Assembly: GCA_965197285.1 (NCBI GenBank)
Contig: OZ240092.1
Coordinates: 3,947,337-4,011,336 of the forward strand
Reading direction: 5' to 3'
From: Acidobacteriota bacterium
GTDB lineage: Bacteria; Acidobacteriota; UBA6911; RPQK01; CBDAPI01
DNA: 64,000 bases
In this document: piece by piece, positions 1 through 64,000 of the stretch
Layout of the letters: every line of letters begins with the position of its first letter
Numbering within the stretch: the stretch's first letter is position 1
Program-made: the position numbers and the translations under genes
The notes under the pieces: generated by a model
The model's database searches: none
Seen by the model: the letters and a program-made list of their open reading frames with translations, nothing else
Told to the model about the DNA's origin: nothing

Positions 1-1085
1 AGCGCTATTTCACGGCTGCACTGCACGCCTTACGCTATTTCGGAGAATGGTTTGGGCCCTATCCCTATGAGACCCTGACCATCGTGGACCCGGCTTTCCG
101 GAGCGACAGCGGGGGCATGGAGTATCCCATGCTGATCACTGGAAGAGCCTACTTCCTCACGCCTGAGACAGTTCTTTCTCCGGAGGCTGTGACGGTCCAC
201 GAGGTTGGACATCAGTGGTGGTATGGGATGGTCGCCAACAACGAGTTCGAAGAAGCCTGGCTGGATGAGGGGATCAACAGCTGGGCGGAAACTCGCGTCT
301 TGAGCCGCGCATACCCCCCGGCTTTGTACCATCGCCGTTTCTTTAAGGTAGTACCGATAGCTCTGGACGTCGAGCGGCCTTTTCTCTTCAACGGCCTTTC
401 CTCGTTGCGCGAGGCCGGGCATCTCGATCCCCTGACCAGGACCAGCTGGAGGATTCGCGACCGCAAGACCTACCGGGTCAACTCCTACACGAAGCCGGAG
501 CTCGTCCTGCGCACCCTGGAGCGGTACATGGGCGAAGAACTGTTCCTGAAATCGATGCGAGCTTACTTCCAGGGGTTCGCCTTCCGGCATCCCACCACCA
601 GCGACTTCCTGGCGACCTTCGATCGGGTGTCGGGGAACGACTGGGATTGGTTTTTCGATGAGACATTTCGCCGGTCAGACTTGGCTGATTACTCGATCTC
701 GGCCCTTCGATCCACCCTGATACCACCCGCCCGCGATTCTTCGGGGACGCCCACGCACTCAGAGGTCTTTCGATCGGAAGTGCTGGTGGAGCGAAAAGGA
801 GGCGTTCGGCTTCCGGTCTCGGTGCGGGTCGTGTTCGACGACGGGATCGAATTTCGGGAGTACTGGGACGGTGAGGATAAGTGGCAGCGCTTCAGTTACC
901 GCCGGCCGGCCAGAGTCACCCTGGCTGAGGTGGACCCCGACAACCTCCTGCTGATTGACACGAATCCTGCCAACAACAGCCGCAAGGGCACGCCTGAAGC
1001 GGTCTCGGCGGTAACTCTCAGATGGTCGGGGCGCTGGATGTTCTGGCTTCAAAACCTGCTTGAAACTTTGGCACTCGCGGGATGA
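1..1085 (+). CDS. M1-family zinc metallopeptidase (aminopeptidase N-like), 5' partial (runs off window start)
   Basis: HEVGHQWWYGMV...EAWLDEG gluzincin HEXXH-(18)-E motif; frame open from base 3 (…FGPYPYETLTIVDP…GMEYP typical of M1). Confidence 0.8.
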   Translation, partial: RYFTAALHALRYFGEWFGPYPYETLTIVDPAFRSDSGGMEYPMLITGRAYFLTPETVLSPEAVTVHEVGHQWWYGMVANNEFEEAWLDEGINSWAETRVLSRAYPPALYHRRFFKVVPIALDVERPFLFNGLSSLREAGHLDPLTRTSWRIRDRKTYRVNSYTKPELVLRTLERYMGEELFLKSMRAYFQGFAFRHPTTSDFLATFDRVSGNDWDWFFDETFRRSDLADYSISALRSTLIPPARDSSGTPTHSEVFRSEVLVERKGGVRLPVSVRVVFDDGIEFREYWDGEDKWQRFSYRRPARVTLAEVDPDNLLLIDTNPANNSRKGTPEAVSAVTLRWSGRWMFWLQNLLETLALAG

Positions 1086-1089
1086 TTCG

Positions 1090-2043
1090 ATGCTGAAGGC
1101 ACTCTCTCTCGGGCTGGCCACTCTCAGGCTCCACAAGAAGAGTATTGTCCTGCCTTACCTGGCAAATCTCCTGGTGGGACTGACCCTTGCCGTCCCTTTC
1201 GCTTTTCAATTTGAAGCGATGTTGGACGAGGGAGCGTACCACCAGCGCATGCTCGCCGGCATGGATTTCGTGTGGACGGAGTGGTTCCGAGACCAGGATA
1301 GCGGGCTGGGCTCGACCTTTGGCCCGACTCTGCTGGGGATGGCTCCTTTTCTCCATCACCTGGAGCTGATTCTCACCGGAGACCTGTTCCGTCTTCCGGT
1401 CCTGTTATTGACCGTAGGTCTGCTCTACCTGCTTGTGCACAGCTTCATGACGGCCTCCATCCTGGGATCCCTGGCCAATGATCCCGGAGGCACTACGGTC
1501 CGGGAGTTCTTGAAAAACGGCTCCGAGTTCTTCGGACGGATATTGAGGGTGCGACTCCTGTCACTGTCGGTGCTGGCTCTGGGGGTCTGGCTAATCGGAC
1601 TGCCCATGGGAGAATGGGCCGTCCATCTGGCCCTGACCGCGCCGACGGATCGCCGGGCTTTTGGAATTGCAGTCGGATTTCAAGGCCTTGTCCTGGTTGT
1701 TCTTTTGTGCCTCAAACTGCTTTCCGACTACGCCAAGATCACGGTTGCGCAGCAGGACCGGAGCTCGGTCTTCCTGGCTTACCTCTCGGCCCTCGGCTTC
1801 TGTCTCTCCAACTTTCTGCCCGCGGCAGGACTTTATCTGTCCCTGGTCGCGGCCGGCGTTGTATGGGCTCTGCTGCACACGGGCCTGGATTCGCTGATGC
1901 CGCAGGCCTCAGCATTGGGGATCCTGAGCGGCCTCCTTCTGCAACAGGTCTACATTGGAGGGAGGCTAGCGGTGCGGGCCTGCTTCCTGTGCTCGCAGTC
2001 CCATTTCTTTCTCCAGCGAGAGCGCCTCTCGAGGCGGGGGTAA
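1090..2043 (+). CDS. multi-pass membrane protein, unknown function (alternative start 1060)
   Basis: long ORF, several hydrophobic helices, start overlaps stop of upstream gene (operon-like). Confidence 0.5.
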   Translation: MLKALSLGLATLRLHKKSIVLPYLANLLVGLTLAVPFAFQFEAMLDEGAYHQRMLAGMDFVWTEWFRDQDSGLGSTFGPTLLGMAPFLHHLELILTGDLFRLPVLLLTVGLLYLLVHSFMTASILGSLANDPGGTTVREFLKNGSEFFGRILRVRLLSLSVLALGVWLIGLPMGEWAVHLALTAPTDRRAFGIAVGFQGLVLVVLLCLKLLSDYAKITVAQQDRSSVFLAYLSALGFCLSNFLPAAGLYLSLVAAGVVWALLHTGLDSLMPQASALGILSGLLLQQVYIGGRLAVRACFLCSQSHFFLQRERLSRRG

Positions 2044-2095
2044 TAAGCTCGGACAGTTTCCAAAGTTGTTGCCGGTTGTCAAACTACCGAGTAGA

Positions 2096-2164
2096 GAGTG
2101 GGAGGGGGCTCAGGGCAGCGCGACGTTTAAATTCCCGAGCGCGGCCCTGAGCCTCCTCCCGCTC
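2096..2164. repeat. GC-rich palindromic REP-like element, A-type, TTTAAA centre (copy 1)
   Basis: GAGTGGGAGG..GCTCAGGGC....TTTAAA....GCCCTGAGCC..CTCCCRCTC dyad; near-identical inverted copy at 3263-3331. Confidence 0.7.
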
Positions 2165-2301
2165 TCGGCTCCCCCGGGCAGCTTCCGCGCTGCTGCGCAG
2201 TCACTGTCGTTCCTGGGAGAGCGGCCTGTCGGCCGCTGGCTTTCACTTCCCTGGTTTCCCCAACGACGAAATGGGGCAGGCGTTAGAATGGAGGCTGGTA
2301 C

Positions 2302-3240
2302 TTGTCAATGTGTAAGACCGTCCTCGGCGCTATCCTTCTTGCTGCCGCTCTGGTCCCGTCGAATCCCGGGGTCCGGGGTGAAGACCAGACTTCGCTGTCC
2401 CAACTCAGGTCGAGGGCGCAGGCGGCCATGCAGGCGCGCCGCTTCAGCGAGGCGACCCGCCTGCTGACAAGCATTACAGAACACGATCCGGAGGATGGGG
2501 AGGCCTGGCTCAGGCTGGGCCTCTGTCACCTCAAGCGTCTGCGCTACAAGAGGGCCATTGAGGCACTCCAGCAGGCCTTTCACCTGGATCATGAGCCGGC
2601 GGAAACCAGCTTCCGGATCGCCTTCGCCTACGCCCGGCGAAGGCACGACAAAAAGGCCCTCGAATGGCTGGAGACGTCCGCCGGGCTCGGTTTCAATCGT
2701 CTATCGGAAGCCCGAACATCGAGTGCGTTTCTGGCCTTGCGCGATGCGCCCGAGTTCGATCGGATTCTTCTGATGATCGAGAAAAACCAGAATCCATGCG
2801 AACATTCGGCCGGACACAACCAGCTCGATTTCTGGCTGGGAGATTGGGAGGTCTACACTCCGGCTGGAAGTAAAGCTGGAGAGAATCGCATTGAGAAGAC
2901 TGCGGGTGGCTGCCTGCTTCTCGAAGACTGGAAGTCGGTCAGCGGCGGGACCGGGCGAAGCATGACCTTTTACCATGCCGGGCGCGACAAGTGGCGTCAG
3001 GTGTGGGTCGACCGCGGAGGCTCGACAATCGAGGCCGAAGGAAGCTTCACCCACGGAAAGCTGCGTCTGGAGGGCGTCCACACCCGGATGGGCGGTGGAT
3101 CGGAGAAATGTGTCATCACTCTCGAATTGCTCCCGGACGGACGCGTCCACCAGAAGATTGAACAGTCGCCCGATGGGACCAACTGGTACGTCTGGTTCGA
3201 GGGAATGTACGTGCGGCCCCGCGACGAGGCTGACCCTTGA
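2302..3240 (+). CDS. secreted TPR-repeat protein (signal peptide, ATG alternative at 2308)
   Basis: N-terminal hydrophobic signal; TPR-like helices (EAWLRLGLCHLKRLRYKRAIEALQQAF). Confidence 0.6.
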   Translation: MSMCKTVLGAILLAAALVPSNPGVRGEDQTSLSQLRSRAQAAMQARRFSEATRLLTSITEHDPEDGEAWLRLGLCHLKRLRYKRAIEALQQAFHLDHEPAETSFRIAFAYARRRHDKKALEWLETSAGLGFNRLSEARTSSAFLALRDAPEFDRILLMIEKNQNPCEHSAGHNQLDFWLGDWEVYTPAGSKAGENRIEKTAGGCLLLEDWKSVSGGTGRSMTFYHAGRDKWRQVWVDRGGSTIEAEGSFTHGKLRLEGVHTRMGGGSEKCVITLELLPDGRVHQKIEQSPDGTNWYVWFEGMYVRPRDEADP

Positions 3241-3262
3241 TTGTTCGCGTGAAGTTAAAGAA

Positions 3263-3331
3263 GAGTGGGAGGAGGCTCAGGGCCGCGCTCGGGAATTTAA
3301 ACGTCGCGCTGCCCTGAGCCTCCTCCCACTC
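3263..3331. repeat. GC-rich palindromic REP-like element, A-type (copy 2, inverted relative to copy 1)
   Basis: reverse complement of 2096-2164; sits between convergent gene ends. Confidence 0.7.
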
Positions 3332-3384
3332 TTTCGTCATGGTCAATCTCGCCCGGTCGCCGCTGATTCCTGCCTCTTGGACGG

Positions 3385-5883
3385 TCACCCTTCAATCAAC
3401 TGTCTGACGGCCGCCTCCAGACGGGCTGCCAGCTGATCCGGAGTTTCTCCTTCTTCAAGTTGCAGAGGCTCTCCAAAGGCAACTCGAACCGGCCCCCGCC
3501 GCGGCCAGGAATCGTGAAGCGACAGGCTCTCGAACGTGCCCTGGATGCCGACCGGGACGACGGGGACATCCAGTTCTCGCGCCAGCAGGCCTACGCCGCT
3601 CTTGAAGGACTGCACTCGGCCGTCCGGGCTACGTTTCCCTTCCGGGTAGATCAGAATGCAAAGCCCTCCTTCCGCCAGTTCTCCGGCGTAGCGGAGGGTG
3701 TCCCCGAACCCACCCAGCCGCTGAGGCAAGGGAAACGCACCAAACAGGAGGCACGCCAGGGCGAACTTGCCGGCTGCCGAGAGTCTATCCCCAAGCGATG
3801 AGGTGGCGCTCCAGCAGGCCTCGAAGTATTCCTTCCTGACCGCCGGAGCGATCCGTAATCTCCAGCCCGCCGGCACCGCCGCGAGGACCGCAGCCGTGTC
3901 CAGGTGGCTGCAGTGATTGGCGGCAAACATGAGCGGGGGATCCAGGCTCCCGAGAGCACCCAGTCCGCGAATCTCGAGATCCATCAGGAGGCGAAAGAAC
4001 GGGCTCGCGACCAGATTCAGGAAGGCCCATCGCAACCCGCGGCCGGGAAGGCTCCGAGAGAGGCGGGGTACCCGGTTGTGACTCTCCTTCGCCCCCGAGC
4101 CCGGGCCGCCCGCCCCGGCTTTCCGGATCAAATCCTGAAGATCCTCCACGGTGCGAGCTTCCGAGATGGCCGTTTCCGTGATGCTGACACCAAAGCGGTC
4201 CTCCATCCGGCCCAGCAGCTCCACACGATCCAGTGAGGACAAACCGAGGTCTTCGTCCAGGCGACCGCCCTCGACAGCTCCATGGCCTGGAAGCAGTTGC
4301 TCCAGAGGGTCCTCGATCCGGCGGGGCCCGGAAGAAGCTCCGCGAATCTCTTCGGCCACGCGGTGACGTCTGATCTTCCCGGTGGACGAGGTTCGCGGAA
4401 AGTCGTCCTCCGACCACACCGACCAGCTTCGGATTCTTTGATGTTCCAGCAATTGCAGATTGGCGCAGGCAACGTGTTCACGCGCAGGCACCGATCCATC
4501 CTCAAGGATCAGCGCGGCGTGCACGATTTCCTCCCCGGGGCTGGGCCGTTGTGCCACCACGGCACTGTCGCGCACTCCCTCGAGCCGATTCAAAACGCCT
4601 TCGATGTCTTCCGGGTAGACATTCAGACCGGAGGAGGTCACGATGACGTCCTTTTTTCGACCCAGAAAGTAGAGACGTCCCTGCTCGTCCAGGCGGCCGA
4701 TGTCGCCGGTGTGGAGCCACCCCTCCCGGAGCAGTTTTTCCGTTCGGCCCCCGGGCCCGAGCCGCTCCGAGGCCACGCTGGGCCCACGCACCAGGATCTC
4801 TCCGTCGGGGGCCAGCTCGACTTCCTGGCCCGGGACCGCTTCACCCAGTGCTCCAGGCCGGGAACGGAAGGGATGATTCACGGCTACGACAGGGCTGCTC
4901 TCCGTGAGCCCGTAGCCTTGAACGACCACGAATCCCAGTTCTTTCCAGAACTCTTCGAGCTCCTTTTCAACCGCCGCCCCACCGACGACAAACGCCCAGA
5001 ACTTGAAACCGACTCTGCGGTGAAACGATCGGTGCCGCCACCACCGGGCCGCCACCGCGGCCCAGCCTCTGGTGCCCGCTGCAATCGGTGGCCGGGTGGC
5101 TCCGGCGATCTCGTCGTGCAGCCCCCTCAGCATCCTGGGAACCAGGCAGACGACCGACACCCGGTGGTCGCGAATCGTGCTCAACACCACCCTGGGGCTG
5201 TGGCGGCGGCTCAAGACGACCGATCCTCCCAGCAGAACAGGAATGAAGAGCCCGATGGCCTGGCCGAACATATGGCTGAGAGGCAGGAGGTTGAGGATTC
5301 TCACAGGCTGAAACGGCCATGCCATCCATCGGTAGCGCCGGATCTCGAGGCGAAAGGGTTCCAGGTTCGAGCAGATGTTGCGGTGGCGATGGATCACACC
5401 GGACGGTCGGCCGGTGGTCCCGGAGGTGAAAAGGATCTGAACGGGCTGCTCCGGATCGAGGCTCTGAGGCGACGGCGGCTCAGGGTAGCGGTCGCGGCTG
5501 ACTCGCGTGAGGCGCTCTCTATTCGGCCAGGGAGCCGCATCAGTTTCTTCGCCGTGCAAAAGCAGGTCGGCCCCAACCTGCTCGAGAACGCGCCCGATCA
5601 TCTCGACCGTGCTGCGACTGTCCAGGGGCACGACCTGGACTCCGCTGAGCACACACGCCCAGAAGGCAAAGACCCATTCAGGACGGTTTTCCGACCATAG
5701 AATCACGCGGCTCCCGGCGCCCAGATCCCGGGAGACAAGATATCCCTGGAAGACTCGGATTCGGTCCAGCAGCTCTCGATAGGAAAAATGAAAAGTCCGA
5801 AATCCGTTGTCGTAGCGCAGCGCCTCCCTGTTCCCCAGGCGCTCCATTTCCGGAACCAGGTCAGCCAGTGTGGACAGAGCCAT
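3385..5883 (-). CDS. tri-domain fusion: AMP-dependent acyl-CoA/acyl-ACP synthetase + acyl-carrier (PP-binding) domain + PlsC-type lysophospholipid acyltransferase
   Basis: FTSGTTGRPSGV AMP-binding motif; DLGLSSLDRVELLGRMEDRFG carrier motif with Ser; NHCSHLD (HX4D) and IYPEGKRSPDG LPLAT motifs. Confidence 0.85.
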   Translation of the reverse strand: MALSTLADLVPEMERLGNREALRYDNGFRTFHFSYRELLDRIRVFQGYLVSRDLGAGSRVILWSENRPEWVFAFWACVLSGVQVVPLDSRSTVEMIGRVLEQVGADLLLHGEETDAAPWPNRERLTRVSRDRYPEPPSPQSLDPEQPVQILFTSGTTGRPSGVIHRHRNICSNLEPFRLEIRRYRWMAWPFQPVRILNLLPLSHMFGQAIGLFIPVLLGGSVVLSRRHSPRVVLSTIRDHRVSVVCLVPRMLRGLHDEIAGATRPPIAAGTRGWAAVAARWWRHRSFHRRVGFKFWAFVVGGAAVEKELEEFWKELGFVVVQGYGLTESSPVVAVNHPFRSRPGALGEAVPGQEVELAPDGEILVRGPSVASERLGPGGRTEKLLREGWLHTGDIGRLDEQGRLYFLGRKKDVIVTSSGLNVYPEDIEGVLNRLEGVRDSAVVAQRPSPGEEIVHAALILEDGSVPAREHVACANLQLLEHQRIRSWSVWSEDDFPRTSSTGKIRRHRVAEEIRGASSGPRRIEDPLEQLLPGHGAVEGGRLDEDLGLSSLDRVELLGRMEDRFGVSITETAISEARTVEDLQDLIRKAGAGGPGSGAKESHNRVPRLSRSLPGRGLRWAFLNLVASPFFRLLMDLEIRGLGALGSLDPPLMFAANHCSHLDTAAVLAAVPAGWRLRIAPAVRKEYFEACWSATSSLGDRLSAAGKFALACLLFGAFPLPQRLGGFGDTLRYAGELAEGGLCILIYPEGKRSPDGRVQSFKSGVGLLARELDVPVVPVGIQGTFESLSLHDSWPRRGPVRVAFGEPLQLEEGETPDQLAARLEAAVRQLIEG

Positions 5884-5913
5884 GGGTCACGCGATCGGAA
5901 ACTGACATCCGCC

Positions 5914-6396
5914 CTACCAGTCTTTCTCCCCGATGGGCATGCCGTCCTCCAGATACCAGGTGTCCTCGGCGTATTTCCTGGCCACAAACAGAAAGAGTTG
6001 ACGCTTGGCGTCGGCCTCGGCCAGTGGGACCTGGACGCTCAACCTGAGTTTCGCACCGGTGGCGGGAGCGCTGGCACCGTCCAGCACGTACCCCTTCACG
6101 TTGAGCTGTTCAACTCCCCACCATCCCTGGGTATTGTGCCCCTGCTCGAAAGTCGCGACCGGAACATCGAGCAGCGATTCATTCTCGATCAACTCGAGTT
6201 TCGCGCCGGTCAGCTCGCCGTCGGCACATCCGATTCCCAGACGGTAGGCTTCCCCGGCCGAGAAAGAGCCGAAAGTGACGATCATGTAAACGGTGTCATC
6301 TTTGGTTCGGATCACCGGACTATCCATAGAGGCCCGCTGTCCAAACGAGGAGCCGCAGAGGGCTATGAAAATGAGCCATGCCGCCGATCTCGTCAT
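5914..6396 (-). CDS. small secreted protein, unknown function
   Basis: signal-peptide-like N-terminus (WLIFIALCGSSFG); no recognisable motif. Confidence 0.45.
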   Translation of the reverse strand: MTRSAAWLIFIALCGSSFGQRASMDSPVIRTKDDTVYMIVTFGSFSAGEAYRLGIGCADGELTGAKLELIENESLLDVPVATFEQGHNTQGWWGVEQLNVKGYVLDGASAPATGAKLRLSVQVPLAEADAKRQLFLFVARKYAEDTWYLEDGMPIGEKDW

Positions 6397-6638
6397 TGGA
6401 ATCCCTTTCGATTTCTCCCGCTCCGGAAATTGTAGCTCTAACCGCCCCGCGCGGCAATGGCACTCGCCGGAACGGCTCTAGTGCACTGTCCGGAAAGTTC
6501 GCGCCGCTACTTCGGGCGTCTTTTCGCCGACAGCTTTGTTGCGCTTCCTCGAAAGACGCCCGGCCTTCCTGCGTCGCGCGCCTCACTGTCAACGAAAATC
6601 CATCCCGAATTAACACCACGAACTTCCCGGACAGTACA

Positions 6639-7355
6639 CTAGCCCAGCTCTCGAAATACTCTCTCAGGATGGTTGGAGATGATCCCATCGACGCCCAGGT
6701 CGATCATTCTCCGGATCTGGCGAGGTGCGTCGACGGTCCAGACAAAGACTTCAATGCCGTCGCGATGGGCATCCCGAATCACGACATCGCTGGCCAGCTT
6801 CCGCGACAAGGCCAGGTAGCCAGCCCCCGCACGGTTGGCTCCTCCAACGTAGTCAGGTGGGGCCGTTTTGTACAGCGCCGCATACCGCAGTCCCGGTGCC
6901 AGGCCATGCAGATGCCGGACTGCCTCGAGATCGAAGCTTTGAAGGATGCAGCGCGATCCCATTTCAGCCTGAAGAATCTCCTCAACCACGCGTCGGCAAC
7001 CCTGCATCAGCAGATCACTTTCCTTTAACTCGATCAACAGATCCACCGGGCTGGGGCGCACCTGCTCCAGAACCTGGCCCAGCGAGGGAACCCGCTCGCG
7101 CTCGAAGGCGGAATCAAACCAGGAGCCCGCCGCCCACTGTCTGATCTCGCGAAAGCTCAGTTGGCTGACCCTTCCCTTGCCACTGGTGGTTCGATCGAGC
7201 GTGGGATCATGGATGACCGCCGGCTGCAGGTCGCGAGTAAACTGGATGTCGAGCTCAATCAGATCGCACCCGCGTTCAATGGCCAGCTGAAAAGCTGCTA
7301 AAGTATTCTCCGGAGCGGCCCCCGAACAACCACGGTGGGCGATGACCTTGACCAC
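6639..7355 (-). CDS. glycerophosphodiester phosphodiesterase (GDPD family)
   Basis: VIAHRGCSGAAPENTLAAF...ELDIQFTRD GDPD signature. Confidence 0.8.
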   Translation of the reverse strand: MVKVIAHRGCSGAAPENTLAAFQLAIERGCDLIELDIQFTRDLQPAVIHDPTLDRTTSGKGRVSQLSFREIRQWAAGSWFDSAFERERVPSLGQVLEQVRPSPVDLLIELKESDLLMQGCRRVVEEILQAEMGSRCILQSFDLEAVRHLHGLAPGLRYAALYKTAPPDYVGGANRAGAGYLALSRKLASDVVIRDAHRDGIEVFVWTVDAPRQIRRMIDLGVDGIISNHPERVFRELG

Positions 7356-7387
7356 GGTCTATCATTGTAGGTCGGAGGAACAACACC

Positions 7388-8359
7388 ATGAAAGCGATTC
7401 AGATCAGCAGCTTTGGAGGGCCGGAGGTTCTAGAACCGGTGTCGGTTTCCTCCCCATCTCCCGGACCATCCGAAGTTCTCGTCCGACTTGACGCCGCAGG
7501 AGTCAATTTCATCGACACTTACCACCGGACCGGAGCCTATCCCGCCGAGCTTCCATTCATTCCGGGAGTGGAAGGGGGCGGAACGGTGGCCGAGGTTGGA
7601 TCGGAGGTGGATGGGGTTAAGGAGGGAGATCGCGTGACGTACAGCATGAACCTCGGCTCCTATGCGGAATGGGCAACGGTCCAGGCTGCTCACCTGCTGC
7701 CGGTGCCGGACGGTGTGGATATGGGCTCGGCGGTGGCGGCCACGGTTCAGGGGTTGACCGCCCACTACCTGGCCCGCTCTACTTATCGGCTGACTGCGGA
7801 ATCGGCCGCGCTTGTCCACGCCGCAGCCGGAGGAGTGGGTAGGCTGCTGGTCCAGATGGCACGCGCAGTGGGTGCCGAAGTCTTTGCGACAGTGGGGAGT
7901 GAGGCAAAGGTAGAGATCGCTCGCGGCGCCGGTGCCCAGCACGTAATCAACTACAGCCGGGAGGACTTCGTAAAGCGTGTGCTCGACGGCACGGATGGTC
8001 GAGGCGTAGATGTCGTGTACGATTCGGTTGGGCGTGATACCTTTCAGAATAGTCTGAAGTGTGTTCGGCCGCGTGGCCTGCTTTGCCTGTTTGGCCAGAG
8101 CAGTGGAGCGGTTGAAGCGGTGGACCCGCAGGTGCTCAGTGCCGCAGGCTCCGCCTTCCTGACACGACCCTCTCTGGCCCATTATTCCGCCTCGCGGGAA
8201 GAGCTTCTGGAAAGGGGACGAGAGGTGTACCGGTGGATGAAGGAGGGAGCCGTGTCGGTGCGAATCGACCGGACCTTCCCGCTGCAGGAAGCGGCCGACG
8301 CCCACCGAGCCCTGGAGAGTCGTGCAACTATGGGAAAGATTCTGCTTCTCAACGAGTAG
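7388..8359 (+). CDS. NADPH:quinone oxidoreductase / zinc-type alcohol dehydrogenase-like (MDR superfamily)
   Basis: N-terminal GroES-like fold plus AAAGGVG Rossmann motif; 323 aa, typical Qor length. Confidence 0.8.
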   Translation: MKAIQISSFGGPEVLEPVSVSSPSPGPSEVLVRLDAAGVNFIDTYHRTGAYPAELPFIPGVEGGGTVAEVGSEVDGVKEGDRVTYSMNLGSYAEWATVQAAHLLPVPDGVDMGSAVAATVQGLTAHYLARSTYRLTAESAALVHAAAGGVGRLLVQMARAVGAEVFATVGSEAKVEIARGAGAQHVINYSREDFVKRVLDGTDGRGVDVVYDSVGRDTFQNSLKCVRPRGLLCLFGQSSGAVEAVDPQVLSAAGSAFLTRPSLAHYSASREELLERGREVYRWMKEGAVSVRIDRTFPLQEAADAHRALESRATMGKILLLNE

Positions 8360-8374
8360 ACCGGATAGGAAGCC

Positions 8375-9310
8375 ATGAAGCATCGGTTCGTCCTTGTGTG
8401 CATCGTTGTCCTGGGCGTGAGCTGCGGCTCGCTGTTCTCCCAGGAGACCGAGAAGAGGATCGCGCTAACCTTTGAGTACGTGCCGTTCATGAAACCGATG
8501 GGATTCTATCGGGCCCGTGAACTGAGCAACTTGATCCTTCGGAACCTGAAGCAGGAGAACATTCAGGCCGCGGGGTTCGTCGTTCAATCCAAGGTCGAGG
8601 ATGATCCTTCGACCTATGTAATACTGGATGATTGGGCCGCCCAGGGGCACGTCCTGGGCAACCAGACGTGGGGCGACGCCGACTACAACGAACTGGAACA
8701 CCGCTACTTCTTCGAGCACGTTCGTGACGGGCAGAAACACCTGCGCACTATTGCGCTCGCCCATCCCCTCAACTACCGGTTTTTGCGTTTTCCCTACCTG
8801 CACGAGGGGGACACTCCAAAGAAGAAAAAGCGCATTCGAAAAGATCTCGATCGCGGCAATTATCGAATCGCCCACGTCTCGGTCAAAACCGCGGTTAATT
8901 TCTTCAACCGTCCCTTTGTGCGTTCCCAAACCGAGCACCCTGAAAAACTGGAACCCTTGAAGAAGAAGTACCTCGGCCACGTGATGGCCTCGCTCGACTA
9001 CGCGGAGAAGCAGAGTCAAGCGGTCTTCGGGCGCAACATTCCCCATGTCCTGCAACTGCATATGGGAGTCGCCACGTCGCTGATGATCAAGCCTTTGATC
9101 GAGGCCCTGAAGTCCAGGGGCTACGGTTTTGTCAGCCTGGTCGACGCGCTCGACGATCCTGCTTACAGCACGACGGAGGAGTATGTGGGTCCTCTGGGTC
9201 TGACTTTTACCGATCGAGTCGCTTTTACCAGAGGCCTGTCCTTTGATGCGGGCTCAGGAGTTGACTCCGGCGGGCTCGAAAAGGATCTGGAAGCCTTCCT
9301 GGAGCGGTAA
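8375..9310 (+). CDS. NodB-like polysaccharide deacetylase family protein, probably catalytically divergent; signal peptide
   Basis: GHVLGNQTW and RFPYLHEG resemble NodB motifs 2/3, but motif 1 is TFEYV (not TFDDG) and the second His is Gln. Confidence 0.5.
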   Translation: MKHRFVLVCIVVLGVSCGSLFSQETEKRIALTFEYVPFMKPMGFYRARELSNLILRNLKQENIQAAGFVVQSKVEDDPSTYVILDDWAAQGHVLGNQTWGDADYNELEHRYFFEHVRDGQKHLRTIALAHPLNYRFLRFPYLHEGDTPKKKKRIRKDLDRGNYRIAHVSVKTAVNFFNRPFVRSQTEHPEKLEPLKKKYLGHVMASLDYAEKQSQAVFGRNIPHVLQLHMGVATSLMIKPLIEALKSRGYGFVSLVDALDDPAYSTTEEYVGPLGLTFTDRVAFTRGLSFDAGSGVDSGGLEKDLEAFLER

Positions 9311-9332
9311 TCACGGCTGCACTGACCGTGAA

Positions 9333-9947
9333 TCACGACGGATCGGGCACAGCCATCGCCGCCACTTCCCGGTATCGAGGGCAGTCGGTTGTGTGATCGT
9401 TGACCATCCCCACGGCCTGCATCATCGCATAGCAAATGGTGGATCCGGCAAACTTGAAGCCGCGGCGGCGCAATTCCCCGCTCAGTCGATCCGACTCCGG
9501 ACTCGTGACCGGCAGCTCGCGGAGGTGTTTCCAGGAATTCTGGATCGGCCTGTTGTCGACAAAACTCCATAGAAACTTCGCGAATTCGCCGAATTCTTCC
9601 TGAACCTGAAGGAAGGCTCGTGCATTCGTAATTGCCGACCTGATCTTCAACTGGTTGCGGATGATGCCGGGATTGGCGAGCAGCCGCTGCACGTCCTCTT
9701 GGGTGTAGGCGGCAACCCGGGCGGGGTCGAAGTGATCGAATGCCTTCCTGTAATTCTCCCTCTTTCGCAGGACTGTCAACCAGCTCAACCCGGCCTGGGC
9801 CCCATCCAGCGTAAGGGCCTCGAAGAGCAGCCGGTCATCGCGCACCGGCACTCCCCACTCCGTATCGTGATATTCCTCATACAACGGATCGGAACTCACC
9901 CAGGCGCAGCGGACGACCCGCTGGGGACTTCCGGTTGGCTCAATCAT
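9333..9947 (-). CDS. tag: DNA-3-methyladenine glycosylase I
   Basis: EYHDTEWGVP and Cys/His zinc site typical of Tag. Confidence 0.9.
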   Translation of the reverse strand: MIEPTGSPQRVVRCAWVSSDPLYEEYHDTEWGVPVRDDRLLFEALTLDGAQAGLSWLTVLRKRENYRKAFDHFDPARVAAYTQEDVQRLLANPGIIRNQLKIRSAITNARAFLQVQEEFGEFAKFLWSFVDNRPIQNSWKHLRELPVTSPESDRLSGELRRRGFKFAGSTICYAMMQAVGMVNDHTTDCPRYREVAAMAVPDPS

Positions 9948-9960
9948 GCTGATGTCGTCC

Positions 9961-9995
9961 GAATTAAGAATTAAGAATTAAAAATTAAAAATTGA
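9961..9995. repeat. AT-rich MITE-like repeat, site A (single copy, approx coords)
   Basis: GAATTAAGAATTAAGAATTAAAAATTAAAAATTGA in a 62% GC background; same motif at 18459, 18723, 26549, 26726. Confidence 0.6.
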
Positions 9996-10315
9996 AGGTT
10001 GAACGTTTCGTGAAGTGTTCAGTTTAACCGGCCGTGAACCCTTAACCTCTGGCGCGTGGTGCTCAAATCTCTGCCGCCCCTCCAGGGCTCCTGTGCTTTG
10101 CCGAGACTTCCGTGGGCTGACGCCCCCGGCTATTTTCTTGCGGCCGCTCCGCGGCCTGAAGAAAGCCCCCAAAGGGGGCGAAAGAGAATAGCCGGGGCCG
10201 CAAGGCCCCGGTAAAAGACGCATCATCCAAAGACAGCCCCCAAAGGGGGCGGCAGAAAAAAGCTGGATCGATTTTGGTTTGGGCAACACGCCTTTCAACT
10301 CGCTGAATAAAGCGG

Positions 10316-11983
10316 TTAGAGCCGTAGAAGCGAAAAAGCCCAGATGATGAGACCGGCCAGTAGACAGTAGCAACTCATGGGGATGATCGTCTTGCGAATC
10401 AGACTTCCCTCCCGGCCCATCAGCCCGACAGTGGCGGAGGCGGCAACCACGTTGTGAACGGTCACCATGTTACTAGCCGCCCCTCCCACCGCCTGTGCGG
10501 CCACGATCAATGTGGGCAGCACCTCGATTCTCTGAGCGGTGGAAAACTGAAAGAGCGAGAACATAAGGTTTGAAATCGTGTTACTTCCGGCAACAAACGC
10601 GCCCATTGCTCCGATCCAGGGAGCTACAAGGGGCCAGGCGCCACCCACAAGGGCTGCCGCCGTTTCGGCGAGTAGAAGAGGCATGCTTTCGAGTCCGGAG
10701 TTGTTGTAGGCCGCCCCGGACTGAATGAAAACACGCACCATGGGAACCGCGAAAATCAGTGCCACGGCCGCTCCCAGAAGCTGTGAACCAGCCAGCCGCC
10801 AGGACCCCAGGATCTGCGTGCGCGACATTCCGTGCAGCCCGTAGGTCAAGAAACAAGTGACCAGAAACATGAAGCCGGGGAGGTAAAAGGGCTGGACCGT
10901 CTGCCCGATGCCGGTTCCGAACAGGTCGCTGGGTCCGATCGAGACACCACTCAGCCACGCCCGAATACCCAGCCCGGGGATGCGAGTGATCAGGAGAAGA
11001 ATGGCCACAATCGCATAGGGCGACCAGGCTCGGAGAGTCGACATCGTCGCTGCCGGTGCCGCTGCTGCGGCTTCGCCCTCCAGTGTGCCGGACCAGTCAG
11101 CATCCCAGGTCTCCCGCGGCGGAAAGTCCCACAGCTTCTTCTTTGTAAACCAACCGCGGCGGATGACCGGAACTGCGACCAGCAGTCCCACCGCCCCCCC
11201 GATCAGAGAGGGAAACTCGGGGCCCAGCAACCTGGCACAAAGAAGATAGGGGACCACGAAGCAGCAGGCAGCAAACAGGGCAAACGGCCACATGTCAAGG
11301 CCGTCGCGAAAGCGGCGCGAAGGCCCGAAGAAGCGACTCAGCAGACCACAGAGAAAAAGTGGAACCTTCATTCCGCACAGGGAGTGCAGAATTGCCACTC
11401 GAAAGGTCACATCTTCTATCAACCCTGCGAAGGAGCCCTCCCCGGCCAACAGGTACTCCTCGACGATGGGAGCATCCAGACCTCCCGCCACTCCGACCAG
11501 AATCGGGGTCCCAACGGCGCCAAAGGAAACCGGCGTACTCTGAATGACCAGACCTACCATCACTGCGGCAGCCGCCGGGAAGCCGAGAGCCAGCAGCAGA
11601 GGAGCGGTGACGGCCGCCGGCGTCCCGAAGCCCGATGCACCTTCAATGAAACTTCCGAACAGCCAACCGACTACGATTGCCTGAATGCGGCGATCGCCGC
11701 TCAGGCCGGTCAGCGAAGCTCGAATCGTCCGGACGGCGCCGCTTCGGGTGATGGTGGACAGCAGAAGAAGAGCACCGAATACGATGTAGAGGAGCGCGAC
11801 GGCCAGAATCAGGCCCTGAATCGTGGCAGCCACCAGGACCTCCGGCCGGACCCTCCACACGGCAACTGCCGGTAACAGAGTGGCCAGATAGGCCAGCGGC
11901 ATAGCCCGCCGTGCCGGCAACCGCATCCAGACCAGGAGAATCGCGACTGCCAGGATCGGGGTAAGCGCAAGAAGACTCAGCAC
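10316..11983 (-). CDS. lctP: L-lactate/glycolate permease (LctP family)
   Basis: 12+ TM helices and the GFGTPAAV LctP signature. Confidence 0.8.
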
Positions 11984-12013
11984 TACTGCGTTGGGAGAAC
12001 GTGGAAGGAAGTA

Positions 12014-12232
12014 CTAGTTACTGCACATTCCGCGCTGCGGTGCGCCGCACGGACAGGCGCCGGCCTCAGGGACCGCTGTGCTGGAATCCTGACGAGCGAC
12101 TGCAAACGCGGAGATCAGCTTCAGCGTCCTGCTCCCCGTACAATCCGGACACTCGACCACATCCGGCTCCCGAAAAGCGATCTTCTCAAAGCGCGTGTCA
12201 CAGTCATCGCAGCGATACTCAAAAATGGGCAT
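12014..12232 (-). CDS. FmdB-family zinc-ribbon regulatory protein (72 aa; the upstream part of the listed ORF is spurious)
   Basis: MPIFEYRCDDCDTRFE...VECPDC...ACPCG paired CxxC ribbon. Confidence 0.7.
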   Translation of the reverse strand: MPIFEYRCDDCDTRFEKIAFREPDVVECPDCTGSRTLKLISAFAVARQDSSTAVPEAGACPCGAPQRGMCSN

Positions 12233-12283
12233 GGGCTCTATTGTAAACCAACAAAGCCAGCCCGTCCTGTTAAACAAGGAGAG

Positions 12284-13480
12284 ATGCGTATCGCTGCATG
12301 CCTCCTGGTATCGCTGGTCATGGTGTTGAGCGACTGTGGATGGGCGCCTCGAGAGACCCGGGCAGTGTGGGTGGTTCGGGATGCTCTGGTGAGTCCTGAA
12401 GCCGTGGCCCGGATGGTTGAGGATGCCGTGCAAGGCGGGTTCAACACTTTGCTCGTCCAGGTTCGGGGAAGGGGCGACGCTTACTACCGGTCCGATCTCG
12501 TGCCCAGAGCGGAGCAACTTGCCCGCCAACCATCCGATTTCGATCCCCTGCGATTGACCATAAAACTGGCCACAAAGCGAGGGCTGCGCGTGCATGCCTG
12601 GATCAACCTTCTACTGGTGTCGAGCCTTTCCCGGCTGCCCCGCTCAAAGGATCACGTCATCCGCCGCCACCCTGAGTGGCTGGTGCTCCCGGCCGATTTA
12701 GTCAACAAGGTCAACCATCTACCGCCGGATGATCCCAGGGGCCTGTCGCTGCGGGCTCGCTACTACAGGAACAACCGCAATGCGGACGGCCTCTTCCTCG
12801 ATCCGGCTCTGCCCGAGGTACAGGACCACCTTCTTGCGGTGATTCGCGAACTGCTGTCCAGCTACCGAATCGACGGACTCCACCTGGATTATGTCCGCTA
12901 CCCCGGGGCCGACCCCGGCTACAGTCTGAAGGCGCTGCAGGCTTTCCTCGAACGCAATCCTGAAGGCAGAGGGAGTCCGGCGCACCCGCATGGCGGCGGC
13001 TCTCTGGAGCTGGTTCGGGAGCATTCACCATTGTGGGATCAGTTTCGGCGCGATCAGGTCACCGGACTGGTCACTCGGATTCGACACGAGCTCGCGAAGA
13101 CATCCCCGACAATCCTGTTATCGGCTGCGGTCGTGGCGGACGCCGACCTCGCTTACGAATCCAGACTGCAGGACTGGAAACACTGGCTGGAAGCCGGAAT
13201 TCTGGACGTGGTCTGCCCGATGGCCTATACAGCTGAGCCGGAAGTCTTCGAAAGTCGCATCCGGATCGCCCGCCGATCCAGTTCCGGCTCCCGCCTGTGG
13301 GCCGGAATCGGCGCCTACAAGCTCGACGGGAAAGGGATCATCCAGCAGATCAGGCTGTCACGCCAACTGGGCGCCGACGGCTTCGTCGTCTTCTCCTACA
13401 ACACCCTGGCGGCCTCCGAAGAATCTCGGCACCAACTCCTGGAGCCAGTGGCTGAATTCCTGCAGTCACAGAGCCCCTGA
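12284..13480 (+). CDS. GHL10-family (glycoside hydrolase-like, YngK/DUF187) lipoprotein
   Basis: lipobox-like SDCG; VWVVRDAL...GFNTLLVQVRGRGDAYY...LHLDYVRYPG typical of GHL10. Confidence 0.6.
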   Translation: MRIAACLLVSLVMVLSDCGWAPRETRAVWVVRDALVSPEAVARMVEDAVQGGFNTLLVQVRGRGDAYYRSDLVPRAEQLARQPSDFDPLRLTIKLATKRGLRVHAWINLLLVSSLSRLPRSKDHVIRRHPEWLVLPADLVNKVNHLPPDDPRGLSLRARYYRNNRNADGLFLDPALPEVQDHLLAVIRELLSSYRIDGLHLDYVRYPGADPGYSLKALQAFLERNPEGRGSPAHPHGGGSLELVREHSPLWDQFRRDQVTGLVTRIRHELAKTSPTILLSAAVVADADLAYESRLQDWKHWLEAGILDVVCPMAYTAEPEVFESRIRIARRSSSGSRLWAGIGAYKLDGKGIIQQIRLSRQLGADGFVVFSYNTLAASEESRHQLLEPVAEFLQSQSP

Positions 13481-13506
13481 TTCCAGATTCCAAATCCCAG
13501 AAATGT

Positions 13507-13534
13507 GGGAGTCGCCCCGGGGCCCCGCCCACTC
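13507..13534. repeat. half-copy of the GC-rich palindromic element (B-type arm)
   Basis: GGGAGTCGCCCCGGGGCCCCGCCCACTC matches the right arm of the element at 57114-57183 in all but 2 positions; lies between convergent stops. Confidence 0.5.
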
Positions 13535-13541
13535 TGGGCAG

Positions 13542-14810
13542 TCAGTCCAGATGCCGGAGAACGTGTCCCCCATAGATCTGGCGGGGGCGGGCGATTCGGC
13601 GATCGGGGTCGTTCATGAACTCTTCCCACTGGGAGATCCAGCCGCTGGTTCTGGCAACGGCGAACAGCACCGGAAACATGGACGGGGGGAAGCCGATCGC
13701 TTTGTAAATGATCCCGGAATAGAAATCCACGTTGGGATAGAGCTTGCGACTGACGAAATAATCGTCCTTGAGGGCGATCTGCTCCAGGTGCTGTGCCAGG
13801 TCGAGCAACGGAGTGGGCTCAGCCACCTCGAAGACCTGATCTGCCAGCTTCTTGATGATCTTGGCTCGCGGATCGTAGTTCTTGTAAACCCGGTGGCCAA
13901 ATCCCATCAGCCTCATCTCGCCCTTCTTTACTCGCTCCACGTGCCCGTCTACGCGGTCAGGTGAGCCGATACTCTCGAGCATCCTCACGACCGCGGCATT
14001 GGCCCCTCCGTGAAGTGGCCCGGCCAGCGCACCGATCGACGCGGCGGCGGCCATGTAAGGGTCGGGCAAAGAACTGCCCACACTTCGCATGGCATTGGCG
14101 CTGCAGTTCTGTTCGTGGTCGGCGTGAAGCAGGAACAGCACATCCAGGGCCCGGGAGTAAACGGGACTCACCTCGGATCCGTCCCCCTGGTGGAAAACCG
14201 TCCTCAAGAAATCGGCGGCAAAGTCCGCTTCCGGATCGGGTTCTACGAACGGCAATCCCATGGTGTGGCGACAGGCGCAGGCGGCGATGCCGGGCATGTG
14301 ACCGAGGAGACGCAGCAGGTGAAGACGCCGCCCCTGGGCATCGTCCAGGTTGGAGGCTTCGGGATAGAGTCCTGAAAGAGCTGCCACGGCGCTCATCACC
14401 ATTGCCATCGGGGCAGCGTCCCGGGGAAAGCTGGAGATCAGCTTTTGGATCTCTGCCGGGATGCCGCCGTGAGAGCGGATCGTATGACTCCACTCCCGGT
14501 AGCTGTCCGGGTCGGGGAGATCCCCATGAAAAACGAGATAGGCGCCCTCCAGGAAGGAAACCCTTCCGGCAAGTTCTTCGATCGGGTATCCCCGATACCG
14601 CAGGATCCCTTTGTGGCCGTCTATATAAGTGATGGTACTTCGGCAGGAACCGGTGTTGGAGAAGCCCGGGTCGTAGGTGATCAGACCGAAATCCCCGTCG
14701 TCCACCTTGATTTGCCGAAGGTCGAGCGCCCGCACCGATCCATCTCTGATCTCGAGCTCGTATTCACGGCCGGTGCGGTTGTCTCTGACGGTTAGACTCG
14801 TGGTCTGCAT
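13542..14810 (-). CDS. gltA: citrate synthase
   Basis: GFGHRVYKNYDPRA, LHGGAN and NVDFYSG signatures. Confidence 0.9.
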   Translation of the reverse strand: MQTTSLTVRDNRTGREYELEIRDGSVRALDLRQIKVDDGDFGLITYDPGFSNTGSCRSTITYIDGHKGILRYRGYPIEELAGRVSFLEGAYLVFHGDLPDPDSYREWSHTIRSHGGIPAEIQKLISSFPRDAAPMAMVMSAVAALSGLYPEASNLDDAQGRRLHLLRLLGHMPGIAACACRHTMGLPFVEPDPEADFAADFLRTVFHQGDGSEVSPVYSRALDVLFLLHADHEQNCSANAMRSVGSSLPDPYMAAAASIGALAGPLHGGANAAVVRMLESIGSPDRVDGHVERVKKGEMRLMGFGHRVYKNYDPRAKIIKKLADQVFEVAEPTPLLDLAQHLEQIALKDDYFVSRKLYPNVDFYSGIIYKAIGFPPSMFPVLFAVARTSGWISQWEEFMNDPDRRIARPRQIYGGHVLRHLD

Positions 14811-14976
14811 CGATCCCTTTCGTTACTAATCTTCCAGCAACTGCAGTCTTGTCAAGAGCGGGGCGTTTGAAACCAGTTACGGACAGCGCAGAAAGCGCGG
14901 TCCCTCAAGCCTCTCGGAGCGCCATCTAGGATAGCTGAGTATTCCTGGAAACTCAATCGCGTGGTAGACTTTTTAC

Positions 14977-15579
14977 ATGTCTAAAGTGTTCCTGGCGCTG
15001 GCTTTCCTGGTTTTGCTGCCAGGGGCCACGGCGGGAACGAGTCTGCGCTTCAATTCTGTTCTCTATTCCTTTGTGATAGAGCAACCCGACGGATGGGTGG
15101 TGGAGGTCGAGAGCGTTTCTCAGATCGCTAACTTCGTGCTTCATCCAGCCGAGACACACTGGCGCAGCGCACCGGTCGTGATTTTCGGTCGCTTTGTGCC
15201 TAGGACGGCCGGCGAGACTCTCGCGGACTTCGTGAAGCAGGACGAAGAACGGTTTCGAGAGGGTTGTACCGGCGCCCGCGTAACAGATGTGGACTGGAAC
15301 GCTGATCTGGAGAGGACATTTCTGCTCAAGTCCCTTACCTGCGTCAATCGGCGCAAGGAGATCGTCGCCGTCACGGAAGTGCCGTCCTACTTTGGCGTCT
15401 TTATTCTATCGGGACAGCAGGCCCGGGCCGTGGACGAGGCGTCCGATTCCTTTCAGGTTTTGCTGGGCGGATTCGAGTGGATCGAGACGAAGAGGGAGTA
15501 CTGGCATCCCGGAGCCGAGGACCAACCCGACGCCGTTTCCGGGCCCCGCCGTGGCAGCGCCCCGCATCGTCACCGGTAA
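14977..15579 (+). CDS. secreted hypothetical protein
   Basis: signal peptide (ALAFLVLLPGATAG); no motif recognised. Confidence 0.4.
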   Translation: MSKVFLALAFLVLLPGATAGTSLRFNSVLYSFVIEQPDGWVVEVESVSQIANFVLHPAETHWRSAPVVIFGRFVPRTAGETLADFVKQDEERFREGCTGARVTDVDWNADLERTFLLKSLTCVNRRKEIVAVTEVPSYFGVFILSGQQARAVDEASDSFQVLLGGFEWIETKREYWHPGAEDQPDAVSGPRRGSAPHRHR

Positions 15580-15639
15580 CCGCTTCAAGCGGGGTTCTTT
15601 GACTAAACACAGTACTTCCCTGTATTCTTTTCCGCCTCA

Positions 15640-17001
15640 ATGCGAGTACTCATCCTGGGTGGCGGTGCTGTCTCGTACCTGGTCGCCCGCCGGCTGATTC
15701 GTGAGAAAAACGAAATCACGATCGTCGAGCGCGACGAGCAACGTTGCGAGGAGCTGGAGGGGCGGCTGGACGCAAGGATCGTCCAGGGTAACGCGGCCAG
15801 CATTGAGACTCTGGAACGAGCTGGCATTACGCGAGCCCAGATGATCATCGCCGCCACCGATAACGATCAGATCAACATCATCGGCACTCTGATCGCCCAA
15901 AACTATCAAAACATTCGGATCAAGGTCATGCGGCTGCGGACGCACGAAGCTATGCGGTGGCAAAAGCTGGCGGCTCACCGGAGTTTCCAGGTAGATCGCG
16001 TCATTCACCCCGACCGAGAAGCCGCAGACCGACTGCTGAGGGTTGTTTCGCTCCCGGGAGTATCCGACGTCCGAAGCTTCATGGACGGTCGAGTTCGGCT
16101 CTTCGGGATGAATGTCCGCGATGACAGCTGGCTGGTCGGAAAATCCATGCGCGAGCTCGAAGAGGCCTCACCCCCCGAGCACTCGTTGATCTGCATGATC
16201 TTTCGCGGCCATCGCGTCATCATTCCGAGGGCGGACGATCGACTCATGCCCGGCGACCACGTGTACGTCGTGGTTGCCAACGACCAGTTCGAGGAAGGGA
16301 TGGAGTTCATGGGTCTGTCCTCATCGGAGCGGGCTCAGCGAGTCTTCATCCTGGGAGGAAAACAGATCAGTATCGAACTGGCCCGGCGGCTGGAGAAGAC
16401 GGGGGTTCAGGTCAAGCTTTTTGAGCGGGATCGGCAGCGTTGCGAAAAAATCTCCACCCTGGTCAAACGCACGGTCGTGGTCCACGCGGATGGTACGGAT
16501 CAGAGAATTCTTGACGAAGAGAACATTGAAGGGATCGATGCCTACATGGCACTCACGACCCGGGACGAAGACAACATCATCGCCGCCCTGCTCTCCAAGC
16601 GCCTCGGCGCCAGGAAGGCGGTCGCCCTCGTGAACCGGCTCGATCTTCTGCCCATCGTCCCCCTGCTGGGCATCAATGCCAGTTTGAGCCTCCGCCTCGT
16701 CACGGTGGATCGAATCCTGCGGTTCGTACGCAAGGGCCGGGTCTTGTCCGTTCACACCTTCCGGCAGGAAGAGGCTGAGGCCATCGAGCTCATCGCAACC
16801 GAAGGTTCTCCTTATGTGAACAGGCAGCTGCGCAAGGTGCACCTGCCGCACACCGCGATCATCGGCGCTATCGGACGCCGAGACGGTGAGATCGTGGTAC
16901 CGCGGGGAGACGCGGTCATCAAGCCCGGCGACCGGGTCATTTTCTTTTGTCTGGAACAGGTCGTGCAGGAACTGGAGGCGGCATTCATTGCTGAGGATTG
17001 A
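15640..17001 (+). CDS. trkA: Trk potassium uptake system NAD-binding subunit
   Basis: two GxGxxG Rossmann (ILGGGAVS / ILGGKQIS) plus two TrkA-C domains. Confidence 0.9.
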   Translation: MRVLILGGGAVSYLVARRLIREKNEITIVERDEQRCEELEGRLDARIVQGNAASIETLERAGITRAQMIIAATDNDQINIIGTLIAQNYQNIRIKVMRLRTHEAMRWQKLAAHRSFQVDRVIHPDREAADRLLRVVSLPGVSDVRSFMDGRVRLFGMNVRDDSWLVGKSMRELEEASPPEHSLICMIFRGHRVIIPRADDRLMPGDHVYVVVANDQFEEGMEFMGLSSSERAQRVFILGGKQISIELARRLEKTGVQVKLFERDRQRCEKISTLVKRTVVVHADGTDQRILDEENIEGIDAYMALTTRDEDNIIAALLSKRLGARKAVALVNRLDLLPIVPLLGINASLSLRLVTVDRILRFVRKGRVLSVHTFRQEEAEAIELIATEGSPYVNRQLRKVHLPHTAIIGAIGRRDGEIVVPRGDAVIKPGDRVIFFCLEQVVQELEAAFIAED

Positions 17002-18458
17002 TGTCGATCGTTCGCTGGGCGAAACTCCTGGAAGTTCTTGGATACTTCAGCCTGGCCATCGCAACCGCGATGATTCTTCCCCTGCTTCTGGCCCTCTACT
17101 GGCGAGACGGTGGTCTGGCACCCCTGCTGGTAGCCATAGGCCTCTCGGGCGCCATCGGGGCCGTGCTGATTGCCGTCTGCCGGGGCCCTTCGATCGAGTT
17201 CAACCATCGAGAGGCCATCGTGATGGTCGTCCTCACGTGGCTCGCCGCGATCTCCCTGGGCGCACTCCCCTATTACTTTTCTGAGTTCTTCCCGAGTTTC
17301 ACGGACAGCTTCTTTGAGTCGGCGTCCGGCTTCACCACCACCGGCGCAACGATACTGGACGACATCGAGTCGGTCGCCGGCAGTCTGCTCTTCTGGCGAG
17401 CTCTTACCCACTGGCTTGGGGGAATGGGGATCATCCTGCTGGGTATCGCCATTCTGCCTCTGATCGGAACCGGAGGGATGGAACTTTACCGAGCCGAGTT
17501 TTCCGGCTCCAGCTCTGAGAAATTGAAACCCCGAATCGCCGAGACCGCCGCCTCACTGTGGGGAATCTACTTCACTCTGACCCTTGCCTGCTTCCTTCTA
17601 CTGATGGCCGCCGGTATGGGGCCGTTCGAGGCCATCTGTCACGCTTTTTCCACCATGGCCACCGGCGGTTTCTCGACCCGCAACCAAAGCATCGGGTCTT
17701 TCCACAGCGCCTTCGTGGAATCCGTCATCATCCTGTTCATGTTTCTGGCTGGTGTCAACTTTGCACTGCACTACCGTCTCCTCATGGAGCGGCGCGTGGG
17801 GCGCTTTCTACGAGATCGGGAGCTCCGCGCCTACGTGTGTGTGATCGTCACGGCTACGGCCGCGGTCTTGATCTCACTGAGCCTGGTTCTGGGCACCCCC
17901 TTTGCCACGGCTCTTCGAGTGGGTCTGTTTCAAGTGGTTTCCATCCTCACGGGGACCGGCTTATCCTCGGCCGATTTTGCTCAGTGGACTCCGTTCGCTC
18001 AGCTTGTCCTGCTCGCCCTCATGTTCTTCGGAGGTTGCACGGGTTCCACATCGGGCGGTCTGAAGATCGCCAGAATGGACATGCTCCTGCAGGTGATTCG
18101 ACGAGAGTTCAAGAGGATGGTCGAGCGACGAGGCGTCTTTGCCATCTACATGGGCCGGGAAGTGGTTCCGGAATCGACCATCCAGAGTCTCCTGAACCTG
18201 GTTTATCTGGCCTTCTTGATCAACTTCGGAGCGTGCATGCTCCTGACCGCTTTCGGGACGGATGTCTTCACCGCGATGTCAGCCGTCGCCGCCTCCATGT
18301 TCAACATCGGCCCCGGACTGGGAGCCGTGGGGCCCAGCGAGAACTACGCCGCCTTCCCCGCCCCCGTCAAATGGACCCTGACTCTATGCATGATCGCCGG
18401 TCGGCTGGAGTTCTATGCCTTTCTAGTCGTGCTTTCGCGGGCTTTTTGGAGGAAATGA
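16998..18458 (+). CDS. trkH: Trk/Ktr potassium transporter membrane subunit
   Basis: 4-bp overlap with trkA stop; multiple TM with TGF/GGxTGSTSGG-type pore loops. Confidence 0.9.
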   Translation: MMSIVRWAKLLEVLGYFSLAIATAMILPLLLALYWRDGGLAPLLVAIGLSGAIGAVLIAVCRGPSIEFNHREAIVMVVLTWLAAISLGALPYYFSEFFPSFTDSFFESASGFTTTGATILDDIESVAGSLLFWRALTHWLGGMGIILLGIAILPLIGTGGMELYRAEFSGSSSEKLKPRIAETAASLWGIYFTLTLACFLLLMAAGMGPFEAICHAFSTMATGGFSTRNQSIGSFHSAFVESVIILFMFLAGVNFALHYRLLMERRVGRFLRDRELRAYVCVIVTATAAVLISLSLVLGTPFATALRVGLFQVVSILTGTGLSSADFAQWTPFAQLVLLALMFFGGCTGSTSGGLKIARMDMLLQVIRREFKRMVERRGVFAIYMGREVVPESTIQSLLNLVYLAFLINFGACMLLTAFGTDVFTAMSAVAASMFNIGPGLGAVGPSENYAAFPAPVKWTLTLCMIAGRLEFYAFLVVLSRAFWRK

Positions 18459-18497
18459 ATTCCAAATTAAAGATTAAAAATTGAAAATTGAAAATCT
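18459..18497. repeat. AT-rich MITE-like repeat, site B left arm (approx)
   Basis: AATTCCAAATTAAAGATTAAAAATTGAAAATTGAAAATC; inverted partner at 18723-18768. Confidence 0.6.
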
Positions 18498-18512
18498 CTA
18501 GGTTGAGAATCA

Positions 18513-18719
18513 CTACGCCTGTCCCTGAGCCTTCTTGCTATCCTCGGGTATTGGCTTCTTCAGGTATTTTGACAAACCTGAGAGTTGCTTGCTGATGATG
18601 AGCAGATCCGATTGCAACCGTGCACACACTTCTGGGGACACAAGACCCAGTCGGCCGGCCAGCAGTAGCTGCGTTCTCAACTCGCCGCTCTCCCCCTCCA
18701 AAGTGCGAACTTGAGTCAA
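18513..18719 (-). pseudogene. C-terminal half of a four-helix-bundle protein (23S rRNA intervening-sequence protein family), N-terminus missing
   Basis: GESGELRTQLLLAGRLGLVSPEVCARLQSDLLIISKQLSGLSKYLKK matches the conserved C-terminal helices (...ELETQLLLA..LG...) of the family; only 68 aa, enclosed by AT-rich inverted repeats. Confidence 0.55.
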
Positions 18720-18722
18720 CCG

Positions 18723-18768
18723 AGTCTTTAATTTTCAATTTTTAATCTTTTATTTTTTATTTTTAATC
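18723..18768. repeat. AT-rich MITE-like repeat, site B right arm (inverted; approx)
   Basis: reverse complement GATTAAAAATAAAAAATAAAAGATTAAAAATTGAAAATTAAAG. Confidence 0.6.
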
Positions 18769-19908
18769 AACCCCCACCGCCCGATCCAGATCTTCGATGA
18801 GATCCGCCGTGGCCTCCAGGCCCACCGAAAGCCGTACCAAAGTATCCGAAATCCCCACAGCGGCGAGCTCCTCGGGGGAGAGGCCGGCGTGGGAAGAGAC
18901 GGCGGGGCGTATGACCAGGGTCTCGGCTCCGCCCAGGCTGGGAGCCACAATGGGGATGGAAAGACGATCGAAAAAGCGGTCGACTCGTTCCAGATCACCC
19001 TTGATCTCAAAGCTGAGCATGCCTCCAAAAGCCGTGAAAAGCGACCTGGCGGTGGCATGTCCCGGGCTCTGCTCCAGCCCAGGGTAATTCACGCGATCGA
19101 CCGCGTCATGGTCGGCCAGAAAGCGAGCAATTCGAAGCGCCGACTCATTCTGGTGTCTGACCCGCAGCGGCAGCGTCGTGATTCCCCGGTCGAGCAGGAA
19201 ACAGGCGTTGGGGTCGAGCGTGGCTCCAAGATGGTTCAGTCTGGAGGTGATCCTGGCGACCAACTCGCGGCTACCCACAAAGACGCCGGCTATGATGTCG
19301 CTGTGACCGTTCAGGTACTTGGTTGCACTGTGCAGGACCAGGTCGAAGCCGATTTCGATCGGCCTGAAGTTCACCGGCGTCGCGAAGGTGTTGTCGATCA
19401 GCGACACCAGGTTGCGTTCTCGAGCGAAGGCAATCACTTCCCGCAGCCTCGGAACGTCCATGAGAGGGTTGGTGATCGACTCCACGTAGATCGCCCGGGT
19501 ATTCTCCTTGACCTTCCTCTGCCAGCTCTCGGGATCGTCACCCGCAATCCAATCGTGCGCGATTCCAAGTCGTCCCAGCTCGCGGCCCACAAAATGGTGA
19601 GTCCCTCCATAGAGTCCGCTCTGGGCCAACAGGTGCGTTCCCGGCTGCAGGACCGTCAGCAGAGACGTCGTAATCGCCGCCATACCGCTGGCCGTGACCA
19701 TGGCCGCCTCTCCCCCTTCCAGGTCGGCCAGCTTGGCCGACACAGCCCGATGGTTGGGAGTGTTGTTCAGACGGGCGTAAAGGACGTCGTCATAGTTCAC
19801 CTCCCCACCGTATTCAAACGTGGAGGATTGAAAGATCGGCAGGCTGACAGCCCGGCCGATTCCCGGTCTGGGTTGCCCGGAGTGGACGGCTTTCGTTTCA
19901 AGTCTCAC
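18763..19908 (-). CDS. Cys/Met-metabolism PLP-dependent enzyme (cystathionine gamma-synthase/beta- or gamma-lyase family)
   Basis: SATKYLNGHSD PLP-lysine motif; 381 aa. Confidence 0.85.
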   Translation of the reverse strand: MRLETKAVHSGQPRPGIGRAVSLPIFQSSTFEYGGEVNYDDVLYARLNNTPNHRAVSAKLADLEGGEAAMVTASGMAAITTSLLTVLQPGTHLLAQSGLYGGTHHFVGRELGRLGIAHDWIAGDDPESWQRKVKENTRAIYVESITNPLMDVPRLREVIAFARERNLVSLIDNTFATPVNFRPIEIGFDLVLHSATKYLNGHSDIIAGVFVGSRELVARITSRLNHLGATLDPNACFLLDRGITTLPLRVRHQNESALRIARFLADHDAVDRVNYPGLEQSPGHATARSLFTAFGGMLSFEIKGDLERVDRFFDRLSIPIVAPSLGGAETLVIRPAVSSHAGLSPEELAAVGISDTLVRLSVGLEATADLIEDLDRAVGVD

Positions 19909-20100
19909 TATGACGTTTCCTTTCCCTGGTAGTTTCTTATGTCAACAGAATACACGCCCGGTGGCCAACTCTAGCTGTTACAGCCTGTGCAAGCAGGCCG
20001 GGGCGCAATTGCAGGAAAAGCTCAAAACGCGCTAAACTATTACTATTATGCCACTTGGCCGCATCCTACAGGGGCGTGGCGGAGGCCGAGGGAGGGTACG

Positions 20101-21132
20101 TTGAAGGTCTGGTTGATCAGGGCTCTCTTCGTGGTCATTCTGACCACCGTGACCTCATTCATGCGGCCGTTCGGGTTCTCACTGCAGGGTGCCGTGGCTC
20201 TGGGCCTGTGTCTCTCGGCGATCGTTGTCCTGGCTGAGTTGAGCATTCTCCACACTTCCTCCAGGACTCTTGTCGGCGCTGCCCTGGGTTCGCTACTCGG
20301 AATCGTGGGTGCCAGCTTGATGAGCCTGATCATCGATAAGATGTTTTTCCTTTCTGTTCCGACGACGACTTTTCTTCAGATCCTGGTTCTGGCAACGATG
20401 ACTTACATCGGCTTCGCCCTGGGGATCAGCAGGGGCGACCTCGTCCTCAACCTGGGAGGACTGGTTAAAGAACGGGGCGGACCCAGGCTGTCGACCAAGA
20501 TCCTGGATACCAGTGTGGTGATCGACGGCCGCGTGGCCGACATCATCGAGACGGGCTTTCTGGGCGGCTGGATCGTAGTTCCCGAGTTCGTCTTGAGGGA
20601 ACTGCAGCAGGTGGCCGACTCCTCTGATTCGATCAAGAGAAATCGGGGCCGAAGAGGCCTCGACATTCTGCGCAGAATCCAGAAAAAGGGCGAGGCCAAC
20701 GTGCAGATCCTGAACCAGGACTACCCGGAGCTGGACGAGGTGGATCTGAAATTGATTCAGCTGGCCAAGGATCTCGATGGCAAGATCGTCACCAACGATT
20801 TCAACCTCAACAAGGTGGCTCAGCTACATGGCGTGGCCGTGCTCAACATCAACGAGCTGGCCAATTCGCTGAAGCCCGTGGTGCTCCCGGGCGAGAGCAT
20901 GAGCGTGTTTATCCTCAAGGAAGGAAAGGAATACAACCAGGGCGTTGCGTACCTGGACGACGGGACGATGGTGGTCGTGGACAATGCTCGCCGCATGATC
21001 GGCAGGAACATTGAAATGCAGGTGACCAGCGTCCTGCAGACGACTGCCGGGAAGATGATTTTCGGGCGCGCACAGGCGGATTCGACCGACTCGGAAGGTG
21101 ATTATACGCGCGAGAGGGTTTCCAGGCTTTGA
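20101..21132 (+). CDS. PIN/TRAM-domain membrane protein (YacL-like); start set at TTG 20101 after a GGAGGG RBS, the ORF-track start 19987 is probably too early
   Basis: N-terminal TM helices, central PIN-like domain and C-terminal TRAM; sits immediately upstream of ispD-ispF as yacL does in Bacillus. Confidence 0.7.
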   Translation: MKVWLIRALFVVILTTVTSFMRPFGFSLQGAVALGLCLSAIVVLAELSILHTSSRTLVGAALGSLLGIVGASLMSLIIDKMFFLSVPTTTFLQILVLATMTYIGFALGISRGDLVLNLGGLVKERGGPRLSTKILDTSVVIDGRVADIIETGFLGGWIVVPEFVLRELQQVADSSDSIKRNRGRRGLDILRRIQKKGEANVQILNQDYPELDEVDLKLIQLAKDLDGKIVTNDFNLNKVAQLHGVAVLNINELANSLKPVVLPGESMSVFILKEGKEYNQGVAYLDDGTMVVVDNARRMIGRNIEMQVTSVLQTTAGKMIFGRAQADSTDSEGDYTRERVSRL

Positions 21133-21785
21133 CCGGACTCATTCTGGCTTCCGCCGGCTCGGGGGCGCGTTTCGAGTCCGCTGTTCCCAAACAATTCCTG
21201 CAATTCCAGGGAAAGCCGATTTATCTGTTTGCGCTGGAGACTATTGGTGAACTCTGCGAGGAGATCGTCGTTGTAGTTCCCCGGGACTGGCTGGGCCGGG
21301 TACGGAAAGAGTGCCTGGCGCTGGATCTGCGGGAACGAGTCAAGGTGGTCACCGGGGGGCTGTCGCGGCAGGAATCGGTGTCTCTAGGGCTCGAAGCGTT
21401 AACGCCGGGTATCACCAGGGTCCTTGTCCACGACGCAGTACGCCCCCTGGTTACCCGCGCGCTGGTCGGCAGAGTTCTCAAGGGTCTGGAACACGGGGCA
21501 GCCTGCGTGCCAGTCTTGCCGATTGCCGAGACGGTCAAAGAGGTCGACGGCCATCGAGTCCTCCGGACACTCAACCGCAGGCGACTGCGACTGGCGCAGA
21601 CGCCGCAGGCGTTTTACCGCAATGTTCTGAAAATTGCGCTGTTGGAGGCACAGGAAGACGGAATTTCGGCGACCGATGAGGCGACCCTGGTGGAACGGGC
21701 TGGAGAGAGCGTCTACACCGTCGAGGGAGAGCACGAGAACGTCAAGATCACCTGGAAGCACGACATGAAGCGGCTGGAGTACTAA
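21129..21785 (+). CDS. ispD: 2-C-methyl-D-erythritol 4-phosphate cytidylyltransferase
   Basis: TTG start overlapping the upstream stop (TTGA); LILASAGSGARF...VLVHDAVRPLV IspD motifs. Confidence 0.9.
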   Translation: MTGLILASAGSGARFESAVPKQFLQFQGKPIYLFALETIGELCEEIVVVVPRDWLGRVRKECLALDLRERVKVVTGGLSRQESVSLGLEALTPGITRVLVHDAVRPLVTRALVGRVLKGLEHGAACVPVLPIAETVKEVDGHRVLRTLNRRRLRLAQTPQAFYRNVLKIALLEAQEDGISATDEATLVERAGESVYTVEGEHENVKITWKHDMKRLEY

Positions 21786-21799
21786 GCTGGAGTACTAAG

Positions 21800-22285
21800 A
21801 TGGATTTTCGAGTGGGCACGGGCTTCGACTTCCACCGCTTTTGCCGGGACCGGCCTCTGGTGCTGGGTGGAGTCGCCATCCCCTTCCAGCTGGGCCTGGA
21901 TGGGCACTCCGACGCGGACGTGATCCTGCATGCGCTCAGCGACGCTATCCTGGGAGCTGCGGGACTGCCCGACATCGGATCACATTTCCCCGACAACGAC
22001 CCCGAGTACAAGGATCTCTCCAGCGTCGTTCTCCTGGAAAGAGTCTACCGCCTGGTGCAGATCCGCGGCCTGCGGGTGAGCAATCTCGACATCACGCTCA
22101 TAGCGGAAGAGCCCCGCCTGAATCCCCACATCGGGTCCATAAAAGCCAATCTGGCCCGCCTGCTCGATCTCGACCGCTCCAGGATCGGGGTGAAAGCGAC
22201 CACCATGGAAAAGTCAGGGCCAATCGGTCGATCCGAAGGTGTTGCAGCCCAGGCTGTTGTTCTTCTCGTACAGGGGCGGGATTAG
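21800..22285 (+). CDS. ispF: 2-C-methyl-D-erythritol 2,4-cyclodiphosphate synthase
   Basis: RVGTGFDFHRF...GHSDADV...HALSDAILGA IspF signature. Confidence 0.9.
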   Translation: MDFRVGTGFDFHRFCRDRPLVLGGVAIPFQLGLDGHSDADVILHALSDAILGAAGLPDIGSHFPDNDPEYKDLSSVVLLERVYRLVQIRGLRVSNLDITLIAEEPRLNPHIGSIKANLARLLDLDRSRIGVKATTMEKSGPIGRSEGVAAQAVVLLVQGRD

Positions 22286-22308
22286 TCTAAGTCTAGGGGT
22301 AAAGAGCT

Positions 22309-23112
22309 ATGGCCAATGAGTTCCTCGAGTTTGCTTGTGAGCTGGCGCAAGAAGCAGGGAGCCTCCTGACGGATTACCTGGGTCGGGAACTGGTCATCTC
22401 CAAGAAGGGCAGTATCAATCTTGTCACGGAAGCCGATCTGAAGTCTGAAGAACTGCTCGTGTCGAAGCTGTTGGAGCGCTTTCCCAACCATTCGATCCTG
22501 GCCGAAGAATCAGGGGCCAGCCAGCCCGGGGAGAAGGCATCCGGATTCCGCTGGATCATCGATCCCCTGGATGGGACGACCAACTTCGCGCACCGGTATC
22601 CTTTTTTCTGTGTATCCATCGCGCTGGAGATCGATGATCGCCTGGAGGTAGGAGTCGTGTACGACCCGACTGCCCGAGAGCTCTTTACGGCAGCGCGCGG
22701 CCAGGGCGCCCGGCTCAACGGCCGTTCCATACAAGTTTCTTCCGAGACCTCTTTAGGAGAGAGTCTGGTAGCTACCGGCTTTGCCTACGACCTCGACCAG
22801 ATCCAGAAGAACCTGAGACTGTTCCATGAATTCATGCTGAAGAGCCGAGCCGTAAGGAGAGACGGGTCGGCTGCTCTGGACCTCTGCTATGTTGCAGTAG
22901 GCCGCTTCGAGGGATTCTGGGAACTCAGCCTCAATCCCTGGGACGTGGCGGCGGGCGCCTTGATCGTGGCTGAGGCCGGAGGCCGGGTCAGCCGGTTCGA
23001 CGGCTCACCGGCACAGCTGGAGATTCCCGAGATCGTCGCCACCAACGGACGGATCCACCGGCAGATGCTCTCCATTATTCAGGATGGCCTCGACCTACCC
23101 GACGTCACGTAG
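22309..23112 (+). CDS. suhB: inositol monophosphatase family protein (SuhB-like)
   Basis: WIIDPLDGTTNF and WDVAAG IMPase motifs. Confidence 0.85.
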   Translation: MANEFLEFACELAQEAGSLLTDYLGRELVISKKGSINLVTEADLKSEELLVSKLLERFPNHSILAEESGASQPGEKASGFRWIIDPLDGTTNFAHRYPFFCVSIALEIDDRLEVGVVYDPTARELFTAARGQGARLNGRSIQVSSETSLGESLVATGFAYDLDQIQKNLRLFHEFMLKSRAVRRDGSAALDLCYVAVGRFEGFWELSLNPWDVAAGALIVAEAGGRVSRFDGSPAQLEIPEIVATNGRIHRQMLSIIQDGLDLPDVT

Positions 23113-23140
23113 GGGCCGGTCTTGTGCCGACCCGTTGGGC

Positions 23141-23160
23141 GGGCGACCACCAGGGTCGCC
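23141..23160. terminator. GC hairpin between convergent genes (candidate bidirectional terminator, no U-tract)
   Basis: GGGCGACC-ACCA-GGTCGCCC perfect 8-bp stem 29 bp after the suhB stop and 27 bp from the radical-SAM stop. Confidence 0.4.
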
Positions 23161-23186
23161 CCTACAACCTTTAACAAGCCAGCCCG

Positions 23187-24632
23187 TTAGGTCCGATACA
23201 TAGGCGTGAAGGTGTAGGTCTGGTCTCGCCAGGAGAGCATTTTTAGCTTGTGGAAAGAGGCTCTCAGCACTTCCCGGTTACGAATGGATTCCCGGATCAG
23301 ATCCCAGACGATCGAGGGTCGGCCGTAAAAGCGAAGGTAGGCCTTGCGCTGCAGCTTCATCAGCTCCGGGCCGGTGATGTGCCGGCGTTCAAACGCAACC
23401 TGGTCACTGGTCAGAGTATCCCATTCGATCTCCTCCAGAGTGAGCAAACCTTCCTTCACGAGCTCGTCAAAGATGGCCGTCCCGGGGATGGGAATGACGA
23501 CGTTGAAGTTGGCCCGCACGAGCGGCAGTTCACGAGCCAGTCGAATCGTCTGATTGATCTCTTCGGCCGTCTCGTCCAGCAGTCCGATCATGAAGTAGCC
23601 GGTGATGCGGATGCTGCTGCAATCAGCAATCATCTGAGCGCGCTCGCGGATGGTCTCGACCGTGACACGCTTCTTGATCAGACCTTGAATGCGCTCGCTG
23701 CCGGACTCGATGCCGACTGCCATGGCCTCACATCCCGCCGCTTCCATCACTGCCAGTAACTCGGGGTTCAGGGAATCGAGCCGAACTCCTACGGGGCAGT
23801 CCCATTTCAGATTCAGTCCCGAGTCGATCAGACCTTCGCTGAAGGCAATCGCGTATTTGTTGGCCAGAGTGAACTCATCGTCGATGATGCTGAAGCGCTG
23901 AATTGAGTAACGCTGCTTGAGAAAGCGAAGCTCCTCGATCACATGGCCGACGCTGCGGTGGCGAAGCTTGCGTCCGGACAGCCCCGGCGTGTTGCAATAG
24001 GTACAGGGATAGGGACACCCGCGGGTGGTCAGAACCGGATAGTACTGCTCCCAGATAAAGCTCGGATAGGTGTCCGGCTTCACGAGATCCCAGGCCGGAA
24101 TTCCGTAAGCATCCAGATCGGTCCCGAAGCCTGCCGGGTTGGTGACCACCCGTTGCTCTGCGGCGCTTCGCCAGACCAGCCCCGGAACGCGGGCCAGCTC
24201 GGCTTCCGGAATCCCGAAACCATATTCGCGAAACAGCTCCAGAAACGCTCCCATTCCCTCCTCTGCCTCCGCCTGCCAGGCGAAATCGAGGTTGGGCAGG
24301 GCTGTGAGAACAAACTCGGGAAGAGAGGACGGGTGAGGCCCCCCGGCGAGTGTCAAAATGGCGGGATCAATCGACTTGACGATGTCCAGATGGTGATTGA
24401 CATAGTTGTAATCGCGGCTGTAGCAGCGGAATCCGACCACGTCGAATTCGCCTTCCCGGACGAAGGTCCCGAACTCGCGAAACGTCATCTCTTCTTTGGG
24501 GCAGTCCAACAGCGTGATGTCAAAGCCCTGGTTGCGCAGGACGGTTCCCAGATAGAGAATGCCGCAGTCGGGAGTGACCTGAAAATTGTTCCCCTCCCGG
24601 ACGGGGAGAACCAGAAGCACTTTGAGAGACAT
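23187..24632 (-). CDS. B12-binding-domain radical SAM enzyme (class B)
   Basis: N-terminal cobalamin-binding fold and CPYPCTYC (CxxxCxxC) radical-SAM cluster motif. Confidence 0.85.
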   Translation of the reverse strand: MSLKVLLVLPVREGNNFQVTPDCGILYLGTVLRNQGFDITLLDCPKEEMTFREFGTFVREGEFDVVGFRCYSRDYNYVNHHLDIVKSIDPAILTLAGGPHPSSLPEFVLTALPNLDFAWQAEAEEGMGAFLELFREYGFGIPEAELARVPGLVWRSAAEQRVVTNPAGFGTDLDAYGIPAWDLVKPDTYPSFIWEQYYPVLTTRGCPYPCTYCNTPGLSGRKLRHRSVGHVIEELRFLKQRYSIQRFSIIDDEFTLANKYAIAFSEGLIDSGLNLKWDCPVGVRLDSLNPELLAVMEAAGCEAMAVGIESGSERIQGLIKKRVTVETIRERAQMIADCSSIRITGYFMIGLLDETAEEINQTIRLARELPLVRANFNVVIPIPGTAIFDELVKEGLLTLEEIEWDTLTSDQVAFERRHITGPELMKLQRKAYLRFYGRPSIVWDLIRESIRNREVLRASFHKLKMLSWRDQTYTFTPMYRT

Positions 24633-24768
24633 GTTGCGCTGCTACTTTACTGGAAAGGCCGGCTCAAAGTCTATAAAGTAGATCGTCTCTAGAGAATGAA
24701 CCGGCTCAGTTCGACAGCCGTTAACCGGTTGAATTGAAACGAGTTCCACAGCGCTTACTGACTCACTG

Positions 24769-26541
24769 GTGAGAAACCCCGAGGCCTCGCATCGTCGCTG
24801 GCTCTCCCGACTGGCGCTCATATTGCTGGTTCTGGTCACCAGTTTGCCTTTCCTCAACCAGGCCTACCACATCGATGACCGAATCTACCTGGACGTTGCC
24901 CGGACTATTTTCAACCAGCCGCTGTACCCTTACGACTTTGACGCTCTCTATGAGGGTTTTGTCGCCCCCGATGCCGCCAGTCACAGTCACCTTCCATTCA
25001 CCTCGTACTACCTGGCTCTAACCCAGATCGCAACCGGCCGGGACAGCGAACGAATTGCCCATCTGGCCTTCCTGGTGTTCCCTTTACTGGCCGTTCTTGC
25101 CTTCTACGAACTGGCCGCCAACCTGCTGCGTTTTCCTTTTGCGGCAGCAGCCCTGCTGGTCTCATCGACCGCCTTCCTCACCTTGAGCCATACCATCATG
25201 CCGGACGTTCCGCTGCTGTCCTTCTGGATCCTGGCGCTGGCGTCCTTTCATCATTTCCTGCGAAATCCTGCCGGCACGTGGGCCTGGAGAATCTGCCTGG
25301 GAGCCGTCCTGATGGCAGGCTTCATCTCACTCTTGACGGTCGCTCTGGTGGCGCTGCTGGGAGCCGACTGGATCCTGTTCCGGCGCTCTGCCACGTGGAA
25401 GGATGAGCCAAAGCTTCGCATCGCACTGCTTCTGGCGGCCCCTTTTCTGCTGTGGTTGCTCTGGTATCTTCGAGCTTATCTGCACTATGACCGGTTTGTC
25501 CTGGTAAATACCTTTCTGCACCTGGAACAGCGGTCCCCCTTTTCCCTGGCAGCCGTCGGCTCGAAACTACTCAGCTTCCTGCTCCATGTGGGCGGGACGT
25601 TTGTCTTCCCCGTGGCCGGCTGGCTGGCCTTCACGGGCCGCTCTTCCCGGCGAATGTATGTGGCCGTCTTCTTCCTTGCGTTCATCCCCGCTTATGCGTG
25701 GTATCCGGAGTGGCTCTGGCTGCAGGCCTTTCTCTTCGCAGCCTTTTCGACTACCGCCCTGCTGGCGATCGTCAAAATCGGCGAGGGAGCCGTCCGGCTG
25801 TGGGGGAGCTTCCGGTCCCACAGGTCCCCTCCCGACAGGGTATTCTGGCGGGATCCGGAGCCTGGTCTCACCGCCGAGTCGAGAGCCTTGCTGGGAGTCC
25901 TCTTCCTGTGGTTCTGGGGGGTTCTGGCGGCCTGCTCCCTGGTTTTCTACAGTGGATCGGTTCGCTACGCCGTTCTGGCCCTTCCGGCGTTCCTGCTCCT
26001 GTGGCAGTACGCCCTGGAGACCGCCCACAGTAGCCGCCGAGTCAAGTCCGCACTTCTCTTGAGTCTGGGCTTGACGCTACCGTATTCGCTGGCGATTGCT
26101 TCTGCGGACTACCGCTTTGCCGATGTCTATCGCGAGGAGTCGGCCCGGATTATCGGGGACCTCGGAAACCGCAACAATCAAATCTGGTACGCGGGGGAGT
26201 GGGGTTTTCGGTACTACATGGAAAAGCTGGGTGCGCGGCCGCTGACGAAAACCGGTGTACAACCCGTGGCCGGCGACATTATTGTCAAACCGTACATCGC
26301 CCTTCCCTGGATTACGCTCTACGACGATAACGAGTTCGTCCGCCTTCTGGAGCAGCGCCACGTGGACCCGGAATCCAGTTTCCGGATTCTCGACTTCCAC
26401 ACGGCCGCCGGTTTCTACAGCACCGCCTGGGGTATCCTCCCCATCAGTCTCGCCCAGGGACAAAAGTGGGAGTGGTTCAATATCTATCAGGTCAAGAAGA
26501 AGTACGACGGGCCTGTCCCCGAGATCGACAGACCGTGGTGA
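24769..26541 (+). CDS. GT-C-fold membrane glycosyltransferase (ArnT/PMT, GT39/GT83-like)
   Basis: about 12 TM helices; N-terminal loop NQAYHIDDRIYLDVART with the DD/DxD-like acidic pair typical of ArnT/PMT. Confidence 0.6.
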   Translation: MRNPEASHRRWLSRLALILLVLVTSLPFLNQAYHIDDRIYLDVARTIFNQPLYPYDFDALYEGFVAPDAASHSHLPFTSYYLALTQIATGRDSERIAHLAFLVFPLLAVLAFYELAANLLRFPFAAAALLVSSTAFLTLSHTIMPDVPLLSFWILALASFHHFLRNPAGTWAWRICLGAVLMAGFISLLTVALVALLGADWILFRRSATWKDEPKLRIALLLAAPFLLWLLWYLRAYLHYDRFVLVNTFLHLEQRSPFSLAAVGSKLLSFLLHVGGTFVFPVAGWLAFTGRSSRRMYVAVFFLAFIPAYAWYPEWLWLQAFLFAAFSTTALLAIVKIGEGAVRLWGSFRSHRSPPDRVFWRDPEPGLTAESRALLGVLFLWFWGVLAACSLVFYSGSVRYAVLALPAFLLLWQYALETAHSSRRVKSALLLSLGLTLPYSLAIASADYRFADVYREESARIIGDLGNRNNQIWYAGEWGFRYYMEKLGARPLTKTGVQPVAGDIIVKPYIALPWITLYDDNEFVRLLEQRHVDPESSFRILDFHTAAGFYSTAWGILPISLAQGQKWEWFNIYQVKKKYDGPVPEIDRPW

Positions 26542-26548
26542 AGGGCTA

Positions 26549-26583
26549 GGAAATTGAATTAAAAATTAAAAATTGAAAATTAT
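26549..26583. repeat. AT-rich MITE-like repeat, site C left arm (approx)
   Basis: GAAATTGAATTAAAAATTAAAAATTGAAAATTATC. Confidence 0.6.
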
Positions 26584-26725
26584 CGCTTCGCTCATTGCGA
26601 CTGCTTGGACGCAGCAATACTTGCCTTTAACACATCCATGGCGAATTCGATACAGACTGAGCCGCCGACCGTTTGAAGTTGAAGGTTGACCGTCGAAAGG
26701 TTAGGGTGGTCACCAGGTCTTAAGA

Positions 26726-26754
26726 TCTTTAATTTGCAATTTTTAATTTTTAAT
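26726..26754. repeat. AT-rich MITE-like repeat, site C right arm (inverted; approx)
   Basis: reverse complement GATTAAAAATTAAAAATTGCAAATTAAAG. Confidence 0.6.
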
Positions 26755-26762
26755 CAGGTTGT

Positions 26763-27332
26763 TTGATGAAGATCAAGGCATTGGAAGACAGGCGTCGGGC
26801 GCTCGAAGAGTCCTTTTTCAAGAATCAGAATGCCAGGCTGCTGGCGGCGATGCGGGCTAAGACGGCGAGGGCGGAGAAGAGAGCCGCACTGAGGGAGACT
26901 TCCGGCTTGACGAATCCAGACCTGCTCGACCTGCTTCTCGAGCTTGAAATTGACAGTGAGACCCTGGCCGCTCTCACCCTGATCCCACTGGTCGAAGTGG
27001 CGTGGGCCGACCATGCGATCGCAGACGAAGAGCGGGATGCCATCCTTGATGCCGCCGACTCGGTCGGCATCACCCCCGAGACCGAGACCTATGCCCTGTT
27101 GAGCAACTGGCTCAAGACGGCTCCGCCGGCCAGACTCCTGGAAGCGTGGGAAGCGTATGTCGCAGCACTCACGGAAACACTGACGCCGGATGCCGTCCAG
27201 ACCCTCAAAGAGGACGTGCTCGGGAGGGTCAGGCAAGTCGCCTCGGCGGCCGGTGGCTTTCTGGGACTGGGACGCAAGATCTCCGCGTCAGAGCAAATGG
27301 TCCTCGACCGCCTGGAAAAGGCCTTCGGCTAG
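26763..27332 (+). CDS. hypothetical cytoplasmic protein, TerB-like/DjlA-N-like helical domain (tentative)
   Basis: all-helical, acidic; VEVAWADHAIADEERDAILDAAD resembles TerB-fold proteins; weak. Confidence 0.4.
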   Translation: MMKIKALEDRRRALEESFFKNQNARLLAAMRAKTARAEKRAALRETSGLTNPDLLDLLLELEIDSETLAALTLIPLVEVAWADHAIADEERDAILDAADSVGITPETETYALLSNWLKTAPPARLLEAWEAYVAALTETLTPDAVQTLKEDVLGRVRQVASAAGGFLGLGRKISASEQMVLDRLEKAFG

Positions 27333-27425
27333 CCGAAGGCCACTGACCCGCCCGGCGGTTAGACACCGTGACTATCGAGGAAACCGCAGCAAATTCTTAG
27401 CTTCTTACTTAGCCTGGAGGTCCCC

Positions 27426-30152
27426 ATGAACGACGTGATCGACCGCGATTCTCCACGAGATCCCCAACGGCCTTTAACGCTGGCGGAATACCTGCAGGAG
27501 TTAGACGTTTCCGGTTGGCCCCGTCGCCTCAAGCTGATCTTTGTGGCGGCGGCGGTTCTACTGCTCCTGATGGGTCTGAACTGGGCTCGTACTTTCTACA
27601 CGGATTGGCTTTGGTTCAGCAATCTGGGCTACCAGCAGATCCTTCTGAAGATCGTAACCACTAAAGTCTGGCTCTTTTTGGTGGGCGGACTCGTGTTTGC
27701 AGCCATTGCCGGGACCAACCTTCACTTCGTGTTTCGTTCTACCCGGGGACAGGAGCTGCTGGCGCGAAGCACGATCACCCCACACGTCTATGGAACAGTG
27801 AGACAACTCCTGACCTGGCTTTCTGTAGGGAGTGTAGCGCTGATTAGCTTCTTCGTGGCGGCCACTGCGGCTCGGCAGTGGGATAACATTTTGCGTTTTC
27901 TCTGGGCAGTACCTTTTGGCCAGGTGGATCCCATCTTCCAAAAGGATCTGGGCTTTTTCGTCTTTACACTTCCAGTCCTTCACTTCATCCAACAGTGGTT
28001 GGTGGTCGCCCTGATTCTGGGAACTGTGATGGTGGCGGCCCTCTATTACCTGCTTTCCCGATCGCGTGGGGAAGTCTCGATGTTTTCGGGTGGGGTCCAG
28101 GCCCACCTGGCCGGCCTGGGAACCACCATCTTTTTTCTGGTGGCGGTCGGACACTGGCTGGGCCGCTACGATCTCCTTTACTCCACTTCGGGAGCTGTCA
28201 CAGGTGTCGGCTATACGGAGGCCCACGCGGGACTGCCGCTCCATACTCTGATGGCCATAGTGGCGATTCTAAGTGGCATCCTTCTAAGCGCCGGGAGTTT
28301 TACCTCCAGCCGCAGGCTGGCTCATTGGGCGATCGGTCTGTGGTTTGGGCTGAACATCCTGGTTGGATCCGTCGTGCCGTTCCTGGTCCAGCGGTTGTAT
28401 GTGGAACCAAGTGAGCTTGCGAAGGAGAAACCCTACCTGGAAAACCACATCCAGTTAACCCGCCAGGCTTACGGCTTGGACCGCCTGGAGTCGCAGAGCC
28501 ATCCGGCTGGCCGAGCCGTCCGAGCCGAGGCTGTTGCCCAGAATCAAGGCACCGTTCAGAACGTGCGATTGTGGGACGAGGGCCCTCTTCTTGAGAGTTA
28601 CAACCAGATCCAGTTCTTCCGGCTTTACTACGACTTTTTGTCGGTTACGACTGACCGCTATGTGATCGATGGGCAGCTGCGTCAGGTCATGCTTTCCACG
28701 CGGGAGATCTCCGCTGAGAAACTCCCCCAACAGGCTCAACGGTGGGTGAACCGCCACCTGCAGTTTACCCACGGCTATGGAATTGCCATGAGCCCCGTCA
28801 CCGAGGTCGACTCGGGAGGCCGCCCTGCTTTCTTTGTGAAAGATGTTCCACCCCAGGGCGAGATTCCACTCGAGCGCCCCGAGATCTACTATGGTTTGAA
28901 AAGCCTGGATTCCGTGATTGCCAATACCAGGATGCAGGAGTTCAACTATCCGGGGAGGGATGGCCCCGTCTACACTCGCTATGAGGGAGAAGGAGGAGTC
29001 CTTCTCAGCTCTCTGCTTCGGCGGCTGCTTTATGCCTGGCAGTTCCGGGACCTCAACATTTTGATTTCCGGAGAAATCGGGCCGGACAGTCGGCTCCAAT
29101 ATCGACGAACCGTTGCTGAGCGCTTCAATGCGCTCACCCCCTTTCTTCTGCGCGACGAGAACCCTTACGTTGTGGCTACCGACGGGCGTTTGTCCTGGAT
29201 TCAAGACGCCTATACGGTGACCAACCGGTATCCGTATTCCACGGAATGGCAGCGTCAATTCAATTACATCCGCAATAGTGTCAAAGTGGTCATCGACGCC
29301 TATGAAGGCAGCATGGACTTCTACGTTGCCGATACGTCCGATCCCCTGGTCAAGACCTACCAGCGCATCTTTCCCGGGCTTTTCAAGCCCCTGGAAGAGA
29401 TGCCTGGTCATCTGAAGCCCCACCTCCGCTATCCCCTGGGCCTCTTTACGATCCAGGTCCAAATGCTGCTTCAATATCACATGCAGGATGCCGGTGTGTT
29501 CTATAACAGAGAGGATCAGTGGTCTCTTCCACTGCAGACTTCGTTCGGCCGTACGTCAACCTTGGCACCCTACTACATCGTGGCTCGCCTTCCGGGTGAA
29601 GATCGAGAAGAGTTCCTCCTGATTCAGCCGTTTACTCCGGTCGATCGCCACAACCTGGTTGCCTGGATTGCTGCTCGCAACGATGGTCCCCACTATGGAG
29701 AGCTCGTGCTCTTCCGCTTTCCCCCGGGACGACATGTGGATGGTCCCAACCAGGTCGAGGCCCGGATTGACAATGACGCCATTATTTCCGAGCAGTTCAC
29801 ATTGTGGGGACAGGTTGGATCCGAGGTATCGCGAGGCATACTACTCGTCATCCCGCTGGAGGATTCCATACTGTATGCTGAGCCCGTCTTTCTAAAACCG
29901 GAGGCACTGGAGTTCCCCGAGCTGCGCAGGATCATTCTCGCCGATGCCACCAAGGTGGTCATGCACCCTACACTCGACGGTAGTCTTCAAGCTCTCATAG
30001 GAGCCCGGCCTGCGGTTGTTCCTGCCGGGACGGAAGTGGAAGAGCGGGAGGCAACGTCCCTTGCATCGCAGAAGTTGGAGGCGGTCAAAGCCGGGGTAGA
30101 GGAGGCCCTCGAAAAGCTCCGCGAAGTGCTTAATCGGCTCCAGCAACAATAA
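27426..30152 (+). CDS. UPF0182-family large membrane protein
   Basis: 908 aa; N-terminal about 7 TM helices then a large extracytoplasmic domain; length and architecture match UPF0182. Confidence 0.7.
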   Translation: MNDVIDRDSPRDPQRPLTLAEYLQELDVSGWPRRLKLIFVAAAVLLLLMGLNWARTFYTDWLWFSNLGYQQILLKIVTTKVWLFLVGGLVFAAIAGTNLHFVFRSTRGQELLARSTITPHVYGTVRQLLTWLSVGSVALISFFVAATAARQWDNILRFLWAVPFGQVDPIFQKDLGFFVFTLPVLHFIQQWLVVALILGTVMVAALYYLLSRSRGEVSMFSGGVQAHLAGLGTTIFFLVAVGHWLGRYDLLYSTSGAVTGVGYTEAHAGLPLHTLMAIVAILSGILLSAGSFTSSRRLAHWAIGLWFGLNILVGSVVPFLVQRLYVEPSELAKEKPYLENHIQLTRQAYGLDRLESQSHPAGRAVRAEAVAQNQGTVQNVRLWDEGPLLESYNQIQFFRLYYDFLSVTTDRYVIDGQLRQVMLSTREISAEKLPQQAQRWVNRHLQFTHGYGIAMSPVTEVDSGGRPAFFVKDVPPQGEIPLERPEIYYGLKSLDSVIANTRMQEFNYPGRDGPVYTRYEGEGGVLLSSLLRRLLYAWQFRDLNILISGEIGPDSRLQYRRTVAERFNALTPFLLRDENPYVVATDGRLSWIQDAYTVTNRYPYSTEWQRQFNYIRNSVKVVIDAYEGSMDFYVADTSDPLVKTYQRIFPGLFKPLEEMPGHLKPHLRYPLGLFTIQVQMLLQYHMQDAGVFYNREDQWSLPLQTSFGRTSTLAPYYIVARLPGEDREEFLLIQPFTPVDRHNLVAWIAARNDGPHYGELVLFRFPPGRHVDGPNQVEARIDNDAIISEQFTLWGQVGSEVSRGILLVIPLEDSILYAEPVFLKPEALEFPELRRIILADATKVVMHPTLDGSLQALIGARPAVVPAGTEVEEREATSLASQKLEAVKAGVEEALEKLREVLNRLQQQ

Positions 30153-30183
30153 CAATCCCCCAGGTTTCCACCGCGAAAATTCT

Positions 30184-31530
30184 GTGAACGAAAAGAAGAG
30201 TCATCTCACACTCTACATTTGCATCGCGATTGCCGCGGCAATTGCGCTAGCTTTGCTCGCCCCGCTCTTGGCCACAAAACTCCATGTCGGTGGTGAAGTT
30301 TTCCTGCGGTGTCTCAAAATGATGGTGGTTCCGCTGGTGATGACCAGCGTGATGAGCGGCATCTTGGGCCTCGGAGACGTTCGCGAATTGGGGAAGCCCG
30401 GTGGGGCTGCCATTTTGTACTACGTCTCAACAACTATCCTCGCTGTGGTTGTGGGCCTGGCGGTCGTTAATGCAATCAGACCGGGTGAAGGGACGGTAGA
30501 TAAGGCTACGCTTGAGAAGTTTCAGGGAGGAAACAGTTCAAATTCTCCCAAGTCGCGAATGCTGAAAAAGCTGTCCGACGTGACGGGCATGACCGAGGAT
30601 GAAGTCGGCAGTGTTTTCAAGGAACTTCCCAGCGGTGAACCGGAAACGCCAGGTGTAGCGAAGATCCTGGAGAATCTTGTCTTGATGCTTGTGACGGACA
30701 ATCTCTTCGTCAGTGCGTCCGAAACCAATCTGCTCCCGCTGATCGTGTTCTCCATCATCTTTGCGGGAATGCTCACGACACTGGGCCAAAAGGTGGGGTT
30801 GATCAACGATCTGGTCACACAAGCCAATACCGCTCTCATGAACTTCATCATGCTCCTGATGAAGTTGGCACCCATTGGTATTTTCTGTTTGGTGACGGCA
30901 CGCTTCGGTGAAGCGAGGGCCGAAGGCAGGTTTTTGCAAGAGTTGTCGCAAGTCGGTTGGTATTTCGCAACGGTGCTTGCTGGCTTAGCGTTCCATGTGC
31001 TCGTGACACTCCCAGCCATCTACTGGATGTTCACCAAGAAGAATCCTTACAAGTTCATGTATCAAATGTCCCAGGCTCTTTTGACGGCGTTCTCGACGGC
31101 GAGTTCGTCCGCCACGTTGCCGGTGACGATGGAGACGGCACAGAAAGCTGGGGTGTCGAAAAAATCAACGAATTTTGTCTTGCCATTGGGTGCGACGATT
31201 AACATGGACGGCACGGCGTTGTATGAAGCTGCCGCCGCGATTTTCATTGCCCAGGCAATCGGTTTTCATCTCACATTCACGCAACAGGTAATCATCGCTG
31301 TTACAGCGACCCTGGCCGCTATTGGTGCAGCGGGAATTCCAGAAGCCGGTTTAGTTACGATGTTGATCGTCCTGAACGCGGTCGGACTGCCGATAGCGTA
31401 TGTGGGGTTGATCCTTTCCGTAGACTGGCTGCTTGACAGGTTCCGAACCGCAGCAAATGTCCTTGGTGATTCCGTCGGTGCGGCGGTTGTAGAGATGGCA
31501 ATCCCTGTCGAAGGAACGAAGTCAAGTTGA
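30184..31530 (+). CDS. dicarboxylate/amino acid:cation symporter (DAACS; GltP/DctA-like)
   Basis: PLGATINMDGTALYEAAAAIFIAQA and other DAACS signatures. Confidence 0.85.
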   Translation: MNEKKSHLTLYICIAIAAAIALALLAPLLATKLHVGGEVFLRCLKMMVVPLVMTSVMSGILGLGDVRELGKPGGAAILYYVSTTILAVVVGLAVVNAIRPGEGTVDKATLEKFQGGNSSNSPKSRMLKKLSDVTGMTEDEVGSVFKELPSGEPETPGVAKILENLVLMLVTDNLFVSASETNLLPLIVFSIIFAGMLTTLGQKVGLINDLVTQANTALMNFIMLLMKLAPIGIFCLVTARFGEARAEGRFLQELSQVGWYFATVLAGLAFHVLVTLPAIYWMFTKKNPYKFMYQMSQALLTAFSTASSSATLPVTMETAQKAGVSKKSTNFVLPLGATINMDGTALYEAAAAIFIAQAIGFHLTFTQQVIIAVTATLAAIGAAGIPEAGLVTMLIVLNAVGLPIAYVGLILSVDWLLDRFRTAANVLGDSVGAAVVEMAIPVEGTKSS

Positions 31531-31577
31531 AGAAGGCGGTGGGAATCAAGAACTGGAGATTGACCGCGTTGCCTAGC

Positions 31578-31593
31578 TTGCATTGCAATGCAA
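31578..31593. promoter_or_regulatory. perfect 16-bp palindrome TTGCATTGCAATGCAA overlapping the antitoxin start (candidate TA operator)
   Basis: exact dyad immediately at the vapB-like start codon; RHH antitoxins autoregulate through such operators. Confidence 0.45.
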
Positions 31594-31596
31594 TGC

Positions 31597-31848
31597 ATGG
31601 AAAGGCAGCTAACGGTTCGCGTGCCTAAAGAACTGGATGGAGCAATCGGCCTCGCCGCACGCACGCTTCAGCGCACTCGTTCAGAGATTGTGAAGGATGG
31701 CGCTGCGCCAGTTTCTGACTGTTTCCCTCAAGGGACGGCCAGCCGAAAGGGTTGCGGATTTGATCGGTGCCCTGGATTCGAGAGTCCCGGATCTGGCCGC
31801 CAGGCATCGTGAGTACATCCTGGAATCATTGAGAAATGGCCGGTGAGT
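31597..31848 (+). pseudogene. ribbon-helix-helix (CopG/VapB-like) antitoxin with a single-base frameshift near 31697-31700
   Basis: MERQLTVRVPKELDGAIGLAARTLQRTRSEIVKD then, in the +1 frame, ALRQFLTVSLKGRPAERVADLIGALDSRVPDLAARHREYILESLRNGR*, whose stop overlaps the vapC ATG (ATGGCCGGTGA). Confidence 0.55.
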
Positions 31849-32261
31849 TGCTGCTCGACACCGGAGCACTCGTCTCCCTTCTCGACCGAAGCCAGCCGGC
31901 TCATCCTGACGTATCCAGGTTCTTTGCAGCCTGGGATGGCAAGGCGGTCAGCACTGAAGCGGTTCTCACCGAAGCAACTCACCTTCTGGGGAGAGTCGCA
32001 GGAGGTATCGAAGCCTGCCTGAGTTTCTTTCTCCAGGGGGGAGCCGTCCTCGTGCCCCCATCCATTGTTTCCCTCAGACGAGCCCGCGAGCTGCTGATCC
32101 AGTACGCGGACCTTCCGATGGGCTATGCCGACGCAACGCTCGTGGTTCTCGCCGAAGAACTTGGAATCAGCCGGATTTTGACGACCGATAAGCGAGATTT
32201 CGGGATCTACCGCCGGGCAGGCCGGACACGGTGGCGACCAGTCCAATGCCGACGCCGATGA
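31836..32261 (+). CDS. vapC: PIN-domain toxin, VapC family
   Basis: LLDTGALVSLLD (Asp8), TEAVLTEATHLL, LTTDKRDFGIYR acidic residues in PIN order; start overlaps antitoxin stop. Confidence 0.75.
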   Translation: MAGELLLDTGALVSLLDRSQPAHPDVSRFFAAWDGKAVSTEAVLTEATHLLGRVAGGIEACLSFFLQGGAVLVPPSIVSLRRARELLIQYADLPMGYADATLVVLAEELGISRILTTDKRDFGIYRRAGRTRWRPVQCRRR

Positions 32262-32299
32262 AGATCAGCGACCAGGGCAGCCCGCTACAGGCGGCGGGC

Positions 32300-33096
32300 T
32301 CCCATGAGCGCGTCGTAGGGGCCGTTTTTGAGGGCTCAGGGGATCTTCGTCTCGCTCCTACGTTGGGGATGGAACGGCAACAGCTGGCGTTTCACAGCAA
32401 GGAGCCGGTGCTGCAAGCCGAGTTCGAACGTGCCTTCTTCATGTTCACCGACGATACCGCACAGGAGTTGGAGGGCCAGCTCAAGTTTGGTGAGGGCAAC
32501 TCAGCTCAACTGGAGAAGCACTACCGCGAGTGGATCAAGAAGTTGCAGCGTTACGGCCGGGACTGGACGCCTCGTTTGCTCAAGGGACTACTGGCGGAGG
32601 ATCCTACTCAGCATGCGTTTTTCGTAGCCGAAATTTGTACTCAAGGGAAAGTTTCGACCAGCTCAACTTTCACCCTCACCTGCACAGCCTGGCGGCGGAG
32701 GGAGGTTGGGGCCGAGACAACGGCACTTTTCAGTCCGTCAGTTTGCTGAACTCGGACATCCTCAGCGCTATTTTCCGCCAACAAGTGCTGGAAATGATGG
32801 TGCAAAAGCGCCGCCTCAGCCCCGCCTTCGCTCACAAGATCTCCCACTGGCGCCACAGCGGAGGCTTTCAAGTCTACTGCTCCCAGACCGTACAAGCCGA
32901 CGACCGACAGGCCCTCGAGCGGCTGGCTGCCCGCGCTACTGCGCAAGATCTACGAGTCGACCCCTTCACTTGTCCTCGTTGCTCGGGGCCGATGAAAATC
33001 GTGGCGGTCATCGAGCAACCGGAAACCATCCGCCAGATCCGGCTCTCCACCGATTCCATCTATTGGGACGACGTGCCCACCTGGCCGGATTCCTGA
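32300..33096 (+). pseudogene. IS91-family (Y2/HUH) transposase C-terminal remnant, internally frameshifted near 32640
   Basis: FHPHLHSLAAEGGWGRDNG...HWRHSGGFQV...ERLAARAT...CPRCSGPMKIVAVIEQPETIRQI resembles the conserved C-terminal half of IS91/ISCR transposases; N-terminal half absent; two overlapping frames. Confidence 0.5.
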
Positions 33097-33412
33097 GATC
33101 TACGCCCCCAGGAATCGACGGCCCTGCTTGGAGTGCGTCTTGTTTTGCCCTCGTTCCGTTGCCTTGTTGCTGCGCTCGTGTCCCTCCCCCACGCTTCCCT
33201 TGTTACATCCCCGAAACACCCCGCCTTCCGGCCCTCACGGCTCCTTGTAGGCCCATCTTGACCCGCATTTCAGGACTTGCTACCCTCAGCTTGAAAAGCA
33301 AATTACTATCTTCTTGCCTGTGGTGATTCTTATCTGGCTGGACCGGCCACGTTCGGGAGGGAGTTCTGGAGTTACCCGAATTGATGTTTCAGCTGTGGCA
33401 TAGGAGTTAGCT

Positions 33413-34207
33413 GTGAGTTCTGAGGAGCGGTTTGGTTATGAGTGGGACAAGTACTCAGCGATAGATCCCAACTATCAACTGCAGTTTCGTCGCTGGGTGG
33501 CTCCGTTGACACCTCCAGACTTTCAAGACAAAACGGTTTTGGATGCTGGCTGCGGCATGGGCAGGAACAGCTACTGGGCACTCAGGTGGGGGGCAGAAGC
33601 AGTTACTGCGTTTGACTTTGATGAGCGCTCAGTTAGAGCTGCAAGAAAGAACTTGCAAGAGTTTGGTGATCGAGCCCGAGTCATTTATAAGAGTATCTAT
33701 GATCCACAGGGGGAAGATGAGTTTGATATTGTATTTTCTATTGGGGTGATTCATCACCTGGAAGATCCTAAGGCGGCTCTCGCTAATCTTGTAAAGGCAA
33801 CAAAGCCCGGTGGGCGCTTGCTTATCTGGGTTTACAGCCACGAGGGCAACGAGTGGATTGTAAAAGTAGTTGATCCAGTTCGCAAAAACATCACTTCAAA
33901 GTTGCCAGTGGGACTGGTTCACTTTCTAAGCTACTTTGCCTCCATTCCGCTCTGGACTTTCGTAAAAACTTTTCGTGGTCCTGGGGCTTATCTTCGTCAG
34001 CTGGCAAAATTTAGATTTAGCCACGTACACAGCATTGTATTTGATCAGTTGATCCCTTCAGTTGCCAGTTATTGGACAAAGAACGAAGCACTTGGGCTTT
34101 TGAAGGATTTGGCACTTACAAGTATTGCAATCACTTGTCCTGAAAGTGGCACCGGCTGGACGGTCTTGGGGGTAAAAAAACAGGGCTGCTCGTGGGGGCA
34201 ACCCTGA
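33413..34207 (+). CDS. class I SAM-dependent methyltransferase (small-molecule type); markedly lower GC than surroundings
   Basis: VLDAGCGMGRNS motif I, DIVFSIGVIHHLEDP motif; local GC about 48% vs about 62%. Confidence 0.8.
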   Translation: MSSEERFGYEWDKYSAIDPNYQLQFRRWVAPLTPPDFQDKTVLDAGCGMGRNSYWALRWGAEAVTAFDFDERSVRAARKNLQEFGDRARVIYKSIYDPQGEDEFDIVFSIGVIHHLEDPKAALANLVKATKPGGRLLIWVYSHEGNEWIVKVVDPVRKNITSKLPVGLVHFLSYFASIPLWTFVKTFRGPGAYLRQLAKFRFSHVHSIVFDQLIPSVASYWTKNEALGLLKDLALTSIAITCPESGTGWTVLGVKKQGCSWGQP

Positions 34208-34375
34208 AGAGAGTCAGCTGAAAAGCTTATCCATTCTTACCCGCAATTCTCTACGAGGACGAAAAAGGTGTCAGAGTAGACTGTCCCCTTTTTGACCTGC
34301 TTGACGGCTCAGATCAACCACAGACCAAAGCCTCCGGCACGAGACCGGCCCTACAGTAATCTGGTAACCAGGCGG

Positions 34376-34630
34376 TCAGCCCCCGAAGCTGCGGAAGGAT
34401 GGCCGCCGGGATTCATATTCGCGGATGCGGTCCTCGACCTGCAGAGTGAGTCCCACGTCGTCGATACCCTGCAGAAGGCATTTCTTTCGAAAGCGATCGA
34501 TTTCAAAGCCGAAGCTGAGGGCGGGGCCGGCTTGAATCGTTTGTGACTCCAGGTCGACTCCTATTTCGTAGCCGCGTCTTGCCAGGGCGGCATCGCGGAG
34601 TTGAGTCACCCGGTTCTCTGGCAGGACGAT
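34376..34630 (-). pseudogene. leuD: 3' remnant of leuD (3-isopropylmalate dehydratase small subunit); only about 95 C-terminal codons remain
   Basis: ...IVLPENRVTQLRDAALARRGYEIGVDLESQTIQAGPALSFGFEIDRFRKKCLLQGIDDVGLTLQVEDRIREYE matches the LeuD C-terminus (FxIDxFRxxCLLxGLDDIGLTLQ); the N-terminal GCGSSREHAPWAL region is absent on either side of the IS. Confidence 0.6.
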
Positions 34631-36014
34631 GAGCTATGGTCGGAAGTTGTGTATGAGAGGCGGCGTATCCTGAATCCGTGACCTTCAATCATGGATTCAC
34701 CCGGAGACCGAGAAGGAGGATACGCCTTGAAGAAAGATACTGTAGTTTCCATCGACGAACCAACCACAACGAAGGATGCCTTGACGGAAGTTCTGCGTGA
34801 AGGAGCACAGAAGCTTCTGGCTGAGGCGGTTCAAGCCGAGCTGGAGGAGCTGCTGGAAGAGTACGAGGGTCAGCGTGATGGCCAGGGCCGCAAACGTCTG
34901 GTTCGCAACGGCTACCTGCCGAAGCGTGAGATCCAGACAGGGATTGGAGGAATCCCGGTTCGGATTCCGCGGGTTCGAGACCGTGGAACTGGTGAGGAGT
35001 CGGAGGAGATCATCCGCTTTCGTTCCAGCCTGGTGCCTCCCTATCTGAGACGTAGCAAGAGCGTGGAGGAACTGCTGCCCCTGCTTTACCTGAAGGGGAT
35101 CTCCACAGGAGACTTCTCGGATGCGTTGAGTGCACTGTTGGGGCCGGATGCACCGGGACTGTCGGCCAAGACGATCAGCCGGCTCAAAGGCAAGTGGGTC
35201 AAGGATTATGAGAAGTGGAGGCTGCGTGATCTCTCCAACAAGCGCTACGTTTACGTTTGGGCCGATGGCGTGTATGCCAACGTTCGCTTTGACGACGGCC
35301 GGCTTTGCCTTCTGGTGCTGATCGGAGCCCGTGCGGACGGCAAAAAGGAGCTGATTGCCGTGGAAGATGGCTACCGGGAAAGTGAGCAATCCTGGTGGGA
35401 GTTGCTGCGGAATCTGCGCTCCAGAGGCCTGCACAGGGGACCAAAACTGGCGATTGGCGACGGAGCGCTCGGATTCTGGAAAGCCCTGGCCAAGATCTAC
35501 GGCAATACGCGACAGCAACGCTGCTGGATGCACAAGACGGGCAATGTGCTCAACTGTCTGCCCAAGGCCGTTCAGCCAAAAGCAAAGACGGCGCTGCATC
35601 AGATCTGGATGGCTGAAACTCGAGAGAATGCCTATAGGGCCTTTGACGAGTTCATTGCCACCTATCAGCTGAAGTTTCCAAAGGCCACGTCCTGCCTGGC
35701 CAAGGACCGGACAGAGTTGCTGGCTTTCTACGATTTTCCAGCCGAGCACTGGCCACATCTGAGAACCACAAATCCGATCGAGTCGACCTTCGCAACCGTG
35801 AGACTGCGAACGGCCAAGACTCGAGGCTGTTTGTCCAGGCAAACCATGCTGACGATGGTCTTCAAACTATGCAGAAGCGCTGAGAAAAGATGGCGCCGGC
35901 TACAAGGTTGCCGGCGCCTCGGAGAGGTCATAGAAAACGTCACATTTGTAAACGGAATCCGTGAAAACGAGGTCGCCGCCTAATGGGTCCGTACCCAACT
36001 TTTGACAATAACTC
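34631..36014 (+). mobile_element. IS256-family insertion sequence (1384 bp) flanked by 9-bp direct repeat CAGGACGAT
   Basis: imperfect about 25-bp terminal IRs (GAGCTATGGTCGGAAGTTGTGTATG / rc GAGTTATTGTCAAAAGTTGGGTACG); TSD at 34622-34630 and 36015-36023. Confidence 0.8.
34691..35983 (+). CDS. IS256-family (mutator-type) transposase
   Basis: DDE transposase with the IS256 C-terminal signature (…YDFPAEHWPHLRTTNPIESTFATVRLRT…). Confidence 0.9.
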   Translation: MDSPGDREGGYALKKDTVVSIDEPTTTKDALTEVLREGAQKLLAEAVQAELEELLEEYEGQRDGQGRKRLVRNGYLPKREIQTGIGGIPVRIPRVRDRGTGEESEEIIRFRSSLVPPYLRRSKSVEELLPLLYLKGISTGDFSDALSALLGPDAPGLSAKTISRLKGKWVKDYEKWRLRDLSNKRYVYVWADGVYANVRFDDGRLCLLVLIGARADGKKELIAVEDGYRESEQSWWELLRNLRSRGLHRGPKLAIGDGALGFWKALAKIYGNTRQQRCWMHKTGNVLNCLPKAVQPKAKTALHQIWMAETRENAYRAFDEFIATYQLKFPKATSCLAKDRTELLAFYDFPAEHWPHLRTTNPIESTFATVRLRTAKTRGCLSRQTMLTMVFKLCRSAEKRWRRLQGCRRLGEVIENVTFVNGIRENEVAA

Positions 36015-36500
36015 CAGGACGATGGGCAGGAGGTCGTTATTGACACGAATGTCTTTCTCTCAGGCGTCTTCTTTGGCGGGCTACCCTGCCGGATCTTGAG
36101 GGCCTGGCGTGACAGCAAGCTCACCCTGGTTTATTCCTTGGAAATTCTGGGTGAGTATAGAAGAACGGGTGTCAGACTGGCACGTCGGTTCGAAGGGCTA
36201 GATCTCGATCCATTTCTCGCGCTGGTGGTAACTGAAGGCAGGCTTTTCGCCTCCCCCGCCCTGGATGAAGACGTGTGTGAGGACCCTGCAGACGACAAGT
36301 TCTTCGCATGCGCGGTCGCGAGCGGCTGCAGGCTGATTGTTAGTGGTGACAAGCATCTGCTCAAGGCAACGGGATACACAGCATTGAAGTGCTCCGGCCT
36401 CGAGCATTCGTGGAGAGTTATCTCTAGCCCGGATTATGCAAGAGATCTAAATTCAAGTGAGATTTGGGCCCAGGAAAAAGGCCGTAGCTCTCTGATATAA
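36015..36500 (+). pseudogene. PIN-family toxin (TIGR00305-like toxin-antitoxin component PIN family). Its 5' end is split off by the IS256 insertion and its 3' end runs into the IS1380 terminal repeat
   Basis: VVIDTNVFLSGVFFGG...DPADDKFFACAVASGCRLIVSGDKHLL matches the family; no start codon after the IS; a candidate original TTG start lies at 34601 on the other side of the IS. Confidence 0.6.
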
Positions 36501-38080
36501 AAGGGTTTACAAAAACAAAGACCCTAAACAGGAGCTACGGCAATGTCAAAAACAGTCTGCCAGAATACCCTGCCATTTCACAGCCACAGAAAGATCACGA
36601 CGCGTTTTGATGGAGGGAGCCTCACTTCCGACGCAGGATGGTTGTTGTTTGGATCCCTGGATCGTCAACATCGATTGTGCGAGGGCTTCAGTTCGTGTAT
36701 TGCGGAAAGTCGAGACCGACGCTACGTTCGTCATGACCTGTTGAAGTTGATCCGACAACGAGTCTTGCAGATCGTGGCCGGCTACGAAGACTGTAACGAC
36801 GCCGATACGCTGCGCTCGGATCCGATGCTCAAGACAGTCTGTGATCAGTTGCCAGAGAGCGATCCCGATTTGGCCACCCAGCCGACTTTCTCCCGCCTGG
36901 AGAACTCCGTCACCAAGAAGGATCTGATGCGTCTGAGCCGGTGGCTGCCAGGCCGTTATGTGCGCTCCCTGAAGAAGAGACGTCCCAGCAAGATCATCCT
37001 GGATCTGGACAGTACCGACGACCACACTCACGGCCAACAGGAGTTCTCCTTCTACCACGGGTATTACCGAAACCACATTCTGCATCCTTTGCTGATCTTC
37101 GATGCCGACACGGGAGACCTGGTCTGTGCCGTGTTGAGACCTGGCAACAAGGGGGCTGCCTCTCACATCGTGCCCATTCTGAAGCGAGTCGTGGAGGCCA
37201 TCCGACAAGCAGTGGGGACGGATGTCGAGATTGAGATTCGGGCCGACAGCGGCTTTGCCACGCCTCGGCTCTACGAGTTCTGTGAATGTGAAGAGAATAA
37301 ACTCCAGTATGTCATTGGGTTAAGTCGAAACCCTCGCCTGCAGCGAGTGGTCGAGCCCCTGCTGGATTCGACTCGGCTGAGGTTCCTTGAGCTGGAGGAA
37401 AAACAGCGTCAGTTTGACGAGTTTCTTTATCGAGCCCACAGCTGGGATCGATCCCGTCGCGTCATTGTCAAAGTGGAGGTCGATCAGCGTGGCATCAATC
37501 GTCGCTTTGTAGTTACCAACCGGGACGATCTCTGCTCCCAATCACTTTATGACCACTACACAAACCGAGGGCAGACCGAGAACTTCATCAAGGCCTTCAA
37601 GAATCATCTGAGCATGGACCGACTCAGCTGTCATCGATTCCTGGCCAATCAGTTTCGACTCCTCCTGCATGCACTGGCTTACCAGATGTCCGTGCGCCTG
37701 CGCGACTATCTTCACGGAACCCCCTGGCACAAGCTCGAAATCGAAACCTTACGTCGTCGGGTCCTCAAGATCGGGGCCCGGATCCGACAAACCACTCGAC
37801 GCATCTGGGTCCATCTTTCCTCAGCCTTCCCCGAACAACCCCTCTTCCACCTCGTCTTGAGTCGCCTGAACTCCAGTTAGCTTTTCCCAGCTCCCCCGAA
37901 AAACCGCTTCCGACACTCATCCAGGCCCAGATCTGTCTGAAATTCACTCCCCAAACCACTCAAACGCCTCGCCAACCCATATTCTTCGCAAATCCGCCTG
38001 TCACACCTGCCCGCTTCCGAGTTGGGCCACTTCTCAAGTCGTTTTTCAACACCGAACTACGGTTCTTGCATAATCCGGGC
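36460..38080 (+). mobile_element. IS1380-family insertion sequence, copy a (about 1.6 kb; ends approximate)
   Basis: transposase 36543-37880; candidate IRs GCCCAGGAAAAAGGCCGTAGCTC / rc GCCCGGATTATGCAAGAACCGTAGTTC. Confidence 0.6.
36543..37880 (+). CDS. IS1380-family DDE transposase
   Basis: FDGGSLTSDAGWLLF, LDLDSTDDHTHGQQE, YHGYY, ADSGF, YTNRGQTENFIKAFKN signatures. Confidence 0.9.
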   Translation: MSKTVCQNTLPFHSHRKITTRFDGGSLTSDAGWLLFGSLDRQHRLCEGFSSCIAESRDRRYVRHDLLKLIRQRVLQIVAGYEDCNDADTLRSDPMLKTVCDQLPESDPDLATQPTFSRLENSVTKKDLMRLSRWLPGRYVRSLKKRRPSKIILDLDSTDDHTHGQQEFSFYHGYYRNHILHPLLIFDADTGDLVCAVLRPGNKGAASHIVPILKRVVEAIRQAVGTDVEIEIRADSGFATPRLYEFCECEENKLQYVIGLSRNPRLQRVVEPLLDSTRLRFLELEEKQRQFDEFLYRAHSWDRSRRVIVKVEVDQRGINRRFVVTNRDDLCSQSLYDHYTNRGQTENFIKAFKNHLSMDRLSCHRFLANQFRLLLHALAYQMSVRLRDYLHGTPWHKLEIETLRRRVLKIGARIRQTTRRIWVHLSSAFPEQPLFHLVLSRLNSS

Positions 38081-38082
38081 TA

Positions 38083-38523
38083 GTGGCTGACCGCACCGAG
38101 TTCTGGTGGAACGAGCGCAAGCCCGACGAGCCGATGCTGTGGGAAAGCAAGATCGAACTCGGCGAGAAGTTTTTTAACGAGATTATCCGCCACCCAGTGC
38201 CGCTGGACATGAATACCCTCAACGCGCTCAAACGCTGCTCCCTGGGTCTGGATCTCTACCTCTGGCTCGCCTACCGCACCTTCGCTCTCCGCGCTCCGCA
38301 ACGGCTCACCTGGAAGCAGTTGTACCGTCAGTTCGGCCCGCATCCGGCCAAGGCGAACGATCCCGCCACCGTCAAGAACTTCCGCCGCAAAATCCTACGG
38401 GAGTTGAAGAAGATCAAGATCGCGTGGCCGGACCTAAACTACACTACGGCTCCGGGGGTCTTGATTCTCTTGCCCTCGACGCCCATCATCCTTCCGGGGC
38501 AGCAGCTTTCACTCCCGGAGTAG
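38083..38523 (+). pseudogene. C-terminal fragment of a plasmid replication initiator (RepA_C domain); N-terminal half missing
   Basis: VPLDMNTLNALKRCSLGLDLYLWLAYRTF...TWKQLYRQFG...NFRRKILRELKKIKIAWPDL matches the RepA_C family; begins (GTG) right at the IS1380 end, preceded by an in-frame TAG. Confidence 0.6.
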
Positions 38524-38643
38524 CCCTCAAGTCGCGCGCGTCCCGCACCAAGGATCGCCCCAGACGACCCCGCGCAGTCGCGGGTGGCCTCTTCTAGTGC
38601 CCGCGCCGCTGAAAGTTCGCGCCAGCCCTCCTGCGGCAATTTT

Positions 38644-38830
38644 TTCGAGAGGTTTATCCACAGGGCCACGTAATCCGGCTAGTTTTCCACGCCTAAAGTG
38701 GACCCCTGGAACAATTAACCTTTCGCCTAAAGTGGACCCTCTCAGCCAAAATCCCTTCGCCTAAAGTGGACCCCCATACAAGTAGTAAAGAACAAGTAGT
38801 AGGAGCGACTACTTCTGTGGATAAACAGGA
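38644..38830. promoter_or_regulatory. plasmid oriV-like segment: DnaA boxes flanking three iterons and an A/T-rich direct-repeat patch
   Basis: TTATCCACA at 38654-38662 and its complement TGTGGATAA at 38816-38824; 3x CGCCTAAAGTGGACCC at 38690, 38724, 38758 (34-bp period); CAAGTAGTAAAGAACAAGTAGTAGG. Confidence 0.5.
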
Positions 38831-39757
38831 AGGAAAAACCGGAGAAACCAGAACCACAGAAAAAGAGGGGCCGGGCCTCCTAAAGCCGTAGAAACATTTT
38901 ATTAGTTGAGTTGCGACCGATCCTGCATATCCATTTGCATTCCCAGATCTCGAAGAATCTCCATCTTCGCTTTTACCTCGGAAGGGCCGATCACCCGGAG
39001 TGTGTCAAAGAACTCGCGCAGGCTCTCCGGGCCCAACCCACAAACGTTCAGGGCCTCGCCGACCTGGCCGCAGTTGGGGCAGAGCGTCTGTCCCGTCCCG
39101 ATGTCTTCACCCTCGACGCGCCGCACAGCGTGATCGACTGGGTGGACGACTCGCCCACCCAGTCCACGCGCAAGTGGTGATAACGATCTTGGTTCTTCAT
39201 GGCCTCTACAGATTACCTCAGTTTAGCGTTCCGTTCTGGGACAATTTGCGCAAAGGAACGGTTACGCACCAATTTGACCCGGTAACGATAACCCCGTCGC
39301 TGTGGCGGTCCGGGACAGCTGTTACGGTGGCAGTCCGTCACACCTTCCCCTGCCGCTCAATGGCAGGTGAGCATAGTTTATGTGACTGGACGGCACTGTC
39401 AGAAGAAACGGGCTTGAGTTGGCGAGATGCGCCTTGTAGTGTCTTGGGATGAAGAACCCATTTCGCTATTTCAGGACTTCGCCCGAGATCATTCGCCTTG
39501 CCGTGATGATGTAGGTGCGCTTCCCACTGTCGCTACGCAATGATGTGCCGGTTTCCGTCCATCGGCGTTTCAAGACAGCGTGTAGCGCAACCAGCCGCCA
39601 GATGGTCGCTGAGTTACGACACGTGATCGAAGCCCGTATATTGGAGCTTGAAAGTGAGATCGGAAGCGTTGGGCAGGATGACCTCTGCTAATGCGCATGT
39701 TACCTTTTGCCAGCACTTTCTTGTTGAAATTGGCTTCTAGATGACGCCTGATAACAA

Positions 39758-42700
39758 TTGTCGCGGGTTGATGGGAGGCTTGATGATGGACTTTGCTGGA
39801 ACCGAAGGGACTCAGGGACTCGGCGAATGCAGCACTTCTGTGTTGGCCGGCCGGGTTGGGCGACGGTGCGGCCCGGCGCGGCCCATCCGGCTGGCGACTC
39901 GGGTGGCCGAAGCCGGCGCGGGCCGGTTGCGCCGCTTGTTGCCCTTGCCGGGGCGGCAGCGGCGGCCCCCGCCCTCGCCCAGACCCCCTCGCACTGCAAC
40001 CCGTCGGACCGCAACGAACTCTGGTGCGCGACCCTGACGGTGGAGCTAGACCACCGGTTCGCGGATACTTGGGCGGATATTATCGGGTTTGTCGCCCCCG
40101 ATTCCGGCACGAGTTCTCCTCCTTACGGGAGCGTCGCGCCCGGGCGCACCTTCACTTGGCGCGGGAACTCGTTCAGAGTGGACGTTCTCCGTGTCCGGGG
40201 GATGGGGCAGTTGATATTCAGGTTCGGCCCGGACCGTCTCGGGTCCGGCGTTTTCGCGCTGGAGGTCGGGACGGGAGCGAGCAAGCGAAGCTTCCCAATT
40301 CTCCTTAACGGTTCAAGGTTCCAACAATGGTCCGACACGGGCCTGGCCGGGGCCTGGTCGGCGGGCGACAGCGTCCCGGTCAAGCTCGTCCGCATCGCCA
40401 CCGTGCCGGGCAGGCCGGCCTCCCTGCACGCGGTCCCGAACGGGCAGACGCAGATCGACCTCACCTGGGGCGCCCCCGAGGATGGCGGCGCGGATATCAC
40501 GGGCTACAGGATCGAGGTGTCCACCGACGGAGGCCTCACGTTCAGGGAGCTCGTGGCCACCACGTCCAGCCGGAGCACGACCTACAGCCACACCGGTCTC
40601 ACGCCCGGCAGGACCTATCACTACAAGGTCAAGGCGATCAACTCCGTCGGCACGGGCCCCAGATCGTTGATTCCCAGCGCCACCGCCGGCGCCCCCCCGC
40701 ACAACGTCAACGCGACTGCGCAGTGCGACGCGACCGACAGCAACGAACTGTGGTGCGCCACCCCCTGACGGTGGGCAAACATTCTGCCTTCTTTGGGCTT
40801 GGCAACGTTGCCGGCAGAGTACTTGGCAGTGCCCAACCCGCGTCCTTCACCCTGGACTCGCAGGAAATCCATGTCAGGAAACTGATGTACATTGCCGGAT
40901 CGCGGGCCCTCGATTTCGAAATCTCTCACGGTCTGGGCTCCGGCCACTTCTCGCTGGAGATCGGCACGGGTCGGATCAAGAAGTCCTTCCCCATCGTGAA
41001 CCGGGGAACCCGAACGGTGTTCCGCTTTTCCTTGCAAGGCCTCAACTGGCAGCTCGTCGATACGGCCCCCGTCACGCTCAAGCGCGCCGGCCGCCCGGGC
41101 AGGCCGACCTCGCTGCGCGCGACCGCGAACGGGCCGAGCCAGGTCGACCTCACGTGGAACGCCCCGGAGGATGACGGCGCCGGCCGGATTACGGGCTACA
41201 AGATCGAGTGGGAGGAGCAGGAAGTTTATTTTGCGAAAACCCTCGTGGAAGACACGGGCAACGCGAAGACGACCTATGGCCACACCAGCCAAGGCCCCAT
41301 CCCTCTCAAAGGGGGCGAACTTTACTTTTACCGGGTCTCGGCGATCAACTCCGCCGGAACGGGTCCCGCAACCGAATGGGTGGAGATTGTCGCCAACACC
41401 GCGAGCCCGGCGCTCGGGCACTGCAACCCGTCCGACCCGGACGAGTTCTGGTGCGCCACCATGACGGTCGACACGTGGAGTAGTACGAACGCCAATTGGT
41501 TCGGTTTCCAGACTTATGGGTCAGACCACGGCGACCTATCCCCCAGGATGTTTGCCTGGCAGGGGACCAGCTACACGGTCAGTCAGTTGATCTTCGAACA
41601 AGCCAAACAGGACCTAGATTTCATAGAGATACGGTTCCGTATAAATCCCCTAGGGGCGGCGACGTTTTATGAACAGGACTACGTGCTGCATGTCGGAAAC
41701 CAGCGGTTCCCGTTTCAAGCTGCCAGTGGCTTTCCGGGGGCAGGTCAACGCTATCACGAATGGCTGGATACGGACGTCGACTTCCTGGGGATGTTTTCGA
41801 CGGGCGACCAGGTCATCGTGAAGCTGACGCGCACCAATCACCCGCCAACGTCACGTGACAACCGGGTCTACATCGAGGAGAACACGGGCCATAACTTCTC
41901 GCGTCCGGAGTTTCCATTCTCCGATGAAGACCAGGGCGACCGGCTGGAACGCGTCAGGATCGTGACCGTGCCCGCGGCGAGGAAAGGCACCCTGACCCTC
42001 GACGGCTCTGCGGTGAGCGCCGGCGACACGGTGACGCCCAGTCAACTGGAGGCTGGCCTTCTCAGGTACTCGCCGCCCCCATGGCGGTTTGGCCGGAACC
42101 TCGCGAGATTTGCCTTCAGAGTGAGCGACGGCAAGGACGAGAGCGCGGCAGACTACACGCAGGCGATCAGTGTGACCCGCTCCTCCGGTGGCTACCACGT
42201 CGGGGGTGGCGGCAAGCTTTCGCAGAAATTCACCACGGGCCCCAATCCGGCCGGCTACCGGCTGGAGGACGTCACGGTCGGGATCATACAGGGGCCGCCC
42301 GCCGTGCCGGCGTTCTCGATCTACAGGCCGGTCTCCCGCCTCCAGTCGAAACCGGGGACCGAAAAGGTCCTCGACTTGACCGGCAGCGTGGCCACCACGG
42401 GGGACCAGACCTTCACGCCCGCACCGGGCACGCCCGACAGCGCGCGGATCCTCGAACCCGATACCAGCTATCACGTGGTGTTCGAGGCGGCCTCGAACTC
42501 CCCCGCAAGTGTGCGGCTGCAGCAGAGCACGGCCCCCCCGACCTGAGCAGAGTCCCGGAGGGATGGTCCTTGCAGAACTGGCATTACTATTACGACCGCA
42601 CCCCCCCGAATACCAGCGTCCCGTGGGCCTGGGGCATCAGCACCAGCGGCATCGTCCTGATCGGGATCACCGCCACTCCGGGGGGGGGCGCCGCAGATCG

Positions 42701-43939
42701 CGGTCGATCCGCCGATCGTCGAGGGCGCGCCCCGCCTCAGCGGCGCAGCCGACGGCGGAACCTGGCGGGAGGGCGAGACCGTCGAGGTGGCGCTCACCTT
42801 CAGCGAGGCGGTGGACGTGGACACGACGGACGGCAGGCCGTCGGTCGGCCTCGCGCTCGGGGGACACGCCGCCGCTCCCCGCCGACTATCTGCGGGGCAG
42901 CGGCACGACGGAGTTGGTCTTCGGCTACACGCTGGTCGATGGCGACGGCGACCACAACTCCGTGCTGGTGATGGCGAACAGCCTGACGCTCGATGGCGGG
43001 ACCATCCGCAGCCAGGAGAAGCAGGCGGACGCGCTGCTGGACCACAACGGCGCGGGGACACAGGGCGGCGGCGGCCCTCTCAACGCCGCGCCGACGGCAA
43101 GCTTCCAGGACGTACCGGAGCACCATGACGGGGAGACGGCCTTCACCGTGGGGCTGCGCTTCAGCGGTGAGCCCGCGGGGCTCGATGCCAAGCGGGACGC
43201 GGCCTCGGTGCTCGAGGTGACGGGCGGGACCGTGACGGGTGTGCGGCGGACGGAGACGGGCGCGAGCCCGGTCTGGGAGGTGACGGTCGCGCCCTCGGGC
43301 ATCGGCGACGTGACGGTGCGGCTGCCGGCGCGGGCCTGCGGCGAGGCGCACGCGGCGTGCATCGGCGGGCGGGCGCTGGCCGAGGCCCTGGAGGCGGCGG
43401 TGCCGGGCCTGGCGATGACGGCAGGCTTCACGCAGGCGCCGGATGCGCATGACGGCTCGGGCGCCTTCGAGCTGCACCTTGCGTTCAGCCACGAGCCGAA
43501 GGGCTTCAGCTACCGCACGGTGAGGGATGCGCTGTTCGATATTGAGGGCGGGCGCATCGAGCGCGTGTGGCGCAACCCGCGCGGGCAGAACCGCCAGTGG
43601 GGCATCGAGGTGGTCCCGGCGGGGGATGGCGCGGTCACGCTCACCGCGCGGGCCACAACCAGCTGCGCGGCGCAGCATGCCGCCTGCGACGACGCGGGGA
43701 GGAAGTTCGCGGGAGACCTGGTGCTCACGATCGAAGGTCTCGACGCCGGCGGGGAGCAGACCGAAGATCCGCCCGACCCGATCACCGCGCGCTGGTCACA
43801 GGCGCCCGCCGAGCACGACGGGACCAATGCGTTTAAGATCCGCTTCCATCTGAGCGCGTCACCGGGAAGCCTGAGCTACGTGACGGTCCGGGATTCGCTC
43901 TTCGCCGTGACGGGGGGCAGCATTGACCTTGCCCCCTAA
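39758..43939 (+). pseudogene. giant secreted repeat protein (adhesin-like). It has an N-terminal signal/TAT-like peptide, three ~130-aa Cys-motif modules interleaved with two fibronectin type III domains (third module alone), an Ig-like repeat and three ~105-aa C-terminal tandem repeats. It is interrupted by at least four frameshifts at G/C homopolymers (plus an in-frame TGA at 42544 after a C7 run) and truncated at 43923 by IS3
   Basis: ORFs 39758-40768, 40327-42546, 42787-43128 and 42509-43939 join into one protein if single-base indels are assumed at C5 (about 40753), C7 (about 42535), G9 (42680-42688) and G5 (about 42855); FN3 signature (TWxAPxDDGGxxITGYxI...YxYxVxAxNxxGxG); local GC about 70%. 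Confidence 0.6.
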
Positions 43940-43990
43940 AACGGGTCCAAGTTGAATGTTAGGATTTTCGGTTTTAGGAAGGAGGCAAGG

Positions 43991-44269
43991 ATGGCACGGA
44001 AGCGGTTTACGGCAGAACAAATCATCATGAAGCTGCGTGAGGCAGAGGCAGGTCTAGCCCAAGGACAGACGGTGGGCCAGATGTGCAAACAGATTGGGGT
44101 GACCGAGCAGACCTACTACCGGTGGCGCAAGGAGTACGGAGGGCTTCGACTGAATCAGGCCAAGCGGTTGAAGGTGTTGGAGAAGGAGAATGCCCGGTTG
44201 AAGAAGCTAGTGGCAGATCTGTCTTTGGACAAGCAGATCCTAAAGGAAGTTTCCTCGGGAAACTTCTAG
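43991..44269 (+). CDS. IS3-family transposase OrfA (HTH plus leucine zipper)
   Basis: MARKRFTAEQIIMKLREAE...[21 protein letters not shown]; RBS GGAAGGAGG upstream. Confidence 0.8.
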   Translation: MARKRFTAEQIIMKLREAEAGLAQGQTVGQMCKQIGVTEQTYYRWRKEYGGLRLNQAKRLKVLEKENARLKKLVADLSLDKQILKEVSSGNF

Positions 44270-45162
44270 GCCCGGCGAAGAGGAGACGCGCAGTGGTGTG
44301 GGTGAGGGAGAGATTGGGAGCAGAGCGCGTCTCCGAACGTCGGGCCTGCCAAGTGCTGGGACAGGCTCGATCGACCCAGCGAAGGGAAAGGCATATCCCC
44401 GATGATGAGGCTCGATTGGTGGCTGAGGTGGTGGAGTTGGCCACGCACTACGGGCGATACGGCTACCGACGGATCACGGCCATGCTTCGTTGGGAAGGGT
44501 GGAAAGTGAATCACAAGCGGGTGGAGAGGTTGTGGAGACAGGAGGGGCTGAAAGTCCCGTCCAGACAGCCGAAACGAAGGAGACTGTGGCTTCATGATGG
44601 ATCCTGCGTTCGGTTACGAGCGGCTCACAAGGATCACGTCTGGAGCTATGACTTCGTGCATGAGCGAACCCATGACGGAAGGGCCTTTCGATTATTAACC
44701 CTACTGGATGAATACACCCGGGAGTGTCTGGCCATTGAGGTTCAACGACAGATGAATCACCAGGACGTGTTGGATCGATTGGCGGAGTTGTTCGTGGATC
44801 GGGGAGTGCCTGAATACATTCGGTCCGATAACGGGTCGGAGTTTACGGCTCAGGCGGTTCGGGACTGGCTGAAGGCTGTTGGGGTGAGGACCTTACACAT
44901 CGAGCCCGGCAGCCCCTGGGAGAATGGATATGTGGAGAGCTTCAACGGAAAACTGCGGGATGAACTGCTGAACGTAGAAGTCTTCGACACGTTGTGGGAA
45001 GCGAAGGTGTTGGCCGAGAGATGGCGCAGGGAGTACAACCAGCGACGGCCTCACAGCGCCTTGGCCTATCGGCCGCCGGCGCCGGAGGCCAGATTACCCA
45101 GGTCCCAGGCCCAGAGTTCTATACCATGGAGTGGACTTCAAATGGTCCCAGGTCTAACTTAG
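44083..45162 (+). CDS. IS3-family transposase OrfB (integrase/DDE core), presumably expressed as OrfAB by -1 frameshifting around 44240-44270
   Basis: DDE core with [12 protein letters not shown] and [16 protein letters not shown] motifs. Confidence 0.8.
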   Translation: MQTDWGDRADLLPVAQGVRRASTESGQAVEGVGEGECPVEEASGRSVFGQADPKGSFLGKLLGPAKRRRAVVWVRERLGAERVSERRACQVLGQARSTQRRERHIPDDEARLVAEVVELATHYGRYGYRRITAMLRWEGWKVNHKRVERLWRQEGLKVPSRQPKRRRLWLHDGSCVRLRAAHKDHVWSYDFVHERTHDGRAFRLLTLLDEYTRECLAIEVQRQMNHQDVLDRLAELFVDRGVPEYIRSDNGSEFTAQAVRDWLKAVGVRTLHIEPGSPWENGYVESFNGKLRDELLNVEVFDTLWEAKVLAERWRREYNQRRPHSALAYRPPAPEARLPRSQAQSSIPWSGLQMVPGLT

Positions 45163-45191
45163 AGAGTGGACTCGTTCCTGGGGGCAGGTCA

Positions 45192-45611
45192 ATGGTGACA
45201 TCGACGGGTCTTCTGAGAGGCTCCACCCGATTCCAGTTGATCGGCGAGGAAACAGGGACTTTGGTGGAGGATGTGGGGATTCCCAACGCCAGAACCGGAA
45301 GCAGGTTCCTGACCGCTTACCGCAAGAAGGATGAATTGGCTTTTGCGATCGCCAACCCGACCGAAGACCAGATTGAAGTCAAGGTTCTGGTCTACGACAG
45401 CGAGGATCCGGGCCAGCCGGCGGGGGGATTTCTGATCTTCGTCCCGGGTCGCGGCCAGGTGGCCAGGTTCTTGAGTCAGTTCGTACAGACCGATTTCGAA
45501 GAAGGACACCTGATTGTCGAGAGCGACGGCGGGGAGGAGTTTGCCCTGTCAGGTCTGATTACCTTGGACGGACTTTTCGTTTCGGCGCAGTCGATTTCAC
45601 TGCTTCAGTAA
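45192..45611 (+). CDS. hypothetical protein, possibly 5'-truncated (ATG abuts the IS3 right end)
   Basis: 139-aa ORF immediately after IS3; no motif recognised; GC lower than the adhesin region. Confidence 0.35.
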   Translation: MVTSTGLLRGSTRFQLIGEETGTLVEDVGIPNARTGSRFLTAYRKKDELAFAIANPTEDQIEVKVLVYDSEDPGQPAGGFLIFVPGRGQVARFLSQFVQTDFEEGHLIVESDGGEEFALSGLITLDGLFVSAQSISLLQ

Positions 45612-45758
45612 CGTCGAAAGCGGCTACCGGTCCTGGAAGCACTCGAAGACGCAACTCTGTAACCCGGTTTGCATCCATACCGGCGTGATAAGATCTTTTC
45701 CTGTCCAACCCGGGTCGCTGGAAGGCGAGTGTGGCCCCCGGCACCCTGGAGCGCTGGC

Positions 45759-46958
45759 ATGATGCGAGTCTTTTTTGCCTTTTTCCTGGCCTTCTCCGTC
45801 CTCGTGCCGTCGGATGCGGCGGTGGCTGCCGATGAGGCGTGGACCGGCCTCTGGAAGCTGGAACAAAAGTCGGAAAAGAATAGTCCGATTTTCGTTCTCT
45901 GGATCCCGTCATCCGGCCGGCCCCATCTGTTCGACCACGAGTGGAACGATGTCCACCTTGCCTCCGGCTCCGGCTGGGAGGGAGATAGCCTCGAGATCAG
46001 CCAGTACTTCAAAGGCGGGCAGATTGTCTGGTCGGGTCGGCGCGACGGCAATGCTCTGGAGGGGGAGTGGAAGTTTCTTCATATACAGTACAGTTCCAAG
46101 GGATCTTTTTCCGGGACCCGTGAGTCTCCTGTGGCGCTGAGCGACTGGAACCCTCTGCAGGCTGCTAATGCTTCCACCTCAGAACACGGAGTCCTGAACC
46201 TGACGGCGATACTCCACGAGGCGGCCGGTGATGAAGCCGGCTTTCGGGAGTATTGGGAAAACACGTTCCTCCCCGGCTTCCTGCCTTTTTTACCTGACTT
46301 TCCAGATAGTTCAGTGGCCTGGGCCGCCCTTCAGAAAGACGAGGAAATCGCTGTTTCACGACAGCTCGACGATCACGCCACCAACCTGACGAAGCTCCTG
46401 CAAAAGAACTTTCCTCCCTATAAGAACCCCTACAGCTTTGTCATCTCTCCTTTTGGCGCAAAGCCAAAGCGGATGGTTATTGCAGAGAGTTCGTTCCTCC
46501 TGCTCAACCCGCGTCCGTTTGTCGAGGGGATTGAGACAGACAAGCTCCGGATATCGCAGAAACTTCTGGCTGCTCAACTTTATCCCTTTACGCGCATGTA
46601 CCGGAAACAGTCTGGGGCTGTGTTCAAGACCGGCCTCAAGCTGTTCTTACTCGAGGCGGCCTATCCGGAGGAGCTGCCCGAGATTCTGGAAGTGAAGGAA
46701 AAGCGCCTCACACAACTGCAGAAGCAGCTTCCGAAGTTGAAGGAGAAGATGGGCGCCGGTAAGAAACTCAAACCCGACGAGCTGCGATATCTGAGTCTCG
46801 GTTTCGCTCGGGCACTTGCCTTCAGCTACCCCTTCCAGGGTGTCCTCAAGGCTCCTCCCCGGGAAATCGTCAAGCGCCTGGTGGAGTACATTCATGTGCT
46901 CCCGAAGCGGACCGCGGGGAAGGATCCGGCAGGGGACAAAACGCCCAGGAAGAATTAG
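45759..46958 (+). CDS. secreted hypothetical protein (start at MMRVFFAFFLAF signal peptide)
   Basis: clear signal peptide then 370-aa domain of unknown function with a Lys-rich C-terminus. Confidence 0.5.
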   Translation: MMRVFFAFFLAFSVLVPSDAAVAADEAWTGLWKLEQKSEKNSPIFVLWIPSSGRPHLFDHEWNDVHLASGSGWEGDSLEISQYFKGGQIVWSGRRDGNALEGEWKFLHIQYSSKGSFSGTRESPVALSDWNPLQAANASTSEHGVLNLTAILHEAAGDEAGFREYWENTFLPGFLPFLPDFPDSSVAWAALQKDEEIAVSRQLDDHATNLTKLLQKNFPPYKNPYSFVISPFGAKPKRMVIAESSFLLLNPRPFVEGIETDKLRISQKLLAAQLYPFTRMYRKQSGAVFKTGLKLFLLEAAYPEELPEILEVKEKRLTQLQKQLPKLKEKMGAGKKLKPDELRYLSLGFARALAFSYPFQGVLKAPPREIVKRLVEYIHVLPKRTAGKDPAGDKTPRKN

Positions 46959-46966
46959 TTCGCCGC

Positions 46967-47749
46967 TCAGACCAGATCGACGATCAGCTTGCGCGTGCGG
47001 GAGTGAACCACTGCACCCAGGAGGCACGCACCGAGGGCCACTACGATCAGGTAAAGGAGTCCTGCCGGTGAAGGTGCGGCCTGCCCGAAAAAAACGTAGC
47101 GGTGCAGGGCGATCAGGTGGGTGAGGGGGTTCAGATCCAGGATCCAGGCCAGGCTTCCCGCTCGCGAATGCGGGTACACGATTGGTGTCGTCCAGAAAAG
47201 GATGAGGAAAACTGCGCCCAGGGCCTGAGCCACGTCCCGCACCAGAACAGTCGCACAGGCCAGAATCAGCGAAAGGCCGAATGCCAGAGTCAGTTGCAAC
47301 AAGCCGGCAAGAGGCCAGATGCACAGTGTCACCAGGCTGAGTTCCTGCTTGAACGTCAGGACCGCTACGAATAGAAGAGTTCCCACACACTGGTGAACAA
47401 AAGCCGATGTAATGATTCCCAGGGGCAGAGCAGGAAGAGGAAAACGAGCCCTGGTGATCAGCTGCCCGTGATCGAGAAAGGAGCGGGCCGATCGATTGAG
47501 GCTTTCCTGGAAGGCCAGCCAGGGAAGTAAAGCCGCAAAAAGAAAAAGGGCGAATCGCCCGCTGGACGCGCTCTCATCAAAGCTCTGCCCCAGGAAGCCG
47601 GAAAAGACCAGTGTGTAGACGGTCAACTGCAGCAGCGGATTGAGGATCGACCAGGCTCCTCCCAGCAGCGAGCCCCGGTAGCGACTCTTCACGTCCCGCC
47701 GCACCAGCTCTCCTACCAGGTACCTGTTTCTCCAGAGATCCGTCACCAT
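46967..47749 (-). CDS. ABC-2 type polysaccharide/O-antigen export permease (Wzm/KpsM-like); no cognate ATPase gene adjacent
   Basis: 6-TM ABC-2 architecture; start taken at MVTDLWRNRYLVGELVRRDVKSRYRGS, typical of Wzm. Confidence 0.7.
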   Translation of the reverse strand: MVTDLWRNRYLVGELVRRDVKSRYRGSLLGGAWSILNPLLQLTVYTLVFSGFLGQSFDESASSGRFALFLFAALLPWLAFQESLNRSARSFLDHGQLITRARFPLPALPLGIITSAFVHQCVGTLLFVAVLTFKQELSLVTLCIWPLAGLLQLTLAFGLSLILACATVLVRDVAQALGAVFLILFWTTPIVYPHSRAGSLAWILDLNPLTHLIALHRYVFFGQAAPSPAGLLYLIVVALGACLLGAVVHSRTRKLIVDLV

Positions 47750-47795
47750 TTGTTGCAGCCAGCCTCGCGCAGCCGCGAGGAGTATACTATAGGCC

Positions 47796-49613
47796 TTGGC
47801 TGCGCAGGAGCCCCAGTTCCGAATAGCTCGATCTCTCGTCCTCTTGATTTTCGGGCTTCTGCCCCTGGTGGTTTCCGTCGCGGGCCTGGACAAATTCCGC
47901 ACGCCGAAAGACATCGTGATCACCTCGGCGATTCCTCTCCTGGCAGTCATCTGTCTGGCCGGTTCCTCATTCAGAATCCGTTTGGGCGTCTTCGAGTGTA
48001 CGGTTCTTGGGGCCGCGGTCTACGTTCTGATTCACGGATTTTATCAGGGTGGAATGGAAGCTGCGGTCACGCTCTGCCTGTTCGCGCTGTGGCTGCTGCT
48101 CCTGTCCCGGCTCCTGTCCTGGCGGTTTCAGAAGCGTGTCTGGCTGGTGGCGGCGCTTTCTCTCAGTCTCAACTGCGTGGCCAATGTTGTGCAGTATTTT
48201 GGGATGTTTCCGTGGATGCTGCGAGATGGCGGAAAGGCCATGTCGGGCCGGGTGACGCCGGCAGGCCTGCTCGGGGAAGTCGGCACCGGAGCGATCCTTT
48301 TCGGCATGATCGTCCTGATGTCCATTTACTTTCTCCTCTTCGAGCGGAATCGGTCGCTTCGAGTCGGCTGGCTGTTGGTCTCCCTGTTCAACCTGGTGGG
48401 CCTGCTGCTCACGCGTACGATGACGGCAAGTCTGGCGCTGACAGGATGCCTCCTTCTGTGGCTGGGCTTTCACCACTGGTGGGTCGTCAAACGCCACCCT
48501 CAATCGCGTCGCCGGCTGGCAGCTCTATGGGCTGTTATCGTGGTGGGAGGGGGGTTGGCTGCCGCCTTTGCAGTTCAGTCGGAACTCTGGGACCGCGTCT
48601 CGCGAGCCGCCCGCCAGGCGATGAGCGGAAGCCTGGAAGTGGCCACGGCGGGGCGCTACTCCGTGTATCTGATCACGTGGGACATGATCAAGGACCGGCC
48701 GCTGGCGGGTCGCGGACTCACGTCCTTCGCACCAGCCTTTTACCACCAGCGGACCGAGACCGGGTACGGCCGCGAAGTAGCGCTTCTCCCCCAGGCGGGC
48801 GCCTTTCGAGAGGCCCACAACGAGTACCTGCAAACCTGGGCCGAACTCGGGTTGCCGGGCTTGCTCTTACTCACCGGGCTGCTGGGTTTCTCTCTATTCT
48901 CTGCACTTCGCCTGTCTTTCAGGGAAACCGATCCGCAACGATGCTATTGGGCCGGAATCCTTGCCCTGGCCCTGATCTATTTTCTCATCGCTTCGCTGAC
49001 CATGTTTCCTCTTCATGTCAGCTCCACCGCGATCTTTGTCTGTTTGATCGTGGCGTCCATTCGACATCTCGATCGCTACGGGTTCGAGGAAAACGGTACC
49101 CCTTCAACCGAAGGAGGGGGTAGGAGACGAAAGCTGCTGGCGGCCGTCGCGCTGATCCTGTCCCTGCCCCTGCTTTACGGGCAGTACCAGAAATGGCAGG
49201 CGAACAATTCACTTGGCATGGCGGCGTTCTTGCTGGAGGGGGCCAGCCGGCAGAATCTCAACACCCGGCAACTCCGAACCGTAGCGACGCGGGCGCTGGC
49301 TCTGCTGGATCGTCCCGAGTCGAGTCGCGCCTGGTTTCCGGAGCTTCATAGCCTGCGAGGTTCGGCCGCCATGTTTCTGGGCCGCTACCGGATGGCAGAG
49401 GCATCCTACCGGAAGGCTATAGTCAGGATTCCAAGTCCTGAAACGATGACCAACCTGGCGGCGGCTCTGATTGCCCAGAACGAATGCGAGAAGGCCGAGC
49501 CTTTTCTCCAGTCGGCCCTCCGCTACAATCCGGGGTACCGCGAGGCCGGCCAGGCCCGCCAATACTGTCGCCGCCAGAAACGGCGAAGCACGGGGCCGAA
49601 AAAGGAGCCATGA
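47796..49613 (+). CDS. O-antigen ligase/polymerase-family membrane protein (Wzy_C) with C-terminal TPR domain
   Basis: multi-TM with RGLTSFAPAFYHQ...AHNEYLQTWAELGLPG Wzy_C loop; C-terminal TPR-like helices. Confidence 0.7.
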   Translation: MAAQEPQFRIARSLVLLIFGLLPLVVSVAGLDKFRTPKDIVITSAIPLLAVICLAGSSFRIRLGVFECTVLGAAVYVLIHGFYQGGMEAAVTLCLFALWLLLLSRLLSWRFQKRVWLVAALSLSLNCVANVVQYFGMFPWMLRDGGKAMSGRVTPAGLLGEVGTGAILFGMIVLMSIYFLLFERNRSLRVGWLLVSLFNLVGLLLTRTMTASLALTGCLLLWLGFHHWWVVKRHPQSRRRLAALWAVIVVGGGLAAAFAVQSELWDRVSRAARQAMSGSLEVATAGRYSVYLITWDMIKDRPLAGRGLTSFAPAFYHQRTETGYGREVALLPQAGAFREAHNEYLQTWAELGLPGLLLLTGLLGFSLFSALRLSFRETDPQRCYWAGILALALIYFLIASLTMFPLHVSSTAIFVCLIVASIRHLDRYGFEENGTPSTEGGGRRRKLLAAVALILSLPLLYGQYQKWQANNSLGMAAFLLEGASRQNLNTRQLRTVATRALALLDRPESSRAWFPELHSLRGSAAMFLGRYRMAEASYRKAIVRIPSPETMTNLAAALIAQNECEKAEPFLQSALRYNPGYREAGQARQYCRRQKRRSTGPKKEP

Positions 49614-49643
49614 GGACTGTCTAGCACCAGGCCGGAAGAAAGT

Positions 49644-50612
49644 AGGATTGGAATCGACGCCCGCTCCCTGCGTTGGGGACCGGCAGGTGTTGCTACTTAC
49701 GTCTCCAATCTCCTGCAATTCCTTCCCTGGCTCGACGCTCTGGAATCCTCCAGGCCGGTGAACAACCTGCTCTTCAACTGCGTGCGGGTGCCTCTGGCCG
49801 CGTGGCGCCGCCGATGGCAGGTGTGCCACGCTCCCTCCTACACCTGTCCACTCGTCAGTCCTTGTCCGATCGTCATGACCGTTCACGACATCTCCTATCT
49901 GGCCCACCCCGAGTGGTATCCATACAAGCGAGGGGTCGCGCGACAGGCCTACTACCGGGCCTGTCTGCGGCGGGCGGATCGAATCGTGGTTCCTTCACGG
50001 TTTTCGGAACAGGAGATTGTGGACCGTTTTCCGGGCCTGGAGGGACGGATCCGGATCGTTCCGATGGGGGTGTCCGAGTTCTTCTCGCCCGCCCCCGACC
50101 TGGCCCGTGAAGTCTGTCGAGAGCTGAATCTTCCCTCCCGGTTCATTCTGCACGTGGGGGATCTGCATGTGCGTCGCAATCTGTGGCTGCTTCAGCGGGC
50201 GGCCGAGCAGGTGGGTTTGCCACTCGTCCTGGTTGGAAGACCCCTGGAAGAGGGTTCGATTCCCGACGGAGCTCTGCTCTTCACTGACATTTCAATGGAC
50301 AGGCTCAAAGGGATCTACTCTGCCGCAGCCGTTTTTGCCTACCCGTCCCTGTACGAGGGATTCGGTCTGCCGGTCCTGGAGGCGATGGCCTGTGGGGTTC
50401 CGGTTGTGGCCTCCGACCGGGGCTCCCTTCCCGAGGTTTGCGGCCAGGCCGCCGAACTGGTGGAGCCCGACCAGGACGGCCTGGTTGCCGGCATAGAAAG
50501 AGCGCTGGGAAATGGTGAAGTCCTCCGCAAGAGAGGTCTGGTGCGAGCCTCGGGTTTTTCCTGGGAGCAAACGGCGGCTGCGACGCTGGAAGTGTACCGT
50601 GAACTCATGTGA
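49644..50612 (+). CDS. GT4-family glycosyltransferase; the N-terminal Rossmann domain is in frame from 49614 but lacks a canonical start codon
   Basis: RIGIDARSLRWGPAGVATYVSNLL typical GT4 N-terminus upstream of the listed ATG 49758; C-terminal EGFGLPVLEAMACGVPVV motif. Confidence 0.7.
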   Translation, partial: RIGIDARSLRWGPAGVATYVSNLLQFLPWLDALESSRPVNNLLFNCVRVPLAAWRRRWQVCHAPSYTCPLVSPCPIVMTVHDISYLAHPEWYPYKRGVARQAYYRACLRRADRIVVPSRFSEQEIVDRFPGLEGRIRIVPMGVSEFFSPAPDLAREVCRELNLPSRFILHVGDLHVRRNLWLLQRAAEQVGLPLVLVGRPLEEGSIPDGALLFTDISMDRLKGIYSAAAVFAYPSLYEGFGLPVLEAMACGVPVVASDRGSLPEVCGQAAELVEPDQDGLVAGIERALGNGEVLRKRGLVRASGFSWEQTAAATLEVYRELM

Positions 50613-50819
50613 GCCCAACCGGCTGGCACAACAGGCCCCTGCGAGACGGACCGCTATCAGCGCTTCGAGGCCACACGGCGCGTGACCTTGCCCCCTAAAA
50701 CGGGTCCAAGTTGAATGTTAGGATTTTCGGTTTTAGGAAGGAGGCAAGGATGGCACGGAAGCGGTTTACGGCAGAACAAATCATCATGAAGCTGCGTGAG
50801 GCAGAGGCAGGTCTAGCCC

Positions 50820-52552
50820 GCATAGATCACCGATTTGGAAATGAAGGTGATTTTGGCAGGCCGGAACGGTTTTCTGAGAGTTTCGCTATCGATCCGGTCC
50901 AGGTCGAGTGATGCGGTGGTGTGGAGGGTCGTGAATGGAGCGTTTTTCGGGCTCGGAAGAGGGTGACGGAACGGATTCAGGCAGAGCTCGGCCTGAGCGA
51001 TGGAACGATTTCGTTTTTGGGGCGTTTGATCGGGACAGACCTCAGCAGCGCAGAGGAATGGCCTGGAGGTTTCGAACGACGGCAGCGAAGACCTCGCTGT
51101 AGGGATAGGCTTCCGACATGGAGATCCAGACGTGGCGGACCGTGAGGCGGACCTGGGCGCCGATCTTGAGGAGCTTCAAGCGAATCGTCTGACACTGAGC
51201 GCGAGCCAGGGGGGTCTGCTTCAGTCCGAGACGACGCAAGGCGTGCATGAGCATGTAGGCGGCGGAGGACAGATACAGCCGGAGTTGATTGGCGCGCATC
51301 GTTGCCGCGCTGGTCCGGTCGGCGAACAGATCCAACTGCTGTTCTTTTATGCGGTTCTCCATGTCGCCCCGCGCACAGTAGAAGTCTTCGTAGAGCGCGC
51401 GGGCCCCCAGGCGTTCCGGCGACAGGGAGGTGACGATGAATCGGGGATTGGCGCCTTTCTCCAGGAACTCGGCCTTGCCGACGACGCGTCGCTCCGAGGT
51501 CCAACTGTGGCGAGTCCGGTAGCGGAAATCCTGGAACACCCGCGCCGGTCGCCCGGTGGCGTTGAACTCGGCTTCGGCCTGAGTCATCGCTTCGGCGATC
51601 TCTGACTTGAGCCGATCATTGTTGGCCAACCCCATCACGTAATCCACGTGATGGTCTTCACACCAGCGGAGCAAGTCATCCCGGCAAAAGCCAGAGTCGG
51701 CCCGGATGACGATCGAGACCTCCGGCCAGCTCTGCCGAATCCGGCCGACGATCCGTTCCAGTTCCTCCGCCGATCCCGCGGCCCCATCGATATTGGAACA
51801 CCGCAACCGGGCGCACAGCAGATGCTCCCCCGAGAAGATGTACAGCGGGAGATAACAGTAGTGGCGGTAGTAACCGTGAAAGAACCGGCCTTCCTGCTGG
51901 CCATGGATCGGGTCGTCGGTCGCATCCAGATCCAGCACGATCTCCTCGGGCGCCGATTCGTGGGACTCCACGAAGGCATCCACCATCCAGCCGTCGATCC
52001 GGTCCGGGTCCATCGCGATCTTCTTGTACCGCTCCTGCTCATCGACCTCGGCGCCGGTCAACTCCAACCGGTTCAGCGTACACCTGCCCGCCAGCGCCTT
52101 CCCCCGATCTGAGGCCTGCCGCCGCCGCTCCCCCAACGGATCGGCCTTATTCACCGCCACCGCCAGCATCGGATCGGTGCGCAACTGATCATGATCGTTC
52201 AGATCCTCGTACCCCAGACAGAGTCCGTAGATGCGCTGCCCCAACAACTCCTCGACCGTGTGTTCGATCAACCGCGGATCCCGGTGATCCCTGAAGCACG
52301 CGGTCAGTCCGGCAACGAGACCCGTCCGCTGCTCGACCTCGCGTAACAGCAGCACCCCTGCATCGGAGGTGATCTTCCCGCCGTCGAACCGCGCCTTCAC
52401 TTTGCGTTGAAATAGTCCGTGAAATTCGAACCTGGCTTGTTTACACTCTGTTCTCATAAGGGCCGCCTCCGTTTGGCTTTGAAGTCTTTCATTCAAAACG
52501 CTTTATACCAAACAGGGCGGCCTTTTGAGGTCCTATCGGTGAGAAATGGCGG
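50820..52552 (-). mobile_element. IS1380-family insertion sequence, copy b (a different member from copy a), nested inside IS3 copy 2
   Basis: IRs GCATAGATCACCGAT / rc CCGCCATTTCTCACCGAT; target CTAGCCC present on both sides (TSD 4-7 bp, exact ends ambiguous). Confidence 0.65.
51042..52496 (-). CDS. IS1380-family DDE transposase
   Basis: FDGGKITSDAGVLLL, LDLDATDDPIHGQQE, FHGYY, ADSGF, YCARGDMENRIKE signatures. Confidence 0.9.
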   Translation of the reverse strand: MNERLQSQTEAALMRTECKQARFEFHGLFQRKVKARFDGGKITSDAGVLLLREVEQRTGLVAGLTACFRDHRDPRLIEHTVEELLGQRIYGLCLGYEDLNDHDQLRTDPMLAVAVNKADPLGERRRQASDRGKALAGRCTLNRLELTGAEVDEQERYKKIAMDPDRIDGWMVDAFVESHESAPEEIVLDLDATDDPIHGQQEGRFFHGYYRHYCYLPLYIFSGEHLLCARLRCSNIDGAAGSAEELERIVGRIRQSWPEVSIVIRADSGFCRDDLLRWCEDHHVDYVMGLANNDRLKSEIAEAMTQAEAEFNATGRPARVFQDFRYRTRHSWTSERRVVGKAEFLEKGANPRFIVTSLSPERLGARALYEDFYCARGDMENRIKEQQLDLFADRTSAATMRANQLRLYLSSAAYMLMHALRRLGLKQTPLARAQCQTIRLKLLKIGAQVRLTVRHVWISMSEAYPYSEVFAAVVRNLQAIPLRC

Positions 52553-53661
52553 CTAGCCCAAGGACAGACGGTGGGCCAGGTGTGCAAACAGATTGGGGTG
52601 ACCGAGCAGACCTACTACCGGTGGCGCAAGGAGTACGGAGGGCTTCGACTGAATCAGGCCAAGCGGTTGAAGGTGTTGGAGAAGGAGAATGCCCGGTTGA
52701 AGAAGCTAGTGGCAGATCTGTCTTTGGACAAGCAGATCCTAAAGGAAGTTTCCTCGGGAAACTTCTAGGCCCGGCGAAGAGGAGACGCGCAGTGGTGTGG
52801 GTGAGGGAGAGATTGGGAGCAGAGCGCGTCTCCGAACGTCGGGCCTGCCAAGTGCTGGGACAGGCTCGATCGACCCAGCGAAGGGAAAGGCATATCCCCG
52901 ATGATGAGGCTCGATTGGTGGCTGAGATGGTGGAGTTGGCCACGCACTACGGGCGATACGGCTACCGACGGATCACGGCCATGCTTCGTTGGGAAGGGTG
53001 GAAAGTGAATCACAAGCGGGTGGAGAGGTTGTGGAGACAGGAGGGGCTGAAAGTCCCGTCCAGACAGCCGAAACGAAGGAGACTGTGGCTTCATGATGGA
53101 TCCTGCGTTCGGTTACGAGCGGCTCACAAGGATCACGTCTGGAGCTATGACTTCGTGCATGAGCGAACCCATGACGGAAGGGCCTTTCGATTATTAACCC
53201 TACTGGATGAATACACCCGGGAGTGTCTGGCCATTGAGGTTCAACGACAGATGAATCACCAGGACGTGTTGGATCGATTGGCGGAGTTGTTCGTGGATCG
53301 GGGAGTGCCTGAATACATTCGGTCCGATAACGGGTCGGAGTTTACGGCTCAGGCGGTTCGGGACTGGCTGAAGGCTGTTGGGGTGAGGACCTTATACATC
53401 GAGCCCGGCAGCCCCTGGGAGAATGGATATGTGGAGAGCTTCAACGGAAAACTGCGGGATGAACTGCTGAACGTAGAAGTCTTCGACACGTTGTGGGAAG
53501 CGAAGGTGTTGGCCGAGAGATGGCGCAGGGAGTACAACCAGCGACGGCCTCACAGCGCCTTGGCCTATCGGCCGCCGGCGCCGGAGGCCAGATTACCCAG
53601 GTCCCAGGCCCAGAGTTCTATACCATGGAGTGGACTTCAAATGGTCCCAGGTCTAACTTAG
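52546..53661 (+). CDS. IS3-family transposase OrfB (copy 2)
   Basis: near-identical to 44083-45162. Confidence 0.8.
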
Positions 53662-53687
53662 AGAGTGGACTCGTTCCTGGGGGCAGG

Positions 53688-54557
53688 TCAGCGACTGCCT
53701 CCGAGCTTCTGTCGAAACCGCCGGGCCGCATGCGCCAGGTCGATTCCGGCCAGCACCAGGCGGGTCTGGAGCGGGTGGGCCCTGGGAGCGTAGTGTTTGG
53801 CATGGAAGATCTTCATGGCGTCAAAAAAATGCCTGGTGTTCACCGCCGTGTCCTGGTCTGAGCTGCGACTCTTCAGGTGGGTAACTGTGGCCCCGGCATA
53901 GTACTCCACCAGCCAGCCCGCCTGGAGGGCCCGATAGCAGAAATCCAGGTCCTCGCCATAGAGGAAAAACCCTTCATCCAGGAGCCCGATCTTCTCGGTC
54001 AGTTCTCGGCGAAACATCAGAAACGAACCGGAGACCGCTTCCACCGGCTGCGTCTTGTTTTCGTCCAGAGAGGTCAGGTTGTAGGCTCCGAACTCCCGAC
54101 TGCGGGGAAACAGTCGGCTCAGCCCGAGAAAGCGATAGATCGAATTTCGGACCGTGGGTATGGAGCGCTGGCAGGCCAGCTGGAGACTCCCGTCGGGATT
54201 CAGGATCCGGCATCCCACTACACCCGTCTGCGGGCGGCTCCGAAGGTAGTCCAGGGTCTTCTCGATGGCGTTGTCGTGAATGATAACGTCCGGATTCAGG
54301 AGCAGGAAAAAGGGGGCAGTAGCGTGACGGATTCCACGATTGCAGGCTTTGGCAAACCCCTCGTTGTGCCGATTGAGGAGAAGCACGGGTGAAGAACAGC
54401 GGAGTTCGTTTTCCAGCCGGGACTGGTCAGAGGAAGCGTTGTCCACGACAACCACTTGGATCTGGTCTTCTTGATTCGCCCTTCGTATGCCGGACAGACA
54501 CTGAAGAAGGTCGGCAGTCGAGTTGTAGTTCACGATGATGACGGATAGTTGCATCAC
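53688..54557 (-). CDS. GT2-family glycosyltransferase; its stop codon is supplied by the IS3 terminal TCA (last about 6 native codons replaced)
   Basis: VIIVNYNSTADLLQCL...VVDNASSD GT2 N-terminus; reconstructing the pre-insertion sequence gives ...LGGSRRVASKR*. Confidence 0.8.
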   Translation of the reverse strand: MMQLSVIIVNYNSTADLLQCLSGIRRANQEDQIQVVVVDNASSDQSRLENELRCSSPVLLLNRHNEGFAKACNRGIRHATAPFFLLLNPDVIIHDNAIEKTLDYLRSRPQTGVVGCRILNPDGSLQLACQRSIPTVRNSIYRFLGLSRLFPRSREFGAYNLTSLDENKTQPVEAVSGSFLMFRRELTEKIGLLDEGFFLYGEDLDFCYRALQAGWLVEYYAGATVTHLKSRSSDQDTAVNTRHFFDAMKIFHAKHYAPRAHPLQTRLVLAGIDLAHAARRFRQKLGGSR

Positions 54558-55528
54558 GATGGATCCGCGGTCTTGCGCCGGTACTTGAGCCAGTTCCGCT
54601 CCAGATGAAGCCGGACTTCACTGCTGCTTACAGTGCGGCCCCCCTGGATCCTCTTTCGTTTTCTAACGACGGTGCGGCTCGCTTTGAGAGCATCCAGTTT
54701 CGCCCGCACAAAGGCTGTCCCCCGTCCCTGACTGAAAAAGAAAAGGAGTGCGAGGAGATTGAAGAGGGCTCTTTCTGGAAGATAAAAGAGCAGCAGCCGG
54801 GTCGGCATGTTCTTCCAGAACACGAATTCCGAGTTTCTGTGGCCGTGAAAGACATAGGAATCAGTAAACGTTCCAATGCTGCTGTTCACGCCATGAAGCA
54901 CGCGGGCATCAGCCACATAGAGGCAGCGAAAGCCCATCAACCTGGCTCTGAAGTTCAAATCGGCGTCCTCGTAGACCAGGAAAAAGTCAGGGTCGAATCC
55001 TCCTACGGTTTCCAGGAGACTCCTCCGATACAGTGCGGCCGCAGCACAGGGCCCGAATACTTCCCGCGTTTCCAGATGCTGGTCGACCGGGTCGCCATGG
55101 CCGATCTTGAAGGCAGATCCGACGACAGCCATACCGTCTCCGGCACTGTCGATGACACCCGGTGGGGAGGCAAACTCGATTCTGGAAGCCCAGAAGGACC
55201 ACTCTGGGGAATCGTGATCGAGCAGGGTCTTCAACCAGTCCGAATCGAGCACGACGTCATTGTTCAGGATGGCGATCAAATCCCCACGGGATCTCTCGAT
55301 GCCGGCGTTGCACCCGGCCGGGTAGCCGACGTTGTCAGAAAGAGGAAGTACCCTGAGACGTGCGTCTTTGATCGGGTTCAGGATGTCCAGGCTTCGATCT
55401 GCCGAATGGTTGTCAACGACTATGACCTCCCCCGGGGGGGATGACTGGGAGAGGATCGAGTCTACACAGCTCTGGAGAAATTGTTTCCCGTTGTAGTTCA
55501 CAACTACAACTGACACCGATGGCGGCAC
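54554..55528 (-). CDS. GT2-family glycosyltransferase
   Basis: VSVVVVNYNGKQFLQSCV...VIVVDNHSAD; 4-bp overlap with the downstream gene. Confidence 0.85.
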   Translation of the reverse strand: MPPSVSVVVVNYNGKQFLQSCVDSILSQSSPPGEVIVVDNHSADRSLDILNPIKDARLRVLPLSDNVGYPAGCNAGIERSRGDLIAILNNDVVLDSDWLKTLLDHDSPEWSFWASRIEFASPPGVIDSAGDGMAVVGSAFKIGHGDPVDQHLETREVFGPCAAAALYRRSLLETVGGFDPDFFLVYEDADLNFRARLMGFRCLYVADARVLHGVNSSIGTFTDSYVFHGHRNSEFVFWKNMPTRLLLFYLPERALFNLLALLFFFSQGRGTAFVRAKLDALKASRTVVRKRKRIQGGRTVSSSEVRLHLERNWLKYRRKTADPS

Positions 55529-55580
55529 GACCGTATATTATAATTTAGCGGCAGTGGCTGCGGGCGGATTGGGAGAAAAA

Positions 55581-57047
55581 ATGAAAGCGGGTCAAGCGAG
55601 TATGGCGGCTGGTGTCCGCACGGTCCCTGCCGGAGCGAATGGGACTCTCGACTCGGTTGTCTCCAATCGGCTCTTTCTCGTCTTAGTCGATCTGTCGATC
55701 GGGTGCCTGGCCTATCTCGCGGCTTGGCTGGTTCGCATTCACCTTCACATCCCCTTTACCCAGGAGCTGATCGGCCAGACGCGATGGCTGGTGGTCAGTC
55801 ATCCCTGGATCATGCTGGTCTTCACCCAGCTCTTCTTTCCCTATCTGATGGGCCTGTACGATGACCTCCGGCAGGTACGAAAACGGGAGCTGGTAACGGT
55901 TACGTTCATCGCCTGTGTCATGCAGGTGTCGCTGGTCACGTCGACCCTGTTTTTCCTGAATCCTCAGACGCCGGGAGAGACGGAAGGGCTCTTCCCCAGG
56001 ACCGTCATCGTCCTTTTCGGCGGCTTCAACCTGGTCGGCCTTCTTGCCTGGCGGGCGTACCTGCGAAGTCGAGTCAGAAAGCGGACGCGCCGCATTCTGG
56101 TGGTGGGGAGACGTTACGGCCATGCCAGCGAACTGCTGGAGAATGTGGCCCGGAGCCCGGGGGGCGAGATCGTCGGACTCGTCCTGGAGCGTCCTGATAC
56201 CGGCCCAGAGGGTGGCTCGAAGTATCCGGTGCTGGGAGACGTTTCCAACGTCGGCGAGATTGTTGATCATTTCGGGGTAGACGAAATCGTCTTTTGCTCA
56301 GCTCCATCCTGGCGCGATCGGGTACTGAACCGTTTGTGCCAGTTGCAGGAGGAATCGCGGGTAAACATCGGGATTCACCCCTCGCCATTCGACATCACGA
56401 TCGGAAAGCTGAGGCATATCAACATCCACGATACTCCCCTGATTGAAGTCAAGGAGAACCCCAACGAACCTTTCGAACGGTTCCTGAAACGCGCTTTTGA
56501 TCTGACTGTTGCCAGTGCTGCATTGATTCTCACTGCACCTCTTATGCTTGTGATTGGCGGACTGGTCAGGCTCACTTCCAAAGGGCCGGCTTTCTATGTC
56601 CAGGAGCGGGTAGGGCAGCATGGAGCCCCTTTCCGCCTATTCAAATTTCGGACCATGGTCGTCCACGCGGAAAAAGCGTCCGGCGTCACCCTGGCGGTTC
56701 CCAACGACCCTCGTGTCACCCGTTTTGGACGCATCCTGCGCCGCTCCCGGCTGGATGAACTGCCTCAGATCTGGAATGTGATCAGAGGTGATATGAGCTT
56801 CGTTGGTCCTCGCCCCGAGCGTCCCTATTTTGTGGGTGACTTTGAAAAAAGCGTGCCGGGCTATGCAGAGCGACACAGGGTGAAACCCGGGATGACAGGC
56901 CTGGCCCAGGTTCGCAGTTTCTACGACACTCGGCCGGAGAGCAAGCTCAAATACGATCTTGCGTACATCTACAACTACAGTCTGTCACTCGATCTTCTGA
57001 TTCTGCTCGAGACCCTGAAAGTGATCCTCACCCGCCGGGGAAGTTAG
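55581..57047 (+). CDS. polyprenyl-phosphate hexose-1-phosphate transferase (WbaP/EpsB-like priming sugar transferase)
   Basis: N-terminal TM block plus C-terminal bacterial sugar transferase domain (KRAFDLTVAS...RLFKFRTM...DELPQIWNVIRGDMSFVGPRPERP). Confidence 0.85.
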   Translation: MKAGQASMAAGVRTVPAGANGTLDSVVSNRLFLVLVDLSIGCLAYLAAWLVRIHLHIPFTQELIGQTRWLVVSHPWIMLVFTQLFFPYLMGLYDDLRQVRKRELVTVTFIACVMQVSLVTSTLFFLNPQTPGETEGLFPRTVIVLFGGFNLVGLLAWRAYLRSRVRKRTRRILVVGRRYGHASELLENVARSPGGEIVGLVLERPDTGPEGGSKYPVLGDVSNVGEIVDHFGVDEIVFCSAPSWRDRVLNRLCQLQEESRVNIGIHPSPFDITIGKLRHINIHDTPLIEVKENPNEPFERFLKRAFDLTVASAALILTAPLMLVIGGLVRLTSKGPAFYVQERVGQHGAPFRLFKFRTMVVHAEKASGVTLAVPNDPRVTRFGRILRRSRLDELPQIWNVIRGDMSFVGPRPERPYFVGDFEKSVPGYAERHRVKPGMTGLAQVRSFYDTRPESKLKYDLAYIYNYSLSLDLLILLETLKVILTRRGS

Positions 57048-57062
57048 CGTTCCACCTTCCAA

Positions 57063-57183
57063 GAGTGGGAGGAGGCCTCCTCAGGGCCGCGACCGCCGGG
57101 CTGTGTCAAGAAAGAGTGGGCAGGGCCCCGGGGCAGCGACCGTTTAAATACCCCCGGGAGTCGCCACGGGGCCCTGCCCACTC
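57063..57183. repeat. GC-rich palindromic REP-like element, composite: partial A-type arm plus complete B-type 70-bp palindrome with TTTAAA centre
   Basis: GAGTGGGAGGAGGCCTCCTCAGGGCCGCG... then GAGTGGGCAGGGCCCCGGGGCAGCGACCGTTTAAATACCCCCGGGAGTCGCCACGGGGCCCTGCCCACTC. Confidence 0.7.
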
Positions 57184-57194
57184 TTTCGTCCTGG

Positions 57195-58169
57195 TCAGGC
57201 TTCCGACCCGCCAGCCGCATGGTGCCTGACGACACTCTGGATAGTCCGGTCCAGGTCATAGGACGGTGAAAACCTGATCGCCTCGCGCAGTTTTCGCAAA
57301 TCGGGGACGCGCCGCCGCATGTCCTCGAAGCCGGGCGCGTAGGCTTCTTCGTAAGGAATGAAGCTGATTCGAGACGAGCTGTTTGTCCTCTCGATCACCC
57401 GGTCGGCCAGTTCCTTGATGGTGACCTCTTCATTAGAGCCGACATTGTAGACCTCCCCGGCGGTTTGCTCCTTCATCAGAAGGTCAATGAGGGCACCCAC
57501 TGCATCCCTAACGTGGCAGAAACACCGCGACTGGCTCCCGTCGCCGAACACAGTGAGCGGTCTGTTGGCCATGGCCTGGCGGACGAAGTTGGGCAGCACC
57601 ATCCCGTAGCGTCCCACCTGGCGGGGTCCAACCGTATTGAAGAGGCGCACGATGGTCACGGGAACGCGTCTCTCCGTCCAGTAGGCCAGGCCCAGGAACT
57701 CGTCGATCGCCTTACTGCAGGCGTAGCTCCAGCGGGTCCGGTTGGTGGGTCCAAGGACGAGATCATCGTCCTCGGAAAACGGTATCTTGGCACTCTTGCC
57801 ATACACCTCGGAGGTGGAGGCAAGCAGGACTCTCTTCCTGTCCCTTTCTGCCAGTTCCAGCACCGCCTCGGTTCCCTTGACGTTGGTTTCAATGGTGCCG
57901 ACAGGATCACTGACGATCAGCTGAACCCCGACAGCGGCCGCCAGATGGACTACAGCATCACAGTCCTTCATCATCCGGGACAGGAGGGTGGCGTTGAGCA
58001 CGGTATCGACCTCGAGCCGAAAGGAGGGATGTTGCAGGAGCGGCTGCACGTTTTCCAGCCGACCCGTGGAGAGATCGTCCACTACGTCGACGAGATGACC
58101 CTTCCCCAGCAGTTCTTCAGCAACGTGCGACCCGATAAAACCGGCACCGCCGGTGACCAGAACTCTCAT
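57195..58169 (-). CDS. NAD-dependent nucleotide-sugar epimerase/dehydratase (SDR family)
   Basis: VLVTGGAGFIGSHV Rossmann motif and YACSK catalytic motif. Confidence 0.85.
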   Translation of the reverse strand: MRVLVTGGAGFIGSHVAEELLGKGHLVDVVDDLSTGRLENVQPLLQHPSFRLEVDTVLNATLLSRMMKDCDAVVHLAAAVGVQLIVSDPVGTIETNVKGTEAVLELAERDRKRVLLASTSEVYGKSAKIPFSEDDDLVLGPTNRTRWSYACSKAIDEFLGLAYWTERRVPVTIVRLFNTVGPRQVGRYGMVLPNFVRQAMANRPLTVFGDGSQSRCFCHVRDAVGALIDLLMKEQTAGEVYNVGSNEEVTIKELADRVIERTNSSSRISFIPYEEAYAPGFEDMRRRVPDLRKLREAIRFSPSYDLDRTIQSVVRHHAAGGSEA

Positions 58170-58254
58170 GGGACTTCTACCCTTCTACTTCACGCCGGTT
58201 TCCCGCTCAAGGAAGTTCCCCGCCGGATGGTATAATCTCGGCCCCTGCGGGGTG

Positions 58255-59188
58255 ATGAAGAGAATATCTGTAGTTGTACCCTTATTCAATGAAAAGGACT
58301 CCCTGGATCAGCTCTATGCTGAACTGGTCGAAGTGGCGCAACAGCTCCCCTACGAATTCGAGTTCCTCTTCGTTGACGACGGGAGTACCGACGGGTCCAG
58401 CCAGGCCCTGCGGCGACTCTTCCGATCTGATTCCCGCCTGCAGGTCATTCGTTTTCGGCGCAACTTCGGAAAGTCGGCGGCCTTGTCGGCGGGCTTTTCG
58501 CTGGCACGTGGTGATGTTATTGTCACATTGGACGCGGATCTTCAGGACAAACCGGCCGAAATAGGGAAAGCTGCTGACACGGCTCGAAGAGGGCTACGAT
58601 CTGGTATCCGGCTGGAAGCGGGTACGCCGGGACCCGCTCACCAAGCGATGGCCCTCCTGGCTCTTCAATCTTGCGACCTCCGTGTTGACCGGGGTGCCGC
58701 TGCACGACATCAATTGTGGGTTCAAAGCCTACCGGAGGGAAGTCATCAAAGAGGTCCGGGTCTATGGGGAGATGCACCGGTTTATTCCGGTGCTGGCCAG
58801 TTATCGAGGATTTCGGGTCGGCGAGGTCTGGGTGGAACATCGCTCGCGCGTCTATGGATCCAGCAAGTTCGGTGCCGGGCGCTTCGTCAGTGGCTTTTTC
58901 GATCTGCTGACCGTGATCATGCTGACCCGTTATAACAGCAAGCCGCTGCACGTTTTCGGGGTGCTCGGGGTACTGTCGTTCGCGGCCGGCTTCGCCATCG
59001 AGGTGTACCTGTCCGTAGGCTGGTTCCTGGGTCGCTGGATTGGGGACAGGCCCCTTTTCTTTCTGGGCATCGTCCTTCTTCTGGGGGGGGTCCAATTTGT
59101 CTTTTTCGGCCTGCTGGCTGAGATGATTGCCTACTCCGCGCGCAGACAAGACGAGTACTCCATTCAGGAACTCCTTCGGGCCGAGTAA
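58255..59188 (+). pseudogene. GtrB/ArnC-like polyprenyl-phosphate glycosyltransferase (GT2 plus C-terminal TM helices) with a +1 frameshift near 58565-58570
   Basis: MKRISVVVPLFNE...DADLQDKPAEI in one frame; the expected continuation KLLTRLEEGYDLVSGWKRVRRDPLTKRWPSWLFNLATSVLTGVPLHDINCGFKAY is in the next frame, then TM helices; indel in GGGAAAG. Confidence 0.65.
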
Positions 59189-59195
59189 GTATTCA

Positions 59196-60386
59196 ATGAG
59201 GATCGCGCTGATCGGTCCAACCCATCCGTTCAGGGGCGGGATCGCACACTACACGACCTGCCTCAACGAGGAGCTCCGGCGGCACCACGAGACCCTACTG
59301 ATTTCGTTTTCCAGGCAGTATCCCGAACTACTGTTCCCAGGTCGGACGCAGGAGGATTCGAGTTCACGCTATCTGTCGACTCCGTCAGAGCCCATTTTGA
59401 ATCCCTTTTCCCCGCGGAGCTGGCGTGCCGTAGCCAGGCGTCTCAGACAATTCTCTCCCAGAGCCGTGGTCTTTCAGTGGTGGCACCCGTACTTCGGTCC
59501 GGGCTACTCGTCTATCATGAGACGCGTCAACCGAGACCGGCACATCGATCAACTCTTCCTTTGCCACAATGTCTTCCCCCACGAGATACCCCGGTTCCCC
59601 GGCTCATCGTGGCTGGTAAGACGAGTGATTTCCCGGGCTTTTCGGAGAGTCGACGGGTTTCTTGTCCATTCAGCGGGATTGTCGCGTCAGGTGAAAGCGT
59701 TGAATCCGGGAACTGTAGTTCATCGAATCCTGCACCCTTCCTACGACTTCTTCAACCGACTCGACAATGGCAGTAAAACGTCGGTCGGGCCCAGAGAAAC
59801 AAATGAGTTACGGTTGCTTTTCTTTGGGAAGATTCGAGCCTACAAAGGCCTGGAGGTGTTTCTGAGAGCTCTTGCCCGGCTCGCCGGCAGGGTGGACTTT
59901 CGAGCTACCGTAGCAGGCGAATTCTACATCGACGAATCGCCCTTTAAGCGTATGGCTGAGGACGAGGGCATCTCGGACCGCGTGGTCTGGCACGATCGCT
60001 ACATCCCCAACGAAGAGGTCGGACCGCTCTTTCGTGAGACGGATCTGGTCGTACTGCCGTATCTGGAGGCCACCCAGAGCGGTGTAGTGCCCCTGGCCTT
60101 TCATTTCCTCAAGCCGGTCGTTGTGAGCGATGTGGGCGGGCTGGCCGAGGTCGTTACGGATGGCGAAAGCGGATACCTGGTTCCCCCCGGTGATCCGGAT
60201 GCCCTGGCTGACGCCATCGTGCGCTTCCAGAGAGACCTGCAAGGCACGTCGTTCGAGCCCCACATCCGCCGGGCCCGGGAGAGGCTTTCCTGGGGACAGG
60301 TCGCTGACGGACTCCGAGCCCTGCTTGATTCCTTGCGTTCACGGCAATTGGAACGGCGGGACATCAATCATGGCGGGGAGCACTAA
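59196..60386 (+). CDS. GT4-family glycosyltransferase
   Basis: MRIALIGPTHPFRGGIAHYT N-terminus; C-terminal LPYLEATQSGV (E-x7-E-like) region. Confidence 0.8.
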   Translation: MRIALIGPTHPFRGGIAHYTTCLNEELRRHHETLLISFSRQYPELLFPGRTQEDSSSRYLSTPSEPILNPFSPRSWRAVARRLRQFSPRAVVFQWWHPYFGPGYSSIMRRVNRDRHIDQLFLCHNVFPHEIPRFPGSSWLVRRVISRAFRRVDGFLVHSAGLSRQVKALNPGTVVHRILHPSYDFFNRLDNGSKTSVGPRETNELRLLFFGKIRAYKGLEVFLRALARLAGRVDFRATVAGEFYIDESPFKRMAEDEGISDRVVWHDRYIPNEEVGPLFRETDLVVLPYLEATQSGVVPLAFHFLKPVVVSDVGGLAEVVTDGESGYLVPPGDPDALADAIVRFQRDLQGTSFEPHIRRARERLSWGQVADGLRALLDSLRSRQLERRDINHGGEH

Positions 60387-62571
60387 GGTGGCAGAAGCAA
60401 CCCGGGGGCGACACTCGACGCGCACTCGGGTCACCCTCTTGTGCCTCCTGCTGGCTGCCGTCGTCCTGTCTGCTGGTTCCAATACGCTCCACCATGGCTT
60501 CGTCTTCGACGACGTCACCCTGATTCAGCAGAACACGGACGTGACGGAGTTGAACTGGGGGAGGATCCTGGGCAGAACCGGCTATCGGCCGATTCGCACC
60601 CTCACCTACGCGCTGAATTTCGCCTTGGGAGGCACGAATCCTTTCGGCTACCACCTCTTCAACGTTCTGCTGCACGCGGCCAACGCGATCCTGACCTTCT
60701 TTTTGTTTCGCCACCTGCTGGGAAGGCTGGACGTGTCGTTTCTGGGCGCGATGCTTTTTGCAGTGCACCCCGTGCAGACGGCGTCGGTTGCCTATGTTTC
60801 GGGTCGCAAGGACCTGCTGGCGGCGTTCTTCCTGCTTCTGGCCGCACTTCTGTATGTAGGGTGGAGGCGGCGGGGAGGCCGGGTGAGGGCGGCGTTCACA
60901 GGCCTGTCTCTTGCTCTGGCTGTTCTTTCCAAGGAGGTGGCGGTCGTATTCCCGGCTCTCCTCGTGCTCATCGATTTTTTCGGGGCACCTGAGGGACGGC
61001 GGCACCGGGACGGCAAGAGTTTGAAGGAAGCGCTCAAGAAATCCGCACGGCTTTACATTTTGCTGGCCACAGTCGCTCTTGCAGCTGCTTACTATACGGT
61101 CGTCTGGACCGAGGCCAGCCGTATGGCCGGCTACTGGGGAGGGAGCCTGACCGCCCAGTGGGCCACGTCTTTCAAGCTCTTTGTCCACTATCTGAGGCTG
61201 GCCTTCGTGCCCTACCCCCTGCTGGCCGACTACACCGGCGTGTTCCCGGTTTCCACCGGTTTCACAGAACCGGCTACCGTCTTGTGCGTGCTCGTTTTTG
61301 CCGCCTATCTGGGACTGGCGCTGAGGTTGTGCCGTCGCTATCCACTGGTCACCCTCGGAATGGGATGGTTCCTGGTTCCTTTGCTCCCCGTACTTCAAGT
61401 CGTGGGCTTCCATGAGATCGCGGCCGATCATTTCCTCTACTTGCCGATGATCGGGGCCAGCCTGATCTTCGGCCATCTCGGTGCTCTGGCTGGCTCTTCT
61501 CGAAACACCAATGTTCTGGCCTGGGCGTTCCTGCTGATCGTGTTTGCGGTTTGCTCGATCCTTACCGTTTCCCGCAACCGGGTGTGGGCCAGCCAGCAGA
61601 CGCTGTGGGAAGACACCTATGAGAAAGCCCCGGGATCCTACCGGGCCAACGCCAACCTGGGGCAACTCTACTGGGCCCGCTTCGAGCAGGACCCGATGCG
61701 GAACTCCCAGCTCCGCGCACGGGCGATTCGGCTGCTGGAGCGGGCGGCCGAACTCGACCCCACCGACTCGCTGCCGCTGTCCAACCTGGGTGCGATCTAC
61801 CGTGAATGGGGATGGAACGAGTGGAAGAAGGGCAACCAGGAAGTTGCGGAGGCGCGGGAAAGGCGTGCCCTAGGCTATCTGTCTCGAGCCGTCTCGCTCG
61901 ATCCCGAGGACGTCTGGGCGTATAGCAACCTCGGAGATGTTCGCAAGGATCTGGGCCTGATCTGGTCGCGGCGGGCGAATCCCATCCAGGCCGAGACGGA
62001 AAGGCGGCTGGCGATCGAGGCCTACGAGAAGGCGATCTCTCTGGGTTCCCCCAATCCCCGATTTCCTCTGGTTTACTTCAAGCTAGCCATGGTCAAGGTC
62101 GATCAGAGACGGTTCGCTGAGGCTGTGCCCTGGCTGAAGAGATCAGTGAGGGCGCCCGGTCTGGCCAAAATGTGGGAGCTTCCCTATTGGATGGGATACT
62201 GCTATCTGGCTACGGGGAGGGTCTCTGCTGCCATTCCCCATCTGCGCCGAACGGTAGATCTGCGGCCCTACCCCGCCGGGCTGCGCCTCCTTGCCTACGC
62301 CCTGGAAGGCGTCGGGGAAGCGGAGGAAGCGATAGCCCTCTACGGCCAGGCCCTGCGACAGAATCCGCAATCTTTCGAGACTCATTATCTACTGGGTGCG
62401 GCTCTTCAGGGGCAGGGGAGGACGGATCTGGCCAGACAACACCTCTTGCGTGCCCTTCAACTCGTGGAGGGGCAGCCTCGGACGCCATCAACCAACGCGT
62501 TTCGTAGGGGTATCAAGCGACAGTTGGAAGAAGGTCGGAACGAGGACATGGCCCCCGATCCAGGCAAGTAG
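60370..62571 (+). CDS. TMTC/PMT-like GT-C membrane protein (DUF1736-type) with C-terminal TPR repeats
   Basis: start overlaps the GT4 stop; about 10 TM helices with FVFDDV...YRPIRTLTYALNF...YHLFNVLLHAAN loop, then TPR-like helices. Confidence 0.65.
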   Translation: MAGSTKVAEATRGRHSTRTRVTLLCLLLAAVVLSAGSNTLHHGFVFDDVTLIQQNTDVTELNWGRILGRTGYRPIRTLTYALNFALGGTNPFGYHLFNVLLHAANAILTFFLFRHLLGRLDVSFLGAMLFAVHPVQTASVAYVSGRKDLLAAFFLLLAALLYVGWRRRGGRVRAAFTGLSLALAVLSKEVAVVFPALLVLIDFFGAPEGRRHRDGKSLKEALKKSARLYILLATVALAAAYYTVVWTEASRMAGYWGGSLTAQWATSFKLFVHYLRLAFVPYPLLADYTGVFPVSTGFTEPATVLCVLVFAAYLGLALRLCRRYPLVTLGMGWFLVPLLPVLQVVGFHEIAADHFLYLPMIGASLIFGHLGALAGSSRNTNVLAWAFLLIVFAVCSILTVSRNRVWASQQTLWEDTYEKAPGSYRANANLGQLYWARFEQDPMRNSQLRARAIRLLERAAELDPTDSLPLSNLGAIYREWGWNEWKKGNQEVAEARERRALGYLSRAVSLDPEDVWAYSNLGDVRKDLGLIWSRRANPIQAETERRLAIEAYEKAISLGSPNPRFPLVYFKLAMVKVDQRRFAEAVPWLKRSVRAPGLAKMWELPYWMGYCYLATGRVSAAIPHLRRTVDLRPYPAGLRLLAYALEGVGEAEEAIALYGQALRQNPQSFETHYLLGAALQGQGRTDLARQHLLRALQLVEGQPRTPSTNAFRRGIKRQLEEGRNEDMAPDPGK

Positions 62572-62590
62572 GTACTAGAGGATTCGAGCT

Positions 62591-63265
62591 GTGTACGGCA
62601 AATACAAGGTAACCATTGTAATTCCCTGTCTCAACGAAGAGTCGGGCATTCGACAGGTTCTGGCCAGAATGCCCCAGTTCGTCGACGAGACCATTGTCGT
62701 CGACAACGGTTCTACGGACTCAACCGCCGAGATCGCCCATAAGATGGGTGCCCGCGTGATTCGCGAGGAGATTCGAGGCTACGGGCGGGCCTACCGGACG
62801 GGTTTGCTGCACGCGGCTGGGGATATCATCGTTACGCTGGACGGAGATCATTCCTACCCGGTGGATGCTGTTTCCTATCTGATCGAAGCGTTACTGGACT
62901 CCGGCGTGGGGTTCGTTTCGGCATCCAGGTTCCCGGTCCAGGATCGTGAGTCGATGTCGCTCACCAGCCTGGTGGGCAATATCTTCTTGAGCACGGTGAT
63001 GTCGGTCCTCTACCTGCGGAGGATTCGAGACTCCCAGTCGGGCATGTGGATCTTTTTCCGCAAGAGCCTCGAGCAGATGAACCTGACGAGCGACGGAATG
63101 GCCTTTTCGGAGGAAATCAAGATCGAGGCCCTGACGAACCCCGAGATCGGCTTGAAGGAAATACCCATCCGCTTTTCCAACCGCGAGGGCGAGAAAAAGT
63201 TGCAGCCCTGGCATGACGGTTGGAATAATCTTTTCTTTCTGATCAAGAAAAGGTTTCTTGGATAA
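62591..63265 (+). CDS. GT2 polyprenyl-phosphate sugar synthase (DPM1/DPG-synthase-like, soluble)
   Basis: VTIVIPCLNEESGI...VVDNGSTDST...VTLDGDHSYP GT2 DxD region. Confidence 0.8.
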   Translation: MYGKYKVTIVIPCLNEESGIRQVLARMPQFVDETIVVDNGSTDSTAEIAHKMGARVIREEIRGYGRAYRTGLLHAAGDIIVTLDGDHSYPVDAVSYLIEALLDSGVGFVSASRFPVQDRESMSLTSLVGNIFLSTVMSVLYLRRIRDSQSGMWIFFRKSLEQMNLTSDGMAFSEEIKIEALTNPEIGLKEIPIRFSNREGEKKLQPWHDGWNNLFFLIKKRFLG

Positions 63266-63357
63266 TGGATCGCGAAACGAGTTCTGATGCAGAGGCCGGG
63301 ATCCCTGATCCGTCGTTCTGTAACCGGGTCCCCCGTTGACCTGATGGAATGCGCACC

Positions 63358-64000
63358 ATGGACTGTCCAGTCTGCGAGAACCCCGAGACACGACCATGCT
63401 ATCGGATGACGGACCGTTTTTTCGGGACTACAACCGAAGAGTTCACTCTCAACCGCTGTCCCAGTTGCGGTTTGTTGTTTCTCGAGGAATCTGCAGTTGA
63501 AAAGCAGCTCGGGACCTTCTATCCGCCCGGTTACTGGTGGTCCGAGCAGGGCCCTTCCGGAAAACTGGAGCGTCGCTACCGCGAGTGGATGGTGAGTTCC
63601 GACCAGCTGCGCTTCCTCAGCGGCGTTCTCCAGCCGTTGGGTGGGTTGCGATTACTCGACATCGGTTGTGGCAGCGGAACCTTTGTCAGGCTGGCCCGCC
63701 GGGCGGGAGTCGAGGCGATGGGCCTGGAGCTTTCCCGGGAGGCCGCGGCGATTGCCGAGAGGGAGGCGCCCGGAGCCGTCATGGAAGGCAGCGAGGAGGA
63801 GATTCTGGAACAGGGTCGAGTCTATGATGTGGTCACTCTTTTTCATTCTCTGGAGCACATGACGACGCCCTTTCGATTTCTCAAGAAACTTCGCCGGATC
63901 CTGAAGGAGGAGGGCAGTCTCATCGTCCAGGTCCCGAATGCCGGGAGCCTCCAGGCGCGCGTCTTTGGCTCTCGATGGTATGGCCTGGACTGCCCTCGCC
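63358..64000 (+). CDS. SAM-dependent methyltransferase with N-terminal Cys4 zinc ribbon, 3' partial (runs off window end)
   Basis: frame open from 63358 to the window end; CPVC...CPSCG ribbon; LLDIGCGSGTF motif I. Confidence 0.6.
   Translation, partial: MDCPVCENPETRPCYRMTDRFFGTTTEEFTLNRCPSCGLLFLEESAVEKQLGTFYPPGYWWSEQGPSGKLERRYREWMVSSDQLRFLSGVLQPLGGLRLLDIGCGSGTFVRLARRAGVEAMGLELSREAAAIAEREAPGAVMEGSEEEILEQGRVYDVVTLFHSLEHMTTPFRFLKKLRRILKEEGSLIVQVPNAGSLQARVFGSRWYGLDCPR

What the first reader, a model, noticed from the sequence alone, without database searches (positions are those of the whole stretch)
39758..43939. 4.2-kb adhesin-like gene broken only at G/C homopolymer tracts (four frameshifts plus one stop)
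Four annotated ORFs in three frames read as one continuous Cys-module/FN3/Ig-repeat protein. This requires a 1-nt indel at each of four homopolymer runs: C5 near 40753, C7 near 42535 (immediately before the TGA at 42544), G9 at 42680-42688 and G5 near 42855. Protein-level repeat periodicity is preserved across every junction, for example …SVGLALG|DTPPLPADYLRGSGTTELVFGYTLVDGDGD…. Breakage confined to homopolymers means one of three things: systematic homopolymer sequencing or assembly error, slipped-strand phase variation of a surface protein, or recent pseudogenisation. The GC here (about 70%) is well above the rest of the window, and the gene ends abruptly inside IS3.
Basis: seen in the sequence. 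Interest (0 to 1): 0.7.

Follow-up and report, generated by a model that had tools for sequence, protein, structure and literature searches.

The report
Decayed plasmid-derived surface-protein gene
This is the dead remnant of a large, plasmid-derived cell-surface protein gene, broken by four real frameshifts and cut off by an insertion sequence, so it is an ordinary pseudogene and neither a genetic switch nor a sequencing error.

Summary
The core observation holds. Window 39827-43923 reads as one 1,370-residue protein only if the frame changes 2>1>0>1>2 at C5 (40761-65), C7 (42533-39), G9 (42680-88) and G5 (42859-63). Two details are wrong. There is no separate nonsense mutation: the TGA at 42544 is simply out of frame. 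The lesions are also not all 1-nt. Against close relatives that read through, they are +2, -1, -2 and +1 nt.

The breaks look real. A second assembly shows 17 substitutions and no indels over 37.5 kb. The other 101 G/C runs of 5 or more in the window carry no frameshift. A 5x contig from another sample is identical over 6.5 kb.

Phase variation fails. Four lesions would all have to revert, and an IS3 element (43924-45191, no target duplication) has removed the 3' end.

Substitutions against two 93-94% identical copies are spread evenly over codon positions (dN/dS 0.6-0.9). Coding and flanking DNA diverge equally.

The locus (repA fragment plus gene) is collinear with a circular 89.8-kb conjugative plasmid contig whose copy is broken at different sites.

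Verdict: a multi-hit pseudogene in an IS-rich region. Low interest. The parent family contains modules with no Pfam model.

The parts
38083..38523 (+). repA' fragment. It is the C-terminal 146 aa of a plasmid RepA, and it marks the plasmid origin of the segment that carries the gene.
   Evidence: Pfam RepA_C matches profile positions 100-179 of 181 only. It is 79% nt identical to the 3' part of the full-length 323-aa repA on the circular plasmid contig L090, in the same order and orientation relative to the gene.
39827..40765 (+). Coding segment 1 (codons start at positions congruent to 2 mod 3). It holds a putative signal peptide, Cys module 1, FN3-1 and the start of Cys module 2. The start codon is uncertain.
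   Evidence: GC3 frame, Pfam fn3 E = 2.7e-16, and 93% nt identity to L090. The plasmid copy uses another upstream frame because of an 8-nt indel at about 39942.
40761..40765 (+). Junction 1. A C5 run that carries a 2-nt insertion inside the conserved WCAT[LM]TVG motif. It creates TGA at 40766-68.
   Evidence: L090 reads GCC ACC ATG ACG GTG GGC in frame, where the window has GCC ACC CC CTG ACG. All matched modules of the family have WC-xx-[LMIV]TV with no extra residue.
40766..42539 (+). Coding segment 2 (codon starts congruent to 1 mod 3). It holds the rest of Cys module 2, FN3-2, Cys module 3, a cadherin-like domain and the first part of an unassigned beta domain.
   Evidence: GC3 frame, fn3 E = 3.6e-11 with Cadherin_3/4 below threshold, and homology to P0027, P0126 and L004.
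42533..42539 (+). Junction 2. A C7 run with one base missing immediately 5' of it. The out-of-frame TGA follows at 42544-46.
   Evidence: L004 has ACG GAC CCC CCC GAC where the window has ACG G-C CCC CCC GAC. Both copies have C7. P0126 reads QQSTDPPDVSRVPEGW straight through.
42540..42688 (+). Coding segment 3 (codon starts congruent to 0 mod 3): DLSRVPEGWSLQNWHYYYDR...GITATPGG.
   Evidence: GC3 frame, and aligned to P0126 and more than 20 homologues.
42680..42688 (+). Junction 3. A G9 run that is net 2 nt shorter than in the closest in-frame relative.
   Evidence: L004 has CCGGTGGGGGGGTCGCCG (P V G G S P) where the window has CCGGGGGGGGGCGCCG.
42689..42863 (+). Coding segment 4 (codon starts congruent to 1 mod 3): APQIAVDPPIVEG...DGRPSVGLALG.
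   Evidence: GC3 frame, and tblastn hits of P0027, P0127, P0128, P0134 and P0137 at 42694-42885 in this frame.
42859..42863 (+). Junction 4. A G5 run with one extra G (G4 to G5) next to a C>A substitution.
   Evidence: L004 has CTC-GGGGCCACG where the window has CTCGGGGGACACG. P0126 has the same length across the junction.
42864..43923 (+). Coding segment 5 (codon starts congruent to 2 mod 3). It holds the rest of a beta-sandwich domain, two complete 'xHDG..AF' modules and about 45 residues of a third module of about 108 residues.
   Evidence: GC3 frame, 62-67% identity to P0027, P0127, P0134 and P0137, and the internal repeat seen by tblastn.
43924..45191 (+). IS3-family element that truncates the gene. 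Its ends are TGACCTTGCCCCC...GGGGGCAGGTCA. It supplies the last codons DLAP and the stop.
   Evidence: Pfam HTH_Tnp_1 plus rve/rve_3. The ends were defined against a second copy at 50683-50819 plus 52553-53690. That copy has a 3-bp duplication (GCG), whereas this one has CAT versus ATG flanks. No remainder of the gene lies downstream.

Best explanation
The locus is a genuine, multiply inactivated pseudogene. It is the relic of a large secreted or surface protein gene that arrived on plasmid-derived DNA and is now stranded between insertion sequences.

The ancestral gene encoded, in order:
- a signal peptide;
- repeats of a cysteine-containing beta-sandwich module alternating with FN3 or cadherin-like domains;
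- further Ig-like beta-sandwich domains;
- tandem 'HDG' modules;
- judging from relatives, a C-terminal domain of about 225 aa that looks like an outer-membrane anchor.

In this genome an IS3 element, probably together with an IS-associated deletion, removed the 3' end. With selection relaxed, small indels accumulated at or next to G/C runs in this GC-rich sequence: +2, -1, -2 and +1 nt. Translation from the native start would stop at TGA 40766. At most a 313-residue fragment (signal peptide, one module and one FN3) could be made.

Shown here: the frame changes, their exact form relative to in-frame relatives, agreement between assemblies, the IS boundary, the neutral substitution pattern and collinearity with the plasmid.

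Inferred: the order of events, slippage as the mutational mechanism, and the surface or adhesin role.
For: 1. The frames and the reconstruction are sound. GC3 switches frame at the four sites. The corrected translation has no stop. A continuous alignment to P0126 (88%) and more than 20 intact homologues crosses J2-J4. L090 reads through J1.
2. The breaks are not artefacts.
- The window and ENA contig ERZ25072076:ctg244364 differ by 17 substitutions and 0 indels over 26543-64000.
- The broken 313-, 598- and 341-aa products occur on two contigs, one of 5.75 Mb in NCBI.
- Frameshifts occur at 4 of 21 G/C runs of 5 or more in the gene against 0 of 101 elsewhere (p = 7e-4).
- A 5x contig from another sample is 100% identical to the 11x contig over 6,530 nt.
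3. The gene shows the hallmarks of decay.
- IS3 abuts the gene at 43924 without a 3-bp duplication, whereas the other copy has one.
- No gene remainder lies downstream.
- dN/dS is 0.86 against L004 and 0.60 against L090, with substitutions spread 32/27/31 and 34/25/35 over codon positions.
- Coding identity (94.3%) is about the same as upstream non-coding identity (93.5%).
- Indel-to-substitution ratios are 3:90 and 4:95 in coding DNA against 2:74 in non-coding DNA.
4. Decay is a local habit.
- The two closest copies are also truncated fragments. L004 is cut on both sides, with an IS-like ORF next to its 3' break.
- L090 has its own G3>G4 and C7>C8 frameshifts and an internal deletion.
- A GT2 gene in the same window is frameshifted identically in four contigs from three samples.
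5. The origin is a plasmid. The repA-then-gene order is shared with a circular 89.8-kb contig that carries VirB4, VirB3, TrbC and ArdC.
Against: - I could not inspect raw reads.
- The independence of the two assemblies is inferred only from their SNP differences. They could share reads.
- The contigs are at about 11x coverage, and their naming suggests a long-read assembler, whose residual errors are indels.
- All the coding-region 1- and 2-nt indels among the three copies sit at G/C runs, which is also what homopolymer miscalls would look like.
- There are no in-frame stop codons in 4.1 kb despite apparently neutral divergence. Either inactivation is recent, or part of the divergence arose under weak or diversifying selection rather than neutrality.
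- dN/dS near 1 is also seen in surface proteins under diversifying selection.
Confidence: 0.86

Rival explanations
1. Assembly or sequencing artefact. The gene is intact in the cell, and some or all of the four frame changes are homopolymer miscalls in a low-coverage long-read consensus.
For: - Contig names (ctg..._11x_l) indicate about 11x coverage.
- Long-read metagenome assemblers leave about 4 indels per 100 kb on mock data, and frameshift-truncated proteins are a recognised error class (PMC13087279).
- All four sites touch G/C runs.
- The sister copies differ from the window by C7/C8 and G3/G4 length changes.
Against: - A second assembly has identical indel states over 37.5 kb that contain about 130 runs of 5 or more.
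- The rate in the gene is 0.98 frameshifts per kb against 0.017 per kb in the rest of the window, and against about 0.04 indels per kb in the benchmark.
- J1 and J3 are 2-nt events, and J2 and J3 involve non-run bases (A, T) relative to L004.
- Two other C7 runs in the gene (40692, 42601) are in frame.
- A 5x contig from another sample matches exactly over 6.5 kb.
- The IS truncation and the codon-position-neutral substitutions cannot be produced by indel errors.
Confidence: 0.08
2. Slipped-strand phase variation. The G/C tracts are contingency tracts that switch a surface protein on and off.
For: - G9 is within the length range of known hypermutable poly-G tracts (established knowledge of Neisseria, Campylobacter and Haemophilus contingency genes).
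- The product is a surface-type protein.
- The lesions sit at G/C runs.
Against: - An ON state would need four simultaneous corrections of +1, +1, -1 and -1 in frame terms. Only one tract is 8 nt or longer.
- Even a fully corrected ORF is truncated in the middle of a module by IS3 and lacks the family's C-terminal domain.
- No tract-length difference is seen between the two assemblies.
- In the in-frame relative the G tract is interrupted (GGTGGGGGGGT), so it is not a conserved repeat.
- The substitution pattern is neutral.
Confidence: 0.03
3. Rescue by programmed ribosomal frameshifting or transcriptional slippage, so that a full-length product is still made.
For: Transcriptional slippage on long homopolymers can partly rescue frameshifted genes in some reduced genomes (general knowledge). 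G9 could slip.
Against: - Four sites of opposite sign, three of them on runs of 5-7 nt, would all have to be bypassed.
- The mature 3' end is missing.
- No stimulatory element was looked for, because the premise already fails on the IS truncation.
Confidence: 0.01

Closest known systems
Bacterial pseudogenes in IS-rich regions (IS-truncated, frameshifted genes, as described for recently host-restricted or IS-expanded genomes such as Shigella, Yersinia pestis and Sodalis; from general knowledge)
   Same: - Multiple small indels favour short homopolymers.
- The gene is truncated by an IS element.
- dN/dS approaches 1.
- Neighbouring genes are also broken: a GT2 gene and repA, leuD and transposase fragments.
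   Different: Nothing substantive. The host here is an unidentified environmental bacterium. Its citrate synthase is at most 60% identical to any GTDB species representative.
Poly-G/C contingency (phase-variable) surface-protein genes of Neisseria, Haemophilus and Campylobacter
   Same: A G/C homopolymer lies inside the coding region of a surface-type protein. One tract reaches 9 nt.
   Different: There are four lesions rather than one. Two are 2-nt events. The tracts are not conserved in relatives. There is no length heterogeneity between assemblies. The ORF is irreversibly truncated.
Homopolymer indel errors in long-read assemblies (the 'IDEEL'-type truncated-protein signal; PMC13087279)
   Same: Short ORFs in alternating frames line up on one homologue, with breaks at homopolymers.
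   Different: The breaks are concentrated about 60-fold in one gene. They are reproduced in a second assembly and accompanied by IS truncation and neutral substitutions.
Large multi-domain FN3/cadherin-like/Ig-like surface proteins of Gram-negative bacteria (Bap/Lap/SiiE-like adhesins and autotransporter passengers; from general knowledge)
   Same: - A string of beta-sandwich domains.
- Two FN3 domains above the Pfam threshold, and Cadherin_3/4 below threshold.
- Foldseek returns only multi-Ig proteins such as pilins, complement components and cadherins.
- Relatives carry Calx-beta, Big and He_PIG domains.
   Different: - The Cys module (HCxxSDxxELWCATLTVG...VPVKLxR) and the 'HDG' module match no Pfam model.
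- No RTX or T1SS features were seen.
- The C-terminal domain of relatives gives only weak beta-barrel hints and is absent from this copy.

Membership tests
Pseudogene (degraded copy of a protein-coding gene) | The reading frame is disrupted relative to intact homologues. | tested here: met
   Four frame changes are needed to align with P0126, P0027, P0128 and others. L090 reads through J1.
Pseudogene (degraded copy of a protein-coding gene) | Relaxed selection: substitutions independent of codon position, dN/dS near 1, and divergence equal to that of flanking non-coding DNA. | tested here: met
   dN/dS is 0.86 and 0.60. Codon-position counts are 32/27/31 and 34/25/35. Coding identity is 94.3% against 93.5% for non-coding. 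These are pairwise values, so they cannot say in which lineage constraint was lost.
Pseudogene (degraded copy of a protein-coding gene) | The lesions are reproducible rather than assembly-specific. | tested here: met
   The same broken products occur on two contigs. There are 0 indel differences over 37.5 kb. Independence of the read sets was not verifiable.
Pseudogene (degraded copy of a protein-coding gene) | Loss of essential parts of the gene. | tested here: met
   IS3 cuts the third HDG module at 43924. Nothing lies downstream. Relatives continue with further domains and a C-terminal domain of about 225 aa.
SSR-mediated phase-variable (contingency) gene | A single hypermutable tract whose length change alone toggles an otherwise intact ORF. 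| tested here: not met
   There are four lesions plus an IS truncation.
SSR-mediated phase-variable (contingency) gene | Tract-length heterogeneity among reads, isolates or assemblies. | tested here: inconclusive
   Two assemblies have identical tract lengths. A JGI metagenome scan for J3 flanks with a variable run found nothing. Reads were not available.
SSR-mediated phase-variable (contingency) gene | The repeat tract is conserved in functional relatives. | tested here: not met
   In L004 the G run is interrupted by T, and in L090 the J1 site is ACCATG.
Homopolymer sequencing/assembly artefact | A comparable error rate at equivalent homopolymers elsewhere on the same contig. | tested here: not met
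   0 of 101 G/C runs of 5 or more outside the gene carry a frameshift, against 4 of 21 inside (p = 7e-4).
Homopolymer sequencing/assembly artefact | The indels are pure length changes of a run. | tested here: not met
   J2 lacks an A beside an unchanged C7. J3 lacks two T's. J1 is +2 in a former C3. Only J4 is a simple +1.
Homopolymer sequencing/assembly artefact | Raw reads disagree with the consensus. | not testable with these tools
   No read data were accessible.
FN3-domain bacterial surface protein | FN3 domains above the Pfam gathering score. | tested here: met
   fn3 scores 97 bits with two stretches at residues 197-281 and about 424-520. PDB sequence hits are to titin and contactin FN3 domains.
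Type Va autotransporter | A C-terminal Autotransporter beta-barrel (PF03797). | tested here: not met
   It is absent from the window copy, whose 3' end is lost. In relatives, the terminal 235 aa gave PF03797 at E = 0.026 in only 1 of 12 members, and OMP_b-brl and Phage_OMP once each. A profile search against PDB found nothing. I therefore do not file it as an autotransporter. The terminal ...ARW/F signature remains only a lead.
Type Va autotransporter | An N-terminal Sec signal peptide. | tested here: inconclusive
   The sequence shows ...SRRGPVAPLVALAGAAAAAPALA|QT. No predictor was available. The plasmid copy uses a different upstream frame.
IS3-family insertion sequence (the truncating element) | orfA (HTH_Tnp_1) and orfB (rve) in overlapping frames, terminal inverted repeats TG...CA, and a 3-bp target duplication. 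| tested here: met
   Pfam hits and the ends TGACCT...AGGTCA. Copy 2 has the GCG duplication. Copy 1 lacks one, implying a rearrangement.

The most novel reading that the evidence does not exclude
Probability: 0.3. Interest if true: 0.4.

Novelty: new member of a known kind. Interest (0 to 1): 0.15.

Why it matters
- For annotation, the fragmentary ORF calls on the public contig (313, 598 and 341 aa) should be merged and flagged as one pseudogene. They should not be counted as separate 'FN3 proteins' or treated as assembly errors to be polished away.
- The case shows that breakage confined to G/C runs does not by itself indicate phase variation or sequencing error. Comparison with in-frame relatives, IS boundaries and codon-position statistics settles the question without reads.
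- The parent family, and the conjugative plasmid that carries it, may merit a separate look as an uncharacterised group of surface proteins.

Tried and rejected
- Codon-usage sliding-window frame path: too noisy at 58% GC. I replaced it with GC3, ORF scoring and Pfam coverage checks.
- GTDB genome scan with the gene's own peptides: no hit, so the source genome and close relatives are not among the species representatives.
- GTDB scan with citrate synthase: best identity 59-60%, scattered over many phyla, so the taxon remains unresolved.
- PLSDB plasmids, by DNA for 37900-39830 and by protein for the 3' part: only an 85-150-nt similarity next to IS6 transposases, and no relative of the gene.
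- First protein search with the whole reconstruction: swamped by tandem-FN3 proteins whose alignment over the Cys module is spurious. The 3'-half query and the module profile found the useful relatives.
- PDB sequence searches: FN3 only, and nothing for the C-terminal domain.
- Foldseek on the P0126 model (mean pLDDT 68): only generic multi-Ig matches with low TM scores.
- P0260 has exactly 1,370 aa and looked like a possible intact orthologue. It is only 33-49% identical, so the length match is a coincidence.
- My recollection that the L090 237-aa ORF is an autotransporter barrel was not borne out by Pfam, NCBIfam or PDB searches. I keep it only as a weak lead.
- JGI metagenome scan for the J3 flanks with a variable run: no match.
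- The net length change of the four lesions is 0 (+2 -1 -2 +1), so the first and last segments share a frame. I treat this as coincidence (1 in 3), because the intervening 2.1 kb matches homologues only in the shifted frames.
Full report
**Observation.** Between 39.8 and 43.9 kb the third-codon-position GC signal moves from one frame to another four times, in the order 2>1>0>1>2. The switches lie at about 40765, 42540, 42685 and 42860. Each coincides with a G/C run: C5 at 40761-65, C7 at 42533-39, G9 at 42680-88 and G5 at 42859-63. The minimal corrections are one C added at each of the first two sites and one G removed at each of the last two. With these, the translation runs 1,370 residues from ATG 39827 to the stop at 43937 with no internal stop. 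There are five coding segments, not four. G/C runs of 5 or more, with 1-nt flanks, cover 3.9% of the gene, so four of four indels landing there is far from random placement (p about 2e-6). Slippage mutations and sequencing errors both favour such sites, however.

**The reconstruction is biologically right.** P0126 is a 534-aa ORF on ENA contig ERZ25766727:ctg362030 (locus L004). It is 88% identical to the reconstruction over residues 684-1175 and crosses junctions 2, 3 and 4 in a single frame. More than twenty proteins of 600-1,000 aa align in one HSP over residues 796-1304 at 46-53% identity. Motifs are conserved on both sides of each junction. P0027, an intact 1,802-aa protein, has the same overall architecture. 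It is 62% identical over the C-terminal third and 29-35% over the N-terminal modules. For junction 1 the informative relative is L090, which is 93% identical in DNA over window 38681-41516 and reads straight through.

**What the lesions actually are.**
- J1: L090 has GCC ACC ATG ACG (WCATMTV). The window has GCC ACC CC CTG ACG, a 2-nt insertion that turned a C3 into a C5. All matched modules of the family show WC-xx-[LMIV]TV with no extra residue.
- J2: the window lacks the A that precedes a C7 present in both copies.
- J3: L004 has GGTGGGGGGGT where the window has G9, a net loss of 2 nt.
- J4: G4 has become G5, next to a C>A change.

So only J4 is a simple one-base run-length change.

**Real or artefact?** The window is not the ENA contig itself. 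The two differ by 17 substitutions over 26543-64000, and 14 of those lie inside one multicopy transposase. They show no indel at all. The broken products (313, 598 and 341 aa) are recorded on two contigs, one a 5.75-Mb NCBI contig.

Outside the gene the window has 101 G/C runs of 5 or more and, as far as ORF structure and Pfam coverage can show, no frameshift at any of them. That is 0 of 101 against 4 of 21 in the gene (Fisher p = 7e-4).

The only other frameshift I found is in a GT2 gene at about 58575. It sits in GAAATAGGGAAAGC, which is not a long run, and it is identical in four contigs from three samples. An 11x contig and a 5x contig from different samples are 100% identical over 6,530 nt, so the consensus quality of these assemblies is high. 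Published benchmarks put residual long-read assembly indels at about 4 per 100 kb (PMC13087279). That is roughly 25-fold below the density seen here. I could not examine reads, and the independence of the two assemblies is inferred only from their SNPs.

**Phase variation.** An ON state would require all four sites to be corrected at once, and only G9 is of contingency-tract length. The tracts are not conserved in the in-frame relatives. Even the corrected ORF is truncated. An IS3-family element starts at 43924 (TGACCTTGCCCCC...) and ends at 45191. It contributes the last residues DLAP and the stop. It is flanked by CAT and ATG, whereas the second copy in the window has a clean 3-bp duplication, GCG. 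No further piece of the gene lies downstream. The 3' end was therefore lost in an IS-associated rearrangement.

**Signs of neutral decay.**
- Against L004 (1,479 nt, 90 substitutions) dN/dS is 0.86, with 32/27/31 differences at codon positions 1/2/3.
- Against L090 (1,680 nt) dN/dS is 0.60, with 34/25/35.
- Coding identity to L090 (94.3%) equals that of the 1.1-kb non-coding upstream stretch (93.5%).
- Indel-to-substitution ratios are alike in coding DNA (3:90, 4:95) and non-coding DNA (2:74).
- The absence of in-frame stops suggests that inactivation is not ancient.

**Origin.** Upstream lies a repA fragment at 38083-38523, which covers only the C-terminal part of the RepA_C profile. Beyond it lie two transposase genes. 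L090 comes from a contig labelled circular (ERZ26167216:ctg487190_10.98x_c, 89.8 kb). It carries VirB4/TrbE, VirB3, TrbC, ArdC, a Tn3 transposase and a full-length 323-aa RepA, followed by the same gene in the same orientation.

The plasmid copy is itself damaged at other places. It has G3>G4 at window-equivalent 40362 and C7>C8 at 40691. An internal deletion joins Cys module 3, across a TAG, to a 237-aa C-terminal ORF in the same frame. L004 is a fragment cut on both sides, with an IS-like ORF next to its 3' break.

The window copy is the most complete of the three. Its GC (67.5%, against 58.7% for the rest of the window) fits foreign origin. The host could not be named, because its citrate synthase is at most 60% identical to any GTDB representative.

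**What the protein was.** The order of parts is as follows.
- A putative signal peptide.
- Cys module, FN3, Cys module, FN3, Cys module.
- A cadherin-like domain, below the Pfam threshold.
- An unassigned beta domain, which contains J2 and J3.
- A well-conserved beta-sandwich, which contains J4.
- Three 'HDG..AF' modules, the last cut by IS3.

Pfam recognises only the two FN3 domains above threshold, and PDB sequence search finds only FN3.

Many relatives end in a domain of about 225 aa, homologous to the L090 237-aa ORF, that finishes ...ARW/F. It gives only weak, scattered hits to OMP beta-barrel and Autotransporter models (E about 0.02 in 3 of 12 members) and none to PDB. An outer-membrane anchor is therefore a lead, not a finding, and I do not classify the gene as an autotransporter.

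**Verdict.** This is an ordinary multi-hit pseudogene of a plasmid-derived surface-protein gene in an IS-rich neighbourhood. Of its three interpretations, only pseudogenisation survives. Interest is low. The modest residual interest lies in the uncharacterised modules of the parent family.

Noticed in passing
window 58153-59188 (+): A GT2 glycosyltransferase gene in the polysaccharide cluster is frameshifted at about 58575 (GAAATAGGGAAAGC, no long homopolymer). Pfam covers profile positions 1-105 in one frame, and the rest reads in the next frame. The site is identical in four contigs from three samples.
   Followed up: yes
window 50683-53690: The second IS3 copy (3-bp duplication GCG) is itself split by a 1.7-kb DDE_Tnp_1_4 element at 50820-52552, which is flanked by a 7-bp duplication CTAGCCC. 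This is a nested IS insertion.
   Followed up: partly
window 51459-52344: 14 of the 17 substitutions between the window and the near-identical ENA contig cluster in this one transposase gene. This suggests copy-to-copy heterogeneity or consensus mixing among IS copies.
   Followed up: no
L090 1-20579 (ERZ26167216:ctg487190_10.98x_c): A circular 89.8-kb contig with conjugation genes (VirB4/TrbE, VirB3, TrbC), ArdC, a Tn3 transposase and resolvase, and a full RepA. It carries a sister copy of the gene with different frameshifts and an internal deletion.
   Followed up: partly
L090 11731-12444; C-termini of P0176, P0171, P0161, P0053 and of the large tandem-FN3 proteins (P0003, P0008, P0018, P0020 and others): A conserved C-terminal domain of about 225 aa ends in ...ARW/F. 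It has no Pfam hit above threshold and only weak hits to OMP_b-brl, Phage_OMP and Autotransporter models. It may be an undescribed outer-membrane anchor shared by two otherwise different protein architectures.
   Followed up: partly
[not shown]
   Followed up: partly
window 32231-33326 and 34376-34633: More gene debris. Three overlapping same-strand ORFs are present, one with a partial Y2_Tnp (IS91-type) match. A 77-85-aa leuD fragment lies between a methyltransferase gene and a Mutator-family transposase gene.
   Followed up: no
L006 and L007 (ERZ25067264) versus L005: Two sister-strain contigs share 3-nt, 1-nt, 1-nt and 7-nt indels relative to the window strain within the polysaccharide cluster, and their genes there are called in more pieces. 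The lineage seems to be shedding this cluster in more than one strain.
   Followed up: partly
window 39942 region (L090 about 10152): An 8-nt indel between the window and the plasmid copy changes which upstream frame feeds into the signal-peptide region (MQHFCV... versus MMDFAGT...). Both versions end in ...AGAAAAAPALA|QT, so the true start and the ancestral state are unclear.
   Followed up: partly
window 59083-59090: A G8 run lies near the 3' end of the broken GT2 reading frame, just upstream of the next glycosyltransferase gene (ORF start 59127). I did not examine whether it affects either gene.
   Followed up: no

What the first reader, a model, noticed from the sequence alone, without database searches (positions are those of the whole stretch)
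42690..43939. C-terminal tandem repeats of the adhesin: an Ig-like GSGT…LNGGTI-type unit followed by three ~105-aa repeats with a conserved Cys pair, cut by IS3
After the G9 tract the protein shows …GETVEVALTFSEAVDVDTTDGRPSVGLALG DTPPLPADYLRGSGTTELVFGYTLVDGDGDHNSVLVMANSLTLDGGTIRSQEKQADA…. This resembles the Ig-like tandem repeats of large bacterial exoproteins. Three further repeats follow with the pattern …P..HDG..AF...L.FS.EP….SY.TVRD.LF.Φ.GG.I..V.R…….W.Φ.V.P.G.G.VTΦ.ΦPA..C….A.C…GR. The third copy is truncated after …TGGSIDL by the IS3 left end. The paired Cys near the end of each unit is unusual for Ig-like repeats.
Basis: partly seen in the sequence, partly recalled or inferred. Interest (0 to 1): 0.5.

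Follow-up and report, generated by a model that had tools for sequence, protein, structure and literature searches.

The report
IS-cut adhesin pseudogene, unnamed disulfide repeat
The repeats are real: they are the dead, transposon-truncated tail of a giant surface-protein gene in an uncultured Acidobacteriota genome, and the ~108-residue repeat is a common Ig-like domain with an invariant cysteine pair that neither Pfam nor NCBIfam matches.

Summary
Window 42688-43923 (+) encodes one ~125-aa Ig-like-looking unit. It is followed by two complete copies and one half copy of a 108-aa unit (43091-43408, 43415-43738, 43781-43923). An IS3-family element starts at exactly 43924 and cuts the third copy at profile position ~49 of 108.

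The gene is a pseudogene. It has four frameshifts (40761-65, 42533-39, 42680-88, 42859-63) in addition to the IS truncation. The IS copy has no target duplication and unrelated DNA follows it, so the 3' part was lost.

Intact relatives continue with further units, then Calx-beta, a helical linker and a large C-terminal outer-membrane beta-barrel. Other relatives end in T9SS-like tails. The locus itself is ordinary; the unannotated domain family is of modest interest.

The parts
39827..43923 (+). Whole adhesin-type pseudogene. It consists of a signal-like N-terminus, three H/Q-C-x9-C-A-T modules (two followed by fn3), a cadherin-like stretch, a choice-of-anchor R domain, an Ig-like unit and the 108-aa units. 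It is read through four frame changes.
   Evidence: Three-frame translation. Pfam fn3, plus Cadherin_3 below threshold. NCBIfam NF041539, 41 bits against a cutoff of 30. Reconstruction and BLASTP to P0117, P0118 and P0162.
40761..40765 (+). Frameshift 1, in a C5 run (frame 2 to frame 1).
   Evidence: The reading ...ELWCATP|(L)TVGKH continues in the other frame.
42533..42539 (+). Frameshift 2, at a C7 run. One base (the A before the run) is missing relative to the 94%-identical copy in L002.
   Evidence: alignment. P0013 reads through this site.
42680..42688 (+). Frameshift 3, at a G9 run. L002 has GGTGGGGGGGT here, so the window is 2 nt shorter.
42688..43090 (+). ~125-aa unit (WxEGETVEVxLTFSEAV...GSGTTELVFGYTL...LNGGTIRS) plus a short Gly-rich linker. 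It is probably Ig-like and is interrupted by frameshift 4.
   Evidence: Alignment A4 of 16 homologous units has 69% mean column identity. Pfam Big_12 is sub-threshold in 4 of 16 members. There is no PDB sequence hit.
42859..42863 (+). Frameshift 4. The window has G5 where L002 has G4 (+1).
43091..43408 (+). 108-aa unit, copy 1 (HDG at 43124; Cys codons at 43337 and 43358).
   Evidence: hmmsearch 137.6 bits, profile positions 1-108.
43415..43738 (+). 108-aa unit, copy 2 (HDG at 43448; Cys codons at 43664 and 43685).
   Evidence: hmmsearch 134.6 bits, profile positions 1-108. AlphaFold model of this copy has pLDDT 95.7.
43739..43780 (+). Acidic, Pro-rich linker (LDAGGEQTEDPPDP).
43781..43923 (+). 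108-aa unit, copy 3. Only profile positions 1 to ~48 remain; the Cys pair is lost.
   Evidence: hmmsearch 56.8 bits, profile positions 1-49.
43924..45191 (+). IS3-family insertion sequence, 1268 bp, with ends TGACCTTGCCCCC...GGGGGCAGGTCA. orfA is at 43991-44269 and orfB at 44293-45162. The flanks CAT|IS|ATG show no 3-bp target duplication.
   Evidence: Second copy at 50683-50819 plus 52547-53690, with a GCG/GCG duplication. Pfam HTH_Tnp_1 and rve on the called genes.
45192..45611 (+). Unrelated 5'-truncated ORF abutting the IS right end. It shows that the adhesin 3' part is not simply displaced by the IS.
   Evidence: Sequence does not continue the unit. No Pfam hit. GC falls from 0.70 to 0.58. 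There is no further unit anywhere in the window.

Best explanation
The region is the 3' remnant of a horizontally acquired, now dead gene for a large multi-domain cell-surface protein in an uncultured Acidobacteriota genome.

What was encoded. An intact ancestor would have been exported by a Sec-type signal peptide. It would have displayed a string of beta-sandwich modules: C-x9-C modules with fn3, a cadherin-like stretch, a choice-of-anchor R domain, one ~125-aa Ig-like unit, then three or more copies of a 108-aa unit. These were probably followed by Calx-beta and a C-terminal outer-membrane beta-barrel that anchors or translocates the passenger.

The 108-aa unit. It is a self-contained Ig-like beta-sandwich. 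Its invariant C-x6-C lies in the long loop before the last strand. I infer that it forms a short-range disulfide that staples that loop. The invariant His-Asp-Gly lies in the loop before the second strand; its role is unknown and may be structural or ion-binding. Such units most likely act as rigid spacer or adhesive modules. A six-residue Cys spacing is the kind of disulfide that barrel-mediated (type V-like) export tolerates.

What happened in this genome. The gene acquired four frameshifts. An IS3-family element sits inside the third unit. That IS copy lacks a target duplication and is followed by unrelated DNA, so an IS-mediated deletion or rearrangement removed about 59 residues of unit 3 and everything downstream. 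The locus makes no functional adhesin.

Shown: the repeats, their conservation, the predicted fold, the frameshifts, the IS boundary, the absence of the 3' part from the window, and the architectures of relatives.
Inferred: the disulfide, the adhesive or spacer role, the ancestral C-terminal barrel of this particular gene, and horizontal acquisition.
For: Repeats and family:
- establish the repeats in the window.
- 67 distinct full units from 69 close homologues have H12, F18, P68, C84 and C91 invariant.
- In 531 distinct units from 149 representatives, the Cys pair is present in 526, both Cys are absent in 4, and only one unit has a single Cys. Spacing is 6 residues in 510, and 526 units have exactly 2 Cys.
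- Family size: 5,798 representatives at E<=1e-3 and 1,769 at E<=1e-30.

Pseudogene:
- Frame path.
- Indels relative to L002 are -1, -2 and +1, and two of them remove non-homopolymer bases.
- P0013 reads through the three sites it covers.
- The same four shifts occur in an ENA contig with 2 mismatches and 0 gaps over 9 kb.
- Other long ORFs in the window are intact although the window holds 100 G/C runs of length 5.
- dN/dS against L002 is 0.85.

IS.

Lost part:
- Relatives P0162, P0170 and P0113 (36-47% identity over 500-800 aa) and P0110/P0118 (58-60% identity over ~400 aa) continue into Calx-beta. Most then carry a PQAWxARFGRTVAEQ linker and a ~430-480-aa domain ending ...RW.
- 26 of 149 representatives end this way.
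- P0163 passes TIGR01414 autotrans_barl, 24.5 bits against a cutoff of 16.

Foreign composition: GC3 is 0.91 here against 0.63-0.74 in housekeeping genes of the window. The gene is flanked by transposases and a RepA_C gene.

Disulfide tolerance in autotransporter passengers is limited to closely spaced cysteines (PMC3546941, discussion).

Host taxon: the UPF0182 protein is 91-93% identical to Acidobacteriota MAGs, and an Acido-Lenti-1 RNA lies at 10110-10157.
Against: - The disulfide is inferred from co-conservation and location only.
- The frameshifts could in principle be consensus errors of a low-coverage (11x) long-read assembly. The ENA contig and the window may not be fully independent data.
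- dN/dS near 1 is also seen in surface proteins under diversifying selection, and it is based on only 86 substitutions.
- The ancestral C-terminus of this particular gene is inferred from relatives at 36-60% identity. Other family members end in FlgD_ig/Por_Secre_tail domains or a PEP-CTERM-like tail instead.
- The barrel in relatives gives no Pfam Autotransporter hit. It models with 16 strands and is closest to Omp85/TpsB-type barrels rather than the 12-stranded type Va barrels.
Confidence: 0.8

Rival explanations
1. The frameshifts are assembly (homopolymer) errors. Under this reading the gene is an intact ORF up to the IS and still makes a secreted, C-terminally truncated protein of about 1,360 residues.
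For: All four shifts lie in or beside C/G runs. The contig naming (ctg..._11x_l) indicates about 11x coverage. Several homologues from similar assemblies also have out-of-frame tails.
Against: Two of the three sites comparable with L002 differ by loss of A or T bases, not by run length. Identical shifts occur in a second assembly that differs at 2 positions. The remaining long genes of the 64-kb window are unbroken despite 100 G/C runs of 5 and other runs of 7-8. Even if repaired, the protein lacks any C-terminal anchor or translocator.
Confidence: 0.1
2. The gene is a phase-variable contingency locus that is switched on and off by slippage in the C7 and G9 tracts.
For: Long homopolymers (C7 three times, G9 once) are concentrated in this gene: 4 of the 10 runs of 7 or more in the window lie here. 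Surface adhesins are classic phase-variable genes (general knowledge).
Against: Four independent corrections would be needed at once. Two lesions are not simple tract-length changes. The IS truncation with loss of the 3' part is irreversible. dN/dS is about 0.85.
Confidence: 0.03
3. The invariant Cys pair, possibly together with the invariant His of the HDG motif, forms a metal- or ligand-binding site rather than a structural disulfide.
For: His12 (98%), Cys84 and Cys91 (99%) are the most conserved polar residues of the unit. His plus two Cys is a common metal-ligand set (general knowledge).
Against: The proteins are exported to an oxidising compartment. The two Cys are co-present or co-absent and are 6 residues apart in one loop. 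In the predicted topology His12 sits in the loop before strand 2 and the Cys pair in the loop before the last strand; in a canonical Ig sandwich these loops lie at opposite ends. That last point is inference, because the coordinates were not inspected.
Confidence: 0.1
4. The gene naturally ends near here, and the IS inserted just past or at the true C-terminus.
For: Some database homologues end after two units (P0006 and P0013).
Against: Those homologues are themselves cut by mobile elements or frame changes. The third unit here stops at profile position 49 of 108, before its Cys pair. The longer relatives compared (P0110, P0117, P0118, P0162, P0170, P0113) continue into Calx-beta and, in most, further domains.
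Confidence: 0.02

Closest known systems
Bacterial Ig-like repeat domains of surface adhesins and S-layer proteins (invasin/intimin Big_1, SbsC domains, Big_12, filamin-type folds)
Type V (autotransporter-like) surface proteins
   Same: In relatives, a signal peptide, a long passenger and a C-terminal outer-membrane beta-barrel ending in an aromatic residue. One relative passes TIGR01414. Cysteines in the passenger occur only as closely spaced pairs (C-x6-C and C-x9-C), which matches the known tolerance of autotransporter export (PMC3546941).
'Choice-of-anchor' surface proteins (NCBIfam naming, e.g. NF041539 choice-of-anchor R)
   Same: The pseudogene contains a choice-of-anchor R domain (41 bits against a cutoff of 30). 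Family members end in different sorting or anchor modules: a barrel, FlgD_ig/Por_Secre_tail, or a PEP-CTERM-like tail.
   Different: The 108-aa unit itself is not one of the named choice-of-anchor domains.
IS3-family insertion sequences
   Same: 1268 bp with TG...CA ends and imperfect inverted repeats. orfA carries HTH_Tnp_1 and orfB carries rve. The second copy has a 3-bp target duplication.
   Different: The copy that cuts the gene has no target duplication and unrelated flanks, which indicates a secondary rearrangement.

Membership tests
Unnamed 108-aa HDG / C-x6-C unit family (defined here from homologues) | Full-length match to the family profile (108 positions) | tested here: met
   Units 1 and 2 match profile positions 1-108 at 137.6 and 134.6 bits. 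Unit 3 matches only positions 1-49. The profile included the window's own copies, but units 1 and 2 also match homologues at up to 72% identity.
Unnamed 108-aa HDG / C-x6-C unit family (defined here from homologues) | Invariant His12-(Asp13)-Gly14, Trp62, Pro68 and Cys84-x6-Cys91 | tested here: met
   All are present in units 1 and 2. Unit 3 keeps HDG but lacks the part that holds W, P and the Cys pair.
Ig-like beta-sandwich fold | Two-sheet sandwich of about 7 strands with structural similarity to solved Ig-like domains | tested here: met
   [not shown]
Pfam Big_12 (PF19078), for the first ~125-aa unit | Score above the Pfam gathering threshold (27 bits) | tested here: not met
   No hit for the window's repaired unit. 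4 of 16 homologous units give sub-threshold hits, best E = 0.0035.
Disulfide-bonded domain | The two Cys within bonding distance and oxidised | not testable with these tools
   Only co-conservation (526 with both, 4 with neither, 1 with one) and the loop location.
IS3 family | orfA (HTH) and orfB (DDE/rve) in overlapping frames, with TG...CA terminal inverted repeats | tested here: met
IS3 family | 3-bp direct target duplication flanking a simple insertion | tested here: not met
   Copy 1 has CAT|...|ATG. Copy 2 has GCG|...|GCG. This argues for a rearrangement at copy 1, not against IS3 membership.
Type Va autotransporter (for the ancestral intact gene) | C-terminal 12-stranded barrel matching PF03797 or TIGR01414 | tested here: inconclusive
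   [not shown]
Calx-beta (PF03160) | Pfam hit downstream of the units | tested here: not met
   None in the window. It is present in relatives directly after the last unit.

The most novel reading that the evidence does not exclude
The 108-aa unit defines a large domain family that neither Pfam nor NCBIfam matches: at least 5,800 clusters at 50% identity, with up to 25 copies per protein. Its near-invariant His and C-x6-C may do more than stabilise the fold, for example by binding a metal or ligand or by sensing redox state. The family is the hallmark passenger module of a class of surface proteins, known almost only from uncultured bacteria, that use an atypically large (about 16-stranded) C-terminal outer-membrane barrel. 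That would be a variant of type V-like secretion not covered by current models.
Probability: 0.15. Interest if true: 0.55.

Novelty: new variant of a known kind. Interest (0 to 1): 0.3.

Why it matters
The locus itself is a decayed, IS-disrupted surface-protein gene, which is routine in IS-rich genomes. The more useful result concerns the repeat. It belongs to a very abundant extracellular domain family that neither Pfam nor NCBIfam matches, it has no solved relative, and the few members that carry a source name are all labelled hypothetical. A family model, with its diagnostic H-x-G...W...P...C-x6-C signature, would annotate thousands of giant proteins from uncultured Acidobacteriota, Gammaproteobacteria and other bacteria. 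The strict pairing and close spacing of cysteines in these passengers is a natural data set for the rule that only short-range disulfides pass through barrel-mediated export. The large C-terminal barrel of the intact relatives also deserves a structural look.

Tried and rejected
- The first Pfam/NCBIfam scan of 42692-42862 used the wrong frame. I repeated it with the repaired unit and again found no hit.
- Self-BLAST of the 358-aa tail listed only the identity hit. Direct pairwise comparisons then gave significant E-values.
- The PDB sequence-profile search with the unit alignment gave only chance hits with E above 0.2. The same search with the Ig-like unit alignment gave none.
With the window protein it found nothing in GTDB representative genomes, so the source genome is not in that collection. 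I used the second scan for the UPF0182 protein to place the organism.
- A second homologous-protein search with the unit alignment returned only 9 short fragments and added nothing.
- The listing of cluster members on 20 representatives gave only two further names, both 'hypothetical protein'.
- The afdb50 fold library was unavailable.
- The NCBIfam scan of the last 330 aa of 15 barrel-bearing relatives gave no hits.
- A sponge-symbiont origin was considered because of the style of the MAG names. It is not supported by anything retrieved: the related single-cell genomes AH-259 come from Atlantis Massif sediment. I dropped the idea.
- The antisense ORF 42800-43678 is rejected as a high-GC artefact: GC3 is 0.91 on the + frame and the homologues are all on +.
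Full report
**What is at the coordinates**

From 42688 to 42861 it runs in frame 1 (APQIAVDPP...GETVEVALTFSEAVDVDTTDGRPSVGLALG). From 42863 it continues in frame 2 (DTPPLPADYLRGSGTTELVFGYTL...LDGGTIRS...) through to 43923.

The frame-2 stretch holds HDG motifs at 43124, 43448 and 43814. It holds exactly four Cys codons, at 43337/43358 and 43664/43685. Unit 1 and unit 2 are 38% identical (E = 2e-18). The partial unit 3 is 48% identical to the start of unit 2 (E = 9e-15). A profile built from homologues finds three and only three hits in a six-frame translation of the whole 64-kb window: 43091-43408, 43415-43738 and 43781-43927. The last covers profile positions 1-49 of 108. GC3 of this frame is 0.91, which confirms the coding strand. 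The long antisense ORF 42800-43678 is a high-GC artefact.

**The IS boundary**

A 137-bp stretch starting at 43924 is 100% identical to a second site at 50683, and 44047-45191 matches 52548-53690. The element is therefore 43924-45191, with ends TGACCTTGCCCCC...GGGGGCAGGTCA. Its genes carry HTH_Tnp_1 and rve domains, so it belongs to the IS3 family. The native gene ends at 43923, after ...VTGGS and two bases of an Ile codon. The remaining 'DLAP-stop' is read from the IS.

The second copy is flanked by GCG on both sides, a normal 3-bp duplication. It is itself split by an IS4-type element. The copy in the gene is flanked by CAT and ATG, which is no duplication. What follows the IS (45192-45611) is an unrelated 5'-truncated ORF with no Pfam hit, and GC drops from 0.70 to 0.58. 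No further unit exists in the window. So the 3' part was removed by a secondary IS-mediated event, not merely displaced.

**The gene is a pseudogene**

Reading upstream, the same gene starts near 39827 with a signal-like segment (...LVALAGAAAAAPALAQ). It needs four frame changes:
- at a C5 run, 40761-40765
- at a C7 run, 42533-42539
- at a G9 run, 42680-42688
- at a G5 run, 42859-42863

A 94%-identical copy from another metagenome (L002, protein P0013) reads straight through the last three sites. Relative to it the window has lost an A before the C7 run, has lost two T's (GGTGGGGGGGT to G9) and has gained one G. Two of these are not simple run-length miscalls.

The identical lesions are present in an ENA contig that differs from the window at 2 of 9001 positions with no gaps. 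Other long genes in the window are intact (UPF0182 at 908 aa, an 832-aa AMP-binding/acyltransferase protein, lactate permease, TrkA/TrkH), even though the window holds 100 G/C runs of five and several of 7-8. dN/dS between the window and L002 copies is 0.85, from 25 synonymous and 61 non-synonymous changes. I conclude real decay, with about 10% left for assembly error.

L002's copy is itself cut at both ends. Another close homologue, P0006, on a 74x contig, stops after two units beside IS and relaxase genes. This gene family often sits in mobile-element-rich DNA and is often broken.

**What the 108-aa unit is**

A search with the window's 358-aa tail found 69 homologues holding 67 distinct full-length units. 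H12, F18, P68, C84 and C91 are invariant, and D13, G14, G45 and W62 are at 97-99%.

An exhaustive profile search of 1.84 billion cluster representatives found 5,798 proteins at E<=1e-3, 4,505 at E<=1e-10 and 1,769 at E<=1e-30. Many are 1,000-6,500 aa long, with up to 25 units. In 531 distinct units from the best 149 proteins:
- both Cys are present in 526, both absent in 4, and only one unit has a single Cys
- 510 have exactly six residues between the two Cys
- 526 contain exactly two Cys in total
- His12 is 98% conserved, Gly14 96% and Pro68 98%

Pfam and NCBIfam give nothing for the units, either in the window or in 16 multi-unit relatives scanned. A PDB sequence-profile search is also empty. 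The few named members are 'hypothetical protein' from MAGs of Acidobacteria, Gammaproteobacteria and Immundisolibacterales.

The unit is therefore an Ig-like domain of a family that the Pfam, NCBIfam and PDB searches used here do not recognise. From co-conservation, spacing and export to an oxidising compartment, I infer that C84-C91 is a loop-stapling disulfide. This could not be measured. The HDG motif's role is open.

**The first unit**

The ~125-aa WxEGETVEVxLTFSEAV...GSGTTELVFGYTL...LNGGTIRS unit is well conserved among relatives (69% mean column identity). It is unrelated to the 108-aa unit at profile level. It has no PDB relative by sequence. It reaches Pfam Big_12 only below threshold, in 4 of 16 relatives. 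'Ig-like' is plausible but not demonstrated.

**What the IS event removed**

The relatives closest in architecture are P0118 and P0110 (58-60% identity over ~400 aa) and P0162, P0170, P0113 and P0111 (36-48% over 500-830 aa). They continue after two or three units into Calx-beta. P0110, P0162, P0170 and P0113 then have a PQAWxARFGRTVAEQ helix-like linker. P0162, P0170 and P0113 end with a 430-480-aa domain closing in ...RW.

Other family members end instead in FlgD_ig/Por_Secre_tail (T9SS-like) domains or a PEP-CTERM-like tail. That fits the choice-of-anchor R domain found just upstream in the window's gene.

The most likely loss here is about 59 residues of unit 3, then Calx-beta, the linker and an outer-membrane barrel, roughly 700 residues in total. 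This is inferred from relatives.

Every Cys in the passenger occurs in closely spaced pairs: C-x6-C in the units and C-x9-C in the N-terminal modules. That agrees with the published consensus that autotransporter export tolerates only disulfides between closely spaced cysteines (PMC3546941).

**Organism and origin**

The window's UPF0182 protein is 91-93% identical to proteins of uncultured Acidobacteriota MAGs. An Acido-Lenti-1 RNA lies at 10110-10157. The pseudogene is compositionally foreign: GC is 0.70 at 42-44 kb against 0.55-0.63 elsewhere, and GC3 is 0.91 against 0.63-0.74. It lies between transposase genes and a RepA_C gene. Horizontal acquisition is therefore likely (inference).

**Verdict**

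- the gene is already dead from four frameshifts
- the repeats are internal, not C-terminal, in intact relatives
- the Cys-pair unit is a member of a very large but unannotated Ig-like domain family

The locus is ordinary. The domain family, and the atypical barrel of its intact relatives, are of modest interest.

Noticed in passing
window ~39990-41480: The N-terminal half of the same pseudogene has three ~150-aa modules, each opening with H/Q-C-x9-C-A-T (HCNPSDRNELWCATLTV, QCDATDSNELWCATP.TV, HCNPSDPDEFWCATMTV). The first two are followed by fn3. The modules hit no Pfam family. Relative P0117 has four or more of them.
   Followed up: partly
window ~42190-42522: An NCBIfam choice-of-anchor R domain (NF041539, 41 bits against a cutoff of 30) lies just upstream of the repeats. 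Relatives of the gene end in at least three different anchor types: a beta-barrel, FlgD_ig/Por_Secre_tail, or a PEP-CTERM-like tail.
   Followed up: partly
window 10110-10157 (+): Rfam Acido-Lenti-1 sRNA (RF01687), 39 bits against a gathering score of 37. This is consistent with the Acidobacteriota assignment.
   Followed up: no
window 50683-53690: The second copy of the same IS3-family element has a GCG target duplication. It is itself interrupted at 50820-52546 by an IS4/DDE_Tnp_1-type element (ORF 51042-52496, minus strand).
   Followed up: partly
window 34691-38523: A cluster of mobile-element genes lies upstream of the pseudogene: Transposase_mut (34691-35983), DDE_Tnp_1_4 (36543-37880) and a RepA_C gene (38083-38523). 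This suggests an integrated plasmid or island remnant.
   Followed up: no
window 45192-45611 (+): A 5'-truncated ORF abuts the IS right end (…AFAIANPTEDQIEVKVLVYDSEDPGQP…). It has no Pfam hit and is the other casualty of the IS-mediated rearrangement.
   Followed up: partly
L002 9900-11700; L083 8001-9857: Close homologues in other metagenome contigs are also fragments. The L002 copy is cut at both ends. The L083 copy (74x coverage) stops after two units next to TrwC relaxase, NikA-like, IS66 and IS21 genes. Several database homologues (P0002, P0003, P0017) carry out-of-frame Arg-rich heads or tails. Whether this is widespread decay or assembly error was not resolved.
   Followed up: partly
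[not shown]
   Followed up: partly
window 3385-5883 (-): An 832-aa protein combines AMP-binding, PP-binding and Acyltransferase domains. It resembles a fused acyl-ACP synthetase/acyltransferase. I did not examine it further.
   Followed up: no

Follow-up and report, generated by a model that had tools for sequence, protein, structure and literature searches.

The window analysed here, a 64,000-bp stretch of an uncultured Acidobacteriota genome, contains, within a polysaccharide gene cluster, two copies of a 1268-bp insertion sequence (IS) of the IS3 family, at 43924-45191 (copy 1) and 50683-53690 (copy 2), which differ by 3 SNPs once an insert in copy 2 is taken out. As an initial annotation of this DNA had claimed, both copies begin with TGACC and finish with GGTCA. 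The 25-nt ends have no occurrence in the window beyond the two copies (chance expectation 0), and because the flanks of 16 further copies on other contigs diverge immediately outside TGACC/GGTCA, the ends are correctly assigned. The terminal repeats are imperfect, about 26 bp long, of the form 5'-TG...CA-3' and conserved in 18 copies. Copy 1, on the plus strand, has the ends TGACCTTGCCCCC... and ...GGGGGCAGGTCA and keeps both of its plus-strand ORFs intact, orfA (43991-44269; 92 aa, HTH_Tnp_1) and orfB (44293-45162; 289 aa as called, with HTH_21 and the DDE domains rve/rve_3). The frame of orfB, open already from 44083, is the -1 frame relative to orfA, which is the two-ORF layout of the IS3 family. 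A candidate -1 slippery heptamer read from the sequence, G GGA AAC (44257-44263, plus strand), lies in the right phase immediately before the stop codon that closes orfA and is a predicted frameshift site. With the NCBIfam IS3 model NF033516 (cutoff 160), OrfB reaches 246 bits, and OrfA matches the N-terminal part of that model. The closest annotated relatives found are ISMdi16, an IS3-like element from the Methylorubrum extorquens DM4 plasmid p1METDI, and unnamed IS3 elements of Paracoccus and Roseomonas plasmids, with which OrfB shares 62-67% identity across no less than 92% of its length. The ends of ISMdi16 (TGGCCTGCCCCC...GGGGGCAGGCCA) are close to those described here, and with about 65% protein identity to this group the present element is, on that comparison, a different and unnamed one.

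Copy 2 spans 3008 bp (1268 + 1740). Flank comparison places the GCG target duplication reported for it at 50680-50682 and 53691-53693. The left part of the element (50683-50816, plus strand) holds the left end and the start of orfA up to a CTAG target, and the right part (52553-53690, plus strand) opens with the right-hand CTAG duplicate (52553-52556). On the minus strand, a GT2 glycosyltransferase gene (53688-54557) ends in a stop codon that comes from the terminal TCA of the element. In a relative, the GT2 gene runs for 6 extra codons past the equivalent position (295 aa as called vs 289 here), which agrees with the earlier statement that the insertion replaced about the last 6 codons. A relative that is about 80% identical (contig L012) is colinear with the window at 45195-50605 and 53697-58608, and the rebuilt empty site of copy 2 aligns to it across the gap with a 2-nt indel only. 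Because this relative is colinear on both of its sides, copy 2 is a simple insertion, just as it was first read, and it disrupts nothing else. A composite transposon bounded by the two copies was considered and rejected: the relative is colinear with the stretch that separates them and with the DNA beyond copy 2 on the right, and both are therefore native and not cargo. Copy 2 moved into a narrow space separating two convergent glycosyltransferase genes, yielding the 3-bp GCG duplication, and was later inactivated when an IS1380-family element landed at CTAG in its orfA.

That nested element (50817-52552, minus strand; 1736 bp; ends CCCGCATAGATCACCGAT and ATCGGTGAGAAATGGCGG) splits the orfA of copy 2 and matches the interruption of about 1.73 kb already recognized there. 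Correctly parsed, it runs CCCGCATAG...ATGGCGG and is flanked by a 4-bp CTAG duplication (left copy 50813-50816, right copy 52553-52556), which brings the whole insert to 1740 bp. The duplication was checked on two empty sites, namely IS3 copy 1 and the empty L003 compared with the filled L004. CTAGCCC, previously noted on both sides, does occur there as a literal repeat but does not hold as the duplication, which is CTAG alone in the L004/L003 pair. The terminal inverted repeats of the nested element are short, and in the L004 copy they are perfect. Its 471-aa transposase (51042-52457, minus strand) reaches 391.8 bits with the NCBIfam IS1380 model NF033539 (cutoff 180) and 524.7 bits with PF13701.

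Copy 1 is flanked by CAT on its left and ATG on its right, and a scan of offsets 0 to 7 finds no direct repeat, in agreement with the first description of this copy as lacking a target duplication. Misassigned ends hiding a 3-4 bp repeat had been named as the result that would overturn that description; the ends are confirmed by 18 copies, and there is no repeat. On the right lies a 5'-truncated remnant of a 219-aa polysaccharide-locus gene (45192-45611, plus strand). The remnant aligns to residues 82-219 of the 219-aa homologue P0002, with the first 81 codons gone, and the ATG at 45192 is therefore not a native start. The initial annotation had taken this ATG as the start of an adjoining ORF with different GC, of which the second part stands (59.8% on the right vs 67.5% on the left) and the first does not. 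Homology to L012 begins at 45195, 3 nt past the end of the IS, and the left limit of L012 colinearity coincides exactly with copy 1. None of the genes in the 10 kb upstream in L012 is present in the window. The 646-aa gene adjacent to the 219-aa gene has no orthologue on any contig of at least 5.7 Mb, a size matching that of the chromosome-scale contig on which the copy 1 junction lies, and it seems to be absent from this genome. L012 is only about 80% identical, and the ancestor may have had a different arrangement of genes upstream. The proposed synteny comparison located the breakpoint at copy 1 and did not identify a deleted segment. Recovering such a segment from the left side was attempted with the closest relatives, which have a 91-93% identical UPF0182 protein and wholly different, IS-rich neighbourhoods; left-side synteny of the window is not conserved in the closer relatives examined.

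On the left, copy 1 cuts a fn3/cadherin-like repeat adhesin pseudogene (39827-43923, plus strand; 67.5% GC, three reading frames) in its third repeat of about 110 aa, after ...LFAVTGGSI, which bears out the mid-repeat truncation noted earlier. The stop codon of the last adhesin ORF (42914-43939) falls inside the left end of the IS. Upstream of the pseudogene lies a 5'-truncated fragment of a plasmid replication gene (RepA_C; 38084-38523, plus strand). Its nucleotide sequence is 77.5% identical to repA on a circular plasmid contig of 67 kb (77x), which also carries the IS3 element. A tblastn search with the RepA fragment gave matches in 918 plasmid records. The plasmid-like piece is 5.8 kb long, and its left border is a second, different IS1380-family element (36428-38079, plus strand; transposase at 36543-37880) with perfect 15-bp ends and CTAG/CTAG flanks, beyond which ordinary chromosomal genes follow. 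Neither known plasmids nor JGI metagenomes gave a match to the adhesin, and the IS3 end pattern was absent from JGI metagenome contigs. Sequence comparison establishes the left flank of copy 1 as a plasmid-derived foreign remnant.

Because its flanks are unrelated, a plasmid-linked adhesin on the left and a gene truncated at codon 82 on the right, copy 1 is a rearrangement junction. It combines a missing duplication with flanks that were not contiguous in the ancestral order, judged from the relative that is about 80% identical. The L012 breakpoint, the 81 lost codons, and the plasmid-derived DNA on the left all support the initial suggestion that copy 1 is the product of an adjacent deletion or of recombination between IS copies. 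It would be very surprising if copy 1 were instead a simple insertion into a single gene made up of the adhesin and the right-hand ORF, with a duplication that has mutated or is 2 bp long (AT). The flanks cAT and ATg do share AT, and the two ORFs stay in frame when one AT is removed, although two ORFs joined at random would be in frame 1 time in 3. The ORF on the right encodes the C-terminal portion of an unrelated 219-aa protein, the homologue of which possesses an N-terminus and neighbours of its own, and GC lies 8 points apart across the IS.

An artefact would also produce unrelated flanks, if the assembler, working at 11x coverage, had used the 1.27-kb repeat common to plasmid and chromosome to join the two. 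Low coverage, a repeat with many copies, the GC step at the IS, and plasmid-like DNA on one side are what such a chimera would show, but we consider it improbable. With a length of only 5.8 kb, the plasmid-like piece has another IS at its left border, followed by ordinary chromosomal genes. The ORF spanning the adhesin-IS junction is present on two contigs of 319 kb and 5.75 Mb, which may come from the same reads, and the second of these also has the right-flank ORF. In addition, other copies without a duplication recur with the same flanks across different samples and a different assembler.

The 16 copies on other contigs put the missing duplication into perspective. Only 3 of the 18 independent copies have one, which is GCG in copy 2 and the 4-bp CGGC and CCCC in L021 and L024, and the remaining 15 have none; for this IS, a missing duplication is thus not diagnostic of rearrangement on its own. 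Offset or odd-length duplications were sought with 3-mers at offsets 0-7 at all 18 sites and no consistent pattern emerged, L023 alone fitting "GAA plus 3 extra nt". At least 6 copies have demonstrably unrelated flanks, and secondary loss of the duplication is the likely explanation. A single 4-Mb contig carries ten copies that show little or no difference from one another. This implies a recent burst, and yet 8 of the 10 are without a duplication. This burst might be taken to mean that the lineage usually inserts without a duplication or with a coupled deletion of the target, a break capture of the kind proposed for IS5 and IS481, and that copy 1 arose in one step. L023 would suit such a mode, having the two halves of one gene on either side of the IS with an untidy junction (GAA to the left, GGG-GAA to the right). 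If it were true, the 83% of copies without a duplication would reflect the mode of movement and not later recombination. We regard this as unlikely, given the clean 3-4-bp duplications at copy 2, L021, and L024, the 4-bp and 3-bp duplications made by the relatives IS407A and IS150, and the copies with unrelated flanks that recombination or deletion explains with no new mechanism. A preference for targets that resemble the element's own ends, as in IS911, was considered as well, and flank-to-end similarity was not above background. That idea was prompted by GGGGGCAG to the left of copy 1 and by TGAC to the right of L017 and L026.

The IS sequence itself carries information on where copy 1 came from. 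Its alleles 158A and 975C are common to the plasmid copy, so that the argument for a shared lineage is based on two SNPs, and it differs at 4 sites from the otherwise identical IS3 copies of the genome. The copy 1 sequence variant, including its orfB variant, was found at this locus only. We favour, by a modest margin over even odds, the view that copy 1 is a junction left by an IS-mediated rearrangement in which an IS of the plasmid lineage was joined by its transposase to codon 82 of the chromosomal gene. We infer the order of events and the enzyme as follows. A copy of the plasmid-borne lineage would have arrived along with the plasmid DNA that lies to its left. A transposase event at the right end would then have fused the IS to codon 82, whether by adjacent deletion or by a cointegrate-type fusion with subsequent decay. 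The polysaccharide-locus gene now lacks its first 81 codons and all that lay upstream of them. Adjacent-deletion and cointegrate events remove one copy of the target duplication. The left flank is a piece of integrated plasmid in decay, a repA fragment followed by an adhesin pseudogene. Pure deletion of native DNA is insufficient here, because the left flank is plasmid-derived; integration or recombination must have taken place at least once as well.

Homologous (RecA-type) recombination between two IS3 copies is a possible but appreciably less probable origin of the same junction. For example, a crossover between a plasmid copy in the adhesin and a chromosomal copy in the 219-aa gene would integrate the plasmid and leave hybrids with mismatched flanks, to be followed by later deletions. 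The material for such exchange is plentiful, with at least 13 near-identical copies in this genome, the same element on circular plasmids, and 15 of 18 copies without a duplication, and the same pattern in IS407A of Burkholderia mallei has been traced to recombination between copies (PMC2877748). Since copy 1 has plasmid alleles at both 158 and 975, however, the crossover would be confined to the last 23% of the element. The copies were also searched for the missing half-sites of copy 1, as had been advised. A CAT right flank occurs in L026 only, where it leads into an unrelated ORF and not into a continuation of the adhesin, and a left flank of ATG was not found in this partial set of copies. 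The 4-mers shared across copies (ATTG left of L019 and right of L017; GGGT left of L022 and right of L018) were tried as reciprocal exchanges, and the joins give no continuous gene. Altogether, no reciprocal partner of copy 1 was found among the 16 other sites, a set that is itself incomplete, and no sequence feature at copy 1 separates a junction made by transposase from one made by RecA-mediated recombination between IS copies.

The pattern has published parallels among IS3-family elements. IS407 and IS407A of B. mallei resemble the present element in having a 0/-1 frame ORF pair, a DDE (rve) domain, a length of about 1.2-1.3 kb, and a high copy number. IS407 has ends of the TGACCTGCCCC type. 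The likeness lies in these features, and the hosts differ, Burkholderia vs an uncultured Acidobacteriota; duplications are regularly 4 bp in IS407A, whereas here they are 3 bp in copy 2 and 4 bp in L021 and L024. In B. mallei, IS407A is linked to deletions and rearrangements, and 83.7% of its copies have lost a matching duplication (PMC2877748), compared with 15 of 18 copies here. For IS150, the long-term evolution experiment with E. coli recorded 14 one-sided losses beside a resident copy, with 0 duplications left (PMC11708052). Those events were tracked over time from a known ancestor, whereas the ancestor here is inferred from the relative that is about 80% identical.

The family members described here are new and their behaviour is known, so this is ordinary IS biology and implies no new biology. 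Breakpoints marked by an IS, such as copy 1, are routine in genomes overrun by insertion sequences. In IS-rich genomes of this kind, an absent duplication is the rule and points to a rearrangement only where synteny supports this. The surface-polysaccharide locus has lost its left end at the IS and now adjoins a decayed plasmid, which could alter the cell-surface phenotype. Exact boundaries are now available for three unnamed insertion sequences, one of IS3 type and two of IS1380 type. The nested element shares with the IS1380 family (IS1380, ISEcp1 and relatives) a single DDE_Tnp_1_4 transposase, a length of about 1.7 kb, ends starting with CC, and a 4-bp duplication. A possible point of difference is the target of the two IS1380-type elements, CTAG being occupied at 4 of the 4 sites seen.

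Two copies of a single 1268-bp IS3-family element lie at the termini of the stretch 43924-53690, copy 1 at 43924-45191 and copy 2, with a 1740-bp insert, at 50683-53690. Once the insert is taken out, the copies differ at three positions, and the 24-25-nt element ends match nowhere else in the window (0 matches expected by chance). The window itself comes from a 319-kb contig in ENA assembly ERZ25072076. The orfA frame (43991-44269) encodes an HTH_Tnp_1 protein, and orfB, in the -1 frame relative to it, combines an HTH_21 domain with rve/rve_3; its score against the NCBIfam IS3 model is 246 bits, above the cutoff of 160. Immediately 5′ of the orfA stop, in the correct phase, stands the heptamer G GGA AAC, a candidate frameshift site. 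Among annotated elements, ISMdi16 and unnamed IS3 members from alphaproteobacterial plasmids are nearest, with about 65% OrfB identity and similar ends. In all 16 further copies on other contigs, similarity stops right at the outer edge of TGACC and GGTCA; the ends of copy 1 assigned in the initial annotation are thus correctly placed and conceal no direct repeat. The description given there of two IS3 copies and a nested IS1380 element holds with two small corrections, to a target duplication and to a presumed start codon. These elements add new, unnamed members to the IS3 and IS1380 families, and their behavior is of a well-documented kind.

Copy 2 has GCG on both flanks. A relative's locus from another sample (L012; ~76-83% nucleotide identity to the window) aligns up to window position 50605 and picks up again at 53697, and the rebuilt empty site spans this gap with a 2-nt indel as the sole difference in continuity. 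This colinearity shows copy 2 to be a plain insertion between a convergent pair of glycosyltransferase genes, the textbook case that it had been taken for. The stop codon of the GT2 gene is now provided by the terminal TCA of the IS, and the relative's protein extends six codons beyond, in line with the loss of about six codons noted before. Near its 5′ end (49611-50110), the GT4 glycosyltransferase gene seems to carry a frameshift: the N-terminal motif RIGIDARSL... is out of frame with a 284-aa ORF (49758-50612), and the relative's protein has 339 aa.

The insert in orfA of copy 2 encodes a 471-aa transposase (its score of 391.8 bits exceeds the IS1380 model cutoff of 180) and corresponds to a 1736-bp element at 50817-52552. 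The CTAGCCC reported on both sides is literally present, but its left-hand CCC is part of the element and only CTAG is duplicated, a parse backed by two filled/empty comparisons (copy 1 against copy 2 in the window and locus L003 against L004 on a plasmid). A second, different IS1380-family element (36428-38079; 445-aa transposase at 36543-37880) has perfect 15-bp ends, CCCGGATTATGCAAG...CTTGCATAATCCGGG, and CTAG on both flanks. It recurs in loci L006 and L011, where it ends at the same base with different adjoining DNA, and the L006 copy is itself interrupted by the IS3 element. CTAG is the target in all four sites seen of the two elements (50813-50816 with 52553-52556 and 36424-36427 with 38080-38083 in the window, and further sites in L004 and L006), which suggests a strict CTAG preference with a 4-bp duplication. 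In another IS3 copy (L009, 2953-7009), a 4.06-kb insert that carries IS21-type istA/istB genes and an IS256-type transposase breaks the element at position 1230 and has a 7-bp duplication (CCCAGGT), so nested insertions into the IS3 element are common.

The flanks of copy 1 are CAT on the left and ATG on the right and, with the ends fixed by the further copies, represent no duplication, as originally stated. On the left, the IS cuts an fn3/cadherin-like adhesin inside its third ~110-aa repeat, after ...LFAVTGGSI, which bears out the earlier reading of a mid-repeat break. The adhesin gene has a GC content of 67.5% against a background of 59% and is split into three overlapping or adjacent frames (39827-40768, 40750-42546, and 42914-43939), reflecting either a true pseudogene or homopolymer errors at 11x coverage; a CCCCC run near 40760 coincides with one frame break. 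Upstream lies a 5′-truncated RepA_C gene that matches RepA in 918 plasmid records and has 77.5% nucleotide identity to repA of a circular 67-kb, 77x contig carrying the same IS3 element. A 49-nt stretch lying 3′ of this fragment (38778-38826) has 90% identity to the corresponding site past repA on the circular 67-kb plasmid contig (L003, 4924-4971), and its conservation may reflect a role in replication or control. The second IS1380-type element forms the left border of this 5.8-kb plasmid-derived piece. Farther left is a cluster of mobile-element debris (32530-36420) with IS91-type Y2 transposase fragments (32530-33326) and an IS256/Mutator-type transposase (34691-35983), besides a methyltransferase gene and a PIN-like ORF whose end lies at ~36424.

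On the right, an ATG does abut the IS as the initial annotation had it, but it is no start codon: the ORF comprises residues 82-219 of a 219-aa protein, and DNA homology to L012 begins at 45195, three bases past the IS end. In L012, genes for PKD-domain, BNR-domain, and other proteins lie upstream of the 219-aa gene, and the window contains none of them; no orthologue of the adjacent 646-aa gene was found on contigs as large as the 5.75-Mb contig that also bears the junction. Taken together, the plasmid-derived left flank, the right flank truncated at codon 82, and the L012 synteny show copy 1 to be the left breakpoint of colinearity, where foreign DNA from a plasmid is joined to a truncated chromosomal gene. 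The rearrangement proposed at this site is supported independently by synteny. That an assembly chimera created the junction is unlikely, as both the ORF spanning adhesin and IS and the truncated right-hand ORF recur on that second contig (NCBI), and other duplication-less copies reappear with unchanged flanks in separate samples (L001/L005) and in assemblies whose contigs are named differently.

How copy 1 arose is hinted at by its sequence variants. It is the most divergent copy in the genome, with four differences from an otherwise identical set; its orfB variant is found at this locus only, and its alleles at positions 158 and 975 are shared with the plasmid copy. These features weakly suggest that the whole element arrived with plasmid DNA on its left, after which a transposase-driven event, either deletion of adjacent DNA or formation of a cointegrate that later decayed, would have joined its right end to the chromosomal gene. 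Recombination of the incoming IS with a resident chromosomal copy could also have made the junction, but it is less favored because the crossover must fall in the last 23% of the element. Evidence separating the three routes is thin, and a search for copies with the matching half-sites, as first proposed, returned no reciprocal partner among the part of the copy set retrieved.

In the assembly collection, 315 indexed blocks contain this same orfB protein, and a 4.04-Mb contig of the same sample has at least 11 IS3 copies beyond the two of the window. Among 18 independent complete copies, including these two, a target duplication is present in three (GCG at copy 2, CGGC at L021, and CCCC at L024) and absent in the other 15. 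Several of the latter have plainly unrelated flanks: an FG-GAP gene to one side with a truncated IS200-type transposase to the other (L001), half an IS1380 transposase without its other half (L020 and L006), a plasmid-borne, truncated mobC-like gene (L003), or an N-terminal CarboxypepD_reg fragment (L017). At L023, one PSCyt2/PSD1 gene is divided by the IS3 copy, with Pfam profile positions 1-159 to one side of it and 168-243 to the other, and the junction (2620-2631 and 3900-3910) is untidy, reading GAA, IS, GGG GAA, as if the right end had carried three extra bases along. This is reminiscent of the spacer carry-over described for IS2. Other IS-expanded genomes are alike: in Burkholderia mallei, 83.7% of IS407A copies have no matching duplication, lost by recombination among copies (PMC2877748), and adjacent deletions by IS150 in the E. 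coli long-term experiment never left a duplication (PMC11708052). Since duplication loss is a known state of such genomes, the missing duplication at copy 1 is expected, and it is instead the synteny evidence that identifies copy 1 as a rearrangement.

The same IS3 element also resides on RepA_C-type plasmids (L003, L007, and L010; circular 67-kb and 69.7-kb contigs). One of these is binned as 'Dehalococcoidia' and the chromosomal hosts are all Acidobacteriota, which suggests either that this plasmid was mis-binned or that a plasmid spreads the IS between hosts. Elsewhere in the window, a 71-nt inverted repeat (97% identical; 2095-2165 and 3262-3332) lies on either side of an ORF at 2302-3240, and a ~78-nt imperfect palindrome (57110-57187) adjoins an epimerase-like gene (57195-58169).

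Follow-up and report, generated by a model that had tools for sequence, protein, structure and literature searches.

The window analysed here, a 64,000-nucleotide stretch of DNA from a soil-type Acidobacteriota genome, carries near its end a gene for a large membrane protein that lies among genes for putative polyprenyl-phosphate sugar synthases. The question raised by this locus is whether these genes act together to attach sugars outside the cytoplasmic membrane and, if they do, what receives the sugar. A sequence-only reading had suggested a periplasmic GT-C enzyme fed by the neighbouring synthases, forming a glycosylation module and not a polymerase, and this view is favoured by the motifs, topology and synteny described below. 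We propose that positions 58255-64000 represent a single co-directional operon of the Acidobacteriota whose products transfer glycosyl groups at the inner membrane, on its periplasmic side.

The gene cassette and its setting

The four open reading frames 58255-59188, 59196-60386, 60370-62571 and 62591-63265 are all on the + strand, the three named by the sequence-only reading lying at the coordinates it gave, and are tightly spaced, with intervals of 7, -17 (an overlap) and 19 nt. They are followed by a methyltransferase gene that extends past the end of the window; in the related loci L001 and L002 this gene is succeeded by those for a UDP-glucose 6-dehydrogenase and a GT2 enzyme. The features are as follows.

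46967-58169, mixed strands: upstream part of a conserved glycan locus (Pfam and NCBIfam), made up of the next seven entries
46967-47950, - strand: ABC-2 (Wzm-like) permease
47796-49613, + strand: Wzy_C+TPR protein
49758-50612, + strand: GT4 of the upstream glycan locus
50617-53690: nested IS insertion, bounds set by comparison with L001
53688-54557 and 54554-55528, - strand: GT2 pair
55554-57047, + strand: EPS-type polyprenyl glycosylphosphotransferase (PGT; TIGR03025, above cut-off)
57195-58169, - strand: SDR epimerase/dehydratase
58255-59188, + strand: candidate GtrB/ArnC/DPMS-type polyprenyl-phosphate glycosyltransferase (GT2), frame broken (Pfam and PDB matches)
59196-60386, + strand: GT4 glycosyltransferase, GT-B fold, nucleotide-sugar dependent (Pfam Glyco_trans_1_4 2.7e-27, Glycos_transf_1 1.4e-21)
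60370-61584, + strand: catalytic part of the TMTC-like GT-C protein, membrane-embedded with 11 TMs, residues 1-405
61594-62571, + strand: C-terminal TPR domain of the GT-C protein, predicted periplasmic, residues 409-726 (Pfam, PDB, AF2)
62591-63265, + strand: DPM1/AglJ/PpgS-like soluble GT2, 224 aa, DGD motif (Pfam GT2 2.8e-24)
63349-64000, + strand: SAM-dependent methyltransferase whose N-terminal segment resembles a Cys4 zinc ribbon (Pfam Methyltransf_23 4.4e-21)

The wider glycan locus, with its Wzm-like permease, Wzy_C-TPR protein, PGT and UDP-glucose dehydrogenase, adjoins tuf-secE-nusG. The gene order of its upstream part is the same in L001, L003, L005, L008, L010, L013, L021, L026 and others.

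The sequence-only reading had also drawn in a second GT-C gene at 24769-26541. Its product does match PMT_2 (4.6e-7), but it is not TMTC-like, the animal TMTC profile giving no match to it, and it lies 31 kb away, among unrelated genes, for an inositol monophosphatase, a B12-radical SAM protein, a UPF0182 protein, an SDF symporter and transposases. Being unrelated and unlinked, it adds nothing to the argument for a module.

Conservation across the Acidobacteriota

Among 60-65 related loci of the Acidobacteriota, about 85% have the order GtrB/ArnC-like GT2, GT4, GT-C/TPR, DPM1/AglJ-like GT2, methyltransferase, which is kept at GT-C identities as low as 40%. Counted against the related loci for each gene, the GtrB-like gene is in position in 50 of 60 (median identity 66.5%), the GT4 gene at about -1.26 kb in 56 of 65, the DPM1-like gene at +2.1 kb in 55 of 63 and the methyltransferase gene at +2.8 kb in 53 of 62; where there is enough flank, the GT4 and GtrB-like genes are the upstream neighbours in about 85%. 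This arrangement is far beyond chance. The DPM1-like gene is the most conserved of the cassette (median identity 72%), and both synthase genes are better conserved than that for the GT-C protein (median 50%). The retention of both synthase positions in about 85% of relatives lends added support to a coupling of the synthases to the GT-C enzyme. GtrB-like genes also adjoin more distant GT-C relatives, in the Planctomycetota and Deltaproteobacteria loci L069, L071, L075 and L077.

The GT-C/TPR protein

The product of 60370-62571 combines an N-terminal polytopic membrane domain with strong C-terminal TPRs, the latter as the sequence-only reading had described. Both by hydropathy and in the AF2 model the protein has 11 TMs, one more than had been counted before, with the N-terminus in the cytoplasm; K/R-rich loops at 1-15, 167-175 and 209-224 obey the positive-inside rule, and the TPR domain follows TM11. 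On this topology both the motifs discussed below and the TPR domain are predicted to face the periplasm. The repeats are matched by TPR_11 (2e-21), TPR_17, TPR_2 and others in Pfam and by the OGT TPR in the PDB (4e-16), and in the AF2 model the stretch from residue 409 to 726 folds into 16 helices, equivalent to about eight TPR-like hairpins.

By its sequence, the membrane enzyme is a clear relative of the TMTC protein O-mannosyltransferases of animals, as the earlier label TMTC/PMT-like had suggested. The matches are reciprocal: a profile of the acidobacterial TM domain matches human TMTC1-4 with E values of 1e-31 to 1e-37 over positions 25-410 of 434, and the animal TMTC profile matches the window protein at 7e-33. 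In BLASTP, residues 27-403 align with TMTC3, at 26% identity over the whole membrane domain. The same acidobacterial profile has no match at E<=10 in the whole PDB, PMT and ArnT sequences included; no solved TMTC structure was found in the PDB copy that was searched. The GT-C fold itself is predicted with high confidence and Foldseek agrees, the PMTs being the best structural matches. The closest structural neighbours are enzymes that modify proteins, and the glycan-acting ALG12, ALG3 and ALG9 are also close; ArnT scores below PMT and STT3. The protein aligns to catalytic GT-Cs and not to non-catalytic TPR membrane proteins, and it has the acidic-loop residues described below; neither of the outcomes that the sequence-only reading had named as refuting it was observed.

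The label DUF1736-like, given to the protein earlier, does not hold. Pfam gives the membrane domain no match at E<=10, be it to DUF1736, PMT or PMT_2, and of 24 family members 7 match PMT_2, 3 match PMT and none matches DUF1736. In particular, the DUF1736 (PF08409) segment of the TM7-TM8 loop is detected neither in the window protein nor in the 24, and the animal profile, which leaves positions 239-320 unaligned, does not extend across this divergent EL4 loop. The loop has been proposed to be catalytically important in TMTCs, and its divergence here is an observation that speaks against the mechanism proposed below.

The bacterial family is very large, with about 122,000 clusters at 50% identity. 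Its members are already named in databases, as 'protein O-mannosyl-transferase' by JGI and 'tetratricopeptide repeat protein' by NCBI, and the searches made found no characterisation of the family in bacteria. Prokaryotic homologs of the TMTCs have been noted in passing (PMC7801869).

Active-site motifs

Seven motifs, M1-M7, including M1 DD, M3 RxD, M4 KE and M6 PxxP, have been defined for the TMTCs (PMC7801869, Table 4). All seven have collinear counterparts in the window protein, and these are invariant or nearly so among 51 homologs of 38-96% identity. The counterparts on the periplasmic face are D47 D48, Y72-R73-P74, R146-K-D148, K188-E189, D287-Y288, P337xxP340 and D353-H354-x-x-Y357. D47 and D48, in the FVFDD of the acidic loop, are carried on a loop (42-95) that is predicted to be periplasmic, and are invariant both in the 51 homologs and in a second set of 24 sequences. 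The KE, RxD, YRP, D-aromatic, PxxP and DHxxY counterparts of M2-M7 are found on predicted periplasmic loops or at TM9. For M1, M3, M4 and M6, the residues D47 D48, R146-K-D148, K188 E189 and P337..P340 are collinear with TMTC3 positions 31/32, 143-145, 188/189 and 358-361, and all except P337 are invariant. M2, M5 and M7 occur as variants, G-Y72-R-P74 without the His-Lys, D287-Y288 and D353-H354-F-L-Y357, which align in BLASTP but differ in key residues.

These residues also bear on whether the protein is an enzyme at all. It could be a non-catalytic TPR membrane scaffold, or its adjacency to the synthase genes could have no functional meaning, and the missing Pfam match to any GT-C family and the divergent EL4/DUF1736 loop speak for such a reading. 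The near-invariance of the acidic and basic motif residues down to 38% identity argues against it, as do the confidently predicted fold and a synteny that is kept in about 85% of loci, and we consider it very unlikely.

The candidate donor synthases

The product of 58255-59188 is a candidate polyprenyl-phosphate GT2 of the GtrB/ArnC/DPMS kind on the basis of its GT-A GT2 domain (Pfam Glycos_transf_2, 7.9e-36), its TLDADLQD motif of the DxD type, two C-terminal TMs near residues 236 and 269, and a full-length match to ArnC. Once reconstructed, the protein matches ArnC over residues 2-307 (7e-52), GtrB sll0501 (4e-36) and PfDPMS (4e-19) in the PDB, and PRK10714 (ArnC) in NCBIfam (2e-55). A GtrB-like gene two genes upstream of the GT-C had been claimed and is indeed there, although it is frameshifted in the window. 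Its 934 nt are not divisible by 3; one additional A, at 58563 (GAAAT[A]GGGAAAG), shifts the frame by +1 and splits it into 58153-58935 and 58682-59188. L001-L005, L010 and L081 have intact orthologs of 307-310 aa, and the frameshift is absent from every ortholog; over 11.5 kb aligned to L001 the extra A is the only uncompensated coding indel. It may be a sequencing error or the mark of a real pseudogene.

Directly downstream of the GT-C gene, the DPM1-like gene was also correctly recognised before. Its 224-aa product is a candidate polyprenyl-phosphate hexose synthase, matching in NCBIfam AglJ (1.5e-36, the best), a Dol-P hexose transferase (9e-32) and PpgS (1e-22), and aligning over residues 4-205 with the catalytic domain of PfDPMS in the PDB (1.8e-11). 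JGI names it 'dolichol-phosphate hexosyltransferase'. A lipid-phosphate acceptor is something that we infer for this enzyme, since its scores are far below the curated cut-offs: 126 bits against 325 for AglJ, 110 against 375 for the Dol-P hexose transferase and 81 against 370 for PpgS.

The prominence of ArnC raises the idea of an ArnT-like modification. Here the GtrB/ArnC-like enzyme would make an Und-P-pentose or Und-P-uronate from UDP-GlcA, with the help of the UDP-glucose dehydrogenase and the SDR protein, and the GT-C enzyme would pass the sugar to a membrane glycolipid, be it lipid A, core or some other. ArnC is the best match of the GtrB-like protein, the locus encodes a UDP-glucose 6-dehydrogenase, and its extended SDR matches UDP-4-keto-pentose/UDP-xylose synthase (3e-41) and the C-terminal domain of ArnA (2.6e-36). 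However, none of these matches comes near its equivalog cut-off (188 bits, with 529 required), the SDR is closer to LegB and dTDP-glucose dehydratase, and no ArnB aminotransferase, ArnD or ArnE/F is seen in the cassette. ArnT, moreover, has no TPR domain, is a poorer structural match than PMT and STT3, and is not matched by the family profile. Such a role appears unlikely.

Comparison with known systems

Animal TMTC1-4 belong to family GT105 of CAZy; they serve the O-mannosylation of cadherins (PMC7801869), and protocadherins are also among the proteins that they serve. Like the window protein, they have a GT-C domain of 11 TMs and, after it, TPRs on the side away from the cytoplasm, and the M1-M7 counterparts come in the same order with similar spacing. 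In contrast, the TMTCs reside in the ER and use Dol-P-Man, whereas the window protein is bacterial, predicted to be periplasmic, has a bacterial polyprenyl-P-sugar as its candidate donor and shares an operon with candidate donor synthases. It also has no recognisable DUF1736/EL4 loop, and differs in M2 (without the His-Lys of SHKSYRP), M5 (DY for DW) and M7 (DHxxY for ERxxY).

TfpW of P. aeruginosa, a GT-C enzyme that has a DDX motif and carries TPRs in the periplasm, O-glycosylates pilin (bioRxiv 10.1101/2020.04.19.049825), which demonstrates that a GT-C/TPR architecture is able to glycosylate protein. This bacterial pilin O-arabinofuranosyltransferase resembles the window protein in architecture: its N-terminus is cytoplasmic, 11 TMs are predicted, the first periplasmic loop bears DD(X), the TPR domain in the periplasm is large, and the donor is a polyprenyl-P-monosaccharide, as proposed for the window GT-C. 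However, tfpW immediately follows pilA, the gene of its substrate, and is flanked by genes for D-Araf precursors, whereas no pilin or DprE-type genes were found at the window cassette, and no pilin or obvious substrate gene was seen conserved beside the cassette in related loci.

The actinobacterial systems of Ppm1/PMT, for protein O-mannosylation, and of PpgS/Rv3779 likewise pair a polyprenyl-P-sugar synthase with a GT-C enzyme that acts outside the membrane. In being short and soluble, the GT2 PpgS is comparable to the 224-aa enzyme, and PMTs (GT39) are the best structural matches of the window GT-C, which differs from them in having no PMT Pfam match, no luminal MIR domain but a TPR domain in its place, and a family profile that finds no PMT in the PDB. 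The resemblance to archaeal Agl N-glycosylation is one of gene content only. The 224-aa GT2 is closest to AglJ, and the cassette continues with a SAM methyltransferase (compare AglP) and a UDP-glucose dehydrogenase matching AglM (7e-105); all matches are below equivalog cut-offs, and the GT-C is TMTC-like, not AglB (AglS/AglB in the archaeal system) or STT3.

The Gtr system comprises a GtrA flippase, a GtrB Und-P-Glc synthase and a GtrC-type GT-C, and glucosylates O-antigen. It prompts the principal alternative, in which the GT-C/TPR protein would add a side-branch or terminal sugar from polyprenyl-P to the polysaccharide or O-antigen-like glycan of the locus after its export to the periplasm, the TPR domain binding the polymer or docking on the Wzy_C-TPR protein or export machinery. 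The pairing of a GtrB-type GT2, with its two C-terminal TMs, and a nearby GT-C enzyme follows the logic of O-antigen glucosylation, with a predicted periplasmic reaction, and the cassette is always within or beside the conserved glycan locus of PGT, Wzm-like permease, Wzy_C-TPR, GT2/GT4 and UDP-glucose dehydrogenase genes. Such a polysaccharide-type locus is the usual Gtr-like setting and speaks against a protein acceptor. Periplasmic polysaccharide machinery, furthermore, often bears TPR domains, and ALG12, ALG3 and ALG9 show that glycan-acting enzymes are structurally close. On the other side, it is the TMTCs in particular, and not GtrC-type or ALG enzymes, to which the sequence is homologous, and the best structural neighbours modify proteins. 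By gene content, no GtrA-type small flippase gene is seen either in 58170-64000, which has no unassigned space above 85 nt, or in the relatives' conserved cassette. The cassette is core and highly conserved across Acidobacteriota classes, unlike phage-borne or strain- and serotype-variable Gtr/O-antigen modification genes, and adds a soluble DPM1-like GT2, a GT4 and a methyltransferase. We consider this alternative somewhat doubtful.

Proposed mechanism

In the mechanism that we propose, a GT2 of the DPMS/GtrB/AglJ kind would act on the cytoplasmic side of the membrane and charge polyprenyl phosphate with a monosaccharide taken from a nucleotide sugar. In the window this would be the DPM1-like enzyme of 224 aa, whose frame is intact; relatives would also have the GtrB/ArnC-like enzyme with its two TMs to draw on. 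The lipid-linked sugar would be flipped across the membrane and taken as donor by the 11-TM TMTC-type GT-C, with the D47-D48 loop, K188-E189, D287 and D353-H354 probably forming the catalytic and phosphate- or metal-binding site. Periplasmic transfer that depends on a polyprenyl-P-sugar, the shared core of the readings, is very probable. Three features sit uneasily with the scheme: a lone GT-C is accompanied by a pair of candidate synthases, the GtrB-like gene is frameshifted in the window, and the cassette has no room for a GtrA-type flippase gene. What the analysis shows by computation is the fold, the family, the conservation of the motifs, the topology and the synteny; the polyprenyl-P-sugar donor, the choice of GT2 that provides it, the flipping and the protein acceptor are inferred.

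The acceptor would be held by the roughly eight hairpins of the periplasmic TPR domain and may be Ser/Thr of exported envelope proteins, making the enzyme a protein O-glycosyltransferase in the style of TMTC and TfpW. That the GT-C enzyme O-glycosylates exported envelope proteins is a plausible reading, a little short of probable. Since the Wzy_C-TPR protein of the same locus carries TPRs too, the TPR domain is no proof of a protein acceptor. The GT4, methyltransferase and UDP-GlcA supply could act in the adjacent Und-PP-linked glycan pathway or build further on the same glycan. The cassette as a whole fits sugar attachment outside the cytoplasmic membrane, and either protein O-glycosylation or glycan decoration may be its purpose.

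Implications

A tentative and rather doubtful extension is that the cassette is central to a bacterial system, spread throughout the phylum, that O-glycosylates proteins by means of a TMTC-type enzyme, in which the TPR domain would pick out envelope or secreted proteins and the DPM1-like or GtrB-like synthase would supply the sugar; the bacterial family would then be the prokaryotic stock of the eukaryotic TMTC cadherin O-mannosyltransferases. The animal TMTCs are linked to brain malformation and deafness, and their mechanism and substrate recognition are poorly understood. The advance made here is one of context and testability, as this kind of system is not new and the family is already annotated in databases. 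The bacterial operon would offer a genetically simple, ER-free system for donor and acceptor choice by a TMTC-type GT-C/TPR enzyme. The Acidobacteriota are abundant in soil and their cell-surface chemistry is largely unknown; for them, the cassette may represent a conserved, possibly housekeeping, step of envelope glycosylation.

Organization of the cassette

The cassette lies at the 3' end of the window and consists of five co-directional genes, with spacings between consecutive genes of 7, -17 (an overlap), 19 and 83 nt:

58255-59188, + strand, GtrB/ArnC-like GT2, first gene
59196-60386, + strand, GT4, second gene
60370-62571, + strand, membrane/TPR protein of 733 aa, third gene
62591-63265, + strand, DPM1-like GT2 of 224 aa, fourth gene
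63349 to the window end, + strand, SAM methyltransferase with a Cys-rich N-terminus, fifth gene

The sequence-only reading had these coordinates right, and the genes it described, packed as ORFs on the same strand, are real. What requires amendment is that the GtrB-like gene is frameshifted, and that the central protein, the product of 60370-62571, lacks DUF1736 and has 11 rather than 10 TMs. Between 57 and 64 kb, promoter-like and terminator-like sites are no more numerous than in shuffled sequence, and ARAGORN found no tRNA in the window.

The central GT-C/TPR protein

The C-terminal half of the central protein is an unambiguous TPR array in Pfam. The membrane domain gave no Pfam match to DUF1736 or PMT at E<=10, and among 24 family members PMT_2 is matched in 7, PMT in 3 and DUF1736 in 0; the label "DUF1736-like", assigned in the sequence-only reading, was dropped for want of a match at this threshold. 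Searched against PDB sequences, the full protein and its full-length profile both drew TPR proteins only, and the same held for Foldseek with a confident full-length AF2 model built from 51 homologs (pLDDT 89.9). Because the TPR matches swamped this Foldseek search, a separate model of the TM region was built (residues 1-428, pLDDT 79.5), and with it Foldseek supports a GT-C fold. The three best structural neighbours of the protein are all protein-modifying. The TM-domain-only profile found 0 PDB matches at E<=10, and there is therefore no solved close relative. As modelled, the central protein is a GT-C.

Its sequence affinity is with the TMTCs, the animal GT-C/TPR protein O-mannosyltransferases. 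Six animal TMTC membrane domains (human TMTC1-4, zebrafish TMTC3 and fly TMTC4) were reconstructed from the supplementary alignment of PMC7801869. The acidobacterial membrane-domain profile matches human TMTC1-4 over positions 25-410 of 434 with E values of 1e-31 to 1e-37 (database size nominally 1e6 sequences), and the animal TMTC profile reciprocally matches the window protein at 7e-33. As a control, the same acidobacterial profile drew no match at E<=10 from the whole PDB, in which PMT, ArnT and STT3 are present. In BLASTP, residues 27-403 align with the entire TMTC3 membrane domain at 26% identity. By these homology searches, the protein is specifically TMTC-like.

For the TMTCs, seven motifs (M1-M7) have been defined that surround the site where Dol-P-Man and the metal were modelled (PMC7801869). 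Counterparts of all seven, those of M2, M5 and M7 as variants that differ in key residues, occur in collinear order in the central protein, and are invariant or nearly so among 51 homologs of 38-96% identity:

M1, DD in TMTCs: D47 D48
M2, SHKSYRP: Y72-R73-P74
M3, RxD: R146-K-D148
M4, KE: K188 E189
M5, DW: D287 Y288
M6, PxxP: P337xxP340
M7, ERxxY: D353-H354-x-x-Y357

The TMTC feature that the window protein lacks in recognisable form is the DUF1736 loop (EL4), whose sequence has diverged. Hydropathy and the AF2 model agree on 11 TMs with the N-terminus inside, and the K/R-rich cytoplasmic loops fit the positive-inside rule. On the predicted periplasmic side are found M1-M5, M7 and the TPR domain, with M6 in TM9. 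The conserved acidic-loop residues are thus in place, and the protein does not align better with non-catalytic TPR membrane proteins, so that neither of the two outcomes named in the sequence-only reading as counting against it was observed. That the protein plays some non-catalytic role is very unlikely.

Conservation of gene order

When one genome per species was scanned, 78 related loci were recovered, nearly all of them in Acidobacteriota MAGs, including Aminicenantes and UBA6911. The cassette arrangement recurs in most of those with sufficient flank.

Conservation of the cassette among loci with sufficient flank (position relative to the GT-C gene; loci with the gene; median identity)
GtrB-like: about -2.2 kb, same strand; 50/60; 66.5%
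GT4: about -1.26 kb, same strand; 56/65; 48%
GT-C: reference gene; 50%
DPM1-like: about +2.1 kb, same strand; 55/63; 72%
Methyltransferase: about +2.8 kb, same strand; 53/62; 52%

This conserved arrangement is the strongest new evidence of the analysis, and constraint is tightest on the two GT2s. In more distant relatives from Planctomycetota and Deltaproteobacteria (loci L069, L071, L075 and L077), a GtrB-like gene likewise adjoins the GT-C gene.

The usual 3' neighbours of the cassette are a UDP-glucose 6-dehydrogenase and a GT2. On the 5' side are generally found an SDR epimerase/dehydratase, an EPS-type polyprenyl glycosylphosphotransferase, two GT2s and a GT4, together with a Wzy_C+TPR protein and a Wzm-like ABC-2 permease, and the entire glycan block is often bordered by tuf-secE-nusG-rplK. 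With such phylum-wide conservation, the block resembles a housekeeping system, for an envelope glycan or for glycosylation, more than a strain-variable EPS locus.

In the window, the Wzy_C protein (47796-49613, 605 aa, of the O-antigen ligase/polymerase/PglL type) has C-terminal TPRs and is found at the same locus in many relatives. Like the nearby GT-C/TPR protein, it is a membrane glycan enzyme with fused TPRs, and it could act as the ligase or oligosaccharyltransferase of the Und-PP-linked pathway. The genomic setting and the TPRs of this adjacent protein both favour the main rival to protein glycosylation, in which the cassette would serve Gtr-like decoration of the glycan produced by the surrounding locus; we regard this as possible, at about one chance in three.

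The two GT2 enzymes

After frame repair, the upstream GT2 aligns along its entire length with ArnC (7e-52) and also matches GtrB sll0501 (4e-36) and the P. furiosus DPMS (4e-19), and it carries a DADLQ motif and two C-terminal TMs. By these matches it is a standard polyprenyl-phosphate glycosyltransferase. That ArnC is its best match, and that a UDP-Glc dehydrogenase and an SDR lie nearby, are points in favour of an ArnT-like lipid modification, but the remaining Arn genes are absent and this explanation is improbable. The SDR enzyme itself gives ambiguous matches (LegB, RmlB, UXS, the ArnA C-terminal domain and GalE), all of which are under cut-offs and pinpoint no sugar.

The downstream GT2 is soluble, and its residues 4-205 align with the DPMS catalytic domain (1.8e-11). 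Its top NCBIfam matches are AglJ, a haloarchaeal Dol-P-hexose transferase and PpgS, all well under the curated cut-offs, and some orthologs are labelled "dolichol-phosphate hexosyltransferase" by JGI. It is reasonable to regard it as a candidate polyprenyl-P-sugar synthase. The cassette would then have two candidate synthases per GT-C, and the second donor may serve paralogous GT-Cs elsewhere in some genomes. Loci L006 (from the MAG of L003), L036, L037 and L047 represent second TMTC-like GT-C/TPR paralogs, with membrane domains up to 71% identical and without any cassette neighbours; these may be the users of the second polyprenyl-P-sugar.

The GtrB-like gene spans 934 nt, and its reading frame shifts after residue 103. 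Ortholog alignment places one surplus A at 58563, where GAAAT[A]GGGAAAG stands against GAA ATG GGA AAG in relatives; the orthologs, of 307-310 aa, are intact and none has the surplus A. Over 11.5 kb aligned to the related locus L001 (97-98% identical), it is the sole uncompensated indel in conserved coding region. Generally poor sequence quality, considered as the cause, fits ill with this, but a gene with fn3 repeats (39.7-44 kb) is likewise split across frames. The frameshift would be one isolated error of the assembly or else a very recent loss of the gene's function.

Other features of the window

The repeat gene (39758-43939) is apparently one large gene, encoding a secreted protein with fn3 domains and repeated CNPSDxNE(L/F)WCAT(L/M)TV modules. 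Its ORFs (39758-40768, 40327-42546, 42081-42971 and 42509-43939) lie in at least three frames, which implies several frameshifts. GC is 70% at 42-44 kb versus about 59% elsewhere, and transposases flank the gene. The gene may be decaying as a pseudogene, or the region may be prone to errors. Its product, a beta-sandwich protein of the surface, would also be conceivable as a substrate of glycosylation.

Relative to L001, the window has a 3.07-kb nested IS insertion (50617-53690) between a GT4 (49758-50612) and a GT2 (53688-54557). Here an IS3-family element is split by a DDE_Tnp_1_4 element (transposase 51042-52496, - strand) into a left end (50683-50819) and a body (52548-53690), the latter 99.6% identical to an intact copy at 43924-45191. 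A further IS-related site lies at 36543-37880. With five transposase genes in the 64-kb window, IS elements appear to be active in this genome. Also missing from L001 are the 120 nt at 57056-57175, which separate the stop codon of the PGT gene from the end of the SDR gene. Short stretches at 2057-2392 and 3262-3332 are 91-96% identical to L001 just upstream of tuf (L001 15573-15740).

The sequence-only reading had also enlisted a second GT-C, at 24769-26541. Its PMT_2 match is real (4.6e-7), but it has no NCBIfam match, is not matched by the TMTC profile and lies outside the glycan locus, next to an inositol monophosphatase, a B12-binding radical SAM enzyme (- strand) and a 908-aa UPF0182 membrane protein. 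Being 31 kb away, with unrelated genes and IS elements between, and not TMTC-like, it was rejected as a member of the module.

Proposed mechanism and acceptor

The main thrust of the sequence-only reading, that of a periplasmic glycosylation module, is supported by the fold, family, motifs, topology and synteny established here. A GT2 would load a sugar onto polyprenyl phosphate at the cytoplasmic face, the lipid-sugar would be flipped (the cassette contains no GtrA-type gene), and the GT-C would pass the sugar on, at the periplasmic side, to an acceptor that the TPR domain holds. We consider this core scheme probable.

As to the acceptor, we lean slightly, and at a little under even chances, towards Ser/Thr of proteins, because of the TMTC homology, the protein-modifying top structural neighbours and the architecture of TfpW. 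The P. aeruginosa TfpW O-glycosylates pilin and combines 11 TMs and a DDX motif with a TPR domain in the periplasm (bioRxiv 10.1101/2020.04.19.049825), the same architecture as the window protein, and it is the sole architectural precedent that the literature search returned.

Significance

That a polyprenyl-P-sugar synthase works together with a GT-C is a familiar logic, established for the Gtr, Arn, Ppm1/PMT and PpgS/Rv3779 systems. The family is very large: among 1.84 billion representatives, 121,964 clusters (50% identity) are matched by the TM-domain profile at E<=1e-3, and 37,856 still at E<=1e-30. JGI already names family members "protein O-mannosyl-transferase", and prokaryotic TMTC homologs were mentioned in passing by Eisenhaber et al. 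(PMC7801869). Our literature search found no characterised bacterial TMTC-like enzyme, no acidobacterial protein O-mannosylation and no paper on the cassette. The cassette is useful as a tractable bacterial model of TMTC-type enzymes, and it points to a conserved, unstudied surface modification in the Acidobacteriota.
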